DNA of 35,216 nt from a virus: the IMG/VR virus record IMGVR_UViG_3300033109_000080. The stretch is one strand, 5' to 3'. This document shows positions 1 through 35,216 of the stretch, one piece after another. The translations under genes were made by a program, and so were the position numbers. Within the stretch, counting starts at the first letter, position 1. Every line of letters begins with the position of its first letter. The notes under the pieces were generated by a model, which did not search any database, had not been told where the DNA came from, and saw only the letters and a list, made by a program, of their open reading frames with translations.

Positions 1-239
1 CCGCCTCGAGGGCCAGCGCCCCTGAAGGGACGCAGCTCGAGGGCGGGGTGCTGGTCCCGTCGACGGGCTTCGGCGGGCCACCGGCGCGCGGCACGCGCGA
101 GCTCATCGCTGCCTATAAGACCGAGCCCTGGCTGCGGGCGGTCACTGGGCGCATCGCCCGCGGCGTCGCCGCGGCGACCTGGACCGTGTACGCCAGGAGC
201 TCGACCCCGGCGCCGACGTCGAACGCGCGCTCGCGCGGC
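1..239. repeat. Terminal direct repeat, copy 1 (identical to 34978..35216); overlap of a circular assembly, unit length 34,977 bp
   Basis: Compared base by base: 1-239 equals 34978-35216. The repeat lies inside the portal ORF, so it marks a closure overlap rather than a biological boundary. Confidence 0.95.
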
Positions 240-1502
240 CGCCGAGGCCCGGCCGGGAGGTTCCGCGACGTCGCGATGGCGCCAGCCTGGGGCTGGGGCT
301 CCGAGCGTGGCGTCGCGGATCGCTGGCTCGCCCGGGGTGCGGCGCCGGCGCGGGCGAAGCGGCGGCTCGAGCTCGCCGCCGAAGGGCTCCTGCGCGAGCT
401 GAGCGATCATCCGATGCTGGACCTGCTGGCCGCTCCGAACGAGTACATGACGGGGTTGGCGGCGCTCCAGCTCACGCAGGTCTGGCTGGACATCAAGGGC
501 GAGGCCTTCTGGCTCCTCGCCTTCGGCGCTGACGGGCAGCCCAGCGCGTTCTACCCGCTGCCGCCGCACTGGGTGACGGCGACTCCGACGGCGGCCACGC
601 CCTGGTTCCAGGTCTCATACGCCGGCGTGCAGCTGCGGGTGGCGCCGAAGGCGATGATCTGGCTCCGCGACCCCGATCCGGAGAACCCCTACGCCCGCGG
701 CACCGGCATCGCCGAGGCGCTTGGGGACGAGCTCGAGACGGATGAGTTCGCGGCGAAGTACCTGAAGGCCTGGTTCTTCAACAACGCGATGCCGGCCTTC
801 ATCGTCAGCTTCGACGGCGCCGAGCCGGCGCAGGTCAAGCGCGCGAAAGAAGTCTGGGAGTCGGAGCATCGCGGCGTCCACAACTCGCACCGCGCGCACT
901 TCTCCACGGGCAAGATGAACGCGGTCCGCCTCGACGCGAGCTTCCGCGACCAGCAGATCATCGACCTGCGCAAGCTCTCCCGCGACACGCTCGCCCAGGT
1001 GTTCGCGATGCCGCCGGAGGTCATCGGCATCATCGAGAACAGCAACCGCAGCACCATCGACGCGGCCCGGTACATCTACGTGCTGGGCGTCGAGTATCCG
1101 CGCGTCGAGTTCCTCCGCTCCGAGCTCCAGGCGCAGTACGTGCCGCTCTGGGACGAGGCGCTTGCGCTCGAGTGCGAGGTCGACGTCCCCGAGGATGAGG
1201 CCGCCCGCACCGCCGTGATGCGGGCGTTGCCGGGCGCGTTCGAGCTCAACGAGTGGCGCGAAGAGGCCGGCTACGCGCCGCTGCCGCAGTTCGTGGGGCG
1301 CTTCCCGCCGCTCGCTCAGCCAGGTCAGCAGCAGGACCCGCCGCCCGAGAAGCCCGCGGAGAAGCCGATGATGGACCCTGAGGAGGAGCCGGCAGATGGT
1401 GAGACCGAGCTCGAGCCGAAGCCGGCGCGAGGAGATCCACCGTGGGCGCGCGCCTGGGCCGACGACGTCCGCGCTGTTGCCGCCCGGAGGAACGGCACGT
1501 GA
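1..1502 (+). CDS. Phage portal protein (HK97-like family); the 5' end wraps around, with the true ATG at 34941
   Basis: The ORF track gives 48..1502. The frame stays open back to position 3 and continues from the ATG at 34941 across the circular junction (1539 nt, 512 aa in total). It sits directly after terL. Size and sequence character (LRDPDPENPY, FSTGKMNAVRLD, acidic C-terminus) fit portal proteins. Confidence 0.88.
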   Translation, partial: ASRASAPEGTQLEGGVLVPSTGFGGPPARGTRELIAAYKTEPWLRAVTGRIARGVAAATWTVYARSSTPAPTSNARSRGRRGPAGRFRDVAMAPAWGWGSERGVADRWLARGAAPARAKRRLELAAEGLLRELSDHPMLDLLAAPNEYMTGLAALQLTQVWLDIKGEAFWLLAFGADGQPSAFYPLPPHWVTATPTAATPWFQVSYAGVQLRVAPKAMIWLRDPDPENPYARGTGIAEALGDELETDEFAAKYLKAWFFNNAMPAFIVSFDGAEPAQVKRAKEVWESEHRGVHNSHRAHFSTGKMNAVRLDASFRDQQIIDLRKLSRDTLAQVFAMPPEVIGIIENSNRSTIDAARYIYVLGVEYPRVEFLRSELQAQYVPLWDEALALECEVDVPEDEAARTAVMRALPGAFELNEWREEAGYAPLPQFVGRFPPLAQPGQQQDPPPEKPAEKPMMDPEEEPADGETELEPKPARGDPPWARAWADDVRAVAARRNGT

Positions 1503-1810
1503 GGCTGACCGAGCGCCAGGCCACGTTCTGGACCCACCGCGCCGATCGCCGCGGCATGGGCCTCCACTTCCGCTGCCCGTGCTCGCCGGGCTGTGACCGG
1601 GTCATCTCGGTGCCCTTCGAGAATCCGGTCGATGGTGGCGGGCCAGAGCCGAGCGCGCAGGTGACCTGGCACCGCACCGGCGAAACGCTCGAGACGCTGA
1701 CGCTCACGCCAAGCATCGACTTCCGGCACGTCGCCGGCGACTTCGATCCAACGCCCGCGGGCTGGCACGGCTGGGTGCGCGACGGCGAGCTCGTCAACGC
1801 GGGTGGCTGA
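1499..1810 (+). CDS. Small zinc-ribbon protein (CPC..GC, TLTPSI, HGWVRDGELV motifs; resembles DUF6527-type small phage proteins)
   Basis: The GTG at 1499 overlaps the portal stop (GTGA) and is in frame with ORF 1442..1810. The motif pattern FRCPCSPGC ... TLTLTPSI ... WHGWVRDGELV is recalled from small phage proteins. The family assignment is from memory only. Confidence 0.55.
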   Translation: MRLTERQATFWTHRADRRGMGLHFRCPCSPGCDRVISVPFENPVDGGGPEPSAQVTWHRTGETLETLTLTPSIDFRHVAGDFDPTPAGWHGWVRDGELVNAGG

Positions 1811-1812
1811 GC

Positions 1813-2022
1813 GTGCCCCGCGTGATCAGCGCAGATCCGATGGCGGCCGCAGCTCTGAGAGCGGACGCTGTCACCGCGCTCGACGAGGTCCGCACGAGCA
1901 AGCGCCCCCCCATGTCGCCTCTCGAGGCGCTCGCCGTCTACAGAATCGCGAACGGCGAGGCGGTGAAGTTCCTCGGCCGCTGGTCGCTCTCCGCCGGGCT
2001 CGCACAGGAGGCCGTGCTGTGA
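1813..2022 (+). CDS. Hypothetical protein (69 aa)
   Basis: ORF with a GTG start 3 nt after the previous stop. Its stop overlaps the next GTG (GTGA). No recognisable motif. Confidence 0.45.
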   Translation: MPRVISADPMAAAALRADAVTALDEVRTSKRPPMSPLEALAVYRIANGEAVKFLGRWSLSAGLAQEAVL

Positions 2023-3110
2023 CGCTCTGGGCTGCCACCGGAACTCTCGCCACCGGTCGGTGCTTTCACCGAGCGGTGAGGCTGCTCGACGGCCGGGTGC
2101 TCGTCGCCGCTGGGTATAACGGCGGCTACCTGACTTCATGTGAGGTCTGGAATCCAGCGACCGGGACCTGGAGCCCCACTGGCAGCCTCGCCGGCCTCGG
2201 GAACTACTGGCCGGGACTCGCGCTCAACCCGCTCACCGGGAAGGTCTACAAGCTGGGCGGCTGGGGCGTGAGCAACATCCTCTCCGACTTGCAGGAGTGG
2301 GACCCAGCGACGGGCGTCTGGTCGACCAAGGCGGGACCGGGGCAAGGGTTCGCCGCTGGAGCGTGGCTGTGGATGGCGGGCAGCAACGTCTTCCTGCTCG
2401 CGGGCGGACACAACGGCGGGGCGGCGAGTCAGATGGTCAGGACCTATGACCCCGCGACCGACACCTGGACGCGCCAGCCTGATCTCCCGTACGCGTACAT
2501 CTATAACAACGGCATCTACGCGGGCGCGCGCGCCGTGCTGCCGCAGGAGTGGGTGAGCGCGGGCGGACAGGTCACGCAGGAGGTGCTCGACGGCACCTTC
2601 ACCTCAGCGGTCGCGGGCTACCTGAACGCCGCCCGCCTGTGCCACGGCACCTGCCGGCTGCCGAACGGAGACGTGCTGGTGTGGGGCGGCGGGAACGCGG
2701 GCAGCCTCCTTCCGGCGAACGACTCCGCCGACATCCACCGGCCCGGCGTCGGGCTCATCGGGCCGACGGGCAACAGCATGAGCGTGGTGCGCGGGTACAA
2801 CTTCGGCTCCGAGCCGGGGACGCACTACCGGGGAAAGCCGATCGCCCTCGGCGGCTACCAGAACGCCGCCCCCTACGCGGTGAGCGCCGTCGACTTGTAC
2901 GACCCGGCGACGAACCTCTGGGCTGCGACCGATCCAATGCTCGCGGCTCGCGCCGCGTGTGCGGTGGTGACGCTCGCCGACAGCCGCGTGTTGGCGATCG
3001 GTGGCTACGAGGATTCGCCGAGCTACCTGACCTCGTGCGAGGTCTACGGAGAGGCGCTCACCACTGTGAAGCCGTGGCTCGGAGCCGTGCTCAGGAGGCG
3101 CGCAGCATGA
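2019..3110 (+). CDS. Kelch-repeat beta-propeller protein (about 6 blades)
   Basis: Repeated blade signature: GRVLVAAGYNGGYLTSCEVWNPATGTWS, GKVYKLGGWG..LQEWDPATGVWS, NVFLLAGGHNGG..VRTYDPATDTWT, GDVLVWGGGNAG, PIALGGYQN..VDLYDPATNLWA, SRVLAIGGYEDSPSYLTSCEVYG. Start taken at the GTG at 2019 (GTGA overlap). The upstream part of ORF 1803..3110 is Arg-rich and overlaps the 69-aa ORF. Confidence 0.8.
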   Translation: MTLWAATGTLATGRCFHRAVRLLDGRVLVAAGYNGGYLTSCEVWNPATGTWSPTGSLAGLGNYWPGLALNPLTGKVYKLGGWGVSNILSDLQEWDPATGVWSTKAGPGQGFAAGAWLWMAGSNVFLLAGGHNGGAASQMVRTYDPATDTWTRQPDLPYAYIYNNGIYAGARAVLPQEWVSAGGQVTQEVLDGTFTSAVAGYLNAARLCHGTCRLPNGDVLVWGGGNAGSLLPANDSADIHRPGVGLIGPTGNSMSVVRGYNFGSEPGTHYRGKPIALGGYQNAAPYAVSAVDLYDPATNLWAATDPMLAARAACAVVTLADSRVLAIGGYEDSPSYLTSCEVYGEALTTVKPWLGAVLRRRAA

Positions 3111-4159
3111 AGATCATCCCCGGCCTGGCCTTCGACTTCGAGGTCTTCCTCGTCACCATCGCGACCGGGCTCGCGAAGACGACGGGCACCATCTACGCCT
3201 ACGTGCACCGCAGCTCGAACGGCTACTACCTCTGGGCGGACGCGGCCTGGCACGCGACGCTCCCGACGGGAGCCGACGTGCCGACCGCGACGCACACCAC
3301 GGGCGGCGACTGGAAGCTCACCGCCTCGGCCGGCATCACCGGCGCGCTCGCGACCCCGGGCGAGACGCTCACGTGTTCGATGCGCGACGCTGAGAGCGAG
3401 GCTGCTGCCACCGTCATCGGGGCGTCGCACTCAGCCCAGGTGGACGTCACGACGTCGTCGCGCCTTGCGCCGACGACGGCCGGGCGCACTCTCGACGTGT
3501 CGGCGGGAGGCGAGGCGGGCCTCGACTGGAGCAACATCGGCGCGCCCACTTCGACGCAAGGCCTCACGGGCACCACGATCGGCAACGTCGCCGGCACCGT
3601 CGCGGGCCACGCCGGGCAGGTGACCGTCACCGTGCTCGACTCTCTCGGCGCGCCCCTGGCCGGCGTCCTCGTCACGCTGCGCGCGAGCGGAGTCGTCGTG
3701 TCTGCCGGCACCACCAACGGCAGCGGGGTGGCTGTGCTCTCGCATGCCGGCGGCACCATCACCGTCCTCGGCTTCATCGGAGGCTACTCGATCACCACCG
3801 CGTCTCTGGGCGCACTGGCGGCCGATGCTGTCACGACGGCGGCGCTCACCGCTACCCTGCAGCAGGGCACCGCCGCGGCCGATCCCGGCGCGTGCACGGT
3901 CTACACGACGCTCCGACACCTCGACCTGAGCGTGGCCGCCGGCGTCACGGGGACCTGTCGCGTCGCCAGTCTCCCGGCTGAGCTCTCCGCGAACTTCGTC
4001 GAGGGCGCCTCGAGCTCGGCGACCAGCTCGGGCGCCGGGCTCATCTCGTGGACCGCGCCTCGAGGTGCGCGGGTGGTGGTAGAGATCCCGGGCCACCTGC
4101 CGGCGACGCTGATCACCGTGCCGAACGCGGCCTCGGTGAACCTCTCGACCCTGGTGTGA
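3107..4159 (+). CDS. Hypothetical structural/accessory protein with a carboxypeptidase-regulatory-like (Ig-like beta-sandwich) segment
   Basis: The ATG at 3107 overlaps the Kelch stop (ATGA). The segment GQVTVTVLDSLGAPLAGVLVTLRASGVVVSAGTTNGSGVAVLS looks like a CarboxypepD_reg-type repeat. The protein is rich in Thr/Ala/Gly. Confidence 0.6.
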   Translation: MKIIPGLAFDFEVFLVTIATGLAKTTGTIYAYVHRSSNGYYLWADAAWHATLPTGADVPTATHTTGGDWKLTASAGITGALATPGETLTCSMRDAESEAAATVIGASHSAQVDVTTSSRLAPTTAGRTLDVSAGGEAGLDWSNIGAPTSTQGLTGTTIGNVAGTVAGHAGQVTVTVLDSLGAPLAGVLVTLRASGVVVSAGTTNGSGVAVLSHAGGTITVLGFIGGYSITTASLGALAADAVTTAALTATLQQGTAAADPGACTVYTTLRHLDLSVAAGVTGTCRVASLPAELSANFVEGASSSATSSGAGLISWTAPRGARVVVEIPGHLPATLITVPNAASVNLSTLV

Positions 4160-4173
4160 CGAAGGGCTTTTGT

Positions 4174-4203
4174 CGGGTGAAAGCCTCGCGAGACGGTCCG
4201 GCC
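4174..4203 (+). promoter_or_regulatory. Conserved late-module leader element, copy 1 (CGGGTGAAAGCCTCGCGAGACGGTCCGGCC), abutting the protease ATG
   Basis: One of five copies; the others are at 9285, 16759, 32874 and 34911. It ends exactly at the ATG at 4204, and there is no Shine-Dalgarno sequence between them. Confidence 0.7.
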
Positions 4204-4890
4204 ATGACGATGGTCCGGCGCGAGCTCGCGGTCCTTCCGGTGGCGGCGGATGCCGCCGCGGCGAAGTCCCGGGTGCGCCGCTTCATCGCCAGCACCGACA
4301 CGCTCGACAGCCACAACAGCAAGATCAACCCCGACGGCTGGGAGCTCGAGCGCTTCAAGCGCAACCCGGTCATCCCGCTCTTCCACGCCTCGCGCGGGTT
4401 CCCGATCGGCAAGGGGCTCGACATCGGAGTCGTCGACCGCAAGCTGCAGCTCGGCATCGACTTCGCCCCGGCAGACGATCCGGTGGTGGGCGCGGACGCC
4501 GAGCAGGCGCTGCGCTGGATCGACCGCGGCGTGATGGCGGTCTCCGTCGGCTTCCACCCGCTCGAGGCCCAGGTCGCCGAGGATCGGTTGACCGGCGACC
4601 CGTGGGAAGATCTCTTCAACCCGCCCATCGACTACCTCCGGCAGGAGCTGCTCGAGGTGTCGATCGTCGCCATCGGCAGCAACCCCGACGCGTTGCCGCT
4701 GGGCCGCGAGCTGGTGGCCCGGGCCGCGCCGCGGACGCGGGTCGCCTGCGTCGCCGAGCTCGCGAAGCTCACCGCGGCCGCGGGCGAGCGCGTGCTGTCG
4801 CCAGACGAGCTGCGCCGGCTCGTCGCCGACGTCTTCAAGCAGTTGCGCGCCGATGCGGCGCGTCGCCGGGGCACCATCTCAGGAGGGTAA
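4204..4890 (+). CDS. Prohead maturation protease (HK97 / S78-U35 type)
   Basis: RRFIASTDTLDSHNSKINPDGW ... PLFHASRGFPIGKG ... GVMAVSVGFHPLE matches the layout of HK97-type prohead proteases. It lies immediately upstream of the major capsid gene. An alternative in-frame GTG is at 4177, inside the conserved element. Confidence 0.85.
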   Translation: MTMVRRELAVLPVAADAAAAKSRVRRFIASTDTLDSHNSKINPDGWELERFKRNPVIPLFHASRGFPIGKGLDIGVVDRKLQLGIDFAPADDPVVGADAEQALRWIDRGVMAVSVGFHPLEAQVAEDRLTGDPWEDLFNPPIDYLRQELLEVSIVAIGSNPDALPLGRELVARAAPRTRVACVAELAKLTAAAGERVLSPDELRRLVADVFKQLRADAARRRGTISGG

Positions 4891-4894
4891 CCAC

Positions 4895-6202
4895 GTGGAG
4901 ACCGTTTCCGTGAACATGACCGAGCTGAAGTCCATCATCCGCGACGCGGTCGCCGGCGAGATGAGCTCGCGCATGGAGGAGGCCACTGGCCGCGCGGTGA
5001 GCGAGGCCAAGAAGGCGGCGGCGGACCCGGCCGTGTTCCGCGAGATGCTGGACCGCGCGAAGGCCGCGGTCTCCACCACCGATCTCCCGCGCGCGACCGT
5101 CGACCGCACCACGCTGCAGGTCATCCACGATCCGCTCAAGGGCAAGGGCCTCAGTTTCGCCCGCTCCGTAAAGGCGATGGTGGTCGGCATCCTCGACCGC
5201 TGCTCGCCCGCCGACGTCGCCCGCGCCTGGGCGGCCAAGGGCTTCGCGCAGTACGAGGAGATCGCCGTCGCGCTCGACGCGCAGGCGCGCGCCTTCCTCA
5301 CCGGCGCCGCGGCGTCGGGCGGCACCCTCGTGCCCACGGCCCAGGCGGCCGAGGTCATCGAGCTGCTCTACCCGCGGACGGTCGCGCTCGTCTCCGGCGT
5401 CCGGACGATGGAGTTCACCGGCGCGGTCAACCTCGGCAAGATCAACAGCGGGGCGACCATCGGCTACACCGGTGAGGCCGGGCTGATGACGCCGAGCCAG
5501 CCGGGCACCGGCGAGCTGCGGATGTCGGGCAAGAAGGCGTACGGCCTGGTGCCCGTCTCGAACGAGATGCTCCGCAACCCGGCCGTGGGCGCCGACGCCC
5601 TCATCCGCGACGACCTGCTCAAGGCCCTCGCGGTCCGCCGCGACCTCAGCTTCTACCGCGGCGCCGGCAACACCTTCCAGCCGAAGGGCATGAAGGGCTG
5701 GATCAACAGCGCGAACTCGAACGCGATGACGGGCACGCCCACCGCCGCGACGAAGATCGCCGACCTGGTGAAGGCCATCGGCCTGGTCGACGGCGCCGAC
5801 GTGCAGCTCGATGAGTCGGCCGGCTTCGTCATGGCGCCCCGCACGCACTGGGCGCTCGTCGGCACCACCGACGCGAACTCGAACCTGCTCTTCGCGGCCA
5901 TGCTGGCGGCCGGGCAGCTCTTCGGCTTCATGTGCCGCCGGACCAGCTCGATCCCGACCAACCTCGGCGGGGGCACCGAGTCTGAGGTCTACTTCGGCTC
6001 GCACGGCGACGCGATCCTCGGCTTCGATCTCGCCAACCCGCTGCAGGTCGAGGCCTTCCCGAACGGGACGTACCACGACGGCTCCGCGCTCGTGTCGGGC
6101 ATCAGCACCGACATGACCCCCATCCGCATCCTCGAGGGCCACGACGTCGTGCTGCGGCACGACAAGGCCTTCGCGATGATCACCGGCGTCACCTGGGCCT
6201 AA
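4895..6202 (+). CDS. Major capsid protein (HK97 fold) with an N-terminal coiled-coil delta/scaffold region
   Basis: AGGAGGG at 4881-4887 lies 7 nt before the GTG at 4895. It encodes 435 aa after the protease, with a charged helical N-terminus followed by a Gly/Ala-rich body typical of HK97-family capsids. Confidence 0.9.
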   Translation: METVSVNMTELKSIIRDAVAGEMSSRMEEATGRAVSEAKKAAADPAVFREMLDRAKAAVSTTDLPRATVDRTTLQVIHDPLKGKGLSFARSVKAMVVGILDRCSPADVARAWAAKGFAQYEEIAVALDAQARAFLTGAAASGGTLVPTAQAAEVIELLYPRTVALVSGVRTMEFTGAVNLGKINSGATIGYTGEAGLMTPSQPGTGELRMSGKKAYGLVPVSNEMLRNPAVGADALIRDDLLKALAVRRDLSFYRGAGNTFQPKGMKGWINSANSNAMTGTPTAATKIADLVKAIGLVDGADVQLDESAGFVMAPRTHWALVGTTDANSNLLFAAMLAAGQLFGFMCRRTSSIPTNLGGGTESEVYFGSHGDAILGFDLANPLQVEAFPNGTYHDGSALVSGISTDMTPIRILEGHDVVLRHDKAFAMITGVTWA

Positions 6203-6242
6203 GCCAGGCCGCCTGAAGCACACGCAGTCCAGGAGGAGCGAC

Positions 6243-6686
6243 ATGAGCAACGTCATGGTGAATGGCATCGGCCCCGAGGTGAAGCTCGCCATCGGGACGC
6301 CGGCCGGCGACATCGCTGCGGGCACCGTCACCGGCGCGGCCATCGACCGCACCGGCTTCGACTCGATGGTGCTCCACGCGCAGACGGGCGCCGTGGCGGG
6401 CGCCCCCGACACGCAGACGGTGGACACGAAGGTGACCCACTGCGACACCTCGGGCGGCTCGTACACCGACTGGCAGCCTGAGGGCACCGCGGCGTCGGGA
6501 GCGGTCGCGCAGATCACCGCGGCCAACACCCGGAAGCGCAAGTCGATGAGCCTCAAGGGCGCCAAGCAGTTCCTGAAGATCGTCACCGTCACCGCCTTCA
6601 CCGGCGGCACCTCGCCGAAGATCGGCCAGGCGGTCGACGTCATCCTCGGCAGCGCGGTGTCCGTCCCCGCCCAGGCCGACGACTAA
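6243..6686 (+). CDS. Hypothetical protein; possible head decoration/cement protein by position
   Basis: Strong SD (AGGAGGAG, 6231-6238) before the ATG at 6243. Directly downstream of the capsid gene and followed by a hairpin. The function is positional inference only. Confidence 0.55.
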   Translation: MSNVMVNGIGPEVKLAIGTPAGDIAAGTVTGAAIDRTGFDSMVLHAQTGAVAGAPDTQTVDTKVTHCDTSGGSYTDWQPEGTAASGAVAQITAANTRKRKSMSLKGAKQFLKIVTVTAFTGGTSPKIGQAVDVILGSAVSVPAQADD

Positions 6687-6706
6687 CCCAGCTCACCCCC
6701 ACGACA

Positions 6707-6745
6707 GGCCCGCGCCATCTCTGGGCGGGCCGCTTCCCTCTTCCC
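6707..6745 (+). terminator. GC-rich hairpin plus pyrimidine/T-containing tail after the capsid/decoration genes (candidate attenuating terminator)
   Basis: GGCCCGC (6707-6713) pairs with GCGGGCC (6725-6731) around an 11-nt loop and is followed by CTTCCCTCTTCC. The U-tract is weak. Confidence 0.35.
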
Positions 6746-6767
6746 GTCGTCGCCGTCGAGGTCTCCC

Positions 6768-7052
6768 ATGCCCGAGCTCGTCGTCCTCCAGCTGTCGAAG
6801 CACTACAAGAACAACATCGCCGGGGAGATCGCCTCCTTCCCGCCGGACGTCGCCGCTCACATCATCAAGGCGGACGGCGGCACGAAGCTGGCGGAGCTCG
6901 ACCGCGACCAGCGCTACGACGTCGCCACCAAGAAGGTGGTGCCCATCGAGAAGAGCAACCCGGCCGACGTCGCCGAGCTCAAGGCGAAGCTGGCGAAGGC
7001 GACCCAGCTCGTCGCGGACCTCGAGCGCCAGCTCGCGACGAAGCCGAAGTAG
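6768..7052 (+). CDS. Hypothetical protein (94 aa, Lys-rich coiled-coil C-terminus)
   Basis: ORF with an ATG start in the head module. No recognised motif. Confidence 0.55.
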   Translation: MPELVVLQLSKHYKNNIAGEIASFPPDVAAHIIKADGGTKLAELDRDQRYDVATKKVVPIEKSNPADVAELKAKLAKATQLVADLERQLATKPK

Positions 7053-7079
7053 CCCGCCAGCCGGGCGAGAGGAGCGCAG

Positions 7080-7739
7080 GTGCCCGAGGCAGATCTCACG
7101 CTGCCCGCGACGGTGGCCGCCGAGCTCGGCATCGCCTCGAGCGACGCCCGCCTGCCGCGCCTCATCGCCGCCGCCTCGGCCGCCATCCGCGCGCACCTGG
7201 GCCGCCCGCAGCTCCACTACTCGGCCGCCTACGTCGAGAAGGTGGCCGGCTTCGGTGGCCCGCGCCTGGTGCTGGGTCTGACGCCGGTGGGGGCCATCGC
7301 CAGCATCGTCCTGGGCGACGGCTCGACCGTGACGGCCTCGGAGTACACCCTCGAGGACGCGCAGGCCGGGCTGGTCTACCGCACCGGCTGCTGGCCGTGG
7401 ACGGGGCTCGTTCGGCCCGGGCTGCTCTACAGCGACCCAGCGATGGGCACGGAGAAGGCGGAGATCACCGTCACCTACGCCGGGGGCTGGGTGACGCCGG
7501 CGCAGGCGGGCTCGAATGGCTGGACGGGCCCGGCGCAGAGCCTGCCCGCGGACATCGAGGAGGCGGCGGTGCAGACCGTGGTGGGCCTGTACCGGCGAGG
7601 GGGCCTCGATCCGTCCATCGCCAGCGAGGGCCTCGGCGACTACTCGGTGAGCTACCGCGCCGAGGACCCCTCGCTCGGCAGCGCGCTGCCTGCCCGGGCG
7701 CTGCAGCTCCTCGCACCGTACCGGAGGCTCATCTCGTGA
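7080..7739 (+). CDS. Head-tail connector / gp6-like DNA-packaging adaptor
   Basis: SD GAGAGGAG (7066-7073) before the GTG at 7080. The N-terminal pattern LPATVAAELGIASSDARLPRLIAAASAAIRAHLGRP is typical of gp6-like (QLRG-type) head-tail connectors. Position is after the capsid genes. Confidence 0.65.
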   Translation: MPEADLTLPATVAAELGIASSDARLPRLIAAASAAIRAHLGRPQLHYSAAYVEKVAGFGGPRLVLGLTPVGAIASIVLGDGSTVTASEYTLEDAQAGLVYRTGCWPWTGLVRPGLLYSDPAMGTEKAEITVTYAGGWVTPAQAGSNGWTGPAQSLPADIEEAAVQTVVGLYRRGGLDPSIASEGLGDYSVSYRAEDPSLGSALPARALQLLAPYRRLIS

Positions 7740-7864
7740 AGCGACGAGCACAGCGGGCGGCACAGCTCCTCGTCGAGGCGGCGGTGCTCGCGCCCATCGT
7801 CGCCGTCCTCATGACGTGCGTCGTGCTCGAGGTCGCTGCCGAAGAGCTGCGGGGTCGACGGTGA
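7736..7864 (+). CDS. Possible small hydrophobic protein (42 aa)
   Basis: The GTG at 7736 overlaps the upstream stop (GTGA). High GC3 and one hydrophobic stretch, LLVEAAVLAPIVAVLMTCVVLEV. Very short, so uncertain. Confidence 0.3.
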   Translation: MKRRAQRAAQLLVEAAVLAPIVAVLMTCVVLEVAAEELRGRR

Positions 7865-8043
7865 GCATCATCGAGCCTCCGCGATGCGGATGTTGCGGTG
7901 CTCCGTGGGAGCAGAAGTGCTCCTACTGCGGCCGCGATTCACGCGTGGCCGCAGTGGCCGCAGTGGAGGCGAGGCCGCCAGGCCCGCGACCGAGGCCTCT
8001 TCTCACTTCTGTTCCGGGCAGCGGCACGAGAGTGTGGAGCTGA
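7861..8043 (+). CDS. Possible CxCC..CxxC mini-protein (60 aa) in a lower-GC insert; may be non-coding
   Basis: The GTG at 7861 overlaps the previous stop. It encodes PPRCGCCGAPWEQKCSYCG. Third-position GC is poor and the region contains a tandem 9-mer, so coding status is doubtful. Confidence 0.25.
   Translation: MSIIEPPRCGCCGAPWEQKCSYCGRDSRVAAVAAVEARPPGPRPRPLLTSVPGSGTRVWS
7945..7966. repeat. Tandem 9-mer GTGGCCGCA x2.4
   Basis: Read directly: GTGGCCGCA GTGGCCGCA GTGG. Confidence 0.85.
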
Positions 8044-8045
8044 CC

Positions 8046-8366
8046 GTGAGCATCGCGGCCTGGCTGAACCAGACGATCTCCGTCGCCCAGGCGACCGGCA
8101 AGGACGCCTACGGCAAGGTGACGTACGGCGCGCCCCGCACCGTCGCCGCGCGGGTCGAGGTGCGGCGCACCGTGGTGCGTGACGGGCGCGGCGACGAGGC
8201 GGTGGCCCAGCACCGGCTCTGGACGCTCGAGGCCATCAACCTCACCGACAGGATCTGGCTCCCCGGCGCGAGCTCGGCGGTGGCGGACGCGAGCAACCTG
8301 CCCCTCACGGTGTCCTCGAGCGCCGACAAGCTGGGCTCCCGGACGCTCTACAAGGTGGAGCTGTAG
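8046..8366 (+). CDS. Head closure / head-tail joining protein (SPP1 gp16 / HK97 gp9-like)
   Basis: 106 aa starting VSIAAWLNQTISVAQATGKDAYGKVTYGAPRTVAARVE..., the typical head-closure pattern and size. An alternative GTG is at 8034. The ATG at 7884 would add an implausible Arg-rich extension. Confidence 0.65.
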   Translation: MSIAAWLNQTISVAQATGKDAYGKVTYGAPRTVAARVEVRRTVVRDGRGDEAVAQHRLWTLEAINLTDRIWLPGASSAVADASNLPLTVSSSADKLGSRTLYKVEL

Positions 8367-8750
8367 GTGGCGAACGTCCTCCTCCAGGTGAAGGGCGTCG
8401 AGGAGCTCATCCGCAAGCTCCGCTGGCACAAGCGCGCCTTCATCGGCGAGCTCGCCCAGGCGTTGCCCGAGGAGGCGAAGCGCCTCGAGGCCGCGGCGCA
8501 GCAGGGAGTGCCGCGGGCGTCCGGCCGCCTCGCGTCCTCGGTCGCCGTCGTGTCGGAGGTGCAGTCGAACGCCGTCCACGTGGCGGTGGGGTACACCGAT
8601 CCGAAGGCCGCCGCCGTGCACGAGGGCATCCACTGGCGCCGCAGGGTGAAGGACGTGCACGGCTTCAAGTGGCTCGAGCGGGCCCTCAACGCCTTCGAGC
8701 AGGGCTTCGCTGAGCGCATCGCCGCGCGGCTCCGGAGGCTCGTCGAGTGA
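8367..8750 (+). CDS. HK97 gp10-family tail-completion/neck protein
   Basis: GRLASSVAVVSEVQSNAVHVAVGYTDPKAAAVHEG matches the gp10-family core (TG.L..S........v.vg....Ya..vE.G). GTG at 8367 right after the previous stop. Confidence 0.7.
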   Translation: MANVLLQVKGVEELIRKLRWHKRAFIGELAQALPEEAKRLEAAAQQGVPRASGRLASSVAVVSEVQSNAVHVAVGYTDPKAAAVHEGIHWRRRVKDVHGFKWLERALNAFEQGFAERIAARLRRLVE

Positions 8751-9172
8751 CGATGCGGAACCCGGCAGAAGACGTCGTCGACTACCTCAACGCGAAGGTC
8801 GCGGGCAGCATCACCCTGACGAAGGGCACCAACCTCTTCATCGGGCCCATGAGATCTCAGGACGAGACGCCCTCCCCCAGCGCCTTCGCGCTCAACACCG
8901 GCGGGCCGTCGCCTCTGCCCTACCTCGGCTCAGGCCGCCAGGCGTACGTGCGCCCCACCGTGCAGGTGCTGGTGCGCGGGCCGGCCGGCGACTTCGCGGC
9001 CGGCGAGGCCATCGCCCGCGCCGTGCTCGAGCACCTCCATCAGCAGACCCTCACCGGGTACACCGCCTGCTTCGCGCGTGACTCGCACCCGGCCTGGCTC
9101 GGGCAGGACGCGGATCAGCACGATCTCTGGTCCCTCAACTTCGAGCTCCAGTACGCCATCACCCTCGGCTGA
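8747..9172 (+). CDS. Tail terminator / DUF3168-like neck protein
   Basis: GTGA overlap with the upstream gene. 141 aa, last gene before the major tail protein. The pattern (NLFIGPM...PSAFALNTGG...VQVLVRG) resembles tail-terminator proteins. Confidence 0.55.
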   Translation: MTMRNPAEDVVDYLNAKVAGSITLTKGTNLFIGPMRSQDETPSPSAFALNTGGPSPLPYLGSGRQAYVRPTVQVLVRGPAGDFAAGEAIARAVLEHLHQQTLTGYTACFARDSHPAWLGQDADQHDLWSLNFELQYAITLG

Positions 9173-9190
9173 AGCGCAGCAGCACCACGT

Positions 9191-9231
9191 GCGCGCCTCG
9201 GGCGGGCGCGCGGGGCCACCGCCGGTGCCCC
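9191..9231 (+). terminator. Two tandem GC-rich hairpins in the 165-nt spacer before the major tail gene
   Basis: GCGCGCC (9191-9197) pairs with GGCGCGC (9205-9211). GGGGCCACC (9212-9220) pairs with GGTGCCCC (9224-9231) with one bulge. A T-containing stretch, ATTCTCCTTTCGTC, follows. Confidence 0.3.
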
Positions 9232-9284
9232 TGAAGAGGCGATTCTCCTTTCGTCGCGAACCGGCGGCATTCTCCGACTGGCCC

Positions 9285-9314
9285 CGGGTGAAAGCCTCGC
9301 GGGACGGTCCGGGC
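9285..9314 (+). promoter_or_regulatory. Conserved late-module leader element, copy 2 (CGGGTGAAAGCCTCGCGGGACGGTCCGGGC)
   Basis: Identical to copy 1 at 27 of 30 aligned positions. Lies 22 nt upstream of the major tail ATG, which also has its own SD, GAGGAGGA. Confidence 0.7.
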
Positions 9315-9336
9315 GTCTCCACGAGGAGGACGCCCA

Positions 9337-9759
9337 ATGTCCGTCGCCGCCCACACGATCAAGGTCTACACAAAGGCCACCTCCGCGACGCCCGGAGCTG
9401 GTGACGAGATCGACGGCATCAACGACACCACCTACAACGAGCTCGTCGCGCTCCTCGAGACGACCGACATCAAGGACAGCTCCGGGTGGCGCACGCGGAT
9501 GGCCGGCCTGGCCGACTCGAAGGTGTCGCTGGCTGGCGACTACGAGTCGGGCGACGCGCCGCAGGCCCTCCTCCGATCGAGCAAGCGGAGCGGGGCCACC
9601 GTCTACATCACGATCCACTTCGACCCGAATGCCAGCACGGGCCTCAAGGGCGTCCAGGTGCCGATGCTGGTCGAGTCCTTCGACGTGAAGGACTCTCTCG
9701 ACGGCAAGTCCGCCTTCAGCGCGAGCCTCGCGGGCAACGGCGCCGTCGTCGACGTCTGA
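9337..9759 (+). CDS. Major tail (tube) protein, TP901-1/phi13-like
   Basis: 140 aa with a strong SD. Sits upstream of the chaperone/frameshift/tape-measure trio. The sequence pattern (DTTYNELV..LETTDIKDSSGW..SLAGDYESGD) fits this tube family. Confidence 0.78.
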   Translation: MSVAAHTIKVYTKATSATPGAGDEIDGINDTTYNELVALLETTDIKDSSGWRTRMAGLADSKVSLAGDYESGDAPQALLRSSKRSGATVYITIHFDPNASTGLKGVQVPMLVESFDVKDSLDGKSAFSASLAGNGAVVDV

Positions 9760-9769
9760 GGCCTGAGCC

Positions 9770-10459
9770 GTGCCGACGCCCAGCTACAACACCTCGTTGA
9801 AGATGGGCGGGACCTCCACCGCCTTCACCAACGAGGCGACCACGAAGCTGACGGCGAACACCGTCTACCAGGTGACCAACGCCGCCAAGCAGATCCTCGA
9901 CCCGGCCGTGGCCGTCACCGTCGAGGTGGACGCGGACGGCGGAGGCGCCGGCGGCTACGTCACCGCGGACCCGACGACGTACACCGTCGACTACTGCTTC
10001 GGCAAAGTCACGTTCGACGCCGACCAGGGCGCCTCCGCGCTCGTTCGCGTGAGCGGCAGCTACCTGCCGACGCTGGCGGTCGCCGGCGCGCGGGAGTGCG
10101 CCGTGGCCGACAAGGGCTCGCTCCAGGAGACGACCGTCTTCGGTTCGGCCTGGCGCACCCGGGCGCTGACGCTGCAGGACTTCTCGGGCAGCCTCACCAC
10201 CATCGAGCCGCTCCCGGCGGACCACGATCCCGGCGCCGGCACGAAGCGCTTCCTCGCGCTGATGCGCGCCGGGACGCCGCTGCTCCTCGAGTACCGCCCC
10301 GGCGGCGCCGGCGACTACTTCCGCGGGTGGGTCCTGCTCGAGTCGGCCGATGAGAAGGCGAGCCTCGAGCAGCTCCTGCAGGGCACCGTCAACTTCCAGG
10401 GCACCGCGCCTCAGGGCGCCGGCCAGACGGAGAGCGCGGTCTCCGGCTGGGGCACGTAA
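9770..10459 (+). CDS. Second tail-tube-like protein (N-terminal extra beta domain plus tube-like C-terminal half)
   Basis: 229 aa immediately after the major tail gene. The C-terminal half (SLQETTVFGSAWRTRALTLQDFSGSL...LLLEYRPGG...VNFQGT) mirrors tube-protein motifs. Confidence 0.5.
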   Translation: MPTPSYNTSLKMGGTSTAFTNEATTKLTANTVYQVTNAAKQILDPAVAVTVEVDADGGGAGGYVTADPTTYTVDYCFGKVTFDADQGASALVRVSGSYLPTLAVAGARECAVADKGSLQETTVFGSAWRTRALTLQDFSGSLTTIEPLPADHDPGAGTKRFLALMRAGTPLLLEYRPGGAGDYFRGWVLLESADEKASLEQLLQGTVNFQGTAPQGAGQTESAVSGWGT

Positions 10460-10488
10460 CCCACCGCCACCGAAGGGAGCAGCACAGC

Positions 10489-10872
10489 ATGAGTGCCGAG
10501 ATGAAGGAGCGGAGCTTGCGGGAACGGGCGCTGGCGTACCGCACCGAGAAGCTCGTGCTCGGGCTCGACAGGCAGCCGGCGAGCGTCGAGTTCGACGGCG
10601 CGCGCTACTACGTGCGGCCCGTCACCGTGGGACAGCGCGGGTCCATCCTCCGCGCCGCGGGCTTCGACGGCACCGGCAAGTCGCCGGTGAACCTCGCGGA
10701 GCTCCAGGTGCGGTGCATCATCGAGCTCATCGTCGACATCGACGGCCGGCCTGTGTTCGAGGCGGCCGACTACGCCGCGCTCGCCAACGCGCCCGTCGGA
10801 GGCGTGGTGGACGTCCTCTCGCCCCTGGCGACGACCCAGCTGAACGTCTCGGGAGACGTCGGAAAAAACTGA
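10489..10872 (+). CDS. Tail assembly chaperone (G-like, zero-frame product)
   Basis: 127 aa directly upstream of the tape measure. It ends ...GGA AAA AAC TGA, which carries a canonical slippery heptamer. Confidence 0.8.
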   Translation: MSAEMKERSLRERALAYRTEKLVLGLDRQPASVEFDGARYYVRPVTVGQRGSILRAAGFDGTGKSPVNLAELQVRCIIELIVDIDGRPVFEAADYAALANAPVGGVVDVLSPLATTQLNVSGDVGKN

Positions 10873-11045
10873 GGAGCGACGGCGCGAGGCTCCTCCTCTT
10901 CGCCGTCGCGCAGAAACTCGGAGGCATGACGGTGGATGAGCTGGAGCAGCGGCTCACGATGACGGAGCTGCTCGAGTGGGCGGAGGTCTTCAAGCTCGAG
11001 CGGGAGGCCCTCGACAAGGCCGCCCGCGACGCGAAGCGGAGGTAG
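10489..11045 (+). CDS. Tail assembly chaperone, -1 frameshift product (GT-like)
   Basis: Slipping on A_AAA_AAC (10863-10869) enters the frame of ORF 10350..11045 and yields ...KKLRSDGARLLLFAVAQKLGGMTVDELEQRLTMTELLEWAEVFKLEREALDKAARDAKRR, which ends 3 nt before the tape-measure start. Confidence 0.7.
10863..10869 (+). promoter_or_regulatory. Programmed -1 ribosomal frameshift slippery site A_AAA_AAC
   Basis: Read directly. It is in the correct phase (GGA AAA AAC) just before the zero-frame stop, at the conserved G/GT position. Confidence 0.75.
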
Positions 11046-11048
11046 TCC

Positions 11049-13259
11049 GTGTCGTTGAAAGTGGGGAGCCTCTTCGTCAGTCTGGACGCCCAGACGACGG
11101 GCTTCATGAAGGGCCTGGAGGAGGCCTTCAAGGGCATCGAGAAGTTCAGCCGCAACGTCAAGAAGGCGGCGAGCGAGATCGCCCAGCTCTCGACGGCGCT
11201 GACGGGTGTCGGCTTGGCCGCGCTGAAGCTGGCCGAGTCCTCGAGCGGCCCGGTGCAGGCGGCGATGGACGACATGACGAAGGCCACGAAGCAGCTCGCC
11301 ATCCCTGTCGCCGAGATGCTGGTGCCCGCGGTGAAGAGCCTCACCGAGGGCTTCCGCGAGCTCGCCCGCCACGTGTCAGGGCTGTCGCCGGAGACGAAGG
11401 CGCAGATCGCCACGTGGGCGCAGTGGGTTGCGGGCATCGGTGCCGCGGCCTTCGTGGTGAGCAAGCTCGCGGGGGTGATTTCCGGGCTCGCCGGGGTCTT
11501 CAGCGCCGTCTTCGGCGCGATCGCGGCCATTGGAGCCGGCCCGCTCGCGCTCATCCTCGTGGCGCTCGGCGGCCTCGCCGCGGCCATCGCGGCGCTCCAC
11601 TACGTCTGGCGCAAGGATGTCGGCGGCATGGCGACCGCGACGAAGGAGTTCCTCGACTGGTTCGGGCCGTCGTTCCGCGTCGTGTTCCTCGAAGTGGGTC
11701 GCAACATGCGGGTGCTCGCGTCGACCATCATCGGCAGCTTCTCGGACGTCCTGCACGCCTATGGAGTGGTCCTTCAGTACACCGGAAAGCAGGAGGCCGC
11801 CCTGAAGATCTTTGGCGCGGCGGCCCGGATTCACGCGGTGGCCACCTCCGCTCTCGATCCGCAGTTCTGGAAGGACACCGTCACCGCGGCGCTCGACCTG
11901 GGCAAGCAGGCCGCGACGGCCTTCGTCGACGAGTGGAAGCGCATCATGAAGGAGCTCGGCATCGACGAGCTGCTCCCGAAGTTCAAAGGCAAAGGCGAGC
12001 TGCCGACGGTCTTCGACCCGAACTCCATCATCGTCGGCGGCAAGGGCCCGTCGACGACGAAGATCGACACGTCGACTTTGACCGGCCTCGCCCCGGCACG
12101 GGCGCCTGAGTACGCGGTCACCGGCCATCCGAACTACGGCATCGCGCTCAACGATTACGTCCCCTTCAGCCGCATGCAGGTGCCCGACGAGCTGACCTCC
12201 GTGCTCAGCCGCCACGCGCAGCGGACGAGCTCTCGCCTCGACGTCAACACCGCCGGCATCGGCCAGGCCATCGAGCAGCTCACCTCGAGGCTGGGCGAGC
12301 TCGGCTCCGTGGTGAGCGCGACGGTGCAGGGCTTCCGGTCGGGCGGTCTCGCCGGCGGCCTCGCTGCCCTCCTCGGCGAGTTGCTGTTGCGCTCGAGCGG
12401 CTTCGCGCGACTCGTCGACCAGGCGAACGGTGTGGTGATGCAGCTCGTCTCAGCCGTCGAGCCGATGATGGGGGCGATTCTCCCGGGCCTCCAGAAGTTG
12501 CTCGCTGCGGTGACGGGCCTTGTCTCTTCGGCGCTCGAGCCGCTCCAGCCCGTCTTCGAGCTGCTCGGCTCCGTGCTCGAGTCGCTCGCGCCTCTCTTCC
12601 TGCTCCTCGGCACCTACCTGCGCGCCCTCGCGCCGATCATCACCCTGGTCATCCGGGTGGCGATGATCCCGATGATGGCGCTCAAGCCCCTCATCGAGGG
12701 GCTCTTCGTCGTGCTGCGGCCCATCCTGCAGGGGCTCACCTGGTTCGTCGGCATGATCGCCGACATCTGGAACTCCATCATCGGCGCGCTCGCGGGGGCC
12801 GTGACGGAGATCATCAAGGCCATCACCGTGGGCGTGGTCACCAACGGCGGTGACTTCCTCCTCGGCCTGCAGGTCGACGCGGCGGCCATCCACAAGGCGA
12901 ACTCCGACCTCGCGGCGATGACGCTCGACTCGGCGAACGCCACTCTCAAGGACACGGCGGTGACGCAGGAGCACGCCGGCGCCACCGAGCGCGCGACGGC
13001 CGCCGTGCGGAAGTTCGTCGAGGAGCTCACCAACGCCCCGTCCGGGTTCAAGCGGGCGATGTACGCCTTCGCCGCGGACAACGGTGTCGACGAGGCCTCC
13101 ATCGCCGCGATGATGGCCTCGGTCGAGCGCCGGCAGGCCGTCGCTGCGACGGGCAACCCCGCTGGCACCGGCCGCGGAACGACCGGCCCATACACGGGCA
13201 CGGGAGGCAGCGGCGCTGCCAGCCACGGCAAGGGCCGAGAACGCGATCCGGGACACTGA
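11049..13259 (+). CDS. Tape measure protein (736 aa)
   Basis: Largest helical, Ala/Gly/Leu-rich ORF, placed right after the frameshifted chaperone. Contains several hydrophobic helices. Confidence 0.9.
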   Translation: MSLKVGSLFVSLDAQTTGFMKGLEEAFKGIEKFSRNVKKAASEIAQLSTALTGVGLAALKLAESSSGPVQAAMDDMTKATKQLAIPVAEMLVPAVKSLTEGFRELARHVSGLSPETKAQIATWAQWVAGIGAAAFVVSKLAGVISGLAGVFSAVFGAIAAIGAGPLALILVALGGLAAAIAALHYVWRKDVGGMATATKEFLDWFGPSFRVVFLEVGRNMRVLASTIIGSFSDVLHAYGVVLQYTGKQEAALKIFGAAARIHAVATSALDPQFWKDTVTAALDLGKQAATAFVDEWKRIMKELGIDELLPKFKGKGELPTVFDPNSIIVGGKGPSTTKIDTSTLTGLAPARAPEYAVTGHPNYGIALNDYVPFSRMQVPDELTSVLSRHAQRTSSRLDVNTAGIGQAIEQLTSRLGELGSVVSATVQGFRSGGLAGGLAALLGELLLRSSGFARLVDQANGVVMQLVSAVEPMMGAILPGLQKLLAAVTGLVSSALEPLQPVFELLGSVLESLAPLFLLLGTYLRALAPIITLVIRVAMIPMMALKPLIEGLFVVLRPILQGLTWFVGMIADIWNSIIGALAGAVTEIIKAITVGVVTNGGDFLLGLQVDAAAIHKANSDLAAMTLDSANATLKDTAVTQEHAGATERATAAVRKFVEELTNAPSGFKRAMYAFAADNGVDEASIAAMMASVERRQAVAATGNPAGTGRGTTGPYTGTGGSGAASHGKGRERDPGH

Positions 13260-13262
13260 GGC

Positions 13263-14081
13263 ATGACGGCCTTCCTGCGCATCAACGGCATCACCGCCTC
13301 CGTCGCCGACGGGTCCGCGAAGCGCGGCCGCAAGCCCATCGGCGAAGTGGGCGAGGCTGTCTCCGGCGCGGGCTACAAGGACGTGCGGACCTACAAGGGC
13401 CGCTGGTCCGGGGCGCTGGTGCTCGCGGCGGCCGCCGATGCGTTGGCCTGGGAGCGGCTCCTTTGCGGGGACCACGACACCTGGAGCTTCGAGGGGACCG
13501 CGGGCGTCTACAGCGCGAAGGGCGTGCCGCTGGTCCTGGGCGGCTCCGTGGCGCTGTCGAGCGCGCAGTACCGCTTCGGCTCGTGGTCCGTGGCGATTCC
13601 GTCGACGAAGACGGTGGAGATCGACTACGGCACCCAGCCGCCCTGGTGGGACCCGTCGGTGTCGCCGTGGACCGTGGGGTGGTGGCAGCGCGAGGGGAGC
13701 ACCTGGTTCCACTACCTCGAGTGCAGCGACGGCACCCGCTACCGGAACGGCGCGAGCTCGGGGCACACGGCTTTCTGGACGAGCTCGAGCCCGAAGCTGA
13801 GCTACATGCAGTCCTCGGGCGGCACCTACTACCTCGATGATCTGGTCGTGCTGCCCTTCGTCGTGCCCGTCACGTGGCCGGCCGAGATGTACGCCTTCGC
13901 GGCCGCGCTGCCCGACGCCCCGCGGCTCAGGGCAGATGGGCTCTTGATCGACAACAACCGCGCCGGGGGAGCCACCGTCTTCGGTGGCGTCGATGGTGAG
14001 GCGCCGCTCGTCCAGGCGCACATCGGCGGGGCCCTCGTGGCGAACGCGCAGCAGCTCGGCTTCCAGCTCGCGGAGACCTGA
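13263..14081 (+). CDS. Minor tail protein, distal-tail-protein position
   Basis: 272 aa directly after the tape measure. No motif recognised; the call is positional. Confidence 0.45.
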   Translation: MTAFLRINGITASVADGSAKRGRKPIGEVGEAVSGAGYKDVRTYKGRWSGALVLAAAADALAWERLLCGDHDTWSFEGTAGVYSAKGVPLVLGGSVALSSAQYRFGSWSVAIPSTKTVEIDYGTQPPWWDPSVSPWTVGWWQREGSTWFHYLECSDGTRYRNGASSGHTAFWTSSSPKLSYMQSSGGTYYLDDLVVLPFVVPVTWPAEMYAFAAALPDAPRLRADGLLIDNNRAGGATVFGGVDGEAPLVQAHIGGALVANAQQLGFQLAET

Positions 14082-14083
14082 TC

Positions 14084-16756
14084 GTGCGAGCCATCTCCGC
14101 TGCCCAGGCGCCCTACCTCGCCACGCCCGCGCGGAGCGCCCTCGCCAGGGTGCTGGTGAAGGACGCCGGCGGCACGTGGAGGGACTTGACGAGCTACCCG
14201 GGCTACGACGCCGTGAAGGCCGTTGAGTGGGGCGAGGACATCGACTCGAACGGCATGCAGGCCACCATCCGCCTCGTGCGCGCGATGGGGAATCGCAGCC
14301 TCGCGCCGCTCGTCTATGGTTCGCCTGTCAACAAAGGCTTCGCGCCGGCGGGGAGCTGGTCACCTGTGGTGTACCCGACGCGCGAGGTCAAGATCGACTG
14401 GACCCTCGTCGTCGCCGGCGCCCTCCCGCTCTCCCTGGGCACCGATCCGACGAACACCTGGGTCACCGGCTTCCATGGCTACATCGACCGGGTCGAGACC
14501 TCGCCGGACGAGGTGACGGTGCAGGCCCGAGGCCTCGAGGCGCGCCTGATGGCCCCGAAGGGCGTCTTTCGCCGGGAGAAGGTCTTCTCCTACGCCCAGG
14601 GCAGCGGCGCCAACTCGCGCGGAGTGCGCCTCTTCGAGGTCTCGACGGCCTACGTGTTGAACGAGCTCGTCGCGCCCTCGAGCGAGGCCCTCAACGACCA
14701 CTGGTACAAGGTCACCACCGCGGGCACCACCGCGGCGACGGAGCCCACCTGGCCCACCGGCTCAGGCAGCACCGTGACGAGCGGCACCTGCACCTTCACC
14801 GAGCAGGGCTCCGGGAGCGCGAGCGCAGGCACCGCGGTCGAAACGGTGATGCAGGCCCTCCTCGACGACGTGCTCGGCGCCGGCGTCGTGTCGCTGTCGA
14901 CTCCGAGCTCGCCGAGCTGGGCCGTCACCTGGTGGCTCCAGAAGCGGGTGCCTCTCTGGGACGCGCTCCGCATGCTCGCGGACCAGATCGGCTGGGATCT
15001 CCGCTACCGCTGGGACGCGGGCAGCTCGAGCTTCAAGCTCACCTTCGCGGCAGTCCCCCGCTCGAAGACGACCCCCGACTACACCTTCGCCCCGGGTGAG
15101 CAGCTCCAGCTCGAGCCGCTGGCTGTCGATGCGACGGGCATCCGCAACGTCGTGCAGGTCGTCTACTCCGACAACGCCGACCTCGACGCAGAGCACGTGG
15201 CGAAGCGCAAGACGGTGACGGTGAGCGACTCCGCGAGCATCGCGGACCTGGGCGAGCAGTGGATGGAGCTCGCCGAGGACTCGAGCTCGAACATCGGCAG
15301 CACGAGCGAGGCGACGGCGATGGCGAACGCCATCCTCTCGGATCTGGCGGCGCCGGCGGCGGAGTGGGGCGGCACCACCCTCTTCTTCCCCTGGGTCGAG
15401 CTCTCGGATCTGCTGCAGCTCGACCCGAGCAACGTCGCCGGGGAGTGGGTGGGGCTCACCGACGCCTCGCAGAAGCTGGCCGTCACCTCCTGGAAGCACG
15501 CCATCACCCAGACGACGGCCCGGACGAGCTTCGCCCTGCGAGGCAAGCCGGCCTCCGGGGCCAATCGCTGGCTCGGGCGCGACAGCTCGACCCTGCGACA
15601 GGACGACAACCACCAGCTTCAGACGCTCACCGCGGCGGCCGCGGCGAGCATCTCGGCCACCGAGGTAGTCGGCGGCACGCGGCTCTTCGAGGTGGGGAAC
15701 GGCATCGGCGGCCGCTCGAGGGAGCGGAAGACGGAGTGGCACGTCTCGGCGGCCTCGGGCTTCACCCCGGACTCGACGACTCTGCGGGGCCGCGGCTCGC
15801 ACTGCACCGTCGGCGACCTGATCCCGGGTGAGACCTACTACCTGCGGCGGGTCGGGGCCGAATCGAACTCGGAGCGGAAGGTCATCAGCCTGCCTTCCCC
15901 GCAGACCTCCTTCGTCGCCGGCCGTGCCTCGGCCGGGCACCTCAACAGCGACGTGATGGTCGGGCGGCTGCCGCTCAACGGTGGCTTCGAGACGCTCCTG
16001 CAGGCGGCGGCGGTGGGCCCTCCCGATCACTGGTCCGTTGTCGATGGGGCATGGAACGACGACCTGCAGGTCATCTCTGACGCCAACGGCCACAGCGGAG
16101 CGAACTGGCTGAAGTTCGTCGCGAAGACTCACGCGCAGTCGATCCACTCCGACTACTTCCATGTCGAAGCCGGCCACATCTACTCGCTGCGGGCATGGGG
16201 GAAGGGCGTCAGCGGCACCTCGAAGCTGCTCAACGTCGTGATCGAGTGGTTCACGAACGCCAAGGCCTCGGAGTCCACCAGCGCCACGCTCGTGCAGTTC
16301 GACTGCTCCACGACGACCTGGAGCGAGAAGCGCGCCTTCGTCACCGCCCCCTCGAGCGCGCGCTTCGGCCGGGCGAAGATCGCGAAGGCGACCGCGACCG
16401 ACGATGCCTCGTGGGGAATCGACTCGGTGGCTGTCGAGGACTGTGGAGAGGCCTTCATCGCCCCCACGCTCCTCAACTCGTGGCTCGACTACGGCTCGTC
16501 GAACGACCCCACCGGCTACCGGGGAGAGGCCGGCGGGAGGGTCCGCATTCGGGGCTGCGTGAAGTCCGGGACGGTCGGCGCCGGCACCCCGGTCTTCCAG
16601 TTGCCGGCCGCGTACCGCCCCGCCAAGAACAAGAGCTTCGACATCCCCACCGACACCGGGCGAGGCGTGCTCAACGTTCTCTCGGGCGGCAACGTGGAGA
16701 TCGCGAGCGGCGGCAACGGCTGGGCGTACATCGACTGCGCCTTCAACGTCTGGTGA
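14084..16756 (+). CDS. Tail tip / host-specificity (receptor-binding) protein with C-terminal carbohydrate-binding-like modules
   Basis: 890 aa and the last structural ORF. The segment NGGFETLL...HWSVVDGAWN...GANWLKFVA...YSLRAWGKG...IDSVAVED resembles CBM4/9-type jelly rolls. The final 100 aa or so (LLNSWLDYG...VRIRGCVKSG...FQLPAAYRP...) resemble fibre-tip knobs. Confidence 0.65.
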   Translation: MRAISAAQAPYLATPARSALARVLVKDAGGTWRDLTSYPGYDAVKAVEWGEDIDSNGMQATIRLVRAMGNRSLAPLVYGSPVNKGFAPAGSWSPVVYPTREVKIDWTLVVAGALPLSLGTDPTNTWVTGFHGYIDRVETSPDEVTVQARGLEARLMAPKGVFRREKVFSYAQGSGANSRGVRLFEVSTAYVLNELVAPSSEALNDHWYKVTTAGTTAATEPTWPTGSGSTVTSGTCTFTEQGSGSASAGTAVETVMQALLDDVLGAGVVSLSTPSSPSWAVTWWLQKRVPLWDALRMLADQIGWDLRYRWDAGSSSFKLTFAAVPRSKTTPDYTFAPGEQLQLEPLAVDATGIRNVVQVVYSDNADLDAEHVAKRKTVTVSDSASIADLGEQWMELAEDSSSNIGSTSEATAMANAILSDLAAPAAEWGGTTLFFPWVELSDLLQLDPSNVAGEWVGLTDASQKLAVTSWKHAITQTTARTSFALRGKPASGANRWLGRDSSTLRQDDNHQLQTLTAAAAASISATEVVGGTRLFEVGNGIGGRSRERKTEWHVSAASGFTPDSTTLRGRGSHCTVGDLIPGETYYLRRVGAESNSERKVISLPSPQTSFVAGRASAGHLNSDVMVGRLPLNGGFETLLQAAAVGPPDHWSVVDGAWNDDLQVISDANGHSGANWLKFVAKTHAQSIHSDYFHVEAGHIYSLRAWGKGVSGTSKLLNVVIEWFTNAKASESTSATLVQFDCSTTTWSEKRAFVTAPSSARFGRAKIAKATATDDASWGIDSVAVEDCGEAFIAPTLLNSWLDYGSSNDPTGYRGEAGGRVRIRGCVKSGTVGAGTPVFQLPAAYRPAKNKSFDIPTDTGRGVLNVLSGGNVEIASGGNGWAYIDCAFNVW

Positions 16757-16758
16757 GC

Positions 16759-16776
16759 CGGGTGAAAGCCTCGCGG
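16759..16776 (+). promoter_or_regulatory. Conserved late-module leader element, copy 3 (CGGGTGAAAGCCTCGCGG, 3' half diverged)
   Basis: Starts 3 nt after the fibre stop codon. The GTG start of the next ORF is 31 nt from the element start, with no SD. Confidence 0.6.
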
Positions 16777-16789
16777 CAGCCTCGCAGGC

Positions 16790-17065
16790 GTGCTGGCCAC
16801 CTTCCTCCTCGCGCAGATCAGCGGCACGGCCGAGGTCGCCGAGGGCCTCGCCCGGAATCCCCTCGCCTGGGGATGCGCGCTCGCCGGAGCCGCCGTCGCC
16901 TACCTCTTCAAGGCGCTGCTCGCCGAGCAGCGAGCGCACCTCGAGACGGTGCGAGCGGGTGCATCGCAGCAACGGGAGATCCTCCAGCAGATCGTGCCCC
17001 TGGCCTCGAAGCTGACGGAGGCCGTGGACACGCTCGAGCGCGTCACCGACAGGGAGGCTGCCTGA
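16790..17065 (+). CDS. Small membrane protein, holin candidate
   Basis: 91 aa with a hydrophobic stretch, NPLAWGCALAGAAVAYLFKALL, followed by a charged coiled tail. First gene after the tail fibre. Functional call is by position only. Confidence 0.35.
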   Translation: MLATFLLAQISGTAEVAEGLARNPLAWGCALAGAAVAYLFKALLAEQRAHLETVRAGASQQREILQQIVPLASKLTEAVDTLERVTDREAA

Positions 17066-17241
17066 TGACCCGCAAGAAGCGCCAGGAGATCCACCGCGAG
17101 GCCGATCTCACCCAGAAGGCCACGGCAGCAATGCGCGCGGAGCTCGACCAGGCTGCGCGGCGCCTCGACGAGGTTCTCGCGAAGCTGAAGCGCCGGGCGG
17201 CGGAGGGGCGCCCGCTCCTGCGCCTGGCGAGGGACACGTGA
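17065..17241 (+). CDS. Hypothetical small coiled-coil protein (58 aa)
   Basis: The ATG at 17065 overlaps the previous TGA. Basic and helical. Confidence 0.4.
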   Translation: MTRKKRQEIHREADLTQKATAAMRAELDQAARRLDEVLAKLKRRAAEGRPLLRLARDT

Positions 17242-17441
17242 GCCCCGAGCACCCTGGCGTACCTGTCGAGCCGAAGAACTCCCCCGAGCTCGAGGAGCTG
17301 CTCTCGGAGATCGAGAAGATCCGCGACCCTCATCGCCGCCGGACCGCCCGCGCGAAGCTGATGGCGCGCGTCGGGCGCTGGGTGGTGCGCCACGGCCCGG
17401 CATCGGACCTCTCGTCTGCGCGGCCGAAGGACGTGCCGTGA
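17238..17441 (+). CDS. Hypothetical protein (67 aa)
   Basis: GTGA overlap on both sides. Confidence 0.4.
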   Translation: MSPEHPGVPVEPKNSPELEELLSEIEKIRDPHRRRTARAKLMARVGRWVVRHGPASDLSSARPKDVP

Positions 17442-17659
17442 GCGCGGACGCCGTCCACCACCCACCCCACTACACCCAGGGCGCGGTGGAGTGCATCGAC
17501 GCGCTCGAGGCGGCCACCACCGGGCTCGTCGGCGTGGAGGCTGTCTGCACCGCGGCGGTCATCAAGTACCTCTGGCGGTGGAAGCGGAAGGGCGGGCTCG
17601 AGGATCTCCAGAAGGCCCGCTGGTACCTCGATCGACTCATCGGAAAGGTGGCCTCTTGA
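17438..17659 (+). CDS. DUF3310-family protein
   Basis: PPHYTQGAVECIDALEAA ... AVIKYLWRWKRKGGLEDLQKARWYLDRLI is the characteristic DUF3310 signature (HY..g.iE.id ... KY..R...K....DL.KA..Yl..L). Confidence 0.75.
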   Translation: MSADAVHHPPHYTQGAVECIDALEAATTGLVGVEAVCTAAVIKYLWRWKRKGGLEDLQKARWYLDRLIGKVAS

Positions 17660-18201
17660 CGCCCGCCAACCCGCGCCTCGCCCCCAACATCGTCCTCCGC
17701 AACCGCCTGGGCGAGCGGAGCTCGGCTGCGCTGCTCAAGGTCGTCGAGCAGTTCCACGTCGAGACCTCGGAGCGCTACCGCATCCGCGACACCAGCGGCG
17801 ACGGGGTCCCCGACACCTTCTGCAACATCTTCGCGAGCGACGTCATGGGGGCCCTCGACGTCGCCCTGCCTCACGAGATCGACGGCTTCGGCGACCCGGC
17901 CGCCCCGCTGAAGGGGCACGAGCTCTCGGCCAACGCCACCGTCGCCTGGCTGCGCATGCACGGGCCCCGGTTCGGCTGGCGCGCCGCGACGGAGCTGGTC
18001 GCCCGCGAGGCCGCGCTCGCCGGTCGCCCGGCGGTGGTGACGTACGATCCCGGCCCGGGTCGCATCGGCCACATCGCCGTGCTCGTCCCGGGGCCCATCA
18101 CCACGATCGCCCAGGCCGGCCGGCAGAACTTCTCCTACGGTCCGCTGATCAAGGGTTTCGGCTCGCTCATCCCGAAGTGCGAGTTCTGGATCAACGACTG
18201 A
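17656..18201 (+). CDS. Putative cell-wall hydrolase (papain-like Cys/His amidase-peptidase), endolysin candidate
   Basis: Cys in TFCNIFASDVMG and His in GRIGHIAVLVPGP are spaced as in CHAP/NlpC-P60/Tae-like amidases. No other lysin candidate is present. The start is tentatively the TTG at 17656 (TTGA overlap), since there is no in-frame ATG or GTG before 17845. Confidence 0.45.
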   Translation: MTPANPRLAPNIVLRNRLGERSSAALLKVVEQFHVETSERYRIRDTSGDGVPDTFCNIFASDVMGALDVALPHEIDGFGDPAAPLKGHELSANATVAWLRMHGPRFGWRAATELVAREAALAGRPAVVTYDPGPGRIGHIAVLVPGPITTIAQAGRQNFSYGPLIKGFGSLIPKCEFWIND

Positions 18202-18719
18202 TGCTCCGCGAGCCGCCGGCGTGGGCTCGGTGGCTGGCGCTCGCGCTGCTCGTGCTCGCCGCCTTCTCCGCCGGGCGCTTCTCCGCGCCGCTCCAGGTCG
18301 AGGAGCGCACGCAGGTGCAGCTCGTCTACCGAGATCGAGTCGTCGAGAAGCGCGTCGAGCTCGCCGCCCGGGTGGAGACGCGGGTGGTGTACCGGGACCG
18401 GGTCGTGACGCCCGACGGCACGGTGACGGAGCACGAACTCGAGCGCTCCGGCGCCGCCACCACCGTCGCCGCGGCTGAGGTCCGGGAGGTGGTGCGAGAG
18501 GTCGAGAAGCGGGTGGGGGTCGAGAAGCGCATTGAGCTGCGCCCGGACTGGCGCATCTCGGTGAGCGCTGGTGCGAGCCTCCAGCGGCCCACCCTGCCGC
18601 TCGCGGGGCCCCTGGTGGTGGGCCTCGAGGTGGACCGGCGGATCGCCGGCGGGGTGTCAGCCGGGCTGTGGCTCTCGACGTCGGGGGCAGCGGGCGCCGC
18701 GGTGGCGTTCGAGTTCTGA
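18201..18719 (+). CDS. Membrane-anchored protein (N-terminal signal-anchor), spanin-like candidate
   Basis: The ATG at 18201 overlaps the TGA. TM segment WARWLALALLVLAAFSAG. Internal repeat VYRDRVV x2. Gly/Ala-rich C-terminus ending AVAFEF. Confidence 0.5.
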   Translation: MLREPPAWARWLALALLVLAAFSAGRFSAPLQVEERTQVQLVYRDRVVEKRVELAARVETRVVYRDRVVTPDGTVTEHELERSGAATTVAAAEVREVVREVEKRVGVEKRIELRPDWRISVSAGASLQRPTLPLAGPLVVGLEVDRRIAGGVSAGLWLSTSGAAGAAVAFEF

Positions 18720-18732
18720 GCGAGGAGGCAGC

Positions 18733-19074
18733 ATGCACTACAAGGACGGGCAGAAGGCGGAGCTGGGCGACCTGGTGAAGGGGCGGCCCTACAACACCCC
18801 GCGGGAGGTCGTGGGCGAGGTGCTCGGGCTCATCCCCGGCGTCTCGGCCTGCAACCTCCGGGTGGGCTTCCTCGAGGCGCGCCGCCTGGAGCGGGCCCCG
18901 GACGGCTCCATGGTGCTCCGGGCGGGCCAGCTCGAGCGTCCGCGGATGGCGCTGGGCGGGCATGATCTCTGGAGCGGGAGCGCCTCCGAGCTCGAGCCGC
19001 CGGCCGCCTGCTGGACGTCGGTCGACTACGGCTCGACGGCCGAGTTCGAGCTCATCGCCCGCGGCGGCGTCTGA
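18733..19074 (+). CDS. Hypothetical protein (113 aa)
   Basis: SD GAGGAGG (18722-18728) before the ATG at 18733. Confidence 0.6.
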   Translation: MHYKDGQKAELGDLVKGRPYNTPREVVGEVLGLIPGVSACNLRVGFLEARRLERAPDGSMVLRAGQLERPRMALGGHDLWSGSASELEPPAACWTSVDYGSTAEFELIARGGV

Positions 19075-19115
19075 CGAGGACAGCTGGGAAGAGCTCGAGC
19101 GCATCTCGTCCTTGC

Positions 19116-19144
19116 TTGACGGCTGCTCATTGGTGGCGTGGATT
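19116..19144 (+). promoter_or_regulatory. Candidate sigma70-type promoter TTGACG-N17-TGGATT, 6 nt before the ATG at 19151 (a leaderless or near-leaderless transcript)
   Basis: Read directly in a lower-GC stretch. The -10 hexamer is weak (3 of 6). Confidence 0.3.
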
Positions 19145-19150
19145 CTGCGC

Positions 19151-19483
19151 ATGCGACCTCTCGAGATGGCGGTGGTGATGTGCGTGATCAGTGGCTGCGC
19201 TGCCTTGGCCGAAGAGCAGGCTCGGAGGGACGCGGAGCGACGCGAGCAGCTCCTCCGGAATGCCGCCGATTCCCAGGAGCGAGCCCGAAAGCAGAAAGAG
19301 CAGGACGAGCTCAGACGACAGGCATTGGCAGTCGAGTTCGGCGGAGTCGATGCGACCGCAGCTGGGACTTCGACGATCACCGGACAAGCGTTCCTCCGCA
19401 CGCGAGGGGGGGAGGTCAGGACGGCTGCTGGTATGGAGGTGATCATGCTGCTGAAGACGCGCGGCTCTAACTCGCCGACGTAG
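19151..19483 (+). CDS. Lipoprotein (lipobox VISGC) in a lower-GC moron
   Basis: MRPLEMAVVMCVISG|C fits a signal peptide plus lipobox, followed by a charged coiled region. GC is visibly lower than in the flanks. An alternative ATG is at 19166. Confidence 0.6.
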   Translation: MRPLEMAVVMCVISGCAALAEEQARRDAERREQLLRNAADSQERARKQKEQDELRRQALAVEFGGVDATAAGTSTITGQAFLRTRGGEVRTAAGMEVIMLLKTRGSNSPT

Positions 19484-19551
19484 CCGAGCAGCTTCAGCTC
19501 GAGCCAGTCGCCGAAGTCGTAGACGGCTGCGCAGCAGCGGCAGATCTTCAT
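19441..19551 (-). pseudogene. Open-ended zinc-ribbon-like ORF start (MKICRCCAAVYDFGDWLELKLLGYVGE...) lacking a nearby stop; probably a truncated gene remnant
   Basis: The ATG at 19551 overlaps the stop of the upstream minus-strand gene (ATGA). GC3 is high for about 30-37 codons, then the coding signal decays. This frame has no stop until 17470, and it overlaps the 3' end of the lipoprotein gene. Confidence 0.3.
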
Positions 19552-19889
19552 GCGGCCTCCAGCGGGATGACCTCGAGCTCGGCGATGGCGAAGATCTCGG
19601 TGTGCTCCGACCTCTCCCGCGCGGTCCGCTCGAGCGCGATGTAGCGGAACGGGAAGCCGGGCAGGCAGGGGATCTGCACGACGACCCCGCGGCGCCCCTG
19701 ATAGCGGTAGCCGGTCGGATCGCCCGAGTGCCGCCCTCGACGGACGACTCGCACCCGCGTGCCGATATCGAAGCCCAGCGCCGCGACGTTCGCCGCCCTC
19801 ACCGTCTCGCGCTCGGTGCACGCGCGGGTCGCCGCCGCATCCTGCTTGCCGACGTCGATTCCGCCCCAGAAAGGTCCCTTCGCCTTCAT
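19548..19889 (-). CDS. Hypothetical protein (113 aa), the only clear minus-strand gene; candidate lysogeny/immunity-side gene
   Basis: On the minus strand, SD GGGAGAGAAACC precedes the ATG at 19889. It is divergent from the RHH gene across an operator-like region. No DNA-binding motif recognised. Confidence 0.6.
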   Translation of the reverse strand: MKAKGPFWGGIDVGKQDAAATRACTERETVRAANVAALGFDIGTRVRVVRRGRHSGDPTGYRYQGRRGVVVQIPCLPGFPFRYIALERTARERSEHTEIFAIAELEVIPLEAA

Positions 19890-19935
19890 GGTTTCTCTCC
19901 CTCGGGCATCCCGAGAGAAATAATACACGGACTGC

Positions 19936-19970
19936 GTGCCGCTATGCACGTCTTTTGTGCTTGACAGCAC
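19936..19970. promoter_or_regulatory. Two operator-like palindromes GTGC-N6-GCAC (19936-19949 and 19957-19970), centres 21 bp apart
   Basis: Read directly: GTGCcgctatGCAC and GTGCttgacaGCAC. The second one brackets the -35 hexamer of the rightward promoter. Confidence 0.55.
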
Positions 19971-19989
19971 CGGACGCGTGGGCGAGTAT
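19961..19989 (+). promoter_or_regulatory. Candidate promoter TTGACA-N17-GAGTAT, 7 nt upstream of the ATG at 19997 (leaderless RHH mRNA)
   Basis: Perfect -35 hexamer, 17-nt spacer, -10 with 3 of 6 matches. On the opposite strand a TATTAT -10 (complement of 19920-19925) could serve the leftward gene. Confidence 0.45.
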
Positions 19990-19996
19990 CCGGCGC

Positions 19997-20398
19997 ATGT
20001 TGAGCGCAGCCACCGCATCGACTACGAGTGCAGCCGTCCCGACCATCAGGGCGGGCAGGAGGCTGCCGTTCGTGTCGAGGCGTCCGGGTCTGCGCGGTCG
20101 CGGTGCGAAGAGCCGTCTGAACATCACGCTGCCGAAACACCTCCTCGAAGAGGTGGACCGGCTGGTCGATGCTGAGGACGAGGCTTGGTCTCTGCGCGGA
20201 GGCTCGGCGAGCAGCTACGGCCGCAGCGACCTTCTCGAGATGTTCATCGAGTGGGCGATTCCTGAGTGGTACTCGCGCTACGGCGAGCTGCCGCAGAAGT
20301 CGGACCCGCGCCGCCGCGAGTTCATTCGTGGGCTGGCGGAGCAGCATCTCGCCGAGCTGCGCGACGACCTCTTGCGAGAGGTCAACAAGAAGGGCTGA
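19997..20398 (+). CDS. Ribbon-helix-helix (CopG/Arc/MetJ-type) transcriptional regulator
   Basis: SRLNITLPKHLLEEVDRLVD ... RSDLLEMFIEWAI forms a beta-strand/helix/helix RHH pattern. Start chosen at the ATG at 19997 because of the promoter geometry; the ORF track start at 19955 would lie inside the promoter. Confidence 0.65.
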   Translation: MLSAATASTTSAAVPTIRAGRRLPFVSRRPGLRGRGAKSRLNITLPKHLLEEVDRLVDAEDEAWSLRGGSASSYGRSDLLEMFIEWAIPEWYSRYGELPQKSDPRRREFIRGLAEQHLAELRDDLLREVNKKG

Positions 20399-20586
20399 GG
20401 CGGGCCATCAGTGGAGCGTTTGGGAGGGGTCTTGCGGTCGATCTGTCCATGGGTGCTATACGTCCGTTCAGTGGCCCCAACGACAGGGGCCGGGGGCGGT
20501 CTGTATGAGTTGCTGGTGCCGATTCCCACGGCGCGCATGGGGCTGGGAAGTCGAACTCGGTGTGCGGCTGGCACTCGGAGTAGCCG

Positions 20587-20814
20587 ATGACCGTCACCGC
20601 GCTGGAGAACCTCCTCACCCTCGCCGAGACGGCGAAGCTCCTCCGCATCAGCCGGGGAAAGCTCCACGCCCTGGTGCGCGCGGGCGAGCTGAAGGCGGTG
20701 AAGTTCGGCCGCCGCACTCTCTTCCGCGCCGCCAGCGTCGCTGAGTTCGTCGACGCCCACGAGAAGCGGGCCACGCCGGCGCGGGCCCTCGCGCTCATCG
20801 GAGAGAAGCCGTGA
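20587..20814 (+). CDS. Excisionase-family helix-turn-helix DNA-binding protein
   Basis: LLTLAETAKLLRISRGKLHALVRAGELKAVKFGRRTLFRAASVAEFV is the classic excisionase/MerR-like HTH_17 pattern. Confidence 0.78.
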   Translation: MTVTALENLLTLAETAKLLRISRGKLHALVRAGELKAVKFGRRTLFRAASVAEFVDAHEKRATPARALALIGEKP

Positions 20815-21227
20815 AGCCTCGACCGCCCATCAACAAGAAGAGCCTCGCGGGCCGCTGGGTCGTCTCGGAGAACGAGGAGACGTTCGGCTCGAGCCTCTTC
20901 CTCACGAAGGACTCGGCCATCGCGGGGGCCGCGGGCGAGCTCGACCTCGAGCCGGGCGACTCGTTCTTCGTCGCACAGGTGGCGAACTTCGACCGCGTGC
21001 TCAACCTGGGCGACCCGCGCCGGGTGCTCGAGGAGGCGGGTGAGCGTTCCGAGTGCCACGAGTGCGTGTACGACGGGATGGCGAACGCCTTGACGGAGGT
21101 CGAGGGCGCGGCGGACGAGGACCTGAATCGAGTGCTCTCGGCGTGGCTCCGTCGCTGGGGCCTGCATCCGAACCAGCACGGCTACCGCGTCGAGCGCTGC
21201 GAGAAGGCGGAGGTGCCGGTACCATGA
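20811..21227 (+). CDS. Hypothetical protein (138 aa)
   Basis: GTGA overlap with the excisionase-family gene. No motif recognised. Confidence 0.55.
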   Translation: MKPRPPINKKSLAGRWVVSENEETFGSSLFLTKDSAIAGAAGELDLEPGDSFFVAQVANFDRVLNLGDPRRVLEEAGERSECHECVYDGMANALTEVEGAADEDLNRVLSAWLRRWGLHPNQHGYRVERCEKAEVPVP

Positions 21228-21550
21228 AGAGACTCACGCACACGCCGGGGCCGTGGGCCGTCGAGTACGGCCGTCGCGCGAAGTCCGGCGGCCGCACGGT
21301 CCGCGTCATCAGGCCGGGGCCGCTGGGCGGTGGCGCGCTCATCGCCAACGGCATCGTAGGCGGCGGGGACGCGGAATGGATTGAGGGCAACGCGCGTCTC
21401 ATCGCTGCCGCGCCCGACCTGGTCGCGGCGCTCGAGCAGGCGTTCGACGAGCTCCAGGCGGCCGCTGGCGGGCCGCAGGACCAGACTGAAGAAGAGGCCG
21501 CGCTCCTGGCGATGTGCCGCGAGGCGCTCCTGAAGGCGGGGCTTCCGTGA
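21224..21550 (+). CDS. Conserved phage hypothetical protein (THTPGPW ... NARLIAAAPDL pattern)
   Basis: ATGA overlap. The GPW ... eAnArLIAAAPdL motif recurs in small phage early proteins, as far as I recall. Confidence 0.6.
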   Translation: MKRLTHTPGPWAVEYGRRAKSGGRTVRVIRPGPLGGGALIANGIVGGGDAEWIEGNARLIAAAPDLVAALEQAFDELQAAAGGPQDQTEEEAALLAMCREALLKAGLP

Positions 21551-21918
21551 GCCGCCCCGACTTCTTCAACGCGCTCGCGCAGAACCTCGGCGCGCCGGCT
21601 GGGTGGCAGTGGCGCAAGCTCGAGGCGCTCGGTGACGAGCCTGCGGCGGAGCGTGACCGCGCCCGGCAGTTCAGCCAGATGACCGGCTACGTCCACAGCG
21701 GCGCGACCTTCAAGAGCGGCCCGAGGAAGGGCCAGCAGAAGCCGAACAGCCCGGCGCGAGGGACGGAGCGCACGTACGTGTTCCGGATGTCGGAGATCGA
21801 CGCGCTCGCCGCGGCATGGGAGCTGGAAACCGGCCTGTGCTCGCGCTGCGAGGACGGGCGGTTCGGCACGTCGACCTGTCCTGGATGCAACGGCACCGGA
21901 AAGGCGGCCAGGCGATGA
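21547..21918 (+). CDS. Hypothetical protein with a C-terminal DnaJ-like zinc finger (CSRC...CPGCNGTG)
   Basis: GTGA overlap at 21547. CxxC..G...CxGCxGxG is near the C-terminus. Confidence 0.55.
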   Translation: MSRPDFFNALAQNLGAPAGWQWRKLEALGDEPAAERDRARQFSQMTGYVHSGATFKSGPRKGQQKPNSPARGTERTYVFRMSEIDALAAAWELETGLCSRCEDGRFGTSTCPGCNGTGKAARR

Positions 21919-22349
21919 AGGTCAAGCTCTCTGCGTACGAGCGAGCAGTGAATGCGCTGATGCGCACCGACTCTCGGCTGTCGGCGGAGCTCGAGGCGGC
22001 GATCCGGGCCGACATAAAGCGAGATCTGGCCCGGTTCGACTTCGTCGGGCACCTCCACCGTCAGCGCGACTTCAGCGAGCGCACCTTCGGCCCGGGCGAG
22101 CGGTCGGCCGGCGTCATCGACCACATCGAGAAGGAGCTCCGCGAGCTGCGCGAGGCGCCACTCGATCTCGAGGAGTGGATCGACGTCGTCATTCTCGCGC
22201 TCGACGGCGCCTGGCGGGCGGGCCACAGCCCGGAAGAGATCGTCGCGGCGCTGGTCGCGAAGCAGACGAAGAACGAGCGGCGCACCTGGCCTGATTGGCG
22301 CACCGCGGAGCCCGGCAAGTCCATCGAGCACGTTCGAGGTGGCCCGTGA
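21915..22349 (+). CDS. MazG-like dATP/dGTP pyrophosphohydrolase (DUF550-type)
   Basis: RDFSERTFGPGERSAGVIDHIEKELRELREAPLDLEEWIDVVILALDGAWRAGHSPEEIVAALVAKQTKNERRTWPDW matches the DUF550/MazG-like core as I remember it. Confidence 0.7.
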   Translation: MKVKLSAYERAVNALMRTDSRLSAELEAAIRADIKRDLARFDFVGHLHRQRDFSERTFGPGERSAGVIDHIEKELRELREAPLDLEEWIDVVILALDGAWRAGHSPEEIVAALVAKQTKNERRTWPDWRTAEPGKSIEHVRGGP

Positions 22350-22714
22350 GCGACCTCGCCCGCCTGGTGTTGACCGTCGACGAGAACCTCGCCGAGGACA
22401 CGGCCGAGGTCGGCGAGGTGCTGGTCAACGCCGACGACTGGCGGGAGCTCGTCACTCTCGCCCTCGTCGAGCTCGGGCTCGACAAGAAGGTCGTCGCTGC
22501 GGCGCCGAGCGCGAAGGTGCCCGGGCATGCCTCCTGGTGTGGGCTCGAGAAGCCCCACGCCGGCGAGTGCCAGATGGCGGCCACCGTGCGCTCTCAGCTC
22601 GACAACAAGAAGGCCTCTACGTCGCGCGCCCGCCAGCGCAGCGGCTCCAGACCCCGGGCGAGTCCCCCCCGATCCCGCCCGGGGTCTGATGTTCCACCGG
22701 AGGGCGCGGCGTGA
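22346..22714 (+). CDS. Hypothetical protein (122 aa) with a basic, low-complexity C-terminus
   Basis: GTGA overlaps at both ends. Confidence 0.5.
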   Translation: MSDLARLVLTVDENLAEDTAEVGEVLVNADDWRELVTLALVELGLDKKVVAAAPSAKVPGHASWCGLEKPHAGECQMAATVRSQLDNKKASTSRARQRSGSRPRASPPRSRPGSDVPPEGAA

Positions 22715-23058
22715 CTCTCCCTGCCCGCCTCCGCCAGGCGTCCCGCGAGCTCGCCGAGCTGGCCGACGATCTCGAGCGTCAGCTCGTCGAGCGGCGCGCT
22801 CCGGTCGCCACCACCTACGTCGCCGGCGCCGAGGTCTCGGTCGACGAGCTCGAGCTCACCGTTCGTGCCGCGAACATCCTGCAGGCGAACAGCATCCGCA
22901 CGGCGCAGCTCTGCGCCATGCGGCCGGGAGACGTCCTGCGGCTGGGGCGGGCGGGGCCGAAGGTCCTCGAGTCCGTGGAGCACGCCCTCGCGCGGCGAGG
23001 CCTCAAGTTGCGCCCGCGCCTCGGGCGGCCGCCGATGGGTGTCGAGGGGCTCCGGTGA
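22711..23058 (+). CDS. Stand-alone RNA polymerase alpha-subunit C-terminal-domain (alpha-CTD)-like protein with an N-terminal coiled coil
   Basis: VDELELTVRAANILQANSIRTAQLCAMRPGDVLRLGRAGPKVLESVEHALARRGLKL aligns by eye with E. coli alpha-CTD [58 protein letters not shown]. The Arg equivalent to R265 is included. Confidence 0.8.
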   Translation: MTLPARLRQASRELAELADDLERQLVERRAPVATTYVAGAEVSVDELELTVRAANILQANSIRTAQLCAMRPGDVLRLGRAGPKVLESVEHALARRGLKLRPRLGRPPMGVEGLR

Positions 23059-23450
23059 GCGCGCGCACTCGCTTCCAGCCGTGGTTCGCCCGCTCCTTCG
23101 ATGAGCGGTGCGCCGACAGGCCGACGAGGCGGCCGCGGGCCCACGAGCTGAAGTGCTGGCCCACGGCCTTCGAGGACGTGACTCAGGGCCGCAAGCACTA
23201 CGAGGTGCGGTGGGATGATCGCGGCTTCGAGGTGGGCGACTCGCTCATCCTCCGGGAGTGGAGTCCCTACAGCTCCTCTCTGGCCGTGCGCCCGTTCGAC
23301 GGCTTCACCGGCCGGGAGGCGTGGTTCGAGGTGGTCCACAAGACCGAAGGCGGCATGTGGGGTCTGCCCGAGGGACTCTGCGTGCTCGGCATCCGGCGCC
23401 ACGCGACGGCGCTGATTGCTTTGCCGTTGCGCCCGAGGAGTGCTGTGTAG
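23055..23450 (+). CDS. ASCH-fold protein (DUF3850-like)
   Basis: HELKCWPTAFEDVTQGRKHYEVRWDDRGFEVGDSLILREW is the DUF3850/ASCH signature (HeLK..p..F..v..G.K..E.R.nDR.f.vGD.l.L.E). Confidence 0.72.
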   Translation: MSARTRFQPWFARSFDERCADRPTRRPRAHELKCWPTAFEDVTQGRKHYEVRWDDRGFEVGDSLILREWSPYSSSLAVRPFDGFTGREAWFEVVHKTEGGMWGLPEGLCVLGIRRHATALIALPLRPRSAV

Positions 23451-24776
23451 ATGGCCCGCCTCTTCCATCGACCGGGTGACTCCACCTGGTGGCTCGACTT
23501 CACCGACGCGGCCGGGCGTCGGCGTCGCGTGAAGACGGACACCACTTCGAGGCGGGCCGCGGAAGATCTCCTCGCGGAGCTCCGCGCCAACCGCCGGCGG
23601 GAGTCCCTCGGCCTCGAGGCGACCACCAGCTCAGCGATCTCCACCGTCGCCCAGGCCTGGCGCCTCTGGCTCGAGCGGTGGTGCCCCGAGGCGTCCGCGC
23701 CCCGGGAGTGGCGCAGGTACCGGGCGAACATCGAGAAGTCCTGGTTCGGCCAGGAGCGCCTGACGCGCCTCACCGGTGAGCAGCTCGAGCGGTGGTTCGG
23801 CGAGAAGGTGAAGGCCGGCCAGGCGCCCCGCACCGTCAACGGCCACCGCACCATCCTGCGCCGGGTCGTCAACTGCCTCATCCAACGCCGGCTCTTCCGC
23901 GGCCTCAACCCGGTGCGCGAGACGAGGCCCCTGCAGGTCCCTGAGTACGCCTACCAGGTGCTCACCGAGGACGAGCTCCACCGCGTGCTGCCGCACCTGC
24001 CGGGCGAGTGGCGCGACGTCGTCGAGCTCGCCTTCACCGCGGGCCTGCGGCGAGGGGAGATCTACGCCCTCCGGAAGGACCGCGCCGTTCTGGACCTCGA
24101 GCGCGGCATCCTCACCCCGCGCGCGAGCAACGCCCGGCCGATGCCCAAAGGCCGCCGAATCCTCTCCATCCCCCTGACACCGGAGTCGCGGTCCGTGCTC
24201 GAGCGCGCCTGGGAGCGGACGCGTCCGGGCGAGCTGCTCTTCCCGGGCGTCGACGGGCAACTCCGGAGCGAGAACCTGAGGCCCTCGGAAGCCCTCAGGA
24301 GCGCGATGGGCCGCGCGGGGCTGGTCGAGGGCTGGCTGCACACCTGTCGGTGGCGCTGTGGGGTTCAGCAGCGTCACGATGACGAGCAGCAGCGTCGGTG
24401 CCCGAAGTGCGGGCGGCTGCTCTGGCCGAAGGCGCTCGTGCGGCGGGTGCGGTTCCACGACTTGAGGCACTCGACGGCCAACCACCTCCTCGACCGCGGG
24501 GTGCCGCTCGAGGACGTGCAGCTCTACTTGCGGCACTCCACCATCGCGATCACCGCCCACACCTACCGGCACCGCACCGTCGAGGCCCTGCGCAAGGCGG
24601 TCACCTCGCTGAGCCCTGAGCAGCTCGAGCGGCACCTCGACTCGCTCGCGCGCGGGCAGCCGGCGCACGTCCAGGCGCTCCTCCGAGAAACCGCCGCGAA
24701 ACTGGCACTTTTCAGGCACCAGCCCCTTGCACGAGGGGCCCTCAAACCAGCCAAATCCAACCGAAAGGCGAGGTAG
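23451..24776 (+). CDS. int: Tyrosine recombinase / phage integrase with an inserted CxxxC...CxxC zinc ribbon
   Basis: Catalytic signature AFTAGLRRGEI (Arg), FHDLRHSTAN (H-x-x-R), LRHS and AHTYRH (Tyr). The insertion is CRWRCGVQQRHDDEQQRRCPKCG. Lies adjacent to a tRNA-like sequence. Confidence 0.92.
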   Translation: MARLFHRPGDSTWWLDFTDAAGRRRRVKTDTTSRRAAEDLLAELRANRRRESLGLEATTSSAISTVAQAWRLWLERWCPEASAPREWRRYRANIEKSWFGQERLTRLTGEQLERWFGEKVKAGQAPRTVNGHRTILRRVVNCLIQRRLFRGLNPVRETRPLQVPEYAYQVLTEDELHRVLPHLPGEWRDVVELAFTAGLRRGEIYALRKDRAVLDLERGILTPRASNARPMPKGRRILSIPLTPESRSVLERAWERTRPGELLFPGVDGQLRSENLRPSEALRSAMGRAGLVEGWLHTCRWRCGVQQRHDDEQQRRCPKCGRLLWPKALVRRVRFHDLRHSTANHLLDRGVPLEDVQLYLRHSTIAITAHTYRHRTVEALRKAVTSLSPEQLERHLDSLARGQPAHVQALLRETAAKLALFRHQPLARGALKPAKSNRKAR

Positions 24777-24787
24777 AGTCGATGGAT

Positions 24788-24846
24788 GCACGAGTGGCGG
24801 AACTGGCAGACGCAGCGGACTTAAAATCCGCCGCACCGCAGTGTGC
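24788..24846 (+). other. tRNA-Leu(UAA)-like 5' two-thirds (acceptor 5' strand, D arm, anticodon arm, variable arm); no T arm or matching 3' acceptor strand; candidate attP core
   Basis: GCACGAG TG GCGGAACTGGCAGACGC A GCGGA CTTAAAA TCCGC C GCAC CGCAGT GTGC. The D loop has A14, G18 and G19. The anticodon stem is perfect and the loop is C-U-UAA-A-A. Downstream sequence does not fold into a T arm, and CTCGTGC is absent. Begins 12 nt after the int stop. Confidence 0.7.
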
Positions 24847-24955
24847 AGGGCACTGCGCGCGTGTTCACAGACGTGCAACTACGCGCACTGACGGCGGAAT
24901 CTTCAGGGCTCGTCGGTCACCGAAGTGCACCGAGGTCAGGGCCGCGCCCGCAAAG

Positions 24956-24973
24956 TGGCACCAGGTTGGCACC
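24956..24973 (+). promoter_or_regulatory. Direct repeat TGGCACC-N4-TGGCACC, also readable as a sigma54-like -24/-12 element (TGGCAC-N5-TGGCA)
   Basis: Read directly. The GG/GC spacing is correct for sigma54, with one mismatch in the -12 box. Lies 15-30 nt upstream of the GTG at 24988. Could instead be recombinase arm-type sites. Confidence 0.3.
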
Positions 24974-24987
24974 GCTTCGGGGGCTCC

Positions 24988-25566
24988 GTGAGCCAGGCCT
25001 TCGCGGACCGGCTCAAGAAGTTCCCGCCGATGGGATGGCGGGTCCGAAAGCTCGTGCCGGGAGATCAGCCGCAGCTCGATGTCTCGAAAGGCGGACCGGC
25101 GGTGCTCGAGATCGACGGGATCGGCCTGGCGATTGGCGCGCACGATGCCTTGCTCTCGCTGATCGGCACCTGGGAGTGCTTCCGCGTCCTCGGCTGCATG
25201 CGCGATCTGATGATGGAGGCTCGTACCGTCGGGCGGTCGGAAGAGGTCCATGCGTTGCTGCTCGCGCTGATCACGAGCGGCTGCGAGGAGGCTGACCGGG
25301 CAATCCGTGAGGTGGAGGCCGGCATGCGTGCGGAGGAGTCGCGCGCGAAGGGCGAGGGCACGGCGAACTTCCCATGGGCGCTCTACGATCCGAAGGGCCG
25401 CATGCACTGCGCCGGCGCCGAGGACGGTGAGCCGACCTACGGCATGGCGTGGAGCGACTGTCTGGCGGCGATGCGGCTGGTCGCGCTCCGCGGCGCCAAG
25501 TCGATCGCGCGCATGGACGCGCTCGAGCGCAAGCGGCCCTCCGAGATCCGCTGGAGGGCCGCGTGA
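24988..25566 (+). CDS. Hypothetical protein (192 aa), first gene downstream of the putative attP
   Basis: GGGGG precedes the GTG at 24988, which is in frame with ORF 24925..25566. Lower GC than the structural genes. No motif recognised. Confidence 0.5.
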   Translation: MSQAFADRLKKFPPMGWRVRKLVPGDQPQLDVSKGGPAVLEIDGIGLAIGAHDALLSLIGTWECFRVLGCMRDLMMEARTVGRSEEVHALLLALITSGCEEADRAIREVEAGMRAEESRAKGEGTANFPWALYDPKGRMHCAGAEDGEPTYGMAWSDCLAAMRLVALRGAKSIARMDALERKRPSEIRWRAA

Positions 25567-27086
25567 CCAGGCTCCTCAGCGTCGACCTCTTCGCAGGAGG
25601 CGGCGGGGCCTCGCTGGGAATGAGCGAGGCCCTCGGCTCTCCGGTCGATGTCGCGATCAACCACTCGCGGACCGCGATCGCGGTCCATCGCGCCAACCAC
25701 CCGCAGACGAGGCACCTGACCACCGACATCTTCTCACCGGAAGCCAGGCCCAGCCTGGTGATCGGGAATCGCCGAGTGGGAGATCTCTGGGCGAGCCCCG
25801 ACTGCACCGATCACTCCAACGCGAAGGGAGGCGTGCCGAACCGAGAGGAGGGAAAGGACACCAGGTTCCTCGCGTGGGTCGTGGTCGACTGGGCGCGCGA
25901 GGTGCGGCCCGAGCGGATCTACCTCGAGAACGTGCCCGAGTTCGAGAAGTGGGGGCCGATCATCGAAGTGCAGGGCAAGCGCCGCCGCGATCCGGCCCGA
26001 CTGGGCCAGACCTTCAGGCAGTTCGTCGGCTCGCTCGAGCTGCTCGGCTACCAGGTGGAATGGCGCACGCTGACCGCCTGCGACTACGGCGCGCCGACGA
26101 AGCGGCGTCGGCTCTTCTTGATCGCCAGGTGCGACGGGCTGCCGATCCGGTGGCCCGAGCCAACACACGGGCCCGGCTTGTTGCCGTACCGGACGGCGGC
26201 CGAATGCATCGACTGGAGTATTCCCTGCCGCTCCATCTTCGGGCGGCGGCGGCCGCTCGCCGAGAAGACGATGTGGAGGATCGCGCAAGGGCTCCGTCGA
26301 TTCGTCTTCGAGAACCCAGAGCCCTTCATCATCCAGGTGAACCACGGCCGCTGGGAAGATCGCAGCGCGTCGATGCACCAGCCGCTCTCGACGGTCACCG
26401 CCAGTCGTCGAGGGCACGCCCTCGTCGCCCCCGTCCTGATTCACAGCGGGAATGGCGAGCGCACGGGCCAGCGCGCTCGGACGTACGACCTGCACGAGCC
26501 TCTCGGGACGGTGATGGCCACCGGCCAGAAACACGCCTTGGTGATGGCGTTCCTGGCGAAGCACTTCGGCGGAGTGGTGGGACAGGAGCTGCCCAGGCCG
26601 ATGGGCACGGTGACGGCACGCGACCACCACAGCCTCGCCGCGGTGACGCTGGTGAACTACCGCGGCACGGACGAAGAGCACCCGGGGTGCTCGGACGTCG
26701 GGGGGCCCCTGCCAACGATCACCGCGCGCGGCACCCATGTCGCCGAGGTTCGCGCCTTCCTCACCGCCTACTACGGCGAGGATCACGCGCCCGGGTGTGG
26801 GCAGCCCCTCACTGCGCCGATGCGGACGCTCACCGCTCGGCAGCGGTTGGGCCTGGTGACCGTCGACGGGATCGACAAGCAGATCTGCGACATCGGTCTC
26901 CGCATGCTGCGCGCGCACGAACTCAAGGCGGCGCAGTTCGGGCGCTTCGCCGCTGCCTACGACCTGAGCGCAGCGCGGACTCAGGAGGCCCAGGTGATGC
27001 TGATCGGGAACAGCGTTCCGCCCGAGGTCGCCCAAGCCGTCGTCAGGGCGAACACCTGCGGCCAGAGAACTCGGAGGGCTGCGTGA
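25563..27086 (+). CDS. DNA (cytosine-5)-methyltransferase
   Basis: Motif I DLFAGGGGASLG, motif IV SPDCTDHSNA (PC-type catalytic Cys), motif VI ENVPEF, motif VIII DYGAPTKRRRLFLIA, motif X LIGNSVPP. GTG at 25563 (GTGA overlap). Confidence 0.9.
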   Translation: MTRLLSVDLFAGGGGASLGMSEALGSPVDVAINHSRTAIAVHRANHPQTRHLTTDIFSPEARPSLVIGNRRVGDLWASPDCTDHSNAKGGVPNREEGKDTRFLAWVVVDWAREVRPERIYLENVPEFEKWGPIIEVQGKRRRDPARLGQTFRQFVGSLELLGYQVEWRTLTACDYGAPTKRRRLFLIARCDGLPIRWPEPTHGPGLLPYRTAAECIDWSIPCRSIFGRRRPLAEKTMWRIAQGLRRFVFENPEPFIIQVNHGRWEDRSASMHQPLSTVTASRRGHALVAPVLIHSGNGERTGQRARTYDLHEPLGTVMATGQKHALVMAFLAKHFGGVVGQELPRPMGTVTARDHHSLAAVTLVNYRGTDEEHPGCSDVGGPLPTITARGTHVAEVRAFLTAYYGEDHAPGCGQPLTAPMRTLTARQRLGLVTVDGIDKQICDIGLRMLRAHELKAAQFGRFAAAYDLSAARTQEAQVMLIGNSVPPEVAQAVVRANTCGQRTRRAA

Positions 27087-27736
27087 GCGCCGCCCCTCCG
27101 CTCTCGCGGCATGAGGCTCTGCGAGCGCTCCTCTCCGACGGTCTGCCACATACTCAGGCCGAGCTGCGGGCCGTCGCTGGCTGGCGCTACGGCGCGCGCG
27201 TCCAGGAACTGCGCGAGCAAGGCCTCGACGTGCGCTGTGAGCGCGTCGCGGGCAGCACCAACGCCTTCCTCTTCCGGCTCGCCTCTGGCGGGCCTTCGGC
27301 GTCGCCCCGCGAGTCCCCCTGCGCGGCCGGCGACGCCATTTCTACGATGAGCGCGGCGGGGACGCTGATACCCGCCCGGGGTGAGGAGGTCGCTTCTCCT
27401 GTCGTCTCCCCGGCCTTGGCTGGCACCACTGAGGAGCAGGTTGGATTCCCGCCGCTCGTCTCTTTGCCCGCGGTGCCCGACCTGCCCTCGCCGTGGGATG
27501 CGGTGTTCGCCGGCCGGGCCTACGCCGGCTCGGACGTGCGGCACACGACCTCAAGCCGCCGTCCGGGCGTCGATGTCGTCGGGACCGTGCGCCGGCGGCG
27601 CCGGCAGCTCGAGCGATGCCCAGCGTGCGGCGGGTTGACTTACCCGCTCGACGGAGCACCGCACGCGGTCCGTTGGACCGAGCGCGGCGGACAGCACGTG
27701 CGCGTCGACTGCATCGGGCGTGAGGTGCGTCGATGA
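27083..27736 (+). CDS. Hypothetical protein: N-terminal winged-helix-like segment, C-terminal CxxC zinc ribbon
   Basis: GTGA overlap. LPHTQAELRAVAGWRYGARVQELREQGLDV resembles wHTH modules. RCPACGGLTYPLDG lies near the C-terminus. Confidence 0.5.
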   Translation: MSAAPPLSRHEALRALLSDGLPHTQAELRAVAGWRYGARVQELREQGLDVRCERVAGSTNAFLFRLASGGPSASPRESPCAAGDAISTMSAAGTLIPARGEEVASPVVSPALAGTTEEQVGFPPLVSLPAVPDLPSPWDAVFAGRAYAGSDVRHTTSSRRPGVDVVGTVRRRRRQLERCPACGGLTYPLDGAPHAVRWTERGGQHVRVDCIGREVRR

Positions 27737-28122
27737 CGCCGCGGCAGGAGCAGCTGATCCCCATGTGGCACTTGCCCGCCATCTCCATAAGGCGAGCTCC
27801 GCCGACCGGCCCACACGAAACGATGGTGACGGCGTGCGGTCACCGAGGACCCATTCGAGCCCGGGAAGACGTCGGAACTCGGCCCGCGCAAGGGACGCTG
27901 ATCGCCGTGGAGGAGATGGTCTGCGAGACATGCCTGGTGATGTGGGACCAAGCAGAGGAAACAGGGAAGTTCTTGCTGCGTTGGGTCAGCGACTTCACGC
28001 CGGAGTGGCGCGGACCGGGCGCCATCCTCTTCGCTCAACAGCCACACGTACTCTGCGTGAAGTGCAACCGCGGCTATGAGCGCCGCGGGTATCGGCCCGT
28101 CGCCGTGGTGGTGCGTCCTTGA
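27733..28122 (+). CDS. Hypothetical Cys-rich protein (129 aa), lower GC
   Basis: ATGA overlap. Contains CETC...CVKC pairs. Codon usage is less GC-biased than in the neighbouring genes. Confidence 0.5.
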   Translation: MTPRQEQLIPMWHLPAISIRRAPPTGPHETMVTACGHRGPIRAREDVGTRPAQGTLIAVEEMVCETCLVMWDQAEETGKFLLRWVSDFTPEWRGPGAILFAQQPHVLCVKCNRGYERRGYRPVAVVVRP

Positions 28123-29097
28123 GCTCGACGCCCTTCACTCTCCTCGTCGGCGATGCCCGTACGCGGCTTCGCCAGCTCGCGGCCGAGTCGGTGCAGTGCT
28201 GCGTCACATCGCCTCCGTACTGGAGAATGCGCGACTACGGGCACCGGCGGCAGGTCGGCCTCGAGAAGTCGCCGGAGGCGTACGTTGCGCGGCTGGTGAC
28301 GGTCTTCGCCGAGGTGCGCCGCGTGCTGCGCTCGGACGGGACGCTCTGGCTCAACGTCGGCGACTCCTACGCGTGCTCGGGCAAAGGCTCGACCGGCAAG
28401 ACCTCCACTCTGACGAATCCCTCTCGCTACGAGGAGGCCTCGCTGCCGGGGCGCTCGAAGACGGGCGAGGGGCTCAAACGCAAGGACCTGGTGGGAATCC
28501 CCTGGATGCTCGCCTTCGCGCTGCGCACTGCTGGCTGGTACCTCCGCGCCGACATCATCTGGCACAAGCCGTCGCCGGTGCCCGAGTCGATTCTCGACCG
28601 GCCGACGAAGGCACACGAGCACGTCTTCCTCTTCTCACGACAGCCGCAGTACCTCTACCGCGCCGAGGCCATCGGCGAGGCCTTCCGAGAACCTCGCTAC
28701 GCCACCGCGGCGAGCATCGGGGCGAAGACCCGCGCTGTGGACCGCGAGTACCTGGAGCGGTCGACCCTCGCGCAACAGCCTCGGCGCGGTTGGGCGAACG
28801 CGCGCGATGTCTGGACGATCGCGACTGAGCCCTTCGCCGGCGCGCACTTCGCTCCGATGCCGACCGAGCTCGCGCGGCGGTGCATCGTCGCCGGAAGCGG
28901 GGGGGGGGCATCTCGTGCTCGACCCTTTCGCCGGTGCCGGCACGACCGGGCTGGTGGCGCTTCGCGAAGGGCGCCGGTTCCTTGGCATCGAACTGAACGC
29001 CGGCTACGCGCGCATCGCCCAGAAGCGCTGCCGAGAGATCACGCTCGGGTTGCCCCTCGACTCGTCCTCATCTGGAGAACTCCGTGACGCCGTGTAG
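28119..29097 (+). pseudogene. Beta-class N4-C/N6-A DNA methyltransferase (SPPY motif IV) interrupted by a +1 frameshift in a G10 tract
   Basis: The N-terminal frame (28119..) has TSPPYW, IIWHKPSPVPES, RPTKAHEHVFLFS and HFAPMPTELARRCIVAGS. Motif I, VLDPFAGAGTTG, continues in the +1 frame (ORF 28807..29097). The frames meet at GGGGGGGGGG (28899-28908); 9 or 12 Gs would restore one ORF. Confidence 0.8.
28899..28908 (+). repeat. Homopolymeric G10 tract at the methyltransferase frameshift point
   Basis: Counted directly from the sequence: gcGGGGGGGGGGca. Confidence 0.9.
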
Positions 29098-29335
29098 CCC
29101 GACGCTGCGGCAGCTCGACTACCTGAGGGCGATCGATCGCGCCTGGTTGGAGCTCGGCTACGCCCCGAGCATCCGCGAGCTCGGTGACACCCTCGGGATC
29201 GGCAGCACCAACGGCGTGGCCGAGGGGCTGAAGGCGCTCGAGCGCCGCGGCTTGGTGACAAAAGCGCGCGGGGTCGCCCGCAGCCTGCGGCTCACCACCC
29301 AGGGCCGGCTCTGGATCACGAAGGAGGCTACCTGA
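29084..29335 (+). CDS. LexA N-terminal DNA-binding-domain-only protein (winged helix; no S24 peptidase domain)
   Basis: LRQLDYLRAIDRAWLELGYAPSIRELGDTLGIGSTNGVAEGLKALERRGLVTKARGVARSLRLT matches the LexA_DNA_bind pattern (LT.rQ..vl.fI......GyPPsvREi......S...v..hL.aLe.kG.i.r....aR.i.l). Only 83 aa long. Confidence 0.75.
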   Translation: MTPCSPTLRQLDYLRAIDRAWLELGYAPSIRELGDTLGIGSTNGVAEGLKALERRGLVTKARGVARSLRLTTQGRLWITKEAT

Positions 29336-29712
29336 TGTGCGACGCGTGCGATGACGCGGGGTGCTTGAAGTGCCTCGCTTCGGCCCAGCTCGACCGCCTG
29401 GCTGGCGAGCAGGGCCTGACGGGCGATGAGCAAGAGCTCGCGCGCGTCAGACGTGAACTCGCCGAGGCTCGGGCTGCGGTCGGCGAGGGATGGTTCGCAG
29501 GAGGCGCCTCGCTGGCGGAGGCGGTTCGCCGGAAGAACGCGGCTCTCGAGGCGCTCACCGAGTCGATGACGCGGCGGGCGATCAGCGCGGCCGAGGGGAT
29601 CGCGCTACCGGCCAGCTACATCCTGTCGGACTGGCGCGAGGGCTACGTGCACGGGCGAGCGGACGCAGCAAAGGACGTGCGCAAGGCGTTGGAGGCGGGC
29701 CGCTCGAGCTGA
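29335..29712 (+). CDS. Hypothetical protein (125 aa) with an N-terminal CxxC..CxxC
   Basis: SD AAGGAGG (29321-29327). The ATG overlaps the TGA. Confidence 0.55.
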   Translation: MCDACDDAGCLKCLASAQLDRLAGEQGLTGDEQELARVRRELAEARAAVGEGWFAGGASLAEAVRRKNAALEALTESMTRRAISAAEGIALPASYILSDWREGYVHGRADAAKDVRKALEAGRSS

Positions 29713-29737
29713 CTTCGTAGACGAAACCGGAGGGGAC

Positions 29738-30166
29738 ATGAGCAGCAACGACATCGAAAAGGCGTGGGCAGGCCTGGTGAAAGCCGGGCGGGACCTGGAC
29801 GCGGTCCCAGGCAAGGCCTCGGCGAACGCGCTCGGCGAGGCCGCCGTGGCGTACGCGCGGGCGCTGTGGCAGGAGCAGGGCCCGCAGGGCGTGACGCGGG
29901 GGAGCATCCCGCCGCCGCCCAGCCTGGGTCGCACGAACTCCTCGGCGCCCGAGTCGCGCGGCACTTCGAACTCGGCCGAGCTCAAGGTGCCGTTCGGCAA
30001 GCAGAAGGGGCAGCGGATCGGCGACGTCGACTCAAGGAACCTGCGGTGGCTCCTGGGGGTCGTCGAGGAGTCGATCGACAGCCCCGAGAAGGAGCGATTC
30101 CGGGCGAAGAACGTCGAGCTGCGCGATGCCGTGCGCGCCGAGCTCGAGGGGCGGGGTGAGCTGTGA
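29738..30166 (+). CDS. Hypothetical protein with a DUF3820-like C-terminal motif (VPFGKQKGQRIGDV..NLRWLL)
   Basis: SD GGAGGGG before the ATG at 29738. PFGK.kG..i.dv....L.WL is the motif I recall from DUF3820/ExoX-C-terminal-like phage replication-module proteins. Confidence 0.55.
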   Translation: MSSNDIEKAWAGLVKAGRDLDAVPGKASANALGEAAVAYARALWQEQGPQGVTRGSIPPPPSLGRTNSSAPESRGTSNSAELKVPFGKQKGQRIGDVDSRNLRWLLGVVEESIDSPEKERFRAKNVELRDAVRAELEGRGEL

Positions 30167-31260
30167 AGACCGGGAGCGATCCGCTGCCCTTCACGCAGGT
30201 TGACCGGGCCGTGAAGCCGAAGGCCGCGCTGCTGGCCGGGTTGCTGGGCGTCTCGAATCAGCACGCCCTGGGCAGCCTGGTGGAGTTCTGGGATCTCAAC
30301 GGCGACCCGCGCGTCATCGAAGCCCTCGCCGCCGCAGGTACCAACGAGCTCGTGCTGAGCCGCGAGGAGGCTGAGCGTCGCTTTCGCCTCGCCTCCGGCA
30401 AGGACGCCAGGGCGGCGGATCTGGTGTCCCTCGGGCTCCTGGAGGACCGCGGCGACGCAGTGAGGGTGCGAGGCATGAGCCGCTACTTCGAGCCCGTGCG
30501 CCAACGTCTTCAGGCTCGGGCGGCGGCCGCCGCTGGGGGCTCCAAATCAGGCTCCCAGCCGCGCACCGGCGGTCGGTTCGCCGCTCGGCAACCGCCCGAG
30601 CGTCCACCGAGCGGGCCACCGAGCGACGGACCGAGCGTCAGCCGAGCCGGAACCGAGCCGGGACCGACCCTAGAGGTCAGAGGTCAGAGGTCAGATCTAT
30701 CTCCTCCTTCGGAGGAGAAGGAACAGGCGTCCGCGAATCCGGACTCAGGGCCGCCGCGGAAGCTGCTCATCGTCGACGTCGAAGCGGACGCGTGGTGGGC
30801 ATGGGCGCAGGACGTTCGCGCGCAGGCGTTGGGGGTCGTGCGCGAGCGCCCGCCGCATCCGCGGGCTCTCGGCTCGTGGTGGTCGCGTGCGCTGGGCGAA
30901 CTCCACGGCGACGTCGAGCGGCTGCGCGCCGGGTGGCTGGCGTACCTGCGCGACAAGCACTGGTCGGTGAAACGATCCCCGTGGGCCGGGTGGCTCGCGC
31001 AGTGGGAGCAGTTCGTGCCGCCGGCGGCGCCTCCGCCTCCGCCGAACGAGGAGCACCGGGCGGCCCTCACCGAGGCCCTCGGCGCGTACGAGGCCCACCT
31101 GTTGCTGATCACTCCCGGGCTCGTCATGCGCCGGGAGGGGCCGGATTCAGAGTTGGTGATCGAGCACCCCGACGAGTACCGCCGCAAGCACCTCACCGAG
31201 GCGCTCGCGCCCGGGTCCGCAGTGCGTTTCGTCGAGCCCTCGAATCGAGGCGAGGCGTGA
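30163..31260 (+). CDS. Putative replication initiator/organiser (two domains joined by a Pro/Ser/Gly linker that carries DNA iterons)
   Basis: 365 aa in the replication block. The functional call is by position and by the internal iteron/hairpin/lower-GC patch, an arrangement like lambda O. No catalytic motif recognised. Confidence 0.4.
   Translation: MKTGSDPLPFTQVDRAVKPKAALLAGLLGVSNQHALGSLVEFWDLNGDPRVIEALAAAGTNELVLSREEAERRFRLASGKDARAADLVSLGLLEDRGDAVRVRGMSRYFEPVRQRLQARAAAAAGGSKSGSQPRTGGRFAARQPPERPPSGPPSDGPSVSRAGTEPGPTLEVRGQRSDLSPPSEEKEQASANPDSGPPRKLLIVDVEADAWWAWAQDVRAQALGVVRERPPHPRALGSWWSRALGELHGDVERLRAGWLAYLRDKHWSVKRSPWAGWLAQWEQFVPPAAPPPPPNEEHRAALTEALGAYEAHLLLITPGLVMRREGPDSELVIEHPDEYRRKHLTEALAPGSAVRFVEPSNRGEA
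30673..30693. repeat. Tandem heptamer GAGGTCA x3, followed by the inverted repeat CTCCTCC-TTC-GGAGGAG (30701-30717)
   Basis: Read directly: taGAGGTCAGAGGTCAGAGGTCAgatctatCTCCTCCttcGGAGGAGaagg. Confidence 0.85.
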
Positions 31261-31688
31261 TCTCTCAGGCCCTGCGGGTGCGGATGGAGGCGCTCGAGGC
31301 GATCGCGTCGATGGACCCGCGCATCGTGCTGCGACTGCCGCTCCGCGTCGTCTCTCGAGGGAATGCGCGGTGGCATTGGGCTCGGCACGGCGAGCATTCG
31401 GCTCGGCACCGCCGGGCAGCGCATCTGGTGTGCCTCTCCCGCAGGGTCGAGCTGCGGCGGCTTCTCGCGCGAGGGCTCGTGGTGCGCGTCGTGCGGATCG
31501 CGCCGCGCTCCCTCGATACGCACGACAACCTCGGGACGGCCCTCAAGCCGATCGTGGATGGGGTCGCCGATGCGCTGGGCCTGGTTGATGACTCCGATGA
31601 GCGCGTGCGCTTCATCCCCGACGCCGAGCGAGGAGGCGTGCGCGAGGAGCTTGTGCGCCTCGAGTTCTACCCGCGGAGGGTCCGCTGA
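31257..31688 (+). CDS. rusA: RusA-like Holliday-junction resolvase
   Basis: RSLDTHDNLGTALKPIVDGVADALGLVDDSDERV parallels E. coli RusA [29 protein letters not shown] (D-x-D-N-L..K...D...DD). Start uncertain: GTG at 31257, or ATG at 31284 or 31311. Confidence 0.6.
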   Translation: MISQALRVRMEALEAIASMDPRIVLRLPLRVVSRGNARWHWARHGEHSARHRRAAHLVCLSRRVELRRLLARGLVVRVVRIAPRSLDTHDNLGTALKPIVDGVADALGLVDDSDERVRFIPDAERGGVREELVRLEFYPRRVR

Positions 31689-32767
31689 TGAACCTGGTCG
31701 ACGTCCTCGAGGGCCGCGCGCGCTGGGCGGTGCTCCATGGCGATTGCCGCGAGGGATTGCCGCTCCTTCCTTCGGGTTCGGTGGATGTTGCAGTGACCGA
31801 TCCGCCCTACAGCCATCACGTGCACTCGAAGCAGCGACGCATGCTGCGTGGGGGCGGTCGCCGCGGTGGTTCCGAGATCGGCTATGCGCCGCTCGGGTTC
31901 GAGGCGCTCGATGAGCAGACCCGCAGCCTGGTCGCGGGCCACCTGGGCAGGCTCGTACGACGCTGGTGCCTGGTGTTCAGCGACGCGGAGCACTGCTACC
32001 GCTGGCGCGAGGAGCTCGCCGATGCAGGCCTGCGACACGTGCGCGAGGGGGCCTGGGTCAAGCTCAACGGTCAGCCGCAGCTCTCGGGAGATCGGCCCGC
32101 CGTGGGTCACGAAGCCATCGAGATCGCGCACGGCCAGGTGAAGTGCCGATGGAGTGGAGGAGGCCTGCCAGCCCTCTGGGCGCACGCGATCGCGACCGAT
32201 CGCAACGGCACAGGCGCGCGGGTGCACACGACGCAGAAGCCGCTCGAGCTGATGCTGCGGTTGGTCGAGCAGTTCTCTGAGCCGGGCGAGCTCGTCCTCG
32301 ATCCGTTCGCCGGCGCCGGCACAACGGGCATTGCCTGCCTGCGACTCGGACGGAGGTACCTGGGCTGGGAGATCGACGAGCACTACGCCCAGGTCGCGCG
32401 AGAGCAGCTCCTCGCCGAGTCACGCGGTCTGACGATGCTCGAGGCGCGCGCCGGGCAGACGTCGCTCTGGGACTCGGAGCGGCCAGTACCAGAGCCGCCG
32501 CCGCAGCGTGAGTTCCTCGAGCGGCCCAACGGCCTGAGCTCAGACAAGATCCGCCGCATCGCCCAGCTCCGAGGTGAGGGGCTCTCACTTGCGGTGATCA
32601 GCGAGCGGCTCGGCGTCCACCCGAACACCGTGCACCGCCACCTGCAGCGCGCCGGGCTGGTGCGCAAGCGGTGGTGCTCGTGCGGTCGCCGGCTCAGGGG
32701 CGACGAGCCTCTCTGCTACACCTGCCGCGGCTACAGGCCGAACGGGCGCTTCGGCTTCGCGCGGTAG
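31688..32767 (+). CDS. Beta-class N6-adenine-type DNA methyltransferase (DPPY) fused to a C-terminal HTH and zinc ribbon
   Basis: VAVTDPPYSH (motif IV), HTTQKPLELM, LVLDPFAGAGTTG (motif I). The C-terminal extension contains IRRIAQLRGEGLSLAVISERLGVHPNTVHRHLQRAG and CSCG...CYTC. Confidence 0.85.
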   Translation: MNLVDVLEGRARWAVLHGDCREGLPLLPSGSVDVAVTDPPYSHHVHSKQRRMLRGGGRRGGSEIGYAPLGFEALDEQTRSLVAGHLGRLVRRWCLVFSDAEHCYRWREELADAGLRHVREGAWVKLNGQPQLSGDRPAVGHEAIEIAHGQVKCRWSGGGLPALWAHAIATDRNGTGARVHTTQKPLELMLRLVEQFSEPGELVLDPFAGAGTTGIACLRLGRRYLGWEIDEHYAQVAREQLLAESRGLTMLEARAGQTSLWDSERPVPEPPPQREFLERPNGLSSDKIRRIAQLRGEGLSLAVISERLGVHPNTVHRHLQRAGLVRKRWCSCGRRLRGDEPLCYTCRGYRPNGRFGFAR

Positions 32768-32873
32768 CCCCCGGGTCGATCCGCCCGCCGCGACCCCCCG
32801 GGGGTGGCCTTGTACCGATGGAACAAGCGCGCGGCACTGAAACCAGATTCCTCGGATCTCCGGGCCCCTCGAA

Positions 32874-32891
32874 GAGGTGAAAGCCTCGGCC
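32874..32891 (+). promoter_or_regulatory. Conserved late-module leader element, copy 4 (GAGGTGAAAGCCTCGGCC; most diverged)
   Basis: Shares the GGTGAAAGCCTCG core. Its GTG (32877) is the ORF-track start of terS. Confidence 0.55.
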
Positions 32892-33683
32892 CACCATGGA
32901 GCCGTGCCGCCGAAGGTCGCCAAGAAGCGCTGCGCGCGCTGCCGCAAGTCGAAGCCGGTGAAGGGCTGGCCGCCCAACGCCGCTCGAGCAGACGGCCTGG
33001 GCATCTACTGCCGCCAGTGCAAGCGCGAGGCGGACCGCGGCGCGCCGCCCCCGAAGCCCAGATGGAACCGGCCCGCGTCGAAGGCGCCTCCCGGTGGAGA
33101 CGCGCCGAAGCGCAAGCCCGGCCCGGCCTCGAAGCTCACGCCCGAGCTCGTCGAGCAACTCTGCGCCGTGCTGCGCAAGGGGCACACCTACCGCGCGGCG
33201 TGCGCGCGCTCGGGCATCGACGATCGGACCTTCCGCGACTGGATGGCCGAGGGCCTCGAGGCGCGCACCGGGCCGAAGTGGGGGCTCTACCTCGCGGTGC
33301 GAGAGGCCGAAGGCGAAGGCGAGGCCTCGCTGACCGACATCGTCCGGGACGCCGCGGAGATCGATCCGCAGTACGCGAAGTGGCTGCTCGAGCGCCGTCA
33401 CCCCGTCGACTGGGCGCGCAAGGAGCAGATCGCCGTCACCGGCGGCGAGGGCAAGGCCCTGGAGGTGTCGGTTGTCCGAGAGCTCATCAGCAAGCGGATC
33501 GACGGTCTCCTCGCGGCTCGCCCAGCAACTCCGCCGAGTGGAGGAGCAGGCGGTGCTGGCGGACCAGCTCCAGGAGGCGGGGCAGGCGCCGCCATTGCCG
33601 AAGGTGCTGCGACTCCACCACCGCCTGCAGCTCCTGACGCCGGCGGAGAAGCAGAACCTCCTGGAGGCGCTGAGCGAAGCTGA
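32877..33683 (+). CDS. terS: Terminase small subunit (N-terminal zinc ribbon, HTH, Gly/Ala/Pro-rich tail)
   Basis: Immediately upstream of terL. LTPELVEQLCAVLRKGHTYRAACARSGIDDRTFRDWM is a typical TerS HTH. CARC...CRQC lies at the N-terminus. Start is the GTG at 32877 or at 32904. The 3' end overlaps terL by 212 nt. Confidence 0.65.
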   Translation: MKASAHHGAVPPKVAKKRCARCRKSKPVKGWPPNAARADGLGIYCRQCKREADRGAPPPKPRWNRPASKAPPGGDAPKRKPGPASKLTPELVEQLCAVLRKGHTYRAACARSGIDDRTFRDWMAEGLEARTGPKWGLYLAVREAEGEGEASLTDIVRDAAEIDPQYAKWLLERRHPVDWARKEQIAVTGGEGKALEVSVVRELISKRIDGLLAARPATPPSGGAGGAGGPAPGGGAGAAIAEGAATPPPPAAPDAGGEAEPPGGAERS

Positions 33684-34917
33684 GCTCGTCGCGCTCCTGT
33701 ATGACTGGACGGGCGCGTGGGCGCGCGACTCCCAGCTCATCCCCGCGGGCGACTGGTTCGTCTGGCTCATCCTCGCCGGCCGCGGCTACGGGAAGACGCG
33801 CACGGGCGCCGAGAGCGTGCGGCACCTGGCCGAGACGGGGCAGGCGCGGCGGATCGCCCTCATCGCGCCGACCTCCGCTGATGCCCGCGACGTGATGATC
33901 GAAGGCGAGTCGGGGCTGCTCGCGGTGTGCCCGCCCTCGGCGATGCCGAGGTATGAGCCCTCGAAGCGGCGCCTCACCTGGCCCAACGGCGCCCGCGCGA
34001 CGCTCTTCTCGGCCGAGGAAGGGAGCCGACTCCGCGGGCCCCAGCATGATCTGCTCTGGGGCGATGAGCCGGCGAGCTGGACGGACGAGTCCACCTGGCG
34101 GAATGCGGTGATGGGTCTGCGGCTGGGCCGGCAGCCGCGGGCGATTCTCACCGGCACGCCACAGCCGGTGCCGTTGATCTTGAGCCTGATGAAGGACCCG
34201 AAGACGCACCTCACCCGCGGGTCCACCTTCGAGAACGCAGGCAACCTCGCGAGCGAGTACATCCGCCAGGTGCAGCGCATGTACGCCGGCACGCGCATCG
34301 GCCGGCAGGAGCTCGAGGCCGAGGTGCTCGAGGACGTCGTCGGGGCGCTCTTCAACCAGGCCCTCATCGACAAGCACCGCGTCGAGAAGGCGCCGGACCT
34401 CGCCCGGATCGTCGTCGCGGTCGATCCAGCGCAGACGGGGACTGAACGCGCCGACGAGTCGCAGAAGCACAACGACGAGCACGGGATCGTCGTGTGCGGC
34501 AAGGATCTCGAGAGCGAGGACGCGCACGGCTACGTGCTCGCGGACCTCTCGATGCGCGGCAGCCCCGACGAGTGGGCCCGCGCCGCGGTGAAGGCGTTCT
34601 ACACGTTCCGCGCGAACTGCGTCGTCGTGGAGTCGAACTGCGGCGGCGAGATGGTCGAGGCGACGATCCGCACCATCGACGCCTCGGTGCCCGTGAAGAT
34701 CGTCCGCGCCATGCGCGGCAAGGCCAAGCGCGCCGAGCCCATCGCCGCGCTCCACGAGCAGGGCCGGATTCACCACGTCGGAGTCGAAGGGCTCGAGAAG
34801 CTCGAGAAGCAGATGCGCGTCTTCACGGGGGCGAACGGGCGCCGCGACGACAGGACGGACGCGATGTGCTGGGGCTTCCACGATCTGCTCGTCGGCGGCG
34901 GCTTCTTCTTCGGGTGA
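33472..34917 (+). CDS. terL: Terminase large subunit
   Basis: LLYDWTGAWARDSQLIPAGDWFVWLILAGRGYGKTRTGAE contains the Walker A motif GRGYGKT. The layout is an ATPase followed by a nuclease-like C-terminus. GGAGG (33461-33465) sits 6 nt before the TTG at 33472; later GTGs at 33538, 33553 and 33604 are also possible starts. Confidence 0.9.
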   Translation: MSESSSASGSTVSSRLAQQLRRVEEQAVLADQLQEAGQAPPLPKVLRLHHRLQLLTPAEKQNLLEALSEAELVALLYDWTGAWARDSQLIPAGDWFVWLILAGRGYGKTRTGAESVRHLAETGQARRIALIAPTSADARDVMIEGESGLLAVCPPSAMPRYEPSKRRLTWPNGARATLFSAEEGSRLRGPQHDLLWGDEPASWTDESTWRNAVMGLRLGRQPRAILTGTPQPVPLILSLMKDPKTHLTRGSTFENAGNLASEYIRQVQRMYAGTRIGRQELEAEVLEDVVGALFNQALIDKHRVEKAPDLARIVVAVDPAQTGTERADESQKHNDEHGIVVCGKDLESEDAHGYVLADLSMRGSPDEWARAAVKAFYTFRANCVVVESNCGGEMVEATIRTIDASVPVKIVRAMRGKAKRAEPIAALHEQGRIHHVGVEGLEKLEKQMRVFTGANGRRDDRTDAMCWGFHDLLVGGGFFFG

Positions 34918-34940
34918 AAGCCTCGCGGTACGTCCGGGCC
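34911..34940 (+). promoter_or_regulatory. Conserved late-module leader element, copy 5 (CGGGTGAAAGCCTCGCGGTACGTCCGGGCC), abutting the portal ATG
   Basis: Contains the terL stop (GGG TGA) and ends exactly at the ATG at 34941. Same 30-nt geometry as copy 1. Confidence 0.7.
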
Positions 34941-35216
34941 ATGGGCCTCCTCGGCCGCATCGCCGGTCTCTTCCGCCCCGCCTCGAGGGCCAGCGCCCCT
35001 GAAGGGACGCAGCTCGAGGGCGGGGTGCTGGTCCCGTCGACGGGCTTCGGCGGGCCACCGGCGCGCGGCACGCGCGAGCTCATCGCTGCCTATAAGACCG
35101 AGCCCTGGCTGCGGGCGGTCACTGGGCGCATCGCCCGCGGCGTCGCCGCGGCGACCTGGACCGTGTACGCCAGGAGCTCGACCCCGGCGCCGACGTCGAA
35201 CGCGCGCTCGCGCGGC
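34941..35216 (+). CDS. Portal protein N-terminus (continues at position 3 after circular closure; the last 239 nt duplicate 1-239)
   Basis: ATG at 34941. MGLLGRIAGLFRPASRASAPEGTQLEGGVLVPSTGFGGPPARGTRELIAAYKTEPWL... runs in frame into the ORF at 48..1502. Confidence 0.85.
   Translation, partial: MGLLGRIAGLFRPASRASAPEGTQLEGGVLVPSTGFGGPPARGTRELIAAYKTEPWLRAVTGRIARGVAAATWTVYARSSTPAPTSNARSRG
34978..35216. repeat. Terminal direct repeat, copy 2 (identical to 1..239)
   Basis: Base-by-base identity with 1-239. Confidence 0.95.

Follow-up and report, generated by a model that had tools for sequence, protein, structure and literature searches.

Results

The window (the whole 35,216-nt stretch of DNA analysed) is a complete, circularly permuted 35-kb temperate phage genome, and as a preliminary description had reported, four same-strand ORFs occupy positions 1499-4159 between its Phage_portal gene and the genes for a prohead protease and an HK97-type capsid protein (Table 1). 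The flanking genes follow the order of an HK97-type head module, from portal (PF04860) through prohead protease to HK97-fold capsid (PF05065), the protease being assigned from weak matches to HK97-protease and PHROG profiles together with its conserved position. The portal gene is truncated by the window start; its true start lies 63 nt upstream in the circularly permuted genome, and the full-length protein has 521 aa on contig L001.

Table 1. Features of the island locus and its surroundings (positions in the window).
Feature	Position	Strand	Assignment or remarks
Portal gene	1..1502	+	PF04860 E 3.8e-41; phrog_2662 E 3.8e-65
Island gene 1	1499..1810	+	103 aa; stand-alone DUF6527/BubE-family, putative Zn-binding Ser-His peptidase
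Island gene 2 (ORF69)	1813..2022	+	69 aa; ORFan
Island gene 3	2019..3110	+	363 aa; Kelch beta-propeller, probably seven blades
Island gene 4	3107..4159	+	350 aa; Ala/Thr-rich fibre-like protein
Conserved ~45-aa module in gene 4	3458..3586	+	LAPTTAGRTLDVSAGGEAGLDWSNIGAPTSTQGLTGT
Portal-protease intergenic spacer	4160..4203	+	Ancestral; downstream boundary of insertion
Prohead protease	4204..4890	+	228 aa; weak TIGR01543 and phrog_80 matches; directly 3' of portal in all relatives
HK97-type major capsid protein	4895..6202	+	PF05065 E 2.4e-28; phrog_10 E 3.6e-35
Large terminase	33472-34917		At window end

In a genome of 70% GC, all four island ORFs have the third-position GC excess typical of real genes (0.86-0.91, versus 0.54-0.62 at position 2) with clear coding periodicity, and the frame-wise GC3 profile changes frame exactly at the proposed island junctions. 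This periodicity and the domain matches on either side confirm that four genes separate portal from protease. One could still suspect a chimeric assembly or spurious reading frames, as high-GC DNA gives many long spurious ORFs and ORF69 has no homologue. We consider such an artefact extremely improbable and reject it: the frame-specific periodicity switches at every junction, genes 1 and 3 have strong Pfam and structure matches, gene 4 has many homologues, and the same arrangement recurs in two further assemblies, a JGI sample (whose contig shows 100% identity across the 9 kb that were compared) and an SRA run (contig proteins 98.6-100% identical). Because these two assemblies carry it, the arrangement is not chimeric.

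The four ORFs had been described as translationally coupled, and this holds for three stop/start overlaps (GTGA at 1499-1502 between portal and gene 1, GTGA at 2019-2022 between genes 2 and 3, and ATGA at 3107-3110 between genes 3 and 4) but not for genes 1 and 2, which are separated by a 2-nt gap. Such overlaps are common genome-wide and thus not peculiar to the island. GGAGG or AGGAGG lies 8-9 nt 5' of each island start (for gene 1, GGAGG at 1487-1491), and a scan of positions 1-7000, whose sigma-70 model may not suit this host, found neither promoter-like (sigma-70-like) nor intrinsic terminator sites. Because the junctions overlap or leave only 2 nt, carry motifs resembling ribosome-binding sites and lie in a region free of such sites, the late expression with the head operon that had been proposed for the island is plausible.

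A comparison of gene order with related phages supports the accessory nature of the block: in 10 of 10 relatives with portals 52-64% identical to this one, the protease directly follows the portal and all four island genes are missing. In these phages a conserved ~45-nt spacer lies between the portal stop and the protease, and the spacer found after gene 4 in the window is homologous to that right after the portal stop in the relatives named in the portal-spacer-protease comparison (L002-L008, L023 and L027). Since it sits after gene 4 here and after the portal stop there, the island is placed exactly at the portal stop codon. It is thus present in one phage and missing at the same junction of related phages, with the spacer conserved on its far side, as in a moron or other accessory insertion. 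The spacer had been read as a leader element restarting the module at the protease; we find instead the ancestral portal-protease spacer, with no significant fold (folding z-score -0.39) and no match in Rfam. In GC3 the island genes are the four lowest of 19 structural-arm genes (0.857-0.909 versus 0.918-0.991), and the homologues of each gene are unrelated to those of the others and never co-occur with them elsewhere.

For gene 1, the earlier label of zinc ribbon is too narrow. The protein exceeds the Pfam cutoff for DUF6527 (PF20137; 33.8 bits, cutoff 23.6, E 3.1e-8), a match also precomputed for a protein identical to it, and in an alignment with Citrobacter BubE its S72 and H90 correspond to the catalytic residues S92 and H102, a Ser-His dyad invariant in the five closest homologues of gene 1; it is better described as a putative Ser-His peptidase of the DUF6527/BubE family. 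Three of the four zinc cysteines are kept (C26, C28 and C32), so that the site is not of the C4 type; the fourth (C99) is replaced by Ala87, and a further protein of the phage clade lacks it as well; the site may be C3 or C3H. The immediate neighbours of gene 1 are the portal, ORF69 and Kelch genes rather than an E1/E2/Ubl operon, and no E1, E2 or Ubl domains are recorded around its homologues.

Gene 2 is an ORFan. It has no match in Pfam, PHROG, NCBIfam or PADLOC, and among 1.84 billion representative sequences it retrieves only itself and two matches that are repeat-protein artefacts. Its GC3 is 0.86 in its own frame, and the Kelch frame is non-coding 5' of 2019; other gene callers start it at ATG 1840, giving 60 aa instead of the 69 aa from 1813.

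The Kelch assignment of gene 3 proved correct in both profile and Foldseek searches. Kelch_1 matches with E 1.7e-25 (88.6 bits, cutoff 20.1), Kelch_6, Kelch_4, Kelch_2 and Kelch_3 also exceed their cutoffs, and the AF2 model (pLDDT 85.9, pTM 0.87) is a closed propeller of four-stranded blades, the N-terminal strand closing the last, which matches the Kelch domains of NS1-BP, KLHL and Keap1 (Foldseek E 2.6e-19, TMt 0.73-0.78). The six blades of the preliminary description did not stand. Because there are seven xGG second-strand motifs, 42-55 aa apart, and about 28 strands (27-28 in the model, counted from its secondary-structure string and not from its coordinates), the propeller is probably seven-bladed; a TMq of ~0.6 against six-bladed domains is consistent with an additional blade. 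Neither signal peptide nor extra domain was found in the protein. It has no close relative: apart from itself, its best homologue reaches 32% identity, the nearest relatives are cellular, multi-domain proteins at ~30%, and phage Kelch proteins reach at most 29%. Among its weak matches are PHROG 16120, annotated as "virion structural protein", and a protein of phiERICV annotated as "phage structural protein".

Gene 4 is rich in Ala (16.9%) and Thr (14.9%). According to homologue searches and domain-wise BLAST, aa 1-115 form an N-terminal domain unique to this protein, aa ~118-160 a conserved module, and aa ~170-245 and 255-350 one beta-sandwich domain each. Its AF2 model is poor overall (pLDDT 57.8) and confident for aa 170-215 and 255-350 only, leaving the N-terminal "anchor" unmodelled; the modelled domains are transthyretin/CnaB-like sandwiches, which confirms the beta-sandwich proposed earlier although the Pfam matches stay below cutoff (Big_1, 21.3 bits versus 34.9; CarboxypepD_reg, 17.3 versus 32.3). 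The Foldseek matches are weak and generic, with E no better than 1e-3 against the PDB, and comprise sandwiches of the pilin, CnaB and transthyretin-like types along with tail-fibre and neck-fibre domains of phages; the viral matches are mostly tail-fibre proteins. The module, PTxAGRTLDVSAGGEAGLDWxNIG, is present in one copy and is common to more than 100 fibre-like proteins of uncultivated phages, some with several copies. It matches 118 of the 119 family members listed (best 73-86% identity over 42-48 aa), on phage contigs of 43-70% GC, and was not found in Pfam, PHROGs, PDB sequences or isolated phages. The C-terminal half of gene 4 is 61% identical to a protein of another phage (P0123); its N-terminus has no homologue. 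On podophage-like contigs its relatives are found within structural modules, in tail-fibre-type positions; others adjoin endolysins. These places are not beside a portal gene.

Discussion

This phage is a temperate HK97-type siphophage, its host may be a myxobacterium, and it has acquired an insertion in one lineage. What had first been concluded from the locus survives as to the accessory block, the Kelch fold and the beta-sandwich; the zinc ribbon as sole assignment, the six blades and the restarting leader do not, and a Hoc-like decoration is not indicated. The reading we favour, at a probability of roughly 0.55, is that a mosaic accessory cassette was inserted at the portal stop and is read with the late head operon, its Kelch and fibre proteins giving an auxiliary adhesin and its peptidase travelling as cargo. 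Under this reading the four genes, which do not belong to the conserved head-assembly machinery, would have come from separate evolutionary sources and entered one lineage precisely at the portal stop codon, to be expressed within the late head operon. Gene 4 would be a modular fibre-type adhesin, in which a lineage-specific N-terminal anchor is followed by the widely shared ~45-aa module and, at the C-terminus, by two beta-sandwich domains that serve in binding and can be exchanged. Gene 3 would most likely serve as ligand-binding or assembly partner of the coupled gene 4, a partnership that we infer from adjacency only, and the two could form an auxiliary host-surface-binding appendage on the virion. 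The cassette probably adds an auxiliary adhesin, with gene 1, a putative minimal BubE-like Ser-His peptidase, as separate, independent cargo.

Attachment to the capsid in the manner of Hoc, as had been suggested, is not indicated by the positions of gene 4 relatives. T4 Hoc and T5 pb10 are Ig-like capsid decoration proteins; gene 4 resembles them in being accessory, rich in beta-sandwich, presumably expressed late and a candidate for weak surface adhesion, but it has no significant Ig-domain Pfam match, does not adjoin the capsid gene, carries a fibre-type repeat module which those two lack, and has relatives in tail-fibre-type positions. The metagenomic fibre-like family to which the module belongs (PTxAGRTLDVSAGGEAGLDWANIGSPTT) has neither name nor structure; gene 4 shares with it one module copy and, with P0123, the C-terminal sandwiches, whereas its members usually have another N-terminal domain and occur in tail-type positions of podophage-like genomes. 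Alternatively, the island could encode head-completion factors and fibres of the neck, collar or head that have become integral to the particle of this lineage; it would then be an innovation in the structure of the portal vertex and not dispensable cargo. The island does adjoin the portal gene and is translationally coupled to it, and PDB matches of the C-terminal sandwich include proteins of the neck or neck fibres in phages XM1 and A-1(L). These matches are weak, however (E 6e-3 to 2e-2, TM 0.46-0.48), and reflect a generic sandwich fold; the N-terminal domain, lacking homologues, provides no link to any neck protein, and all close relatives assemble heads without the island genes, so we regard this alternative as improbable.

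For the Kelch protein as part of an adhesin there are parallels among phages. Gp45 of staphylococcal phage phi11 is a beta-propeller receptor-binding protein. Like it, gene 3 encodes a phage-borne Kelch or beta-propeller fold, for which there is at least one virion precedent in CBB_552, a Kelch protein of jumbo phage vB_PcaM_CBB that was detected in virions by mass spectrometry (PMC5259590). In contrast to these proteins, which come from jumbo phages or baseplate modules and in which the propeller is usually inside a larger protein, gene 3 is propeller-only, and the temperate phage that has it in its head module measures 35 kb.

Gene 1 fits a virion role less readily. Its closest homologues stand alone in other phages, surrounded by small genes of non-structural regions, and this is the kind of placement that the preliminary description had named as refuting a structural role, at any rate for gene 1. 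BubE itself serves a ubiquitin-like pathway as deconjugating peptidase (bioRxiv 10.1101/2024.11.21.623953) and is encoded in bacterial Bub ubiquitination-like operons, and gene 1 shares with it the Pfam match, the CxC...C cluster and the aligned Ser and His. Unlike BubE, gene 1 has no hydrophobic N- or C-terminal extension, has Ala for the fourth zinc cysteine, is phage-borne as are its closest homologues, and stands alone in its genome, none of the window proteins scanned (part of the window ORFs) belonging to E1, E2 or Ubl families. A search of the available literature found no phage-borne DUF6527 proteins, the mentions of DUF6527 there coming from two preprints on bacterial operons.

These properties of gene 1 could suggest that the whole island is non-structural cargo that is parked in the late operon, contributes nothing to the virion and acts within the cell during infection or lysogeny, be it in counter-defence, lysogenic conversion or the takeover of the host. 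Kelch propellers generally serve as scaffolds for protein binding and gene 3 has no virion-anchoring domain, ORF69 is an orphan, and the GC3 of the island lies below that of the structural genes. Nevertheless, gene 4 is modular in the way of fibres and its family occurs in structural modules of phages, the island is tightly coupled to the portal gene with no promoter-like site of its own, and no PADLOC or other defence-related match was obtained; we find this account unlikely, if worth keeping in mind. A narrower proposal, which we advance as a long shot, is that gene 1 is a phage counter-defence enzyme stripping Bub- or Bil-type ubiquitin-like modifiers of the host from phage structural proteins; the peptidase would then be made together with the virion proteins, and the Kelch protein could possibly be its substrate adaptor, in analogy to the Kelch domains of eukaryotic ubiquitin ligases.

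Regardless of what its genes do, the favoured accessory cassette has a familiar form. Hendrix and Juhala reportedly described phage "morons" or late-operon accessory cassettes, part of the mosaicism of HK97/lambda-type phages. A classical moron comes with a promoter and terminator of its own and is expressed by the prophage. Like morons, the island is extra in one phage and missing at the same junction in relatives, lies between conserved structural genes left undisturbed, and is slightly off from its flanks in composition. It differs in the lack of promoter-like or terminator-like sites in 1-7000 (with a sigma-70 scan that may not fit the host), in the translational coupling of its genes to the portal, and in being a four-gene cassette that is itself mosaic. 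The island is genuine, if rather ordinary, mosaic cargo of a phage, with putative functions. The SPP1 gp7 and Mu F minor head proteins occupy the same genomic slot, between portal and scaffold or protease; no MuF/gp7 match was obtained in Pfam or PHROG for any of the four proteins of the island. A distant relative (L009/L024) presumably carries a MuF-like domain fused to its portal, the MuF label being our reading of its sequence and not a profile match.

Structure and delimitation of the island

The window is 70% GC and contains many long spurious ORFs, from which we told real genes by frame-specific third-position GC (GC3). By this periodicity, together with the flanking gene assignments, the four same-strand ORFs placed between portal and protease in the preliminary description are confirmed: their GC3 is 0.86–0.91, versus 0.54–0.62 at position 2, and in a sliding GC3 profile the coding frame switches exactly at the proposed island junctions. 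The GTGA/ATGA coupling claimed for them holds at three overlaps (portal/gene 1 and gene 2/gene 3, GTGA; gene 3/gene 4, ATGA), where GGAGG or AGGAGG lies 8–9 nt 5′ of each start, but not between genes 1 and 2, which are separated by a 2-nt gap. An artefactual island is most improbable: the same arrangement is found in two more assemblies, one of a JGI sample and one of an SRA run, so the layout is not an assembly chimera, and we rejected that explanation. The SRA contig proteins match those of the window at 98.6–100%; the JGI contig is 100% identical across the 9 kb compared, and no variant contig was found for measuring selection on the island.

Relatives were gathered by portal-based searches, which required a portal alignment; no match was obtained with the portal as a single query in a first genome scan, or with the capsid protein as a single query against viral contigs. 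The ten relatives (portal identity 52–64%) are seven IMG/VR contigs and a near-duplicate (L002–L008), a metagenome contig (L023) and a contig of an Archangium sp. MAG (L027). In all ten the protease directly follows the portal, and tblastn found none of the four island proteins in them, which bears out the earlier view of the island as accessory. Between portal stop and protease ATG, the relatives share a homologous spacer of ∼45 nt (TGACGGCGG..CGCATCGTGTGAA..CATGAC); in the window, the homologous spacer comes after the gene 4 stop, and gene 1 starts in an overlap with the portal stop. The 2.66-kb block thus has the portal stop immediately on one side and the ancestral spacer immediately on the other, a nucleotide-exact insertion point with the spacer kept, and represents a cleanly delimited gene gain within the most conserved block of the HK97-type head module. 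The ..CGCATCGTGTGAA..CATGAC spacer is conserved despite the relatives' portals being merely 52–64% identical. It had been described as a leader element restarting the module at the protease, which is wrong in detail: it is the ancestral intergenic region, with no significant predicted fold (z −0.39, the hairpin being no stabler than shuffled sequence), no Rfam match and no strong Shine-Dalgarno sequence before the protease ATG.

Of 19 structural-arm genes, those of the island are the four lowest in GC3, and no flanking direct or inverted repeats indicating a transposon were found. In a distant relative (L009/L024) the same slot appears, on our reading of the sequence, to be filled differently, by a MuF-like domain fused to the portal; a MuF/gp7 minor head protein was rejected as an island product.

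Coordinates of the island, its flanking genes and the compared features (window unless a contig is named)
Feature	Coordinates	Strand	Length	Remarks
Portal gene				Phage_portal; upstream of island
Gene 1	1499-1810	+	103 aa	coding signature
Gene 2 (ORF69)	1813-2022	+	69 aa	coding signature
Gene 3	2019-3110	+	363 aa	coding signature
Kelch blade stretch, first blade	2125-2148		24 nt	
Kelch blade stretch, last blade	3022-3045		24 nt	
Gene 4	3107-4159	+	350 aa	coding signature
∼45-aa module	3458-3586			L.PT.AGRTLDVSAGGEAGLDWANIGSPTT..LSGT; aa ∼118-160 of gene 4
Portal-protease spacer	4160-4203			
Prohead protease	4204-4890		228 aa	downstream of island
HK97-type capsid gene	4895-6202			downstream of protease
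147-aa gene	6243-6686		147 aa	directly 3′ of capsid gene; phrog_5707
73-aa ORF	17438-17659		73 aa	beyond tail genes
Integrase	23451-24776			
Large terminase	33472-34917			reads into portal across window ends
Spacer, relative L003	9567-9625			
Spacer, relative L004	9486-9540			
Spacer, relative L005	2729-2790			
Spacer, relative L007	3723-3785			
Spacer, relative L008	3688-3745			
Spacer, relative L023	2057-2110			
∼45-aa module, contig L010	10334-10480			
∼45-aa module, contig L013	10337-10453			
∼45-aa module, contig L011	10310-10501			
Stand-alone DUF6527/BubE, contig L014	10001-10306			
Stand-alone DUF6527/BubE, contig L018	8001-8315			
Stand-alone DUF6527/BubE, contig L019	3459-3779			
P0123, contig L021	187-1743			called as PAS/HAMP sensor-domain fusion

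A candidate fibre-type adhesin and its Kelch neighbor

The gene 4 product is Ala/Thr/Gly-rich and modular, and its sequence bears the typical traits of a phage fibre or adhesin. Residues 1–115 have no homologue among the retrieved family members; the module that follows (LAPTTAGRTLDVSAGGEAGLDWSNIG...) is matched by 118 of the 119 retrieved proteins (best 73–86% identity); and residues 166–350 have close kin solely in the C-terminus of protein P0123 (61% overall). Only two C-terminal beta-sandwiches are modelled confidently by AF2; Foldseek gives them a weak likeness to CnaB/pilin and transthyretin-like sandwiches and, among viral models, chiefly to tail-fibre proteins, while Pfam matches to Big_1 and CarboxypepD_reg are sub-threshold. 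No match was found for gene 4 among PDB sequences, for gene 4 or a multi-repeat family member among isolated phages (tblastn), or for nine fibre-family members in PHROGs. Family members carry one to several module copies each and lie in structural regions of podophage-like contigs (with SU10-type adaptor genes) or beside endolysin genes, which are tail-fibre-type positions. Matches to the ∼45-aa module occur in more than 100 metagenomic phage proteins that are otherwise unrelated, and it is kept at the protein level over genomes of 43–70% GC. Pfam, PHROGs v4, PDB sequences and 50,697 isolated phage genomes all lack it. It seems to be a fibre module not yet described and under strong constraint, and the island thereby flags a large, little-studied fibre-like family in uncultivated phages. 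P0123 itself is encoded on a contig of 6 kb, immediately 5′ of an endolysin, and its fusion of sensor and fibre is probably a chimeric assembly or gene-call artefact.

Gene 3 is a Kelch propeller, as had been proposed (Kelch_1, E 1.7e-25; AF2 model with pLDDT 85.9 and pTM 0.87; Foldseek E 2.6e-19 versus human Kelch domains), although its seven xGG motifs and 27–28 strands indicate seven blades rather than the six counted at first. No signal peptide or additional domain was found in the product, and its nearest relatives (∼30% identical) are mostly longer, multi-domain proteins of cellular genomes and unbinned metagenome contigs; against 50,697 isolated phage records only nine matches were obtained, all weak. 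The first and last blades have in common a 24-nt stretch, 88% identical and encoding GYLTSCEV, which suggests that an internal blade duplication or gene conversion occurred fairly recently.

We picture gene 4 as anchored by a private N-terminal region, continuing in a conserved shaft or linker module and ending in a distal domain exchanged horizontally; its coupled neighbor, the propeller-only Kelch protein, would most obviously serve as a binding partner or as a second ligand-binding head. Kelch proteins have been seen in virions before (CBB_552; PMC5259590). The tail module of the window closes with an 890-aa tip protein and lacks a gene for a separate fibre, so an auxiliary adhesin would add something; the relatives lack the one proposed here, so it would not be needed for basic particle assembly. 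That the island is an integral neck or head appendage is improbable, and a conserved decoration or head-completion protein is more likely to be encoded by the 147-aa gene 3′ of the capsid gene (43–55% identity in relatives whose contigs extend that far) than by the island genes. The Hoc-like decoration first suggested finds no support in profiles or gene position and was rejected; a virion or decoration role is plausible, as a prediction, for gene 4 only. Should virions carry the Kelch and fibre pair, it would offer a compact auxiliary-adhesin model for temperate phages of high-GC soil bacteria.

Gene 1 as a probable separate cargo

Initially described as a plain zinc ribbon, gene 1 is instead a DUF6527 protein (33.8 bits versus a cutoff of 23.6). 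DUF6527 is BubE, a Zn-dependent Ser-His peptidase of bacterial Bub ubiquitination-like operons (bioRxiv 10.1101/2024.11.21.623953). In an alignment to Citrobacter and E. coli BubE from the supplement of that work, S72 and H90 of gene 1 align to catalytic S92 and H102, and C26, C28 and C32 to the CxCxC cluster, with the fourth zinc cysteine replaced by Ala87. Unlike BubE, the gene 1 protein lacks the hydrophobic extension, and whereas BubE is found in Bub operons, the homologues of gene 1 stand alone, never beside E1, E2 or Ubl genes. A word-seeded search returned only five such homologues, each ∼100 aa and on a phage-like contig, amid small non-structural genes or closing a structural block; tblastn found no match among isolated phages. 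Stand-alone genes of this size recur across unrelated phage-like contigs (L014–L020) in varied, mostly non-structural contexts, and in the literature searched we met no account of phage-borne BubE homologues; the island thus draws attention to little-studied BubE-family peptidases in uncultivated phages. Judged by its sequence, gene 1 is best seen as a separate cargo, a minimal BubE-type putative peptidase. A stand-alone enzyme of this type stripping host ubiquitin-like modifiers off virion proteins would represent an anti-defence protein of a new class; because no Bub operons are listed for myxobacterial hosts in the tables searched, and we found no other support, we consider this quite unlikely.

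Gene 2 is an ORFan: among 1.84 billion representatives, a full HMMER scan hit only ORF69 itself and two others, which were dismissed on inspection as repeat-protein artefacts. PADLOC gave no match for any of the four proteins, and NCBIfam trivial matches only. A cassette of purely intracellular cargo is a possible but rather unlikely alternative. We favor, at a probability of about 0.55, an inserted mosaic consisting of a fibre-type adhesin with a Kelch partner and gene 1 as separate cargo.

Origin, expression and genomic setting

We envision this cassette as a mosaic of genes from independent sources, put in at the portal stop; none of the other loci examined holds two of the island genes. 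Extra genes lodged between conserved late ones (morons) are well-known phage mosaicism. Unlike classical morons, the island is a four-gene mosaic without detectable promoter-like or terminator-like sites; the absence of such sites, taken with the translational coupling, suggests that its transcription and translation go together with those of the late head operon. Because the recognizable genes are of known families (Kelch; DUF6527) or of an unnamed large metagenomic family, and because moron mosaicism is itself known, the island as it stands is an expected sort of phage mosaicism, of a known kind.

The window is a complete, circularly permuted temperate phage genome of ∼35 kb, which also encodes two DNA methylases, a tape-measure protein and a tail protein; a tRNA search found none, and positions 1–8000 had no blastn match in 50,697 phage records. 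The Archangium sp. contig (JANODF010000163.1) is the closest genome-derived portal relative (55% identity), and this myxobacterial MAG has the portal-protease-capsid order of the window; the relationship, with the 70% GC, weakly hints that the host may belong to the Myxococcota. Beyond the tail genes, the 73-aa ORF strongly matches several "nucleotide kinase" PHROGs (E 6e-28), covering their C-terminal part, and is a small stand-alone domain only.

Follow-up and report, generated by a model that had tools for sequence, protein, structure and literature searches.

The viral DNA analysed here (IMG/VR virus record IMGVR_UViG_3300033109_000080), a single stretch of 35,216 nucleotides that we call the window, closes into a circle to give a complete genome of 34,977 bp, with bases 1-239 repeated at 34978-35216 as a 239-nt terminal duplication. 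Because the window is circular with this duplication, the portal gene wraps from 34941 across the window end to 1502. The window has a GC content of 70%, contains no tRNA genes and has nearly all of its genes in one reading direction. Among its genes are those for a tyrosine integrase (23451-24776), for three DNA methyltransferases and for a protein made solely of a LexA-type DNA-binding domain, and PHROG matches confirm terS (32877-33683 frame), terL (33472-34917), the portal, a protease-like protein (4204-4890), the major capsid protein (4853-6202) and the major tail protein (9337-9759). Neither an RNA polymerase nor a sigma factor was recognised among ∼40 window ORFs screened against Pfam and PHROG; an 809-aa ORF (25307-27736) considered as a phage RNA polymerase is an artefact that spans a methyltransferase gene (25449-27086) and a second gene.

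A near-identity search with 25 kb of the window against GenBank phages gave no match, a capsid-based search of IMG/VR found no relatives, and a 14-mer scan of IMG/VR returned scattered single chance matches alone. Homologues of the portal are many, at 45-66% identity, and lie on 34-38 kb contigs, in a Polyangiaceae MAG and in prophages, one within a 538-kb Archangium contig and one within a 328-kb metagenome contig. A portal-profile scan of GTDB genomes found one close relative, the Archangium MAG, and a portal scan of JGI metagenomes found few; most relatives came from exact-protein look-ups. Because relatives occur in a Polyangiaceae MAG and as an Archangium prophage, and because an integrase is encoded, the host is most likely a member of the Myxococcota and the lifestyle temperate. 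The phage is a temperate, siphovirus-like phage with relatives that are integrated prophages, and it belongs to an uncharacterised family of temperate phages and prophages of 35-38 kb, uncultivated yet widespread.

An earlier sequence-only reading had described one element repeated five times on the + strand, always before the first gene of a block, and this holds. The 13-mer GGTGAAAGCCTCG occurs exactly five times (4176, 9287, 16761, 32876 and 34913), all on the + strand, with each copy in the gap ahead of a block: terS, portal, protease/capsid, major tail and a small post-tail gene. When up to two mismatches are allowed, there are 10 matches compared with 1.25 ± 1.03 in dinucleotide-preserving shuffles (n = 100), none of which reaches 10 (0/100), and a repeat finder independently clusters copies 1, 2 and 5 as a 34-nt family. 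The finding is thus real and non-random. The five copies, with the parts that we predict for each, are as follows.

4171-4203, + strand: copy 1, predicted late promoter of the protease-like gene (4204-4890) and the major capsid gene (4853-6202); box CGGGTGA 4174-4180; -10-like hexamer GACGGT 4192-4197; ATG 4204, 6 nt past the hexamer; no Shine-Dalgarno site
9282-9336, + strand: copy 2, predicted late promoter of the major tail gene (9337-9759); box 9285-9291; hexamer GACGGT 9303-9308; predicted transcript start ∼9315-9316; leader of ∼21 nt with GAGGAGG 9323-9329, then ATG 9337
16756-16789, + strand: copy 3, predicted late promoter of a 91-aa gene (16790-17065) that follows an 890-aa tail gene; box 16759-16765; hexamer CAGCCT 16777-16782; GTG 16790
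32871-32903, + strand: copy 4, predicted late promoter of terS and terL; degenerate box GAGGTGA 32874-32880; hexamer CACCAT 32892-32897; GTG 32904, the likely terS start
34908-34940, + strand: copy 5, predicted late promoter of the portal gene (34941 across the window end to 1502); box 34911-34917; hexamer TACGTC 34929-34934; ATG 34941

The PHROG matches agree with the module labels given previously (terS, portal, protease/capsid and major tail), with the exception of the "lysis block" placed behind copy 3, a label that the matches do not confirm: profile searches gave no family match for the gene at 16790-17065, and no holin or lysin family was matched by it or its neighbours. In the L214 prophage (L218), an ORF whose N-terminus is hydrophobic lies 30 nt past a copy of the element. 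The terL stop codon, TGA at 34915-34917, falls inside the box of copy 5, and the hexamer of this copy, TACGTC, has its T one position early. The hexamers of the window are weak (GACGGT, CAGCCT and TACGTC).

The distance from the element to the start codon is fixed. ATG 4204 and ATG 34941 lie 30 nt past the opening C of the element and GTG 16790 lies 31 nt past it, confirming the offsets reported earlier for copies 1, 5 and 3. Copy 4 too has a start at offset 30, GTG 32904, which is in frame with terS and agrees with the N-termini of terS homologues, so that a start codon adjoins the element in four of the five window copies. A GTG inside the element was also considered as a start and was rejected. 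For the portal, homologues begin MG..., which corresponds to ATG 34941, and the public gene call P0001, which starts at the in-element GTG (VKASRYVRA-MGLL...), begins 27 nt too early. As a general start it is in frame in three of five copies, by our own estimate near chance, and out of frame in copies 2 and 3.

A motif search in related phages and prophages located the element at matching junctions in eleven relatives (portal 45-66% identical), namely before terS, in the terL/portal gap, in the portal/protease gap and before the major tail gene; additional copies (L218 and L222) lie ahead of small genes. The relatives sampled include the Polyangiaceae MAG, the prophage of the Archangium MAG and the prophage in the 328-kb contig. 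Together with the window they gave an alignment of 48 copies from 12 genomes, anchored on the box and numbered from the first G of GTGTGA as position 1, in which the anatomy of the element, the extent to which it is conserved and the constant register that it keeps with start codons can be read directly.

Positions -3 and -2: T-rich, 28/48 and 30/48
Base ahead of GTGTGA: C, 45/48
Positions 1-6: GTGTGA, near-invariant
Positions 7-17: spacer, often (A/G)(A/T)GCCTCGCGG, degenerate in several genomes
Position 19: A, 45/48
Position 23: T, 40/48
Positions 20-22 and 24-29: any base, ∼0.01-0.2 bit

The box occupies positions 0-6 and the hexamer positions 18-23, leaving an 11-bp gap between them across the 48 copies. 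In the window, position 2 is G and position 8 is A in every one of the five copies. Three copies of the relative L136 had been found with a matrix that included positions 19 and 23, and after their removal A19 is still present in 42/45 copies and T23 in 37/45. The two bases stand out against neighboring columns that are unconserved, which indicates that selection acts on exactly these two. The hexamer otherwise varies between genomes, being TAGGGT in 3/4 copies of L136 and CACCAT or CAATAT in L216, a genome of 57% GC in which TG stands ahead of the hexamer in 4/5 copies. The alignment was also examined for the TG that an extended -10 promoter (TGn, no -35) carries one base ahead of its hexamer: G is found at position 16 in 36/48 copies and T at position 15 in 8/48, and the window copies have CG there.

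Within each genome all copies share the same changes in the box core: the five window copies have GGGTGA, the 4 copies from L136 have GTGTAA, and those from L217 and L220 all have GTGTGC. This uniformity suggests a dedicated recognition protein that evolves with its sites, and differences between hosts could also account for the variants. The spacers are likewise more alike within genomes (0.64) than between them (0.45), but we rejected a genome-specific co-evolution of the spacer, as the excess stems from a consensus common to the whole family, ATGCCTCGCGG, which some genomes have retained while in others it is degenerate.

The element keeps to one strand. Matrix matches scoring at least 12 number 44 on the gene strand and 1 on the opposite strand, and in ∼0.8 Mb of loci from more distant portal relatives the composite pattern is at background on both strands. 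Among the 2.9 million viral contigs of IMG/VR, 9 stretches matched the 17-mer form GTGTGMRTGCCTCGCGG, from which the variant found in the window departs at two bases; 5/9 of these are from two genomes of the window phage's family, in each of which the copies share a strand. The motif is absent from the ∼1 kb of host sequence flanking the L214 prophage.

Taken together, A19 and T23 are read as the A-11/T-7 signature of a -10 element of the sigma-70 family. When the copies were compared with a canonical sigma-70 promoter, a -10 whose second base is A and whose sixth is T was found and a TTGACA-like -35 was not: a consensus scan of the window gave no -35 hexamer 16-18 bp upstream, where the bases are merely T-rich. 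The earlier statement that the element does not fit sigma-70 spacing is therefore correct for the -35 and incorrect for the 3' half, which holds an nAnnnT hexamer, whereas the exclusion of sigma-54 and ECF promoters stands. The window copies can be read as GG-N10-GC, yet the GG is TG in 41/48 family copies, and a second sigma-54 candidate (GGCAC...) fails in several copies. For an ECF sigma factor, the distance from GTGAA to the (C)GTC-like bases is ∼11 bp rather than the ∼16-17 bp required, and the downstream element in lower-GC relatives is nAnnnT, not CGT. A CRP half-site was also rejected, since TGTGA is present but the second half-site is absent and the position is wrong.

We consider it probable, on the evidence of the aligned copies, that the five elements are late promoters without a -35, at which a further factor reads the box and the transcript begins on or beside the start codon, giving leaderless mRNAs. 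Each copy would comprise, in order, a short T-rich stretch, the box at about -31 to -25, the 11-bp spacer, the weak nAnnnT hexamer and 6-7 GC-rich bases before the transcript start. Host RNA polymerase would recognise the -10 hexamer through a primary-type sigma factor, and the box near -30 (centre ∼-28) would substitute for the -35, being read by an added specificity factor that is most likely phage-encoded. Transcription would start on the first base of the start codon (A or G) or 1 nt ahead of it, so that the terS, portal, protease and post-tail mRNAs would be leaderless, without need for a Shine-Dalgarno site, and the major-tail mRNA would gain a leader of ∼21 nt that carries its own. A requirement for the factor would keep the virion modules silent in the lysogen and allow all of them to be switched on jointly. 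What we infer from the sequences under this scheme is where the transcripts begin, that they are made late and which factor is involved. The element had been called a leader, a term that no longer seems apt because it most likely lies upstream of the transcript start and so is probably not transcribed.

The distribution of start codons and ribosome-binding sites is consistent with this reading. A start codon (ATG or GTG) lies at positions 30-33 in 37/48 copies, 6-9 nt past the hexamer, and the other 11/48 have a leader with a GGAGG-type site followed by the start. These 11 leadered copies are the major-tail copies and two L136 copies before unidentified genes; the major-tail junctions, in the relatives as well as in the window, have an ordinary Shine-Dalgarno-led start 45-55 nt past the element. 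A constant point ∼30-31 nt past the box, followed either by a bare start or by a leader, is what would be expected of a transcript start and not of ribosome positioning. The absence of Shine-Dalgarno sites from the starts that abut the element, noted previously for the window, extends across the family: an SD-like motif precedes 3/17 called genes abutting the element compared with 85/146 other genes of the same loci (Fisher p = 0.002, a value that overstates independence as the 48 copies are related by descent).

A similar arrangement is found elsewhere in the genome. Downstream of its sole + strand TTGACA (19961-19966) come, after a 17-bp spacer, the hexamer GAGTAT and, 7 bp further on, ATG 19997, which opens a 133-aa ORF whose N-terminal part resembles, by eye, a ribbon-helix-helix motif. 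From its sequence this site resembles an early promoter for the immunity region, and as the order of -10, 7 bp and start codon occurs here too, leaderless starts appear normal for the window phage. Against the promoter reading stand the weak hexamers of the window, the inefficiency in E. coli of GTG-initiated leaderless mRNAs, such as copies 3 and 4 would give, and the fact that leaderless translation in Myxococcota was not documented in the literature searched. As a separate observation, the TTGACA site at 19961 faces a divergent gene.

For the factor that would read the box, one gene just upstream of copy 4 is a candidate.

31688-32767, + strand: candidate factor, an N6/N4 DNA methyltransferase with a C-terminal helix-turn-helix (HTH) domain (residues ∼283-324, nt ∼32534-32659)

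The HTH domain of this methyltransferase has homologues in relatives that are small separate proteins, with genes immediately ahead of terS; this stand-alone form, of 59-109 aa, is found in L214, L215 and L216, and in L216 a copy of the element, with an ATG at offset 30, stands before the HTH gene too. The recognition helix has HRH in the window and VKY or TKY in relatives. The domain gives generic matches to Sigma70_r4_2 (at threshold), HTH_38 and HTH_23, and weak PHROG matches to "late transcriptional activator" and terS families. It is a single 50-residue domain without sigma region 2. Given its position and these matches, it is possible, and we suggest only tentatively, that the HTH protein upstream of terS is the factor reading the box; it could equally act at the nearby cos region in DNA packaging. 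A fuller proposal, that a phage-encoded, sigma-region-4-like HTH (fused to the methyltransferase here) reads the box and substitutes for sigma region 4 where a -35 is missing, as an independently evolved, MotA-like takeover of the host RNA polymerase in Myxococcota phages, is more speculative still and seems to us rather doubtful.

Other readings of the element place its function elsewhere. The sequence-only reading had offered a late promoter of leaderless mRNAs, an RNA-processing site and a regulator binding site; we favor the first, the box is compatible with the third, and the second finds no conserved structure. An element acting on one long late RNA, through an endonuclease cut or SD-independent ribosome entry ∼30 nt upstream of AUG or GUG, would suit the fixed 30-31 nt to starts without Shine-Dalgarno sites, the single direction of nearly the whole genome and the lack of strong terminators ahead of the copies. 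The absence of a consistent hairpin, already remarked upon in the window, nevertheless weighs against this: RNAalifold finds 0 conserved pairs in 34 copies, the five window copies fold no better than shuffles (z -1.2 to +0.55) and Rfam gives no match at gathering thresholds. Moreover, an nA...T 6-7 nt ahead of the 5' end is predicted by a -10 hexamer and by no known RNase site, and at the major-tail junctions, with their SD-led starts 45-55 nt on, the element is needless for ribosome entry, so that we judge action at the RNA level to be quite improbable. A GNRA-type mini-hairpin (GGU-GAAA-GCC) of the window copies is lost in relatives, which have GTGTGAAT or GTGTGATTC; termination and restart was rejected with a weak terminator-like match at copy 5 alone, at chance frequency, and conserved structure in the gap upstream of copy 2 is not significant. 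An alternative sigma factor, of host or phage, might instead read both box and hexamer across the short 11-bp spacer, with no separate activator. The motif is bipartite, asymmetric and strictly spaced, its per-genome uniform core would fit a dedicated recognition protein, and the candidate HTH reaches the threshold of the Sigma70_r4_2 model, but no such factor was recognised among the window ORFs screened and the HTH lacks sigma region 2. As the spacing also misfits ECF factors (∼16-17 bp), the GG of sigma-54 is TG in most relatives, and the hexamers TAGGGT, CACCAT and CAATAT resemble a primary-sigma -10, we regard a dedicated sigma factor as unlikely.

Two further explanations treat the copies as something other than sites of initiation. 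As in the Cluster A mycobacteriophages, a prophage repressor bound to the box could block read-through in lysogens; the sites are asymmetric, repeated, in short gaps and in one orientation relative to transcription, and the phage is temperate, with its integrase at 23451-24776 and relatives that are integrated prophages. Such operators, or stoperators, are nonetheless very unlikely here, because matrix matches are absent from 19.5-20.2 kb, leaving no copy at the early/immunity control region near 19.9 kb, because the start-codon register and the distance to the -10 hexamer are strictly kept, and because there are five sites in all, each heading a virion module. Selfish or structural repeats without a role in expression (REP- or MITE-like, or recombination linkers) would account for copies at module boundaries, and gene conversion could yield spacers more alike within genomes (0.64) than between them (0.45). 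This we consider hardly credible for an element that is not palindromic, forms no hairpin, keeps to one strand and to orthologous junctions with selection on exactly two -10 bases, and whose 17-mer form was matched in so few viral stretches (9 in 2.9 million contigs, 5 of them from two family genomes).

The late-promoter reading can be set beside known phage systems. The motif appears to be undescribed in the literature searched, in line with the earlier remark that no element of this sequence was known, and the kind of device is one already known. In T4 middle promoters, which work through sigma appropriation by AsiA and MotA, a MotA box with its centre at -30 stands in for the -35, at 12 ± 1 bp from the -10 (PMC2988021). 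These promoters thus share with the element a phage box joined to a host-type -10, here 11 bp apart with the box centred at ∼-28, and about half of them also have TGn, the equivalent G being present in 36/48 element copies. They differ in the box itself, (a/t)(a/t)(a/t)TGCTTtA in T4 compared with CGTGTGA or CGGGTGA here, in needing a near-perfect -10 where the hexamers of the element are weak, and in mRNAs that are not characteristically leaderless, unlike those predicted here. No member of the MotA or AsiA families was found among the Pfam and PHROG matches of the ∼40 window ORFs screened.

The late promoters of the Thermus phage Lalka27a combine a -10 that reads TAGGGT with a conserved, phage-specific base upstream, and most of their transcripts carry no leader (bioRxiv 10.64898/2026.04.20.719267); phiYS40 transcripts are likewise mostly leaderless (bioRxiv 10.64898/2026.04.20.719267; PMC3594737), the P23-45 promoters of the middle and late classes are without a -35 (PMC3950348), and leaderless mRNAs are common in the phylum of the hosts of these phages (PMC12340547). 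The likeness to the element lies in the missing -35, in the Lalka27a TAGGGT, which is also the hexamer in the relative L136, and in transcripts whose first base is mostly the start codon's A or G, as predicted here. However, the Thermus starts were mapped experimentally and ours are predicted from sequence for a Myxococcota host, and the upstream determinant is a single base or TG in the Thermus phages but a 7-bp box here. By analogy, the closest functional precedent is the Thermus phage late promoters, and the precedent for geometry is the T4 middle promoters.

Phage Mu, the precedent for organisation, has four late promoters (Plys, PI, PP and Pmom), each heading a lysis, head or tail block and all needing one small HTH activator, C (PMC4461284). 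The element is alike in that a few activator-dependent promoters would each head a block. Protein C of Mu acts at a dyad that lies upstream of the -35 position, whereas the box of the element is asymmetric and lies at ∼-28, and Mu late mRNAs have leaders. The stoperators of Cluster A are repressor sites, ∼20-35 in number and present also at the early promoter, and they are not known to have a fixed start-codon register or a -10 hexamer at a fixed distance. The start-associated sequences of Cluster K, which take in the ribosome-binding site, are placed 3-8 bp from the start codon. Both kinds of repeat resemble the element in being short, asymmetric and intergenic, with one orientation, by gene starts, but neither is known to have a -10 hexamer in fixed register, as the element does.

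These results give a testable regulatory map of the phage, which predicts where five late promoters lie, where their transcripts begin and which start codons are the true ones. They also amend its annotation, moving the portal start by 27 nt to ATG 34941 and placing the terS start best at GTG 32904. As a compact, factor-dependent promoter of 30 bp, the element is a possible orthogonal expression part for myxobacteria, and the motif is a simple signature by which prophages of this family may be found and oriented in metagenomes. For the biology of the phage family, the late-promoter reading raises the question of leaderless translation of most virion genes in this phylum. If the takeover of polymerase by an HTH protein were true, the terS, portal, protease and post-tail mRNAs would be leaderless, those initiated at GTG included, and such leaderless virion translation would be of a kind not previously described in the Myxococcota.

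Positions 1-239 of the window recur exactly at 34978-35216, a terminal duplication of 239 nt. The window holds a complete, circularly assembled genome 34,977 bp long, with the circular junction falling within the portal gene. Three independent contigs of relatives (L119 1-60, L120 1-70 and L217 1-60) open with a common sequence, C(A/G)ATCTC...CGGAATTCC, that lies immediately 5' of the copy of the element (the predicted late promoter, which includes the late box) heading terS, and at the equivalent place in the window (~32800-32873) there is a stretch, CAGATTCCTCGGATCTCC, akin to it. In the linear virion DNA, this common start would probably be the cos end.

The predicted late-promoter element tends to draw gene callers to false starts. 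The public portal gene call P0001 (521 aa) opens at the GTG within the element (window region 34914-34940), giving an N-terminus of nine extra residues, VKASRYVRA, that are absent from homologues, and in both L119 and L120 an ATG within or just past the box is likewise taken as the start. The long gap 5' of the major-tail copy (window 9173-9284, L119 10335-10442) holds a stretch, GGGGCCACC..GGTGCCCCTGAAGAGG, common to the window and L119; predicted folding there is not better than that of shuffled sequences (z = -0.2 and -0.8). Among the head genes of relatives, a gap (L119 6366-6492, L121 6128-6288 and L214 14571-14810) appears to hold a putative tRNA gene, judged by eye from a sequence that resembles a tRNA and has CAT in its anticodon loop; there is no tRNA gene in the window.

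Window 19887-20398 is the probable immunity or early control region, which contains the only + strand TTGACA of the window and shows the following features.

19961-19989, + strand, putative early promoter: TTGACA (19961-19966), 17-bp spacer, GAGTAT (19984-19989), then 7 bp to ATG 19997
19548-19889, - strand, divergent gene with its own ribosome site, GGGAGAG

With 7 bp between GAGTAT and ATG 19997, the predicted layout is leaderless here too. This ATG begins a 133-aa ORF in which a ribbon-helix-helix-like sequence was judged by eye only.

A canonical-looking promoter, (T/C)TCACA-N17-TAAGGT or TAAGCC, is found in three relatives at the small helix-turn-helix (HTH) gene, a candidate late factor.

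L214 7290-7345, HTH-gene promoter
L215 6815-6870, HTH-gene promoter
L228 ~9700-9740, HTH-gene promoter

Read in reverse complement, the -35 hexamer of this promoter gives the core of the late box (TGTGAA), and in L228 the two box orientations make a palindrome, GTGTGAAC-N24-GTTCACAC. The lower-GC relative L216 carries additional copies of the element at 1713, ~6629 and 7237, of which one lies 5' of a Dam methylase gene, one 5' of the HTH gene and the third within a LexA-domain gene, where TACAAT and then an ATG in frame come after it.

Three DNA methyltransferase genes lie within this 35-kb genome (25449-27086, 28119-29087 and 31688-32767), the third bearing a C-terminal HTH domain, whereas relatives encode the HTH as a separate small protein. 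An 809-aa ORF at 25307-27736 covers two genes and was rejected as an artefact. At 29084-29335 the window encodes an 83-aa protein that consists of a LexA-type winged-helix DNA-binding domain alone, without the protease domain, and is kept in relatives (L214 1986-2312, L216 1621-1902); it is another candidate for the regulator.

Follow-up and report, generated by a model that had tools for sequence, protein, structure and literature searches.

A putative lysis-lysogeny switch with an RHH-like regulator in a temperate phage of predicted myxobacterial host range

We analysed a stretch of 35,216 nucleotides (hereafter, the window) from the IMG/VR virus record IMGVR_UViG_3300033109_000080, and we interpret its positions 19890-19996 as a phage genetic switch, in which an RHH-like protein would bind two palindromes, repress the two promoters diverging from this gap, regulate its own synthesis and maintain the prophage as an analogue of CI. 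We consider this reading to have a slightly better than even chance of being correct. The first-pass annotation of this DNA had already placed the lysis-lysogeny switch here, and the location agrees with our analysis, the gap being the only place from which transcription diverges in a temperate phage that possesses an integrase, a Xis-like gene and an attP with a tRNA fragment (Table 1). The distribution of roles between the two proteins encoded on either side of the gap is, in our view, probably different from the one proposed there.

The window corresponds to a 35-kb temperate phage with 70.5% GC. Judging from its attachment site, it has Myxococcaceae as predicted hosts and tRNA-Leu(UAA) as predicted site of integration. 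The exact 44-nt attP match was confined to 12 Myxococcus or Corallococcus genomes among 120 hits, contigs from SRR32497121 break at 24804-24833, i.e. at attP, and a complete tRNA-Leu(taa) adjoins one of the relatives (L127). Integrated relatives beside tRNA-Leu were not found in 120 genomes, and a genome scan with the integrase as a query detected none; the related phages described below were delimited by the integrase homologues P0006-P0038. Neither at the DNA nor at the protein level did the cultured-phage collection contain a relative of the switch, and its only matches were to the pyrophosphohydrolase gene and to a distant terminase, so that the phage is unrelated to Mx8 or Mx9 at that level. 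Rfam gave zero matches in the window. The earlier statement that the window has only one leftward operon was borne out by gene calls made independently on two contigs with the same sequence as the window, which place all other genes between 9548 and 33066 on the + strand, and by GC3 phase, according to which 19501-19920 is the sole consistently minus-strand stretch (GC1/GC2 phase was dropped as a strand caller due to excess noise outside this stretch). Downstream of the RHH-like and Xis-like genes, and on the same strand, the window has early-type genes (P22_Y8K6-like, dATP/dGTP pyrophosphohydrolase and DUF3850), seven early-type genes being inserted between the Xis-like gene and int; the relatives differ in this respect.

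Table 1. Features in and around the divergent gap, with positions in the window
Feature	Position	Strand	Details
Second leftward ORF, 5' part	19380..19551 (lower bound approximate)	-	ATG at 19551; ATGA overlap with the stop of the 113-aa gene
Leftward 113-aa gene	19548..19889	-	GC3 0.83-0.93 in frame; GGGAGAG 6 nt before ATG
Imperfect palindrome over leftward Shine-Dalgarno and predicted leftward transcription start	19893..19923	-	Core CTCGGGCATCCCGAG (CTCGGG-cat-CCCGAG) at 19901-19915
Leftward -10 candidate TATTAT (ATAATA on + strand)	19920..19925	-	5/6 match
Palindrome 1, GTGCCGCTATGCAC	19936..19949		GTGC-cgctat-GCAC; 5-bp arms CGTGC/GCACG; covers -35 and spacer of leftward promoter
Palindrome 2, GTGCTTGACAGCAC	19957..19970		GTGC-TTGACA-GCAC; 6-nt spacer is the rightward -35 hexamer
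Rightward promoter	19961..19989	+	TTGACA 19961-19966, 17-nt spacer, GAGTAT 19984-19989; top score on strand (unbiased scan)
RHH-like regulator gene	19997..20398	+	133 aa from ATG 19997-19999; alternative 108 aa from GTG 20072
RHH to Xis-like spacer	20399..20586	+	Hairpin GGCCCC-aacgaca-GGGGCC 20473-20491; short upstream ORF from ATG 20505; both conserved
Xis-like HTH_17 gene	20587..20814	+	PF12728 9.4e-14; TIGR01764 5e-11
Tyrosine integrase	23451..24776	+	PF00589; homologues P0006-P0038 at 54-66% identity
attP core	24788..24831	+	First 44 nt of Myxococcus/Corallococcus tRNA-Leu(UAA)

The leftward start codon (19887-19889) and the rightward ATG are separated by a gap of 107 bp, in which we located every element that had been listed before, i.e. 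both hexamers and the 17-nt spacer, the leftward TATTAT, the two palindromes and the 19901-19915 repeat. The divergent promoters inferred from these elements are supported by the presence of the hexamers, and in nine related contigs the corresponding position likewise has divergent promoters and repeated palindromes. In the window, GAGTAT matches TATAAT at 3/6 positions, and the sole leftward -35 candidate (TGCATA, 19948-19943, with a spacing of 17 nt) is poor, also with a 3/6 match, which is why a consensus scan at its thresholds returned no promoter. L124 has CATTAT as the counterpart of the leftward -10 and, after it, a comparable TCTCCCG tract. Extension of the 19901-19915 repeat gives a stem of 11 bp with a folding energy, as RNA, of -16.5 kcal/mol (z = -2.6), and this stem, if transcribed, would pair with the leftward Shine-Dalgarno sequence; two GC-rich hairpins occupy the equivalent place in the leftward leader of L124.

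The observation that one palindrome covers each promoter's -35 proved accurate, palindrome 1 lying over the leftward and palindrome 2 around the rightward hexamer. Their centres are 21 bp apart, and the four GTGC half-sites are centred at 19937.5, 19947.5, 19958.5 and 19968.5, i.e. in steps of 10, 11 and 10 bp; as deduced from these positions, they fit successive major grooves along one face of the DNA, which is the geometry of an RHH dimer of dimers, e.g. in Arc and CopG. A chance origin of these elements is unlikely. GTGC-N6-GCAC is found three times in the window (1.24 expected) with two of the three inside the gap, and two inverted repeats sharing both arm and spacer appeared in 0.3-0.6% of gap shuffles, or in 0.02-0.04% if helical phasing was included, in what was a post hoc test. 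A GTGC-N5-GCAC at 20562 was treated as a chance occurrence, the relatives having no palindromic counterpart. Dimers of the RHH regulator would most likely occupy the four half-sites one helical turn apart, and in this arrangement palindrome 2 would serve around the regulator's own -35 and palindrome 1 over the leftward -35 and spacer, so that a single protein would repress both promoters and autoregulate. Inverted repeats around -35 elements are also present in the relatives and are locus-specific: GCACCAtTGGTGC occurs twice in L124, TGTAC/GTACA in L125 and L126, TAGTACCA in L131 and AGATACT/CAGTATC in L127, and L125 has an analogous design with its leftward -35 enclosed by TGTAC-cgtcaa-GTACA. 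Distinct repeats in each phage are expected for heteroimmune repressors, the relatives' proteins being only 23-30% identical to that of the window.

The assignment of the regulator to the RHH type is tentative. It is favoured by a match to RHH_5 (E = 9e-4) and by the pattern seen in the family, but the score of 19.4 bits is below the 26-bit cut-off, and none of the seven relatives' proteins matches RHH models, which leaves the window's protein as the only one of eight members to do so. A match to HicB_lk_antitox had E = 0.009. A profile search of the PDB yielded nothing significant; with hhalign, the alignment to CopG was in the expected register and not significant (E = 0.045, probability 1%), and no significant similarity to Arc was detected. 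In the family alignment, a basic tail is followed by a beta-strand (G-I-S/T-L-P), helix A, and helix B with the pattern S-x-S-D/E-x-L-E-x-A(-V). The single-sequence AF2 model (mean pLDDT 57) contains a disordered tail (residues 1-42) and helices at 47-66, 76-95 and 104-132; the monomer formed no strand, and the predicted helices would fit the RHH pattern of the family alignment. K-mer searches with the RHH-like and 113-aa proteins returned self-matches only. No relative emerged from IMG/VR scans for which both proteins, two neighbouring genes and two alignments of the RHH family served as queries, nor from a scan of one metagenome for relatives of the switch proteins. PADLOC and NCBIfam gave no match for either switch protein, and HTH_3 and Peptidase_S24 were absent from both of them and from the other window proteins scanned.

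Homologues of the RHH-like gene were found upstream of HTH_17 and int in nine other phage or prophage contigs (E 1.5e-12 to 3.8e-5) representing seven distinct switch types. In each of the nine, the RHH-like gene is followed by a Xis-like HTH_17 gene and then by the gene for a related tyrosine integrase, this unit faces away from the early recombination/replication operon, and the RHH-like protein is the sole regulator conserved at the switch position. The order in L124-L134 is divergent gap, RHH-like gene, a spacer of 175-236 nt, HTH_17 and int. The Xis-like gene of the window is 57-65% identical to the genes preceding int in the relatives. A sigma-54 promoter considered in a conserved TGTCAG...CTGCTACGAC block was rejected by eye, as the block has no GG at -24 and its spacing deviates by one. 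As the only conserved regulator in this position, heading an RHH-Xis-integrase unit that is directed away from the early operon, the RHH protein occupies the place of a CI-type repressor and is probably the maintenance repressor of the prophage, more CI-like than Cro-like. The Cro-like role suggested for it in the first-pass annotation is probably the reverse of the actual one. It should be noted that in the window itself the rightward promoter could serve early lytic transcription and the RHH protein could be Cro-like, because early-type genes lie downstream of the RHH-like and Xis-like genes on the same strand.

The RHH-like gene had also been proposed to be leaderless. In the window, seven nt (19990-19996) separate the rightward -10 from ATG 19997-19999, which is in frame with the ORF ending at 20398, and in nine of the ten loci 6-7 nt lie between the end of the best sigma-70-like promoter and an in-frame ATG of the RHH-like gene; on this basis, the leaderless layout appears to be a family trait. 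This 6-7-nt rule also applies to L133 and L134, which were examined only after it had been formulated. Where L131 has Met as its called internal start, L133, at 77% identity to L131, has Val, which supports the upstream ATG as the start. The first leftward gene shows the same geometry in four loci (in L126 at the second Met) and additionally in L134. While the geometry thus stands in nine of the ten loci, the window contains a competing start, AGGAGG (20057-20062) 9 nt upstream of the in-frame GTG 20072, the N-terminal extension of its protein has four atypical AGG Arg codons, and the gene caller chose the 108-aa form. Given the AGGAGG-N9-GTG and these Arg codons, it may be that in the window phage the first 25 codons are not translated and form a leader. 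Transcription from the rightward promoter most likely starts at or beside ATG 19997 and would produce a leaderless or near-leaderless mRNA, and the Shine-Dalgarno-led GTG 20072 may serve additionally or instead.

Another explanation, which we regard as unlikely, is that the 113-aa protein is a new repressor maintaining lysogeny, with the RHH protein as the Cro/Arc-like first product of early lytic rightward transcription. All other genes of the window (early-type, xis and int) are indeed downstream of RHH on the + strand, and the 113-aa gene alone could be expressed independently leftward, from a promoter that combines a good -10 with a poor -35 in the manner of activator-dependent promoters; moreover, the weak matches of its product, the only ones obtained (FeoA, eL21 and CarS, E 0.02-1.5), point to SH3-like barrels, a fold to which certain DNA-binding domains belong. 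However, we found nothing above noise in Pfam, PHROGs, NCBIfam and PADLOC and no DNA-binding signature in these four libraries, in agreement with the absence of a recognisable HTH reported before; the AF2 model was uninformative (pLDDT 39). Among 1.84 billion representatives a single homologue was detected (P0003, 55% identity), the gene for which is inside a co-directional operon and translationally coupled to both neighbours, the stop and start codons overlapping in each case; P0004 (1000 aa) was rejected as a low-complexity false hit. None of the nine related contigs with the RHH-Xis-Int unit encodes the protein; at the equivalent position, their recombination/replication operon begins with variable, Cys-rich first genes. 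The role of candidate maintenance factor that had been suggested for it was not supported by any of these records, and nothing marks it for such a role. From its position, the 113-aa gene appears to be the lineage-specific first gene of a leftward early operon that is long in the relatives and truncated here. The second leftward ORF probably represents what is left of a small zinc-ribbon gene after truncation: it is 50% identical over 24 aa to the product of the second leftward gene of L124, a 61-aa CxCC...CxxC protein. This ORF stays open until 17470, overlaps a convergent + strand ORF ending at 19483 and was left uncalled by the gene caller. The small ORF after the 113-aa gene and the gene upstream of the homologue in L002 gave no alignment.

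GTGC/GCAC inverted pairs are enriched also at attP and ahead of the Xis-like gene, so that a different protein could be their ligand. The protein on the palindromes may be the Xis-like HTH_17 protein, or the integrase through its arm-binding domain, acting both at attP and at the switch, as with P2 Cox and 186 Apl, where one protein acts at the two places, and the RHH protein would then recognise something else; we think that the chance of this is small. Seven of the 40 GTGC/GCAC inverted pairs (N0-12) lie in three non-coding stretches that make up 1.26% of the window, three of the seven in attP, and GTGCA/TGCAC is strongly enriched around attP in the relatives (15 observed versus 2.2 expected) and modestly so in their switch gaps (7 versus 2.5, P = 0.015), although such counts are inflated by the lower GC of non-coding DNA. 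Only one of the four half-sites in the window's switch has the extended attP motif GTGCA, and the attP spacings (N3, N6 and N8) contrast with the regular 10-11-10 array of the switch. HTH_17 proteins are well conserved (54-70% identity), whereas the switch repeats vary between phages as the RHH proteins do, and this speaks against HTH_17 as the ligand. We also regard it as unlikely that the palindromes have no operator function at all, being due to chance or acting as RNA, with control exerted elsewhere, e.g. by the protein with only a LexA_DNA_bind domain (29084-29335); palindrome 1 and the T run after it could, for example, stop read-through from the late operon. In favour of this view, GCGTGC-cgctat-GCACGT with CTTTTGT behind it is flagged on the + strand in a terminator scan, a LexA_DNA_bind-only protein is present in the window and in its closest relative L128, and the palindrome statistics are post hoc, but terminator-like sites are not commoner than in shuffles (3 versus 1.9), the RNA fold of 19930-19975 is unremarkable (z = -1.5), a LexA-like gene was flagged in one related locus only, and repeated palindromes cover -35 elements in all relatives.

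The switch as we read it, with the RHH protein as the repressor, resembles lambda OR (PRM/PR, cI/cro) in its back-to-back promoters, its short gap with operators in helical register over -35/-10 elements and its position as the single control point of a temperate phage, and the transcript of the RHH-like gene is predicted to begin at the start codon as that of lambda cI does from PRM. Unlike lambda CI, the regulator lacks an HTH and an S24 peptidase domain, which is RecA-sensitive in the lambda-type repressor; there are two palindromes (four half-sites) instead of three operators and no recognisable Cro-type partner, the regulator is linked to xis-int, and both divergent genes are predicted to be leaderless in several relatives. 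With P22 immI (mnt, arc-ant) the window shares a small first gene, here of putative RHH type, beside divergent promoters, both of which are probably repressed from a palindromic operator by a dimer of dimers. It differs in having neither a downstream antirepressor gene nor a second RHH gene on the other side, in being the only divergent control region of the phage, whereas immI is an accessory immunity region, and in a protein that has, unlike Arc and Mnt, a basic tail of approx. 40 aa and an extra C-terminal helix. The gene order of the relatives, with a regulator co-oriented with and just upstream of int and facing away from the early genes, recalls lysogenic operons in which the repressor gene is joined to int, such as coliphage 186 cI-int, P2 C-int, ICEBs1 immR-immA-int and mycobacteriophage BPs rep-int, but a Xis-like gene is located between regulator and int here, and the promoters are back-to-back and not face-to-face as in P2 and 186. 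CopG, omega, ParD and HicB, which are autoregulated RHH proteins from plasmids and toxin-antitoxin systems, are similar in the putative beta-strand/helix/helix signature, the weak HMM similarity and a palindrome over their own -35; the present protein is longer, stands in a phage switch and has no toxin or replication partner. F55 of SSV1 is an RHH protein for which a role in maintaining the carrier or lysogenic state has been proposed, through binding to repeated sites in early promoters and its own. It belongs to a temperate archaeal fusellovirus with other promoters, is unrelated in sequence and has no link to xis-int.

To our knowledge, the regulation of myxophages is almost unstudied, and in the literature searched no comparable switch is described. 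We tentatively suggest, at somewhat less than even odds, that these phages represent an undescribed family of myxobacterial temperate phages, in which lysis-lysogeny is decided by an RHH protein made from a leaderless mRNA, and not by an HTH CI, at the head of an RHH-Xis-integrase unit, several members being doubly leaderless, and in which the conserved hairpin and short upstream ORF of the spacer would gate excision. With both transcripts leaderless, two back-to-back promoters and their operators would fit into 79-121 bp in these members. If this reading holds, approx. 110 bp and one small protein would constitute a tractable switch for the genetics of Myxococcus and Corallococcus, the relatives would offer a natural set of heteroimmune variants with different operators, and the family would illustrate how gene callers misplace the starts of genes without a leader, the calls being 12-21 codons short in four of the seven distinct relatives. 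Phages with an RHH protein as the main repressor would thereby gain another example.

We read the 107-bp divergent gap upstream of ATG 19997 as a genetic switch in which the RHH-like product of the rightward gene is an autoregulated, and probably the maintenance, repressor, and we favour this reading somewhat over its alternatives taken together. The first-pass annotation had placed divergent promoters, two palindromes and a further inverted repeat in the gap, and sequence reading with a script check confirmed all of them where the table below lists them. Measured against consensus, both promoters are weak: GAGTAT has 3/6 matching positions, as does TGCATA, the leftward −35. A generic promoter scan therefore found none in the gap.

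Positions of the features in the window and in the related contigs (window unless a contig is named)
Feature	Position	Strand	Remark
Leftward start codon, 113-aa gene	19887–19889	−	
Inverted repeat CTCGGG-cat-CCCGAG	19901–19915		
Leftward −10 TATTAT	19925–19920	−	
Palindrome 1 GTGCCGCTATGCAC	19936–19949		
Palindrome 2 GTGCTTGACAGCAC	19957–19970		centre 21 bp from that of palindrome 1
Rightward −35 TTGACA	19961–19966	+	
Rightward −10 GAGTAT	19984–19989	+	17 nt after TTGACA
ATG of RHH-like ORF	19997	+	7 nt past GAGTAT; in frame, stop at 20398
Conserved spacer	20399–20586; L124 9608–9782; L125 9550–9779; L127 9552–9779; L128 489–693; L129 4253–4488; L132 850–1076		
Short ORF	20505–20586		equivalents in L124, L125, L127, L128, L129, L132
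Excisionase-family HTH_17 gene	20587–20814		
Tyrosine integrase gene	23451–24776		
LexA DNA-binding-domain-only protein	29084–29335; L128 3329–3577		82–83 aa, no peptidase domain
Gaps with putatively leaderless leftward gene	L125 9070–9156; L126 9083–9161; L127 9081–9200; L131 1912–1996; L134 686–782		
L124 motif, GCACCAtTGGTGC twice			one per spacer of two symmetric promoters (AGTCAA...TTGACT)
L125, L126 motif, TGTAC/GTACA sites			includes TGTAC-cgtcaa-GTACA, leftward −35 in the 6-nt spacer
L131, L133 motif, TAGTACCA...TGGTACTA			
L127, L134 motif, AGATACT/CAGTATC			

Both switch proteins appeared to be orphans in first searches. Through integrase homologues at 54–66% identity we reached nine related phage or prophage contigs (L124–L134, L123 being excluded as the sequence of the window itself), with seven distinct switch types. 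They have 65–70% GC, carry a tRNA fragment directly after the integrase gene (int), and are all organised alike, with a leftward early operon, a divergent gap, a rightward gene, a spacer, an HTH_17 (Xis-like) gene and int. The early operon contains RecT/YqaJ, PDDEXK/AAA_24/ParB or ERF genes, with a P22_Y8K6-like gene in L124 and L125; the gap measures 79–287 nt to the called rightward start, and the spacer 175–236 nt. The products of the rightward genes, called at 102–130 aa, are homologous to their counterpart in the window, with E between 1.5e-12 and 3.8e-5. The family alignment runs from a basic N-terminal tail through a G-I-S/T-L-P strand and a helix to an S-x-S-D-x-L-E-x-A-V helix and a conserved G-P/E-L-P...R-K...L-A-E C-terminal part. 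The RHH pattern originally proposed for this protein is recognisable in the family alignment, but we keep to the label 'RHH-like' because HMM hits are confined to the window's member and fall below threshold, and because the AF2 model has low confidence.

An exhaustive HMMER search found one true homologue of the leftward 113-aa protein, P0003 (105 aa, 55% identity), on a 593-bp groundwater metagenome contig, where it shares bases with both neighbours: its GTG with the stop codon of a Cys-rich gene upstream (GTGA), its own stop with the start codon of a gene downstream (TGATG). The 113-aa protein matched no family in four libraries, AF2 yielded no usable model of it, and its only similarities were weak ones to the SH3-like barrels FeoA, eL21 and CarS. 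The leftward operon of the window is vestigial, comprising the 113-aa gene and the 5' part of an ORF from ATG 19551, which resembles the second leftward gene of L124, a small zinc ribbon, and which is stop-free until 17470 and runs into the convergent lysis-end ORF. Small and Cys-containing, the ORF from 19551 follows the 113-aa gene with an ATGA overlap; genes of these two types are adjacent in both the metagenome contig and the window, in reversed order. The window stretch 19075–19547 (473 nt) has no called gene. A plausible + strand ORF within it, at 19151–19483, would encode 110 aa with a VISGC resembling a lipobox and a charged, coiled segment; the product looks like a spanin or lipoprotein. 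This ORF shares third codon positions with the minus-strand remnant that begins at 19551.

No regulator other than the RHH-like protein is conserved at the switch. In the relatives its gene comes first in a unit completed by the Xis-like and int genes, and points away from the early recombination and replication genes. The maintenance repressors of 186, P2, ICEBs1 and BPs-type elements hold the same position. The roles had been assigned the other way round, with the 113-aa protein as maintenance factor and the RHH protein as Cro/Arc-like, and this we now consider unlikely. In the relatives the leftward operon opens with a variable gene for a Cys-rich product, in no case one similar to the 113-aa protein, and P0003 lies inside a co-directional operon. 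The relatives' synteny also speaks against a Cro-like RHH protein, but early-type genes, leftward in the relatives, lie in the window between the Xis-like gene and int, downstream of the rightward promoter. A block of the early operon has changed both place and orientation in this phage; only here may early genes be driven from the rightward promoter, with an RHH-like protein that would be functionally Cro-like; this rearrangement is the main doubt on its maintenance role.

The proposal that the RHH gene is leaderless was borne out in part. With the first in-frame ATG of each rightward gene as the anchor of an alignment, two promoter-like hexamers fall at fixed positions: one like a −35 (TTGACA, TTGACT, TTGACG, TTGAAG, TTGCAA) and one like a −10, the latter ending 6–8 nt before the ATG. 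An unbiased scan for the best −35/−10 pair on the rightward strand, with the −10 required to have A second and T last, found an in-frame ATG 6–7 nt after that pair in 7 of 8 loci, L124 being excepted solely because its −10, TACCTA, has no final T. Contigs L133 and L134, fetched after the rule, both fit exactly, and the gene caller's start in them is that ATG. L133, 77% identical to L131, has Val at L131's called internal start Met, so the upstream ATG is the real start there. The first leftward gene has the same promoter-to-start geometry in L125, L126, L127, L131 and L134, in which both divergent transcripts appear leaderless; such back-to-back promoters would occupy 79–120 bp, with the −10-like hexamer 6–7 nt before the leftward start. 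In the window, an AGGAGG at 20057, 9 nt upstream of the in-frame GTG 20072, competes with this layout. Of 27 AGGAGG sites on the + strand, 10 stand before a start codon whose ORF runs to 50 codons or more, several of these being called gene starts, against 0 of 18 on the minus strand. In the long form each of the first four Arg codons is AGG, which elsewhere accounts for 7% of Arg codons, and AGG-AGG occurs in none of the 70 other Arg-Arg pairs; the gene call is for the 108-aa form. Rightward transcription probably starts as the conserved promoter geometry indicates, and ATG 19997 or GTG 20072, or both, may serve as start codon.

Every relative has its own repeated inverted motifs over or beside the −35 elements; TGTAC-cgtcaa-GTACA around a leftward −35 parallels palindrome 2 around TTGACA. 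The relatives' RHH-like proteins are only 23–30% identical to that of the window, and phage-specific motifs paired with divergent proteins would be the pattern expected of heteroimmune repressors, from which we infer that the RHH-like protein probably reads the switch palindromes. Binding of these by the Xis-like protein or Int is distinctly unlikely: the window's three non-coding stretches show a 14-fold enrichment in GTGC/GCAC inverted pairs and GTGCA is conserved and strongly enriched in the attP arms of the relatives, but GTGCA is present in only one of four switch half-sites, and the regular 10-11-10 switch array differs from the irregular attP spacings. That array places the half-site centres 10, 11 and 10 bp apart, forming the two palindromes and an intervening GCAC-N7-GTGC. 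GTGC-N6-GCAC occurs three times in 35 kb (1.24 expected), twice in the gap, and in post hoc tests 0.3–0.6% of gap shuffles held an inverted-repeat pair with the same arm and spacer, or 0.02–0.04% when helical phasing was required; that the palindromes have no operator function is very unlikely.

The phage genome (70.5% GC) encodes a large terminase, structural and lysis-like proteins and three DNA methylases. Gene calls on two window-identical contigs from another run upheld the 113-aa gene as the only leftward operon, all else in 9548–33066 being on the + strand; both contigs break at 24804–24833, inside a 44-nt stretch (24788–24831) identical to positions 1–44 of tRNA-Leu(UAA). The full match was found in 12 of the 120 genomes carrying its conserved 36-nt core, all 12 Myxococcus or Corallococcus. 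From the integrase, this attP match and its taxonomic limits it follows that the phage is temperate and its host probably a member of Myxococcaceae. No close relative was found among cultured phages or in IMG/VR. It is the 5' and not the 3' part of the tRNA that directly follows int in the window (24788–24926) and the relatives (130 nt after int, L124–L132): Leu-UAA in the window, L128 and L129/L130, Leu-UAG in L125/L126 and Arg-UCG in L131/L132. In L127 the phage sits integrated beside a complete tRNA-Leu(taa), and L124 is exceptional in having an apparent reverse complement of a tRNA 3' part. Conserved TGTGCAC...GTTCA motifs 3' of the fragment in most loci are probably arm-type Int or Xis sites. 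The LexA-domain-only gene lies within the rightward block after attP in the window and in L128, the contig with the closest integrase. Rightward early-type genes at 20811–23450 (P22_Y8K6-like and others) keep the internal order of L124 7373–9083 and L125 7568–9069; a 115-aa protein (22711–23058) matching PF03118, the RNA polymerase alpha C-terminal domain, above cut-off (E = 1.3e-5) may serve the phage as a decoy or modulator in host transcription.

The spacer between the RHH-like and Xis-like genes has in most loci a TGTCAG-N5/6-CTGCTACGAC block and then a 6-bp hairpin with compensatory changes (ACGGTC/GACCGT, ACGGCT/AGCCGT, GCGGGT/ACCCGC, GCAGTC/GACTGC; GGCCCC-aacgaca-GGGGCC at 20473–20491 in the window). 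No U tract follows the hairpin, which could be a terminator or attenuator separating the regulator from xis-int. A conserved short ORF of ~26 codons (M-x-x-W-R/K-F-P-R-G-..-E-E-V-L...) reaches the HTH_17 start codon, always one nt behind that gene's frame, and stays open well into it (first stop 20744 in the window); as an upstream ORF it might couple or gate the translation of Xis, or it might be part of a +1 frameshift fusion.

The proposed switch is like the lambda OR region in logic and like the P22 Arc/Mnt region in its kind of protein. It belongs to neither type, because it has no HTH-S24 repressor, unlike lambda, and no antirepressor gene or second RHH gene, unlike P22. The literature searched contained no description of such a switch in myxophages. 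On the comparative evidence we consider the finding to be real, and the mechanism of the switch would be nothing out of the ordinary.

Follow-up and report, generated by a model that had tools for sequence, protein, structure and literature searches.

[quoted passage not shown] The protein is a member of a known but uncharacterised group of stand-alone alpha-CTD proteins. Among the mechanisms considered, competition by a polymerase-free, probably dimeric alpha-CTD appears the most likely, and it is proposed tentatively.

The gene call made independently on the Logan contig gave identical coordinates (22711-23058), and the codon-position GC of the frame (GC1/2/3 = 0.80/0.54/0.89) is a typical coding signature for a 70% GC genome. 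GTGA start/stop overlaps join the frame to the neighbour genes at both ends. The gene and the protein have the following parts:

22711..23058, + strand: gene of the stand-alone alpha-CTD protein (115 aa; GTG start, TGA stop)
22699..22704, + strand: Shine-Dalgarno-like GGAGGG, 6 nt 5' of the GTG start, read directly from the sequence
22717..22797, + strand: N-terminal amphipathic helix, aa 3-29 (helix in the AlphaFold2 model, block pLDDT 86-97)
22798..22830, + strand: uncharged linker, aa 30-40 (APVATTYVAGA), without secondary structure (block pLDDT 57)
22831..23010, + strand: alpha-CTD fold, aa 41-100 (profile, PDB sequence and fold matches)
23011..23055, + strand: basic Pro-rich tail, aa 101-115 (RPRLGRPPMGVEGLR), charge +4/-1

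The model suggests that the linker is probably flexible. The beginning of the tail can still be aligned to MRLENWPP in the tail of RpoA (RL..PP), and the domain and tail together have a basic net charge by composition.

The Pfam family PF03118 (RNA_pol_A_CTD) matched aa 41-94 with 25.2 bits (E 1.3e-5), which exceeds its gathering cut-off of 23.8 by a narrow margin, and profile positions 12-66 of 67 were covered. In the phmmer search of the PDB, the best 41 matches were all RpoA, the E. coli alpha-CTD being matched over aa 44-109 with an E value of 2.3e-6. BLASTP against E. coli residues 257-324 gave 27 identical residues out of 66 (41%, residues 257-322; pairwise E 3e-11). The earlier note, written from the sequence alone, had described a resemblance to alpha-CTD over residues ~44-105, and the phmmer alignment is the same as the one drawn there by eye. 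The NCBIfam rpoA models were matched in their C-terminal ends only (E 4.5e-7). An RpoA ortholog was rejected, as TIGR02027 scored 29.3 bits against an equivalog cut-off of 227.8 and was matched only at profile positions 231-296 of 298. The alpha N-terminal domain is absent, and a lone helix and the linker occupy the first 40 residues.

The AlphaFold2 model has a pLDDT of 87.1 overall and above 90 across the domain. When this model was used as the query, the best 50 Foldseek matches in the PDB were all RpoA or alpha-CTD, so that structure prediction, proposed earlier as a check, bears out the fold. Domain-only PDB chains fit the predicted model with an rmsd of 0.9-1.3 A over 59-63 columns and a target TM of 0.75-0.87, and the chains 8y5t_A2, 3gfk_B, 1lb2_E and 1z3e_B were superposed on it. 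A merely generic helix-hairpin-helix (HhH) domain had been named as the finding that would speak against the assignment; profiles, fold and residues point instead to a specific kinship with alpha-CTD. A generic (HhH)2 domain of the RuvA domain II, ComEA or Pol beta-like kind was rejected: the best 50 PDB matches hold no non-RpoA structure, and Pfam listed no HhH family, HHH_5 included, for the query at E values as high as 10. An excisionase or recombination directionality factor was also rejected: the fold is that of alpha-CTD, and a separate HTH_17 excisionase-like gene is present at 20587-20814.

Query residues 44-108 correspond to residues 257-323 of the 329-aa E. coli chain, which makes R52 (codon 22864-22866) the equivalent of R265 that had been claimed for the protein. 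Four of the six residues of the 265 determinant (R265, N268, C269, G296, K298 and S299) are identical, namely R52, N55, G82 and K84, and both differences (C269 to I56 and S299 to V85) also occur in relatives. K297 is replaced by Pro. In the alignment, E46 and E48 are the equivalents of the acidic pair D259/E261, while the '287 determinant' is not conserved (R71-P72-G73-D74 vs T-E-V-E) and one residue is missing after helix 2, relative to the RpoA alpha-CTD. Across 47 small single-domain relatives, R265 is conserved in 100%, N268 in 96%, G296 in 96% and K298 in 77%, with R at the last position in another 13%. Conservation of the DNA-contact surface residues equals that of the hydrophobic core and suggests selection for DNA contact, and judging from the sequences we favour the view that the window protein has retained DNA binding. 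The bridging, decoy and RNAP-recruitment roles suggested in the earlier note are conjectural, and the data do not tell them apart.

The gene lies in a chain of co-directional genes with 4-nt overlaps, which runs from the HTH_17 gene to the integrase in the order xis-like HTH ... dNTP pyrophosphohydrolase, orphan, alpha-CTD gene, DUF3850, integrase:

20587..20814, + strand: HTH_17 excisionase-like gene (Pfam/PHROG profile matches, gene call)
22346..22714, + strand: orphan gene, 122 aa, whose TGA stop overlaps the GTG of the alpha-CTD gene
23055..23450, + strand: DUF3850 gene (ASCH-like, PHROG 'RNA-binding protein'), whose GTG start overlaps the alpha-CTD stop
23451..24776, + strand: tyrosine integrase, last gene of the operon (Pfam Phage_integrase, E 2.4e-16)
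24788..24831, + strand: 44 nt of tRNA-Leu(UAA), identical to the Myxococcus/Corallococcus 5' part from the acceptor to the anticodon stem

The stop/start overlap of the orphan and the alpha-CTD gene implies translational coupling. The orphan had no Pfam or PHROG match and no homolog in the homology search, and its AlphaFold2 model has a pLDDT of 49, too low to use. A rightward promoter-like site at 19961-19989, read by eye, heads the early region and has a T-tract just upstream of its -35; a scan for consensus promoters gave no match. As a UP-like target, the AT-rich tract at 19913-19929 was rejected, its simpler reading being the -10 (TATTAT) of the leftward gene.

The description of the protein as phage-encoded is well founded, with portal, capsid, large terminase and integrase genes all in the window, which looks like a complete temperate phage of ~35 kb. 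The tRNA fragment at 24788..24831 is the probable attP core, and the Logan contig breaks at window position 24833. The 38-nt core of the fragment is common to many phyla; when extended to the acceptor stem, it was found in Myxococcus/Corallococcus only, among the matches listed, which is suggestive, not proof, of a host in this group. No phage matched 20 kb of the window in a megablast search, the capsid shares just 33% identity with capsids of Burkholderia phiE125-like phages, and no relative was found when the integrase was used to scan GTDB genomes for kindred prophages.

The word-index homolog search of the window protein returned only the protein itself, while the exhaustive search gave 136 matches; neither yielded a close full-length homolog. 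Together with cluster members, these matches form a set of 148 proteins: 92 with 2-12 alpha-CTD repeats, 48 small ones with a single domain, and no more than 4 that resemble RpoA. Small alpha-CTD-only ORFs (86-230 aa), intact except for one that runs into a contig end, were present in 21 IMG/VR contigs, where they adjoin genes for DNA polA, RecT, ERF, YqaJ, RusA, KilA-N and antirepressors; BFVD contains such small proteins too. The relatives P0084, P0088 and P0118 consist of a helix and an alpha-CTD (106-112 aa) and are encoded within strings of small overlapping ORFs, and the gene of P0143 is inside a phage early block. The N-terminal modules fused to alpha-CTD in relatives vary and include a phrog_13182 domain, a phrog_2201 domain and Sigma70_r4, the last in P0048, a Sigma70_r4 + alpha-CTD fusion (compare PDB 3n97). 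In P0048, the RNAP module for -35 DNA and the one for the adjacent UP DNA are thus combined in a single small protein. Across 8 viral loci (90 neighbour ORFs) there was no conserved partner gene, only generic early, replication and recombination genes.

Searched by tblastn against 50,697 phage records, the window protein had no match. A consensus alpha-CTD query matched 22 phage records, mostly host rpoA in mislabelled 'phage' records, and the real phage genes among them were those of Goe8 (two accessions) and Mazun only. In PHROGs v4, no family covered the alpha-CTD domain of the query or of any of six relatives, and literature searches found no functional study of phage or stand-alone alpha-CTD homologs. 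The novelty implied at first was overstated, as phage and bacterial databases already contain stand-alone alpha-CTD proteins with automatically given names. The window protein agrees with those of phages in its size, its single C-terminal PF03118, the lack of an N-terminal domain and its early-gene position.

In the mechanism that we infer, with its dimerisation, DNA binding, competition and direction of effect, an early-expressed alpha-CTD copy would act in trans; lacking the alpha N-terminal domain, the protein cannot be built into the polymerase. R52, N55, G82 and K84 would read the minor groove upstream of promoters, E46 and E48 would touch sigma region 4, and the amphipathic helix would probably pair two copies, in the manner of the alpha-CTDs that RNAP carries as a tethered pair. 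The docking sites of alpha-CTD, i.e., UP-like DNA beside -35 elements and/or sigma region 4 and activator surfaces, would be occupied without delivery of polymerase. The protein would then compete with the host enzyme's own alpha-CTDs for these sites, and UP- or activator-dependent promoters, host or phage early, would be retuned during early infection or at the lysis-lysogeny decision.

The identity and fold of the domain, the kept determinants, the basic charge, the early-operon position, the same architecture elsewhere and the P0048 fusion all count for competition, as does the precedent that phages repeatedly target the alpha-CTD/UP contact. On the other hand, isolated alpha-CTD binds DNA weakly, and an untethered domain is expected to be a poor competitor against RNAP-tethered alpha-CTDs. 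The changes C269 to I56, S299 to V85 and K297 to Pro also count against it, together with a weak heptad signal, the lack of a partner gene conserved across loci and the fact that some relatives are cellular. Moreover, with host and phage at ~70% GC and only two AT-rich 12-mers in the phage, classical UP targets may be rare.

The domain had been described as preceded only by a short coiled coil. A single helix at aa 3-29 is confidently predicted, with L3, L7, A10, L14, L17 and L21 at its a/d positions, but an equally good heptad pattern arose in 5.8% of shuffles, a weak signal, and it is therefore better called an amphipathic helix and a candidate coiled coil. On the strength of the model, it is a candidate dimerisation or partner-binding helix.

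The GGTGAAAGCCTCGCGG element, whose GTGAAAG core was put forward in the earlier note as a possible target of the protein, does exist as a ~30-nt G+C-rich repeat (cGGGTGAAAGCCTCGCGG...) present in 6 copies on the + strand. The only A-tract in it is an AAA run, and alpha-CTD recognises A/T-rich minor grooves. The proposal that the alpha-CTD protein targets GTGAAAG finds no support.

The kept determinants would fit an adaptor or activator as well as they fit competition. The alpha-CTD would then sit on promoter-upstream DNA while the helix or the acidic patch held RNAP, sigma region 4 or a phage regulator, and polymerase would be recruited to phage promoters without good upstream contacts. The variable N-terminal modules of the relatives (phrog_13182, phrog_2201 and Sigma70_r4) look like interchangeable 'handles', and the promoter-like site with its T-tract stands at the head of the early region. 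However, no RNAP-binding motif was identifiable in the 27-residue helix, nothing points to a specific DNA target, and the consensus promoter scan was empty; we regard this reading as rather unlikely.

The position of the gene, ~400 bp 5' of the integrase and in the same operon as the excisionase-like HTH, would also suit an architectural accessory, that is, an HhH module whose non-specific binding or bending of DNA would serve the integrase/excisionase or the replisome and which has no part in transcription. The relatives amid RecT, ERF, RusA and DNA polA genes agree with such a role, but others are found in phages and contigs without a nearby integrase, including Goe8 and Mazun. Moreover, the fold and the residues are those of alpha-CTD in particular and not of RuvA or Pol beta, as the RpoA-only best 50 PDB matches and the lack of any HhH Pfam match at E up to 10 attest; this role is improbable.

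The protein might also be a decoy for enzymes or inhibitors directed at the genuine alpha-CTD, for instance R265-directed ADP-ribosyltransferases or alpha-cleaving factors that come from rival phages or from defence systems, or it might serve such an enzyme as adaptor or immunity partner. R265 is ADP-ribosylated by T4 Alt and ModA (PMC2988021), and an invariant R265 in small proteins would suit a substrate mimic too. In two metagenome contigs, the gene of P0016, a two-repeat alpha-CTD protein, overlaps an ART-PolyVal ADP-ribosyltransferase gene by 4 nt. This pairing was seen at one locus type only, no ART or similar enzyme was found among the window proteins scanned, and the upstream orphan (no homolog, pLDDT 49) is uninterpretable, so a decoy seems very improbable.

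The barely sufficient Pfam score (25.2 vs 23.8) and the lack of a close full-length homolog in the word-index and exhaustive searches might suggest that the gene is what remains, without function, of a captured piece of rpoA, or that the similarity is due to chance or to HhH domains in general. This reading is largely refuted and scarcely credible: the ORF is intact, normal in its coding signature and coupled to both neighbours, and the confident model fits solved alpha-CTDs at about 1 A with the functional surface residues kept. A recent host fragment is also argued against by the scores of the best single-domain stand-alone relatives, 35.6-43.1 bits as against 31.1 bits for E. coli RpoA.

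Beyond the competition proposed for the window protein, it is conceivable, though doubtful, that stand-alone alpha-CTD proteins in general are widespread, unstudied phage take-over factors that act by mimicry, a dimeric, polymerase-free copy sitting on activator surfaces, sigma region 4 or UP-like DNA and so redirecting host RNAP, with the window protein as one member. If this were true, some relatives, such as the sigma region 4 fusion, would rebuild the whole UP/-35 reading head, and in another, P0016, a two-repeat copy goes with an ADP-ribosyltransferase gene. The family is easily found by Pfam and turns up repeatedly, both in early regions of phages and in cells; given this recurrence, the fusions and the ART pairing, the function of one member would serve a sizeable group of 'hypothetical' or mislabelled genes. 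The annotation 'RNA polymerase subunit alpha' is unsuitable for stand-alone alpha-CTD genes, which should be relabelled. With the window protein, a new temperate phage that has a Myxococcus/Corallococcus tRNA-Leu att match also gains a candidate regulator, and transcription in this bacterial group is heavily activator-dependent.

Compared with the RpoA alpha-CTD (PF03118; PDB 1LB2, 3K4G, 3N97 and 1Z3E), the window protein has the same fold and the same R265, N268, G296 and K298, with E46/E48 for D259/E261, whereas the alpha N-terminal domain is replaced by the 27-residue amphipathic helix. The closest sequence relatives found are cellular stand-alone or tandem alpha-CTD proteins (domain identity 45-50%), which NCBI calls 'DNA-directed RNA polymerase subunit alpha C-terminal domain-containing protein' (WP_460185177.1 is an example), the tandem ones forming arrays of up to 12 repeats. 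Some of these are chromosomal, beside secE-nusG or amid metabolic genes, in contrast to the phage-borne, single-domain window protein; as some relatives are cellular, a single function need not be assumed for the family. Annotated small phage proteins include those of uncultured Caudovirales named 'RNA polymerase, alpha subunit, C-terminal' (A0A6J5MNY7 and others) with 111-139 aa, the alpha-CTD-containing 'DNA binding protein' gp26 of Microbacterium phage Mazun (141 aa), the 'RNA polymerase subunit alpha' c00050 of Bacillus phage vB_BmeM-Goe8 (Herelleviridae; 210 aa) and further ones of Rhodococcus phage Finch and Mycobacterium phage Mithril. Like the window protein, they are products of small early genes (~100-240 aa) with a variable N-terminal part and a single C-terminal PF03118; they differ from it in their N-terminal parts and show 23-33% identity to it in fold alignments.

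Phage factors directed against the host alpha-CTD offer a further comparison. The Rac protein of phiKMV reportedly cleaves alpha. The S. aureus phage G1 protein gp67 blocks UP-element binding by alpha-CTD (PMC3694059). T4 Alt and ModA, gp67 and Rac concern the contact of alpha-CTD with upstream DNA or activators in early infection, as is proposed for the window protein, but they have no homology to it and are enzymes or sigma-binding proteins. The window protein duplicates the very domain that is targeted, and competition or mimicry by it would be a different tactic. Alongside covalent modification (Alt and ModA), steric blocking (gp67) and cleavage (Rac), a spare copy of alpha-CTD, of which we found no description in the literature, would be a fourth tactic against the alpha-CTD/UP contact, by mimicry.

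The open reading frame at 22711-23058 (+ strand) begins with GTG; its position and its 115-aa product were recovered exactly as the earlier note had quoted them. Its codon-position GC (GC1/2/3 = 0.80/0.54/0.89) is the pattern of real genes in this window of ~70% GC, a GGAGGG motif lies 6 nt 5' of the start, and GTGA overlaps join the gene to its neighbours at the start and stop alike. A public Logan contig is identical to the window over 12.1 kb, and the gene as called independently on that contig has the same coordinates.

The Pfam model RNA_pol_A_CTD (PF03118) matched residues 41-94 of the protein with an E-value of 1.3e-5 and 25.2 bits (curated threshold 23.8). In a phmmer search against all PDB sequences the best 41 matches were all RpoA, and the E. 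coli alpha-CTD aligned to residues 44-109 (E 2.3e-6) exactly as had been proposed by eye; BLASTP counted 27 identities over the 66 positions shared with E. coli residues 257-322. Only the last ~65 positions of the NCBIfam rpoA equivalog models matched, with scores far under the cut-offs: the protein is the domain and not the subunit. The AlphaFold2 model, built with 34 relatives as input, was confident (mean pLDDT 87, >90 across the domain): residues 3-29 form a helix, residues 30-40 a linker of low confidence, and the helices of the alpha-CTD follow. The top 50 Foldseek matches in the PDB were all RpoA, domain-only chains superposing at 0.9-1.3 A over 59-63 columns, and no generic helix-hairpin-helix family or structure competed in the Pfam scan or among these 50 matches. 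The earlier note had allowed for a merely generic helix-hairpin-helix; the profile and fold matches were alpha-CTD-specific, and judged by sequence and predicted structure the protein is an alpha-CTD, specifically so.

When residues 44-108 were aligned to E. coli 257-323, the expected equivalent of R265 was present as R52. The DNA-binding determinant is further kept at N268, G296 and K298 (N55, G82 and K84) and changed at C269 (I56) and S299 (V85). The sigma region 4 contact residues D259 and E261 are retained as E46 and E48, while the '287' patch that contacts CAP is unconserved. As for the 'short coiled coil' said to precede the domain, the helix at 3-29 is amphipathic, with hydrophobic positions 3, 7, 10, 14, 17 and 21; its heptad register was equalled by 5.8% of shuffles, which leaves the coiled coil plausible only.

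No close full-length homolog was found in word-index or exhaustive searches, the latter yielding 136 representatives at E <= 1e-3. The 148 proteins in hand comprised 92 with 2-12 tandem alpha-CTD repeats, 48 small single-domain proteins and only 4 that were RpoA-like. Single-domain stand-alone relatives scored 35.6-43.1 bits (up to 45-50% identity) and the E. coli alpha-CTD 31 bits, which argues against a recent capture from a host rpoA. Tandem-repeat proteins made up most of the best matches (P0002-P0012 and others), P0002 carrying 11 Pfam-scored repeats in 1031 aa; to our knowledge, no function has been described for these arrays.

Many of the relatives are phage-borne. BFVD holds uncultured Caudovirales proteins of 111-139 aa labelled 'RNA polymerase, alpha subunit, C-terminal', as well as relatives in Rhodococcus phage Finch and Mycobacterium phage Mithril. 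A C-terminal PF03118 domain is present in Microbacterium phage Mazun gp26 (141 aa, 'DNA binding protein') and in Bacillus phage Goe8 c00050 (210 aa, 'RNA polymerase subunit alpha'). One restrictive peptide pattern retrieved 22 loci from IMG/VR, whose 21 intact ORFs were all 86-230 aa long (one cut by a contig end), none being RpoA-sized. Three relatives of 106-112 aa with the identical helix and alpha-CTD architecture lie within strings of small overlapping ORFs. Cellular relatives were also found: P0137 (144 aa, locus L154 1190-1624) adjoins secE-nusG divergently, and P0041, which represents its cluster, shares with the query domain 46% identity and a G-P-K hairpin motif; another is set among metabolic genes. 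NCBI names such proteins 'DNA-directed RNA polymerase subunit alpha C-terminal domain-containing protein', and no PHROGs family exists for the domain. In the phage collection, several entries classed as phages (hits H1-H15 and H18-H21) contain host rpoA, e.g., the 240 kb 'Acinetobacter phage MD-2021a' and WGS contigs of Salmonella (515-582 kb), and appear to be bacterial sequence.

The window looks like one complete, circularly permuted temperate phage genome of ~35 kb; no exact terminal repeat is present, and the integrase and att region lie midway along it. The alpha-CTD gene belongs to an early/lysogeny operon whose successive genes all share 4-nt overlaps. The landmarks and the operon are as follows:
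48-1502, portal, at the window start
4853-6202, HK97-type capsid
33472-34917, large terminase, at the window end
from 20587, HTH_17 excisionase-like gene, first of the operon
after HTH_17, three phage genes of unknown function
from 21915, dATP/dGTP pyrophosphohydrolase
from 22346, orphan, directly before the alpha-CTD gene
from 23055, DUF3850/ASCH-like 'RNA-binding protein', directly after it
23451-24776, tyrosine integrase, last of the operon

At 24788-24831, 12 nt past the integrase stop, 44 nt match the 5' portion of Myxococcus/Corallococcus tRNA-Leu(UAA) without a mismatch, from its acceptor stem through its anticodon stem. The window has no complete tRNA, the Logan contig ends inside this fragment, and the fragment is the probable attP core; a 5' rather than 3' tRNA part is unusual for a phage. 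Among the loci with titles shown, only Myxococcus and Corallococcus extended the match to the acceptor stem, which suggests a Myxococcaceae host, in agreement with the GC content. No near relative of the phage was found among 50,697 deposited phages, and no close relative of the integrase in GTDB species genomes.

Upstream of the operon, a leftward 113-aa gene (19548-19889) and the rightward early genes are separated by a divergent control region (19890-20071), which contains one of the window's two AT-rich 12-mers. By eye, a rightward promoter-like site was seen there (TTGACA at 19961-19966, a 17-nt spacer, GAGTAT and, immediately 5' of the -35, the T-tract TCTTTTG), with a leftward TATTAT at 19919-19924 on the - strand; the consensus promoter scan found nothing. 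Elsewhere, a 435-aa ORF (1803-3110, + strand) between the portal and capsid genes gave strong Kelch-repeat matches (Kelch_1, E 5.8e-25), a domain unusual in a phage head-gene region; its GC3 is not above the coding cut-off, which makes it a candidate gene only. Three DNA methyltransferase genes, one C5 cytosine and two N6/N4, lie at 25449-27086, 28119-29087 and 31688-32767, the last with a fused C-terminal HTH resembling sigma region 4.

The GTGAAAG element is a genuine repeat: GGTGAAAGCCTCGCGG occurs in six copies with <=3 mismatches, all on the + strand (0.95 expected), and GTGAAAG alone seven times (1.25 expected). The unit is ~30 nt long and G+C-rich (cGGGTGAAAGCCTCGCGrgACGGTCCGGsC):
4176-4205, 9287-9316, 16761-16776 and 34913-34942, + strand, the four best copies
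29776-29791 and 32876-32891, + strand, weaker copies

The four best copies, in the structural block, are intergenic or immediately precede likely start codons, and at 34914 the TGA of the repeat is the terminase stop. The repeat might act as a late promoter, as a processing site or in translation. The suggestion that it is the target of the alpha-CTD protein found no support, as nothing ties the two and the repeat is G+C-rich.

Our tentatively preferred reading is competition or mimicry at alpha-CTD docking sites. The phage would make an early, probably dimeric, polymerase-free alpha-CTD that would occupy UP-like DNA, sigma region 4 or activators, and the promoters dependent on these sites would be retuned. 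Phages have precedents for attack on the alpha-CTD contact, reportedly including Rac. Others are T4 Alt and ModA (PMC2988021) and G1 gp67 (PMC3694059). Against competition stand the rarity of A/T-rich tracts (the 35 kb contain just two AT-rich 12-mers), the changes at I56 and V85, and the putative status of dimerisation. An untethered alpha-CTD also binds DNA weakly. A positive adaptor anchored on DNA is rather unlikely. In the IMG/VR loci the relatives are flanked by genes of early functions, replication and recombination (DNA polA, RecT, ERF, YqaJ, RusA, KilA-N, antirepressor, DUF3310). An architectural protein for recombination or replication is improbable, and a decoy for enzymes directed at the alpha-CTD would be more surprising still. 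A non-functional remnant is scarcely credible. A purpose-built domain HMM served to align 329 copies of the domain from the 148 proteins; among the 47 small relatives with a single domain, R265 was kept in 100%, N268 in 96%, G296 in 96% and K298 in 77% (R in a further 13%). These surface residues are conserved on par with the hydrophobic core, indirect evidence, from sequences picked by similarity to the query, that the DNA contact is under selection.

Stand-alone alpha-CTD proteins of phages and cells are already visible and auto-labelled in databases, and the protein is therefore, by sequence, a new, divergent member and not a new class. It is unsurprising to anyone familiar with PF03118 architectures; it is also real, mechanistically suggestive and easy to test, and a full-text literature search found no functional study of any stand-alone alpha-CTD protein. 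The family has interchangeable N-terminal parts: the coiled-coil-like helix, phrog_13182, phrog_2201 and, in the metagenomic P0048 (161 aa, locus L129 717-1202, within a string of small ORFs), Sigma70 region 4 (41 bits) fused to the alpha-CTD (54.5 bits). The fusion pairs the two RNAP modules for the neighbouring -35 and UP DNA (compare PDB 3n97), which suggests that at least part of the family acts at promoter-upstream DNA. In two metagenome contigs of a single locus type (L156 484-1631, L157 465-1612), the gene of P0016 (166 aa, two alpha-CTD repeats) shares 4 nt with the beginning of a gene for an ART-PolyVal ADP-ribosyltransferase. As a lead only, an enzyme may here be paired with a look-alike of its own target, an arrangement reminiscent of the modification of R265 by T4 Alt and ModA (PMC2988021).

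Follow-up and report, generated by a model that had tools for sequence, protein, structure and literature searches.

How should a methyltransferase gene be read when its two halves lie in different reading frames and meet exactly at a run of ten Gs? The question is raised by a viral DNA stretch of 35,216 nucleotides (IMG/VR record IMGVR_UViG_3300033109_000080), and the whole of this stretch is referred to as the window throughout this paper. A preliminary description, made from the letters of the window and its open reading frames (ORFs), had noticed that a G10 homopolymer splits an SPPY methyltransferase and had offered three options for it, namely a slipped-strand switch, a recoding site and a sequencing error. 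Here, these options and that of a plain pseudogene are weighed against the structure of the gene, the records of the phage, the relatives of the enzyme, and a survey of G tracts at the same site in other methyltransferases.

The interrupted methyltransferase gene

The following features make up the locus:

28119..28898, + strand (frame 0): N-terminal 260 codons of the methyltransferase, with motif IV TSPPYW at 28206-28223 and the target-recognition region; PF01555 positions 1-179
28119..29087, + strand: ORF as encoded with G10, 322 aa, TTG start
28807-29097, + strand: frame +1 ORF with VLDPFAGAGTTG; PF01555 positions 181-221
28899..28908, + strand: G10 homopolymer with C on both sides, encoding the Gly-rich loop that immediately precedes strand beta-1 of motif I
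28909..29097, + strand (frame +1): C-terminal 62 codons and stop of the methyltransferase, with the AdoMet-binding motif I VLDPFAGAGTTG at 28915-28950; PF01555 positions 181-221

The G10 tract is the longest homopolymer of the 35,216-base window, as the preliminary description had noted for G runs, and the runners-up are a G7 at 19406 and two C7 runs at 22664 and 1905. The two ORFs in frames 0 and +1 match PF01555 positions 1-179 and 181-221, respectively, which bears out the claim that one methyltransferase is split at the tract. With G10 the frame is left after residue 263, and the 322-aa product is truncated, lacks motif I and ends in an out-of-frame, Arg-rich tail of 59 residues. The preliminary description had also proposed that nine or twelve Gs would give one continuous enzyme, and this proved correct. 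The G9-corrected protein of 325 aa matches PF01555 (N6_N4_Mtase) over 1-221 of 221 positions with 152.7 bits (cut-off 26.7; E=1.9e-44). The in-frame G9 reads AGC GGG GGG GGG CAT, that is S-G-G-G-H, and gives the spacing AGS-5 residues-VLDPF that is found in intact homologues, while G12 adds one extra Gly. G8, G10 and G11 are out of frame.

The motif order in the corrected protein is that of the beta class, with TSPPYW (residues 30-35) ahead of FAGAG (residues 270-274), and the best solved relative is 2zie, the T. thermophilus protein TTHA0409 (VTSPPYW…VVLDPFAGTGTT; E=6e-23). Based on motif IV SPPY, the target-recognition domain and motif I FxGxG, the gene is predicted to encode a beta-class DNA methyltransferase that is Type II-like; SPPY is a motif more typical of enzymes that methylate N4-cytosine. 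The uninterrupted ORF that a beta-class methyltransferase should have is broken here by the +1 shift at G10, which sits 80% along the ORF. The locus shares with contingency loci a homopolymer of at least about 8 inside an ORF, the length of which toggles the reading frame.

At both ends the 322-aa ORF overlaps a neighbour: its TTG start with the stop of the ORF before it (TTGA), and its TGA with the GTG from which the next gene starts (GTGA). The second overlap was considered as a sign that G10 is the functional state, and it was judged to be probably coincidental at 70% GC.

The phage genome and its probable host

The window carries a 239-bp exact terminal overlap, which leaves a unique genome of 34,977 bp, and its GC content is 70.5%. 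It is a complete temperate phage genome of about 35 kb, circular or terminally redundant. The recognised genes of the window lie on the + strand throughout and are, apart from the split methyltransferase itself and with its upstream neighbour added, as follows:

48-1502, + strand: portal
1803-3110, + strand: Kelch-repeat protein
4853-6202, + strand: HK97-type capsid
14084-16756, + strand: tail protein
23451-24776, + strand: tyrosine integrase
25449-27086, + strand: C5 cytosine methyltransferase
27733..28122, + strand: upstream ORF, 129 aa, no family match, with a 4-nt overlap with the methyltransferase start
29084..29335, + strand: LexA-DNA-binding-like repressor-type gene (PF01726; phrog_362), downstream of the split methyltransferase
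31688-32767, + strand: second PF01555 methyltransferase, a fusion with HTH
33472-34917, + strand: large terminase

The split methyltransferase was classified by PADLOC as MTase_II (E=5e-99). No restriction endonuclease was found by PADLOC among its neighbours, and no res or hsd gene either; because an adjacent restriction endonuclease is missing, the enzyme is solitary. The best named relatives of the terminase come from a Polyangiaceae MAG (66% identity) and an Archangium MAG (58%), and for this reason the host is tentatively and probably a myxobacterium (Myxococcota). The window held no tRNA or attP clue to the host, and a search of IMG/VR for loci related to the window returned nothing above 53% identity.

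Records of the phage and the reliability of G10

The phage is present in three records, namely the window, the JGI contig L001 and the Logan contig L174, which possibly all derive from one sample. L001 (JGI sample 3300040800, 35,104 bp) is 100% identical to the window over 6.9 kb and L174 (Logan SRR32497121, 8,263 bp) over 8.3 kb, G10 included in both cases, and the identical 322-aa product was called in the protein records P0005 (JGI) and P0121 (Logan SRR32497121). Exact look-ups of eight predicted products in a collection of 15 billion proteins found no G8, G9, G11 or G12 version. Tract-length polymorphism within the phage, as a contingency locus would have it, is thus absent from the three assembled records, which all carry G10, and since no other length variant of this phage is on record, G10 may be fixed in it.

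The agreement of three G10 records from at least two pipelines (JGI and Logan) argues against a sequencing or assembly error, in which the true tract would be G9 (or G12) and the gene intact, even though length miscalls classically occur at long homopolymers and the data on this phage are all metagenome assemblies. The length of L001 equals 34,977 + 127 bp, which suggests that it is a circular contig of a k=127 short-read SPAdes-type assembly, where consensus errors at G10 would be uncommon. Length-dependent miscalling would give the same rise in the broken fraction with tract length as that described below for other loci, but the independently deposited genomes of the BPP-1 family vary in like manner. 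In addition, all other window genes that were examined or translated are unbroken ORFs, homopolymers of 5-7 not having been singled out among them. An error at G10 is considered improbable.

Relatives of the methyltransferase and the Bordetella phage precedent

Six intact homologues with 69-79% identity were obtained in the protein search (P0001-P0004, P0006 and P0007), together with a further truncated one (P0008) on contig L002 (JGI 3300072491). This contig comes from a different metagenome, has a different gene neighbourhood and shares 77% nucleotide identity with the window. It carries G10 at the same site (6779-6788) with the same +1 break, so that gene calling gave two PF01555 ORFs (266 and 55 aa). 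Contig L173 (P0123, Logan SRR24299697), which is 87% identical to L002 in nucleotides, has G11 (980-990) and is in frame (AGTRGGGLVLDPF), so that the uninterrupted close homologues are seven in number (P0001-P0004, P0006, P0007 and P0123). In the remaining homologues the loop is encoded without a tract, for example as TCA CCA GGC GGC GGA in L003. Length and frame therefore differ among close relatives while the rest of the gene is intact, a further property of contingency loci. A frame-agnostic DNA pattern of the subfamily (WANARDVW…LDPF), which recovers the loci of the window and its relatives, had no match in the metagenome or genome contig collections.

In a neighbour-joining (NJ) tree the window groups with the tractless P0001, apart from L002 and L173, and the three tract-bearers are monophyletic in 7 of 200 bootstraps. 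That the window and L002/L173 inherited the tract from a common ancestor was considered and is unsupported by this tree; because the tract-bearers do not form a clade, the tract would be either convergent or repeatedly lost. Against L002, the dN/dS ratio of the window amounts to 0.29 before the tract and 0.30 behind it, to be compared with 0.20-0.33 recorded for the N-terminal part and with 0.15-0.52 among intact genes, at dS of about 0.7-1.0. After the tract the window and L002 agree in 30 of 30 residues. The two halves of the gene are thus otherwise intact, look functional and are under purifying selection, and the downstream half has not drifted as a long-dead pseudogene would, since its dN/dS resembles that of intact-gene comparisons.

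According to a preprint of 2025 on contingency loci of phages (bioRxiv 10.1101/2025.10.21.683753), poly-G tracts were noted in the methylase of the Bordetella phage BPP-1 (Liu et al., 2004) and were never followed up. When tract lengths in this gene, bpm, were read directly from the GenBank records, the tract was G8 in BPP-1 and vB_BbrP_003, where the gene is in frame and intact (VMPGGVVLDPFAGSGTT), G9 in BIP-1 and G10 in BMP-1, where it is broken in both. In bpm the run of Gs codes for the Gly-Gly of VMPGGVVLDPFAGSGTT and lies at the same structural position as the window tract. Across the genomes of the BPP-1 family, which belong to cultured phages, date from the Sanger era and were deposited separately, the bpm sequences are otherwise 99.8-99.9% identical.

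Like the gene in the window, bpm is a solitary beta-class PF01555 gene of a temperate, GC-rich phage, with the tract immediately before VLDPFxGxGTT and with the same mechanism. However, bpm is a distant relative with DPPY (adenine) and 251 aa, in which the tract begins 2 nt ahead of the Val codon, whereas the window gene has SPPY, 325 aa and an in-frame G9, and is observed only in the broken state. The phages are unrelated, the BPP-1 type being a podovirus with a DGR and the window being siphovirus-like. A G tract in a phage-borne methyltransferase has thus been known since 2004 from BPP-1, and the present locus represents no new class of mechanism.

The relatives also bear on programmed recoding. 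In this reading G10 itself is functional, and ribosomes that shift by +1 on GGG-G, or an RNA polymerase that slips on the C10 template, would produce the full-length enzyme next to the truncated protein. The same out-of-frame G10 is found in two diverged phages (the window and L002), and the part downstream of the tract is under purifying selection, as this reading would have it. A run as long as the RNA:DNA hybrid permits realignment free of mismatches, and a G run resembles the Shine-Dalgarno sequence, a known stimulator of the +1 shift in prfB; the characterised cases of bacterial transcriptional slippage, on the other hand, occur at A or T runs. The +1 frameshifting of prfB and the transcriptional slippage in dnaX of Thermus and in IS elements resemble the window in the split between frames 0 and +1 at a slippery run, but they act at sites that orthologues share and that have defined stimulators, whereas the window site is not conserved. 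In a programmed frameshift both the site and the direction are conserved across orthologues; here the break is common only to the window and L002, L173 being in frame with G11 and the other orthologues tractless and in frame. Neither is the zero-frame context after the tract conserved, which shows no stop or common rare codon (the zero-frame stop is 7 codons on in L002 and 59 codons on in the window), and in BPP-1 the "on" state is a plain in-frame G8. Programmed recoding is accordingly given a very slim chance.

G tracts before motif I in other methyltransferases

Tracts of G8 or longer were scanned for at a distance of 0-9 nt from [VI]-L-D-P-F-x-G-x-G-T, a pattern that demands an intact motif I. 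The scan yielded 85 viral contigs, 54 bacterial/archaeal genome contigs and at least 120 metagenome contigs, that is at least 259 loci, and after near-identical flanks were merged, 213 lineages remained among the matches listed. Frames were called by ORF length, which is ambiguous in some high-GC loci; a subfamily-specific HMM reached only a minority of the survey loci, and ORF-length calling was used in its place. The broken lineages among the matches listed were distributed over tract lengths as follows:

G8: broken in 12 of 91 lineages (13%)
G9: broken in 19 of 54 lineages (35%)
G10: broken in 20 of 27 lineages (74%)
G11: broken in 3 of 4 lineages (75%)

At G10 and longer, 26% of the lineages among the matches listed are intact, and the frames are about random, in which case two-thirds would be expected to be broken. 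A rise of the broken fraction with tract length is also expected from sequencing error.

Tract length differs within 5 of the 37 multi-member clusters of near-identical sequences among the matches listed; examples are a G11 broken against a G13 intact, and a G8 intact against a G9 and a G10 broken. The part after motif I was an intact ORF of normal length in all 59 of the broken genes whose end is on the contig (minimum 41 codons and median 53, with a median of 50 in intact genes), and 33 of these 59 genes came from genomes below 55% GC, again among the matches listed. Because the downstream part is intact in 59 of 59 cases, the breaks at the tract before motif I appear to be young or reversible. 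Among 79 homologues picked regardless of the tract, the longest G run at the site was 2-5.

Chance, codon usage and selection

A G10 or C10 run appeared in 15 of 100 dinucleotide-preserving shuffles of the window. In synonymous-codon resampling, a run of at least 9 appeared anywhere in the coding sequence in 151 of 300 replicates, and in the split methyltransferase gene in 7 of 300. The argument that G10 is compositionally improbable was dropped, as it was not significant in the shuffles and the resampling. The tract owes its meaning to where it lies in this gene, at a site with variable G tracts in other methyltransferases.

Selection for the tract was sought in codon choice, with 120 arbitrary phage genes for the peptide Gly-Gly-Val-[Val/Ile]-Leu-Asp-Pro-Phe as the control and with the remaining Gly codons of each ORF as the source of the expectation. 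Of the 240 focal Gly codons, 35 were GGG, against 45 expected, and 6 of 120 genes had GGG at both, against 5.2 expected; one gene of the 120 had G8 or longer. In these 120 phage genes there is no GGG enrichment that would indicate selection for the tract, as might be looked for in a contingency locus, and the argument that recurrence at the site implies a selected switch was withdrawn after this negative control. G tracts recur at the site because the conserved Gly-Gly-Val reads GGNGGNG, together with ordinary codon usage. The codon control leaves the mutational mechanism intact, and from about G8 slippage takes over.

The absence of any codon-level favouring of the tract is among the observations that suit a dead-end pseudogene, in which the same slippage occurred, the methyltransferase was dispensable, and G10 is a fixed, recent inactivating mutation with no role as a switch. 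G10 is the sole length recorded for this phage, which has two other methyltransferases (the C5 enzyme and the second PF01555 protein), and the near-random frames at G10 and longer (26% intact among the matches listed) look as if the "on" state were not strongly selected. Old pseudogenes should, however, gather further lesions, and no second lesion was found in either half of the gene in the window, in L002 or in the 59 of 59 other broken genes among the matches listed. Furthermore, relatives with longer tracts are in frame (G11 in L173; G13 in L117 and L252), which indicates that frames are regained. We regard a dead-end pseudogene as unlikely.

A probable slippage-prone on/off site

The G10 tract is most likely a slippage-prone on/off site that was caught in the "off" state. 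We assign a probability of roughly 0.6 to the reading that this solitary beta-class methyltransferase was turned off by slippage from G9 to G10, that reversion is to be expected, and that the gene is probably phase-variable in practice. The Gly-rich loop just before motif I is encoded as a G homopolymer, and replication slippage (slipped-strand mispairing) would have lengthened the in-frame G9 to G10. The 322-aa product without the AdoMet-binding motif would then leave the gene "off". A tract of this length would be hypermutable, so that G9 revertants (or G12 variants) should be frequent, and the switching would result in methylated and unmethylated subpopulations of phage or lysogens. Reversion to G9 would be expected because tracts at the same site shift the frame in relatives and in phages of the BPP-1 type, with both halves of the gene intact.

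Among the three options of the preliminary description, slipped-strand mispairing is therefore the best supported, by the relatives, the BPP-1 family and the intact halves, although no length heterogeneity is recorded. What the sequences show is the tract, the geometry of the frames, two intact halves under purifying selection and free of second lesions, and variation in length and frame at the site among relatives and cultured Bordetella phages; a true G10 majority, frequent and reversible switching in this phage and any adaptive value of the switching are inferred. The more specific proposal of adaptive bet-hedging, which the preliminary description had put forward, is unproven; the codon-choice control was negative and gave no sign of selection for the tract.

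A further idea gives the "off" state a role of its own. The G10 state would have been kept in two non-sister lineages since both products matter, the truncated form, which retains the half with the catalytic motif and target recognition and is unable to bind AdoMet, as a predicted sequence-specific DNA-binding protein or regulator and a minority of full-length enzyme arising through DNA reversion or through RNA or ribosome slippage; in phages as well as in bacteria and archaea, beta-class methyltransferases would then have a built-in, convergent off-switch in the Gly-Gly-Val loop. This idea is very improbable.

Relation to known systems and implications

Phasevarions of Type III mod and Type I hsd genes resemble the slippage-prone site in the window in that a repeat in the ORF of a PF01555-type methyltransferase toggles the frame by slipped-strand mispairing, and in the predicted outcome of a population mixed for methylation. 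The genes of phasevarions, however, are chromosomal parts of Type III or Type I restriction-modification systems in host-adapted pathogens, with the repeat usually near the 5' end and with regulon effects shown, whereas the window has a solitary, Type II-like phage gene with the tract far along the ORF. Membership in a Type III or Type I system is at odds with the PADLOC class MTase_II, and the locus is not a phasevarion in the strict sense. The preliminary description had named Haemophilus, Neisseria and Helicobacter as cases of homopolymer switching in mod genes. This holds for Helicobacter, as modH of H. pylori has a poly-G tract, and not for Haemophilus and Neisseria, whose modA genes carry tetranucleotide repeats.

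Hypermutable homopolymers in phage ORFs have also been described elsewhere, namely homopolymers in T2/T4 (bioRxiv 10.1101/2025.10.21.683753) and, in Campylobacter Fletchervirus (Sorensen, 2021), poly-G tracts in receptor-binding genes. These contingency loci resemble the window tract in kind, and in them the frameshifts give reversible subpopulations. They concern receptor-binding or other targets and come with measured mutation rates, while in the window the target is a methyltransferase.

If the tract switches, the progeny of a temperate phage that infects a GC-rich soil bacterium would be a mixture of methylated and unmethylated particles, or lysogens with and without the extra epigenetic mark would arise, which is relevant to epigenetic heterogeneity among lysogens. 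Such switching would also bear on the escape from classical versus modification-dependent (Type IV) restriction. The locus provides a clean example from outside the world of pathogens. For annotators, GGNGGNG before motif I makes PF01555 genes prone to G-tract frameshifts, and "two-ORF methylases" should be read as one gene in the off state, neither as two genes nor as errors by default; among the matches listed in the survey, which was restricted to G8 or more at the site, the public assemblies show about three-quarters of the genes with G10 or longer in two pieces.

Methyltransferase genes in the complete phage genome

An exact 239-bp direct repeat is present at the two termini of the window (1-239 = 34978-35216), and the window is therefore a complete genome of 34,977 bp, circular or terminally redundant. 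The JGI contig, a second record of the same phage, is circularly permuted and has a size of 34,977 + 127 bp. This 35-kb phage carries three DNA methyltransferase genes inside 7.3 kb:

25449-27086, C5 cytosine methyltransferase (PF00145)
28119-29097, + strand, split beta-class methyltransferase (PF01555)
31688-32767, second PF01555 methyltransferase, with an HTH at the C-terminal end

No long homopolymer was found in the C5 gene or the second PF01555 gene.

G tracts in related methyltransferase genes

Tracts of G9-G11 were also detected in PF01555 genes of archaea and low-GC bacteria at the same site, i.e., the Gly-rich loop just before AdoMet-binding motif I, and all of these genes with a callable frame are frame-broken. 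The archaeal genes come from Methanomassiliicoccales and Methanomethylophilaceae MAGs (L180, L208, and L214), and the bacterial ones from Clostridia and Bacilli MAGs of 30% GC (L226 and L227). The tract lengths of the two bacterial loci differ, G9 in L226 versus G10 in L227, and their flanks are identical.

The closest intact homologue of the split methyltransferase, P0001 (79% identity; contig L006, Logan SRR29078145_52038), has no tract within its gene. A G9 run at L006 273-281 ends 2 nt 5' of the P0001 ATG, at the position expected for the ribosome-binding site, and could reflect another way, at the level of translation or transcription, in which homopolymers act on this gene family.

Junction with the downstream gene

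In the out-of-frame reading of the G10 gene, the stop codon is a TGA that shares bases with the GTG start codon of the downstream gene (GTGA, 29084-29087), as is typical of coupled genes. The correct frame runs on to 29097, 10 nt beyond the out-of-frame stop, and in the relatives L002, L003, L006, and L173 the 4-nt overlap belongs to the correct frame. With the genome at 70% GC, this overlap in the window is probably due to chance, but a prolonged stay of the gene at G10 would be compatible with it as well.

Other homopolymers and the Kelch-repeat gene

After G10, the longest homopolymers of the window are G7 (19406-19412) and C7 (22664-22670), and both fall in the region of about 18.7-23 kb, where gene calls from GC3 are few or overlap one another.

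A Kelch-repeat protein, which is unusual cargo in a phage head module, is encoded between the portal and capsid genes:

1803-3110, Kelch-repeat protein gene

Several of the Kelch families in Pfam match its product (lowest E, 6e-25), and a C7 run (1905-1911) lies directly 5' of an internal ATG of this gene.
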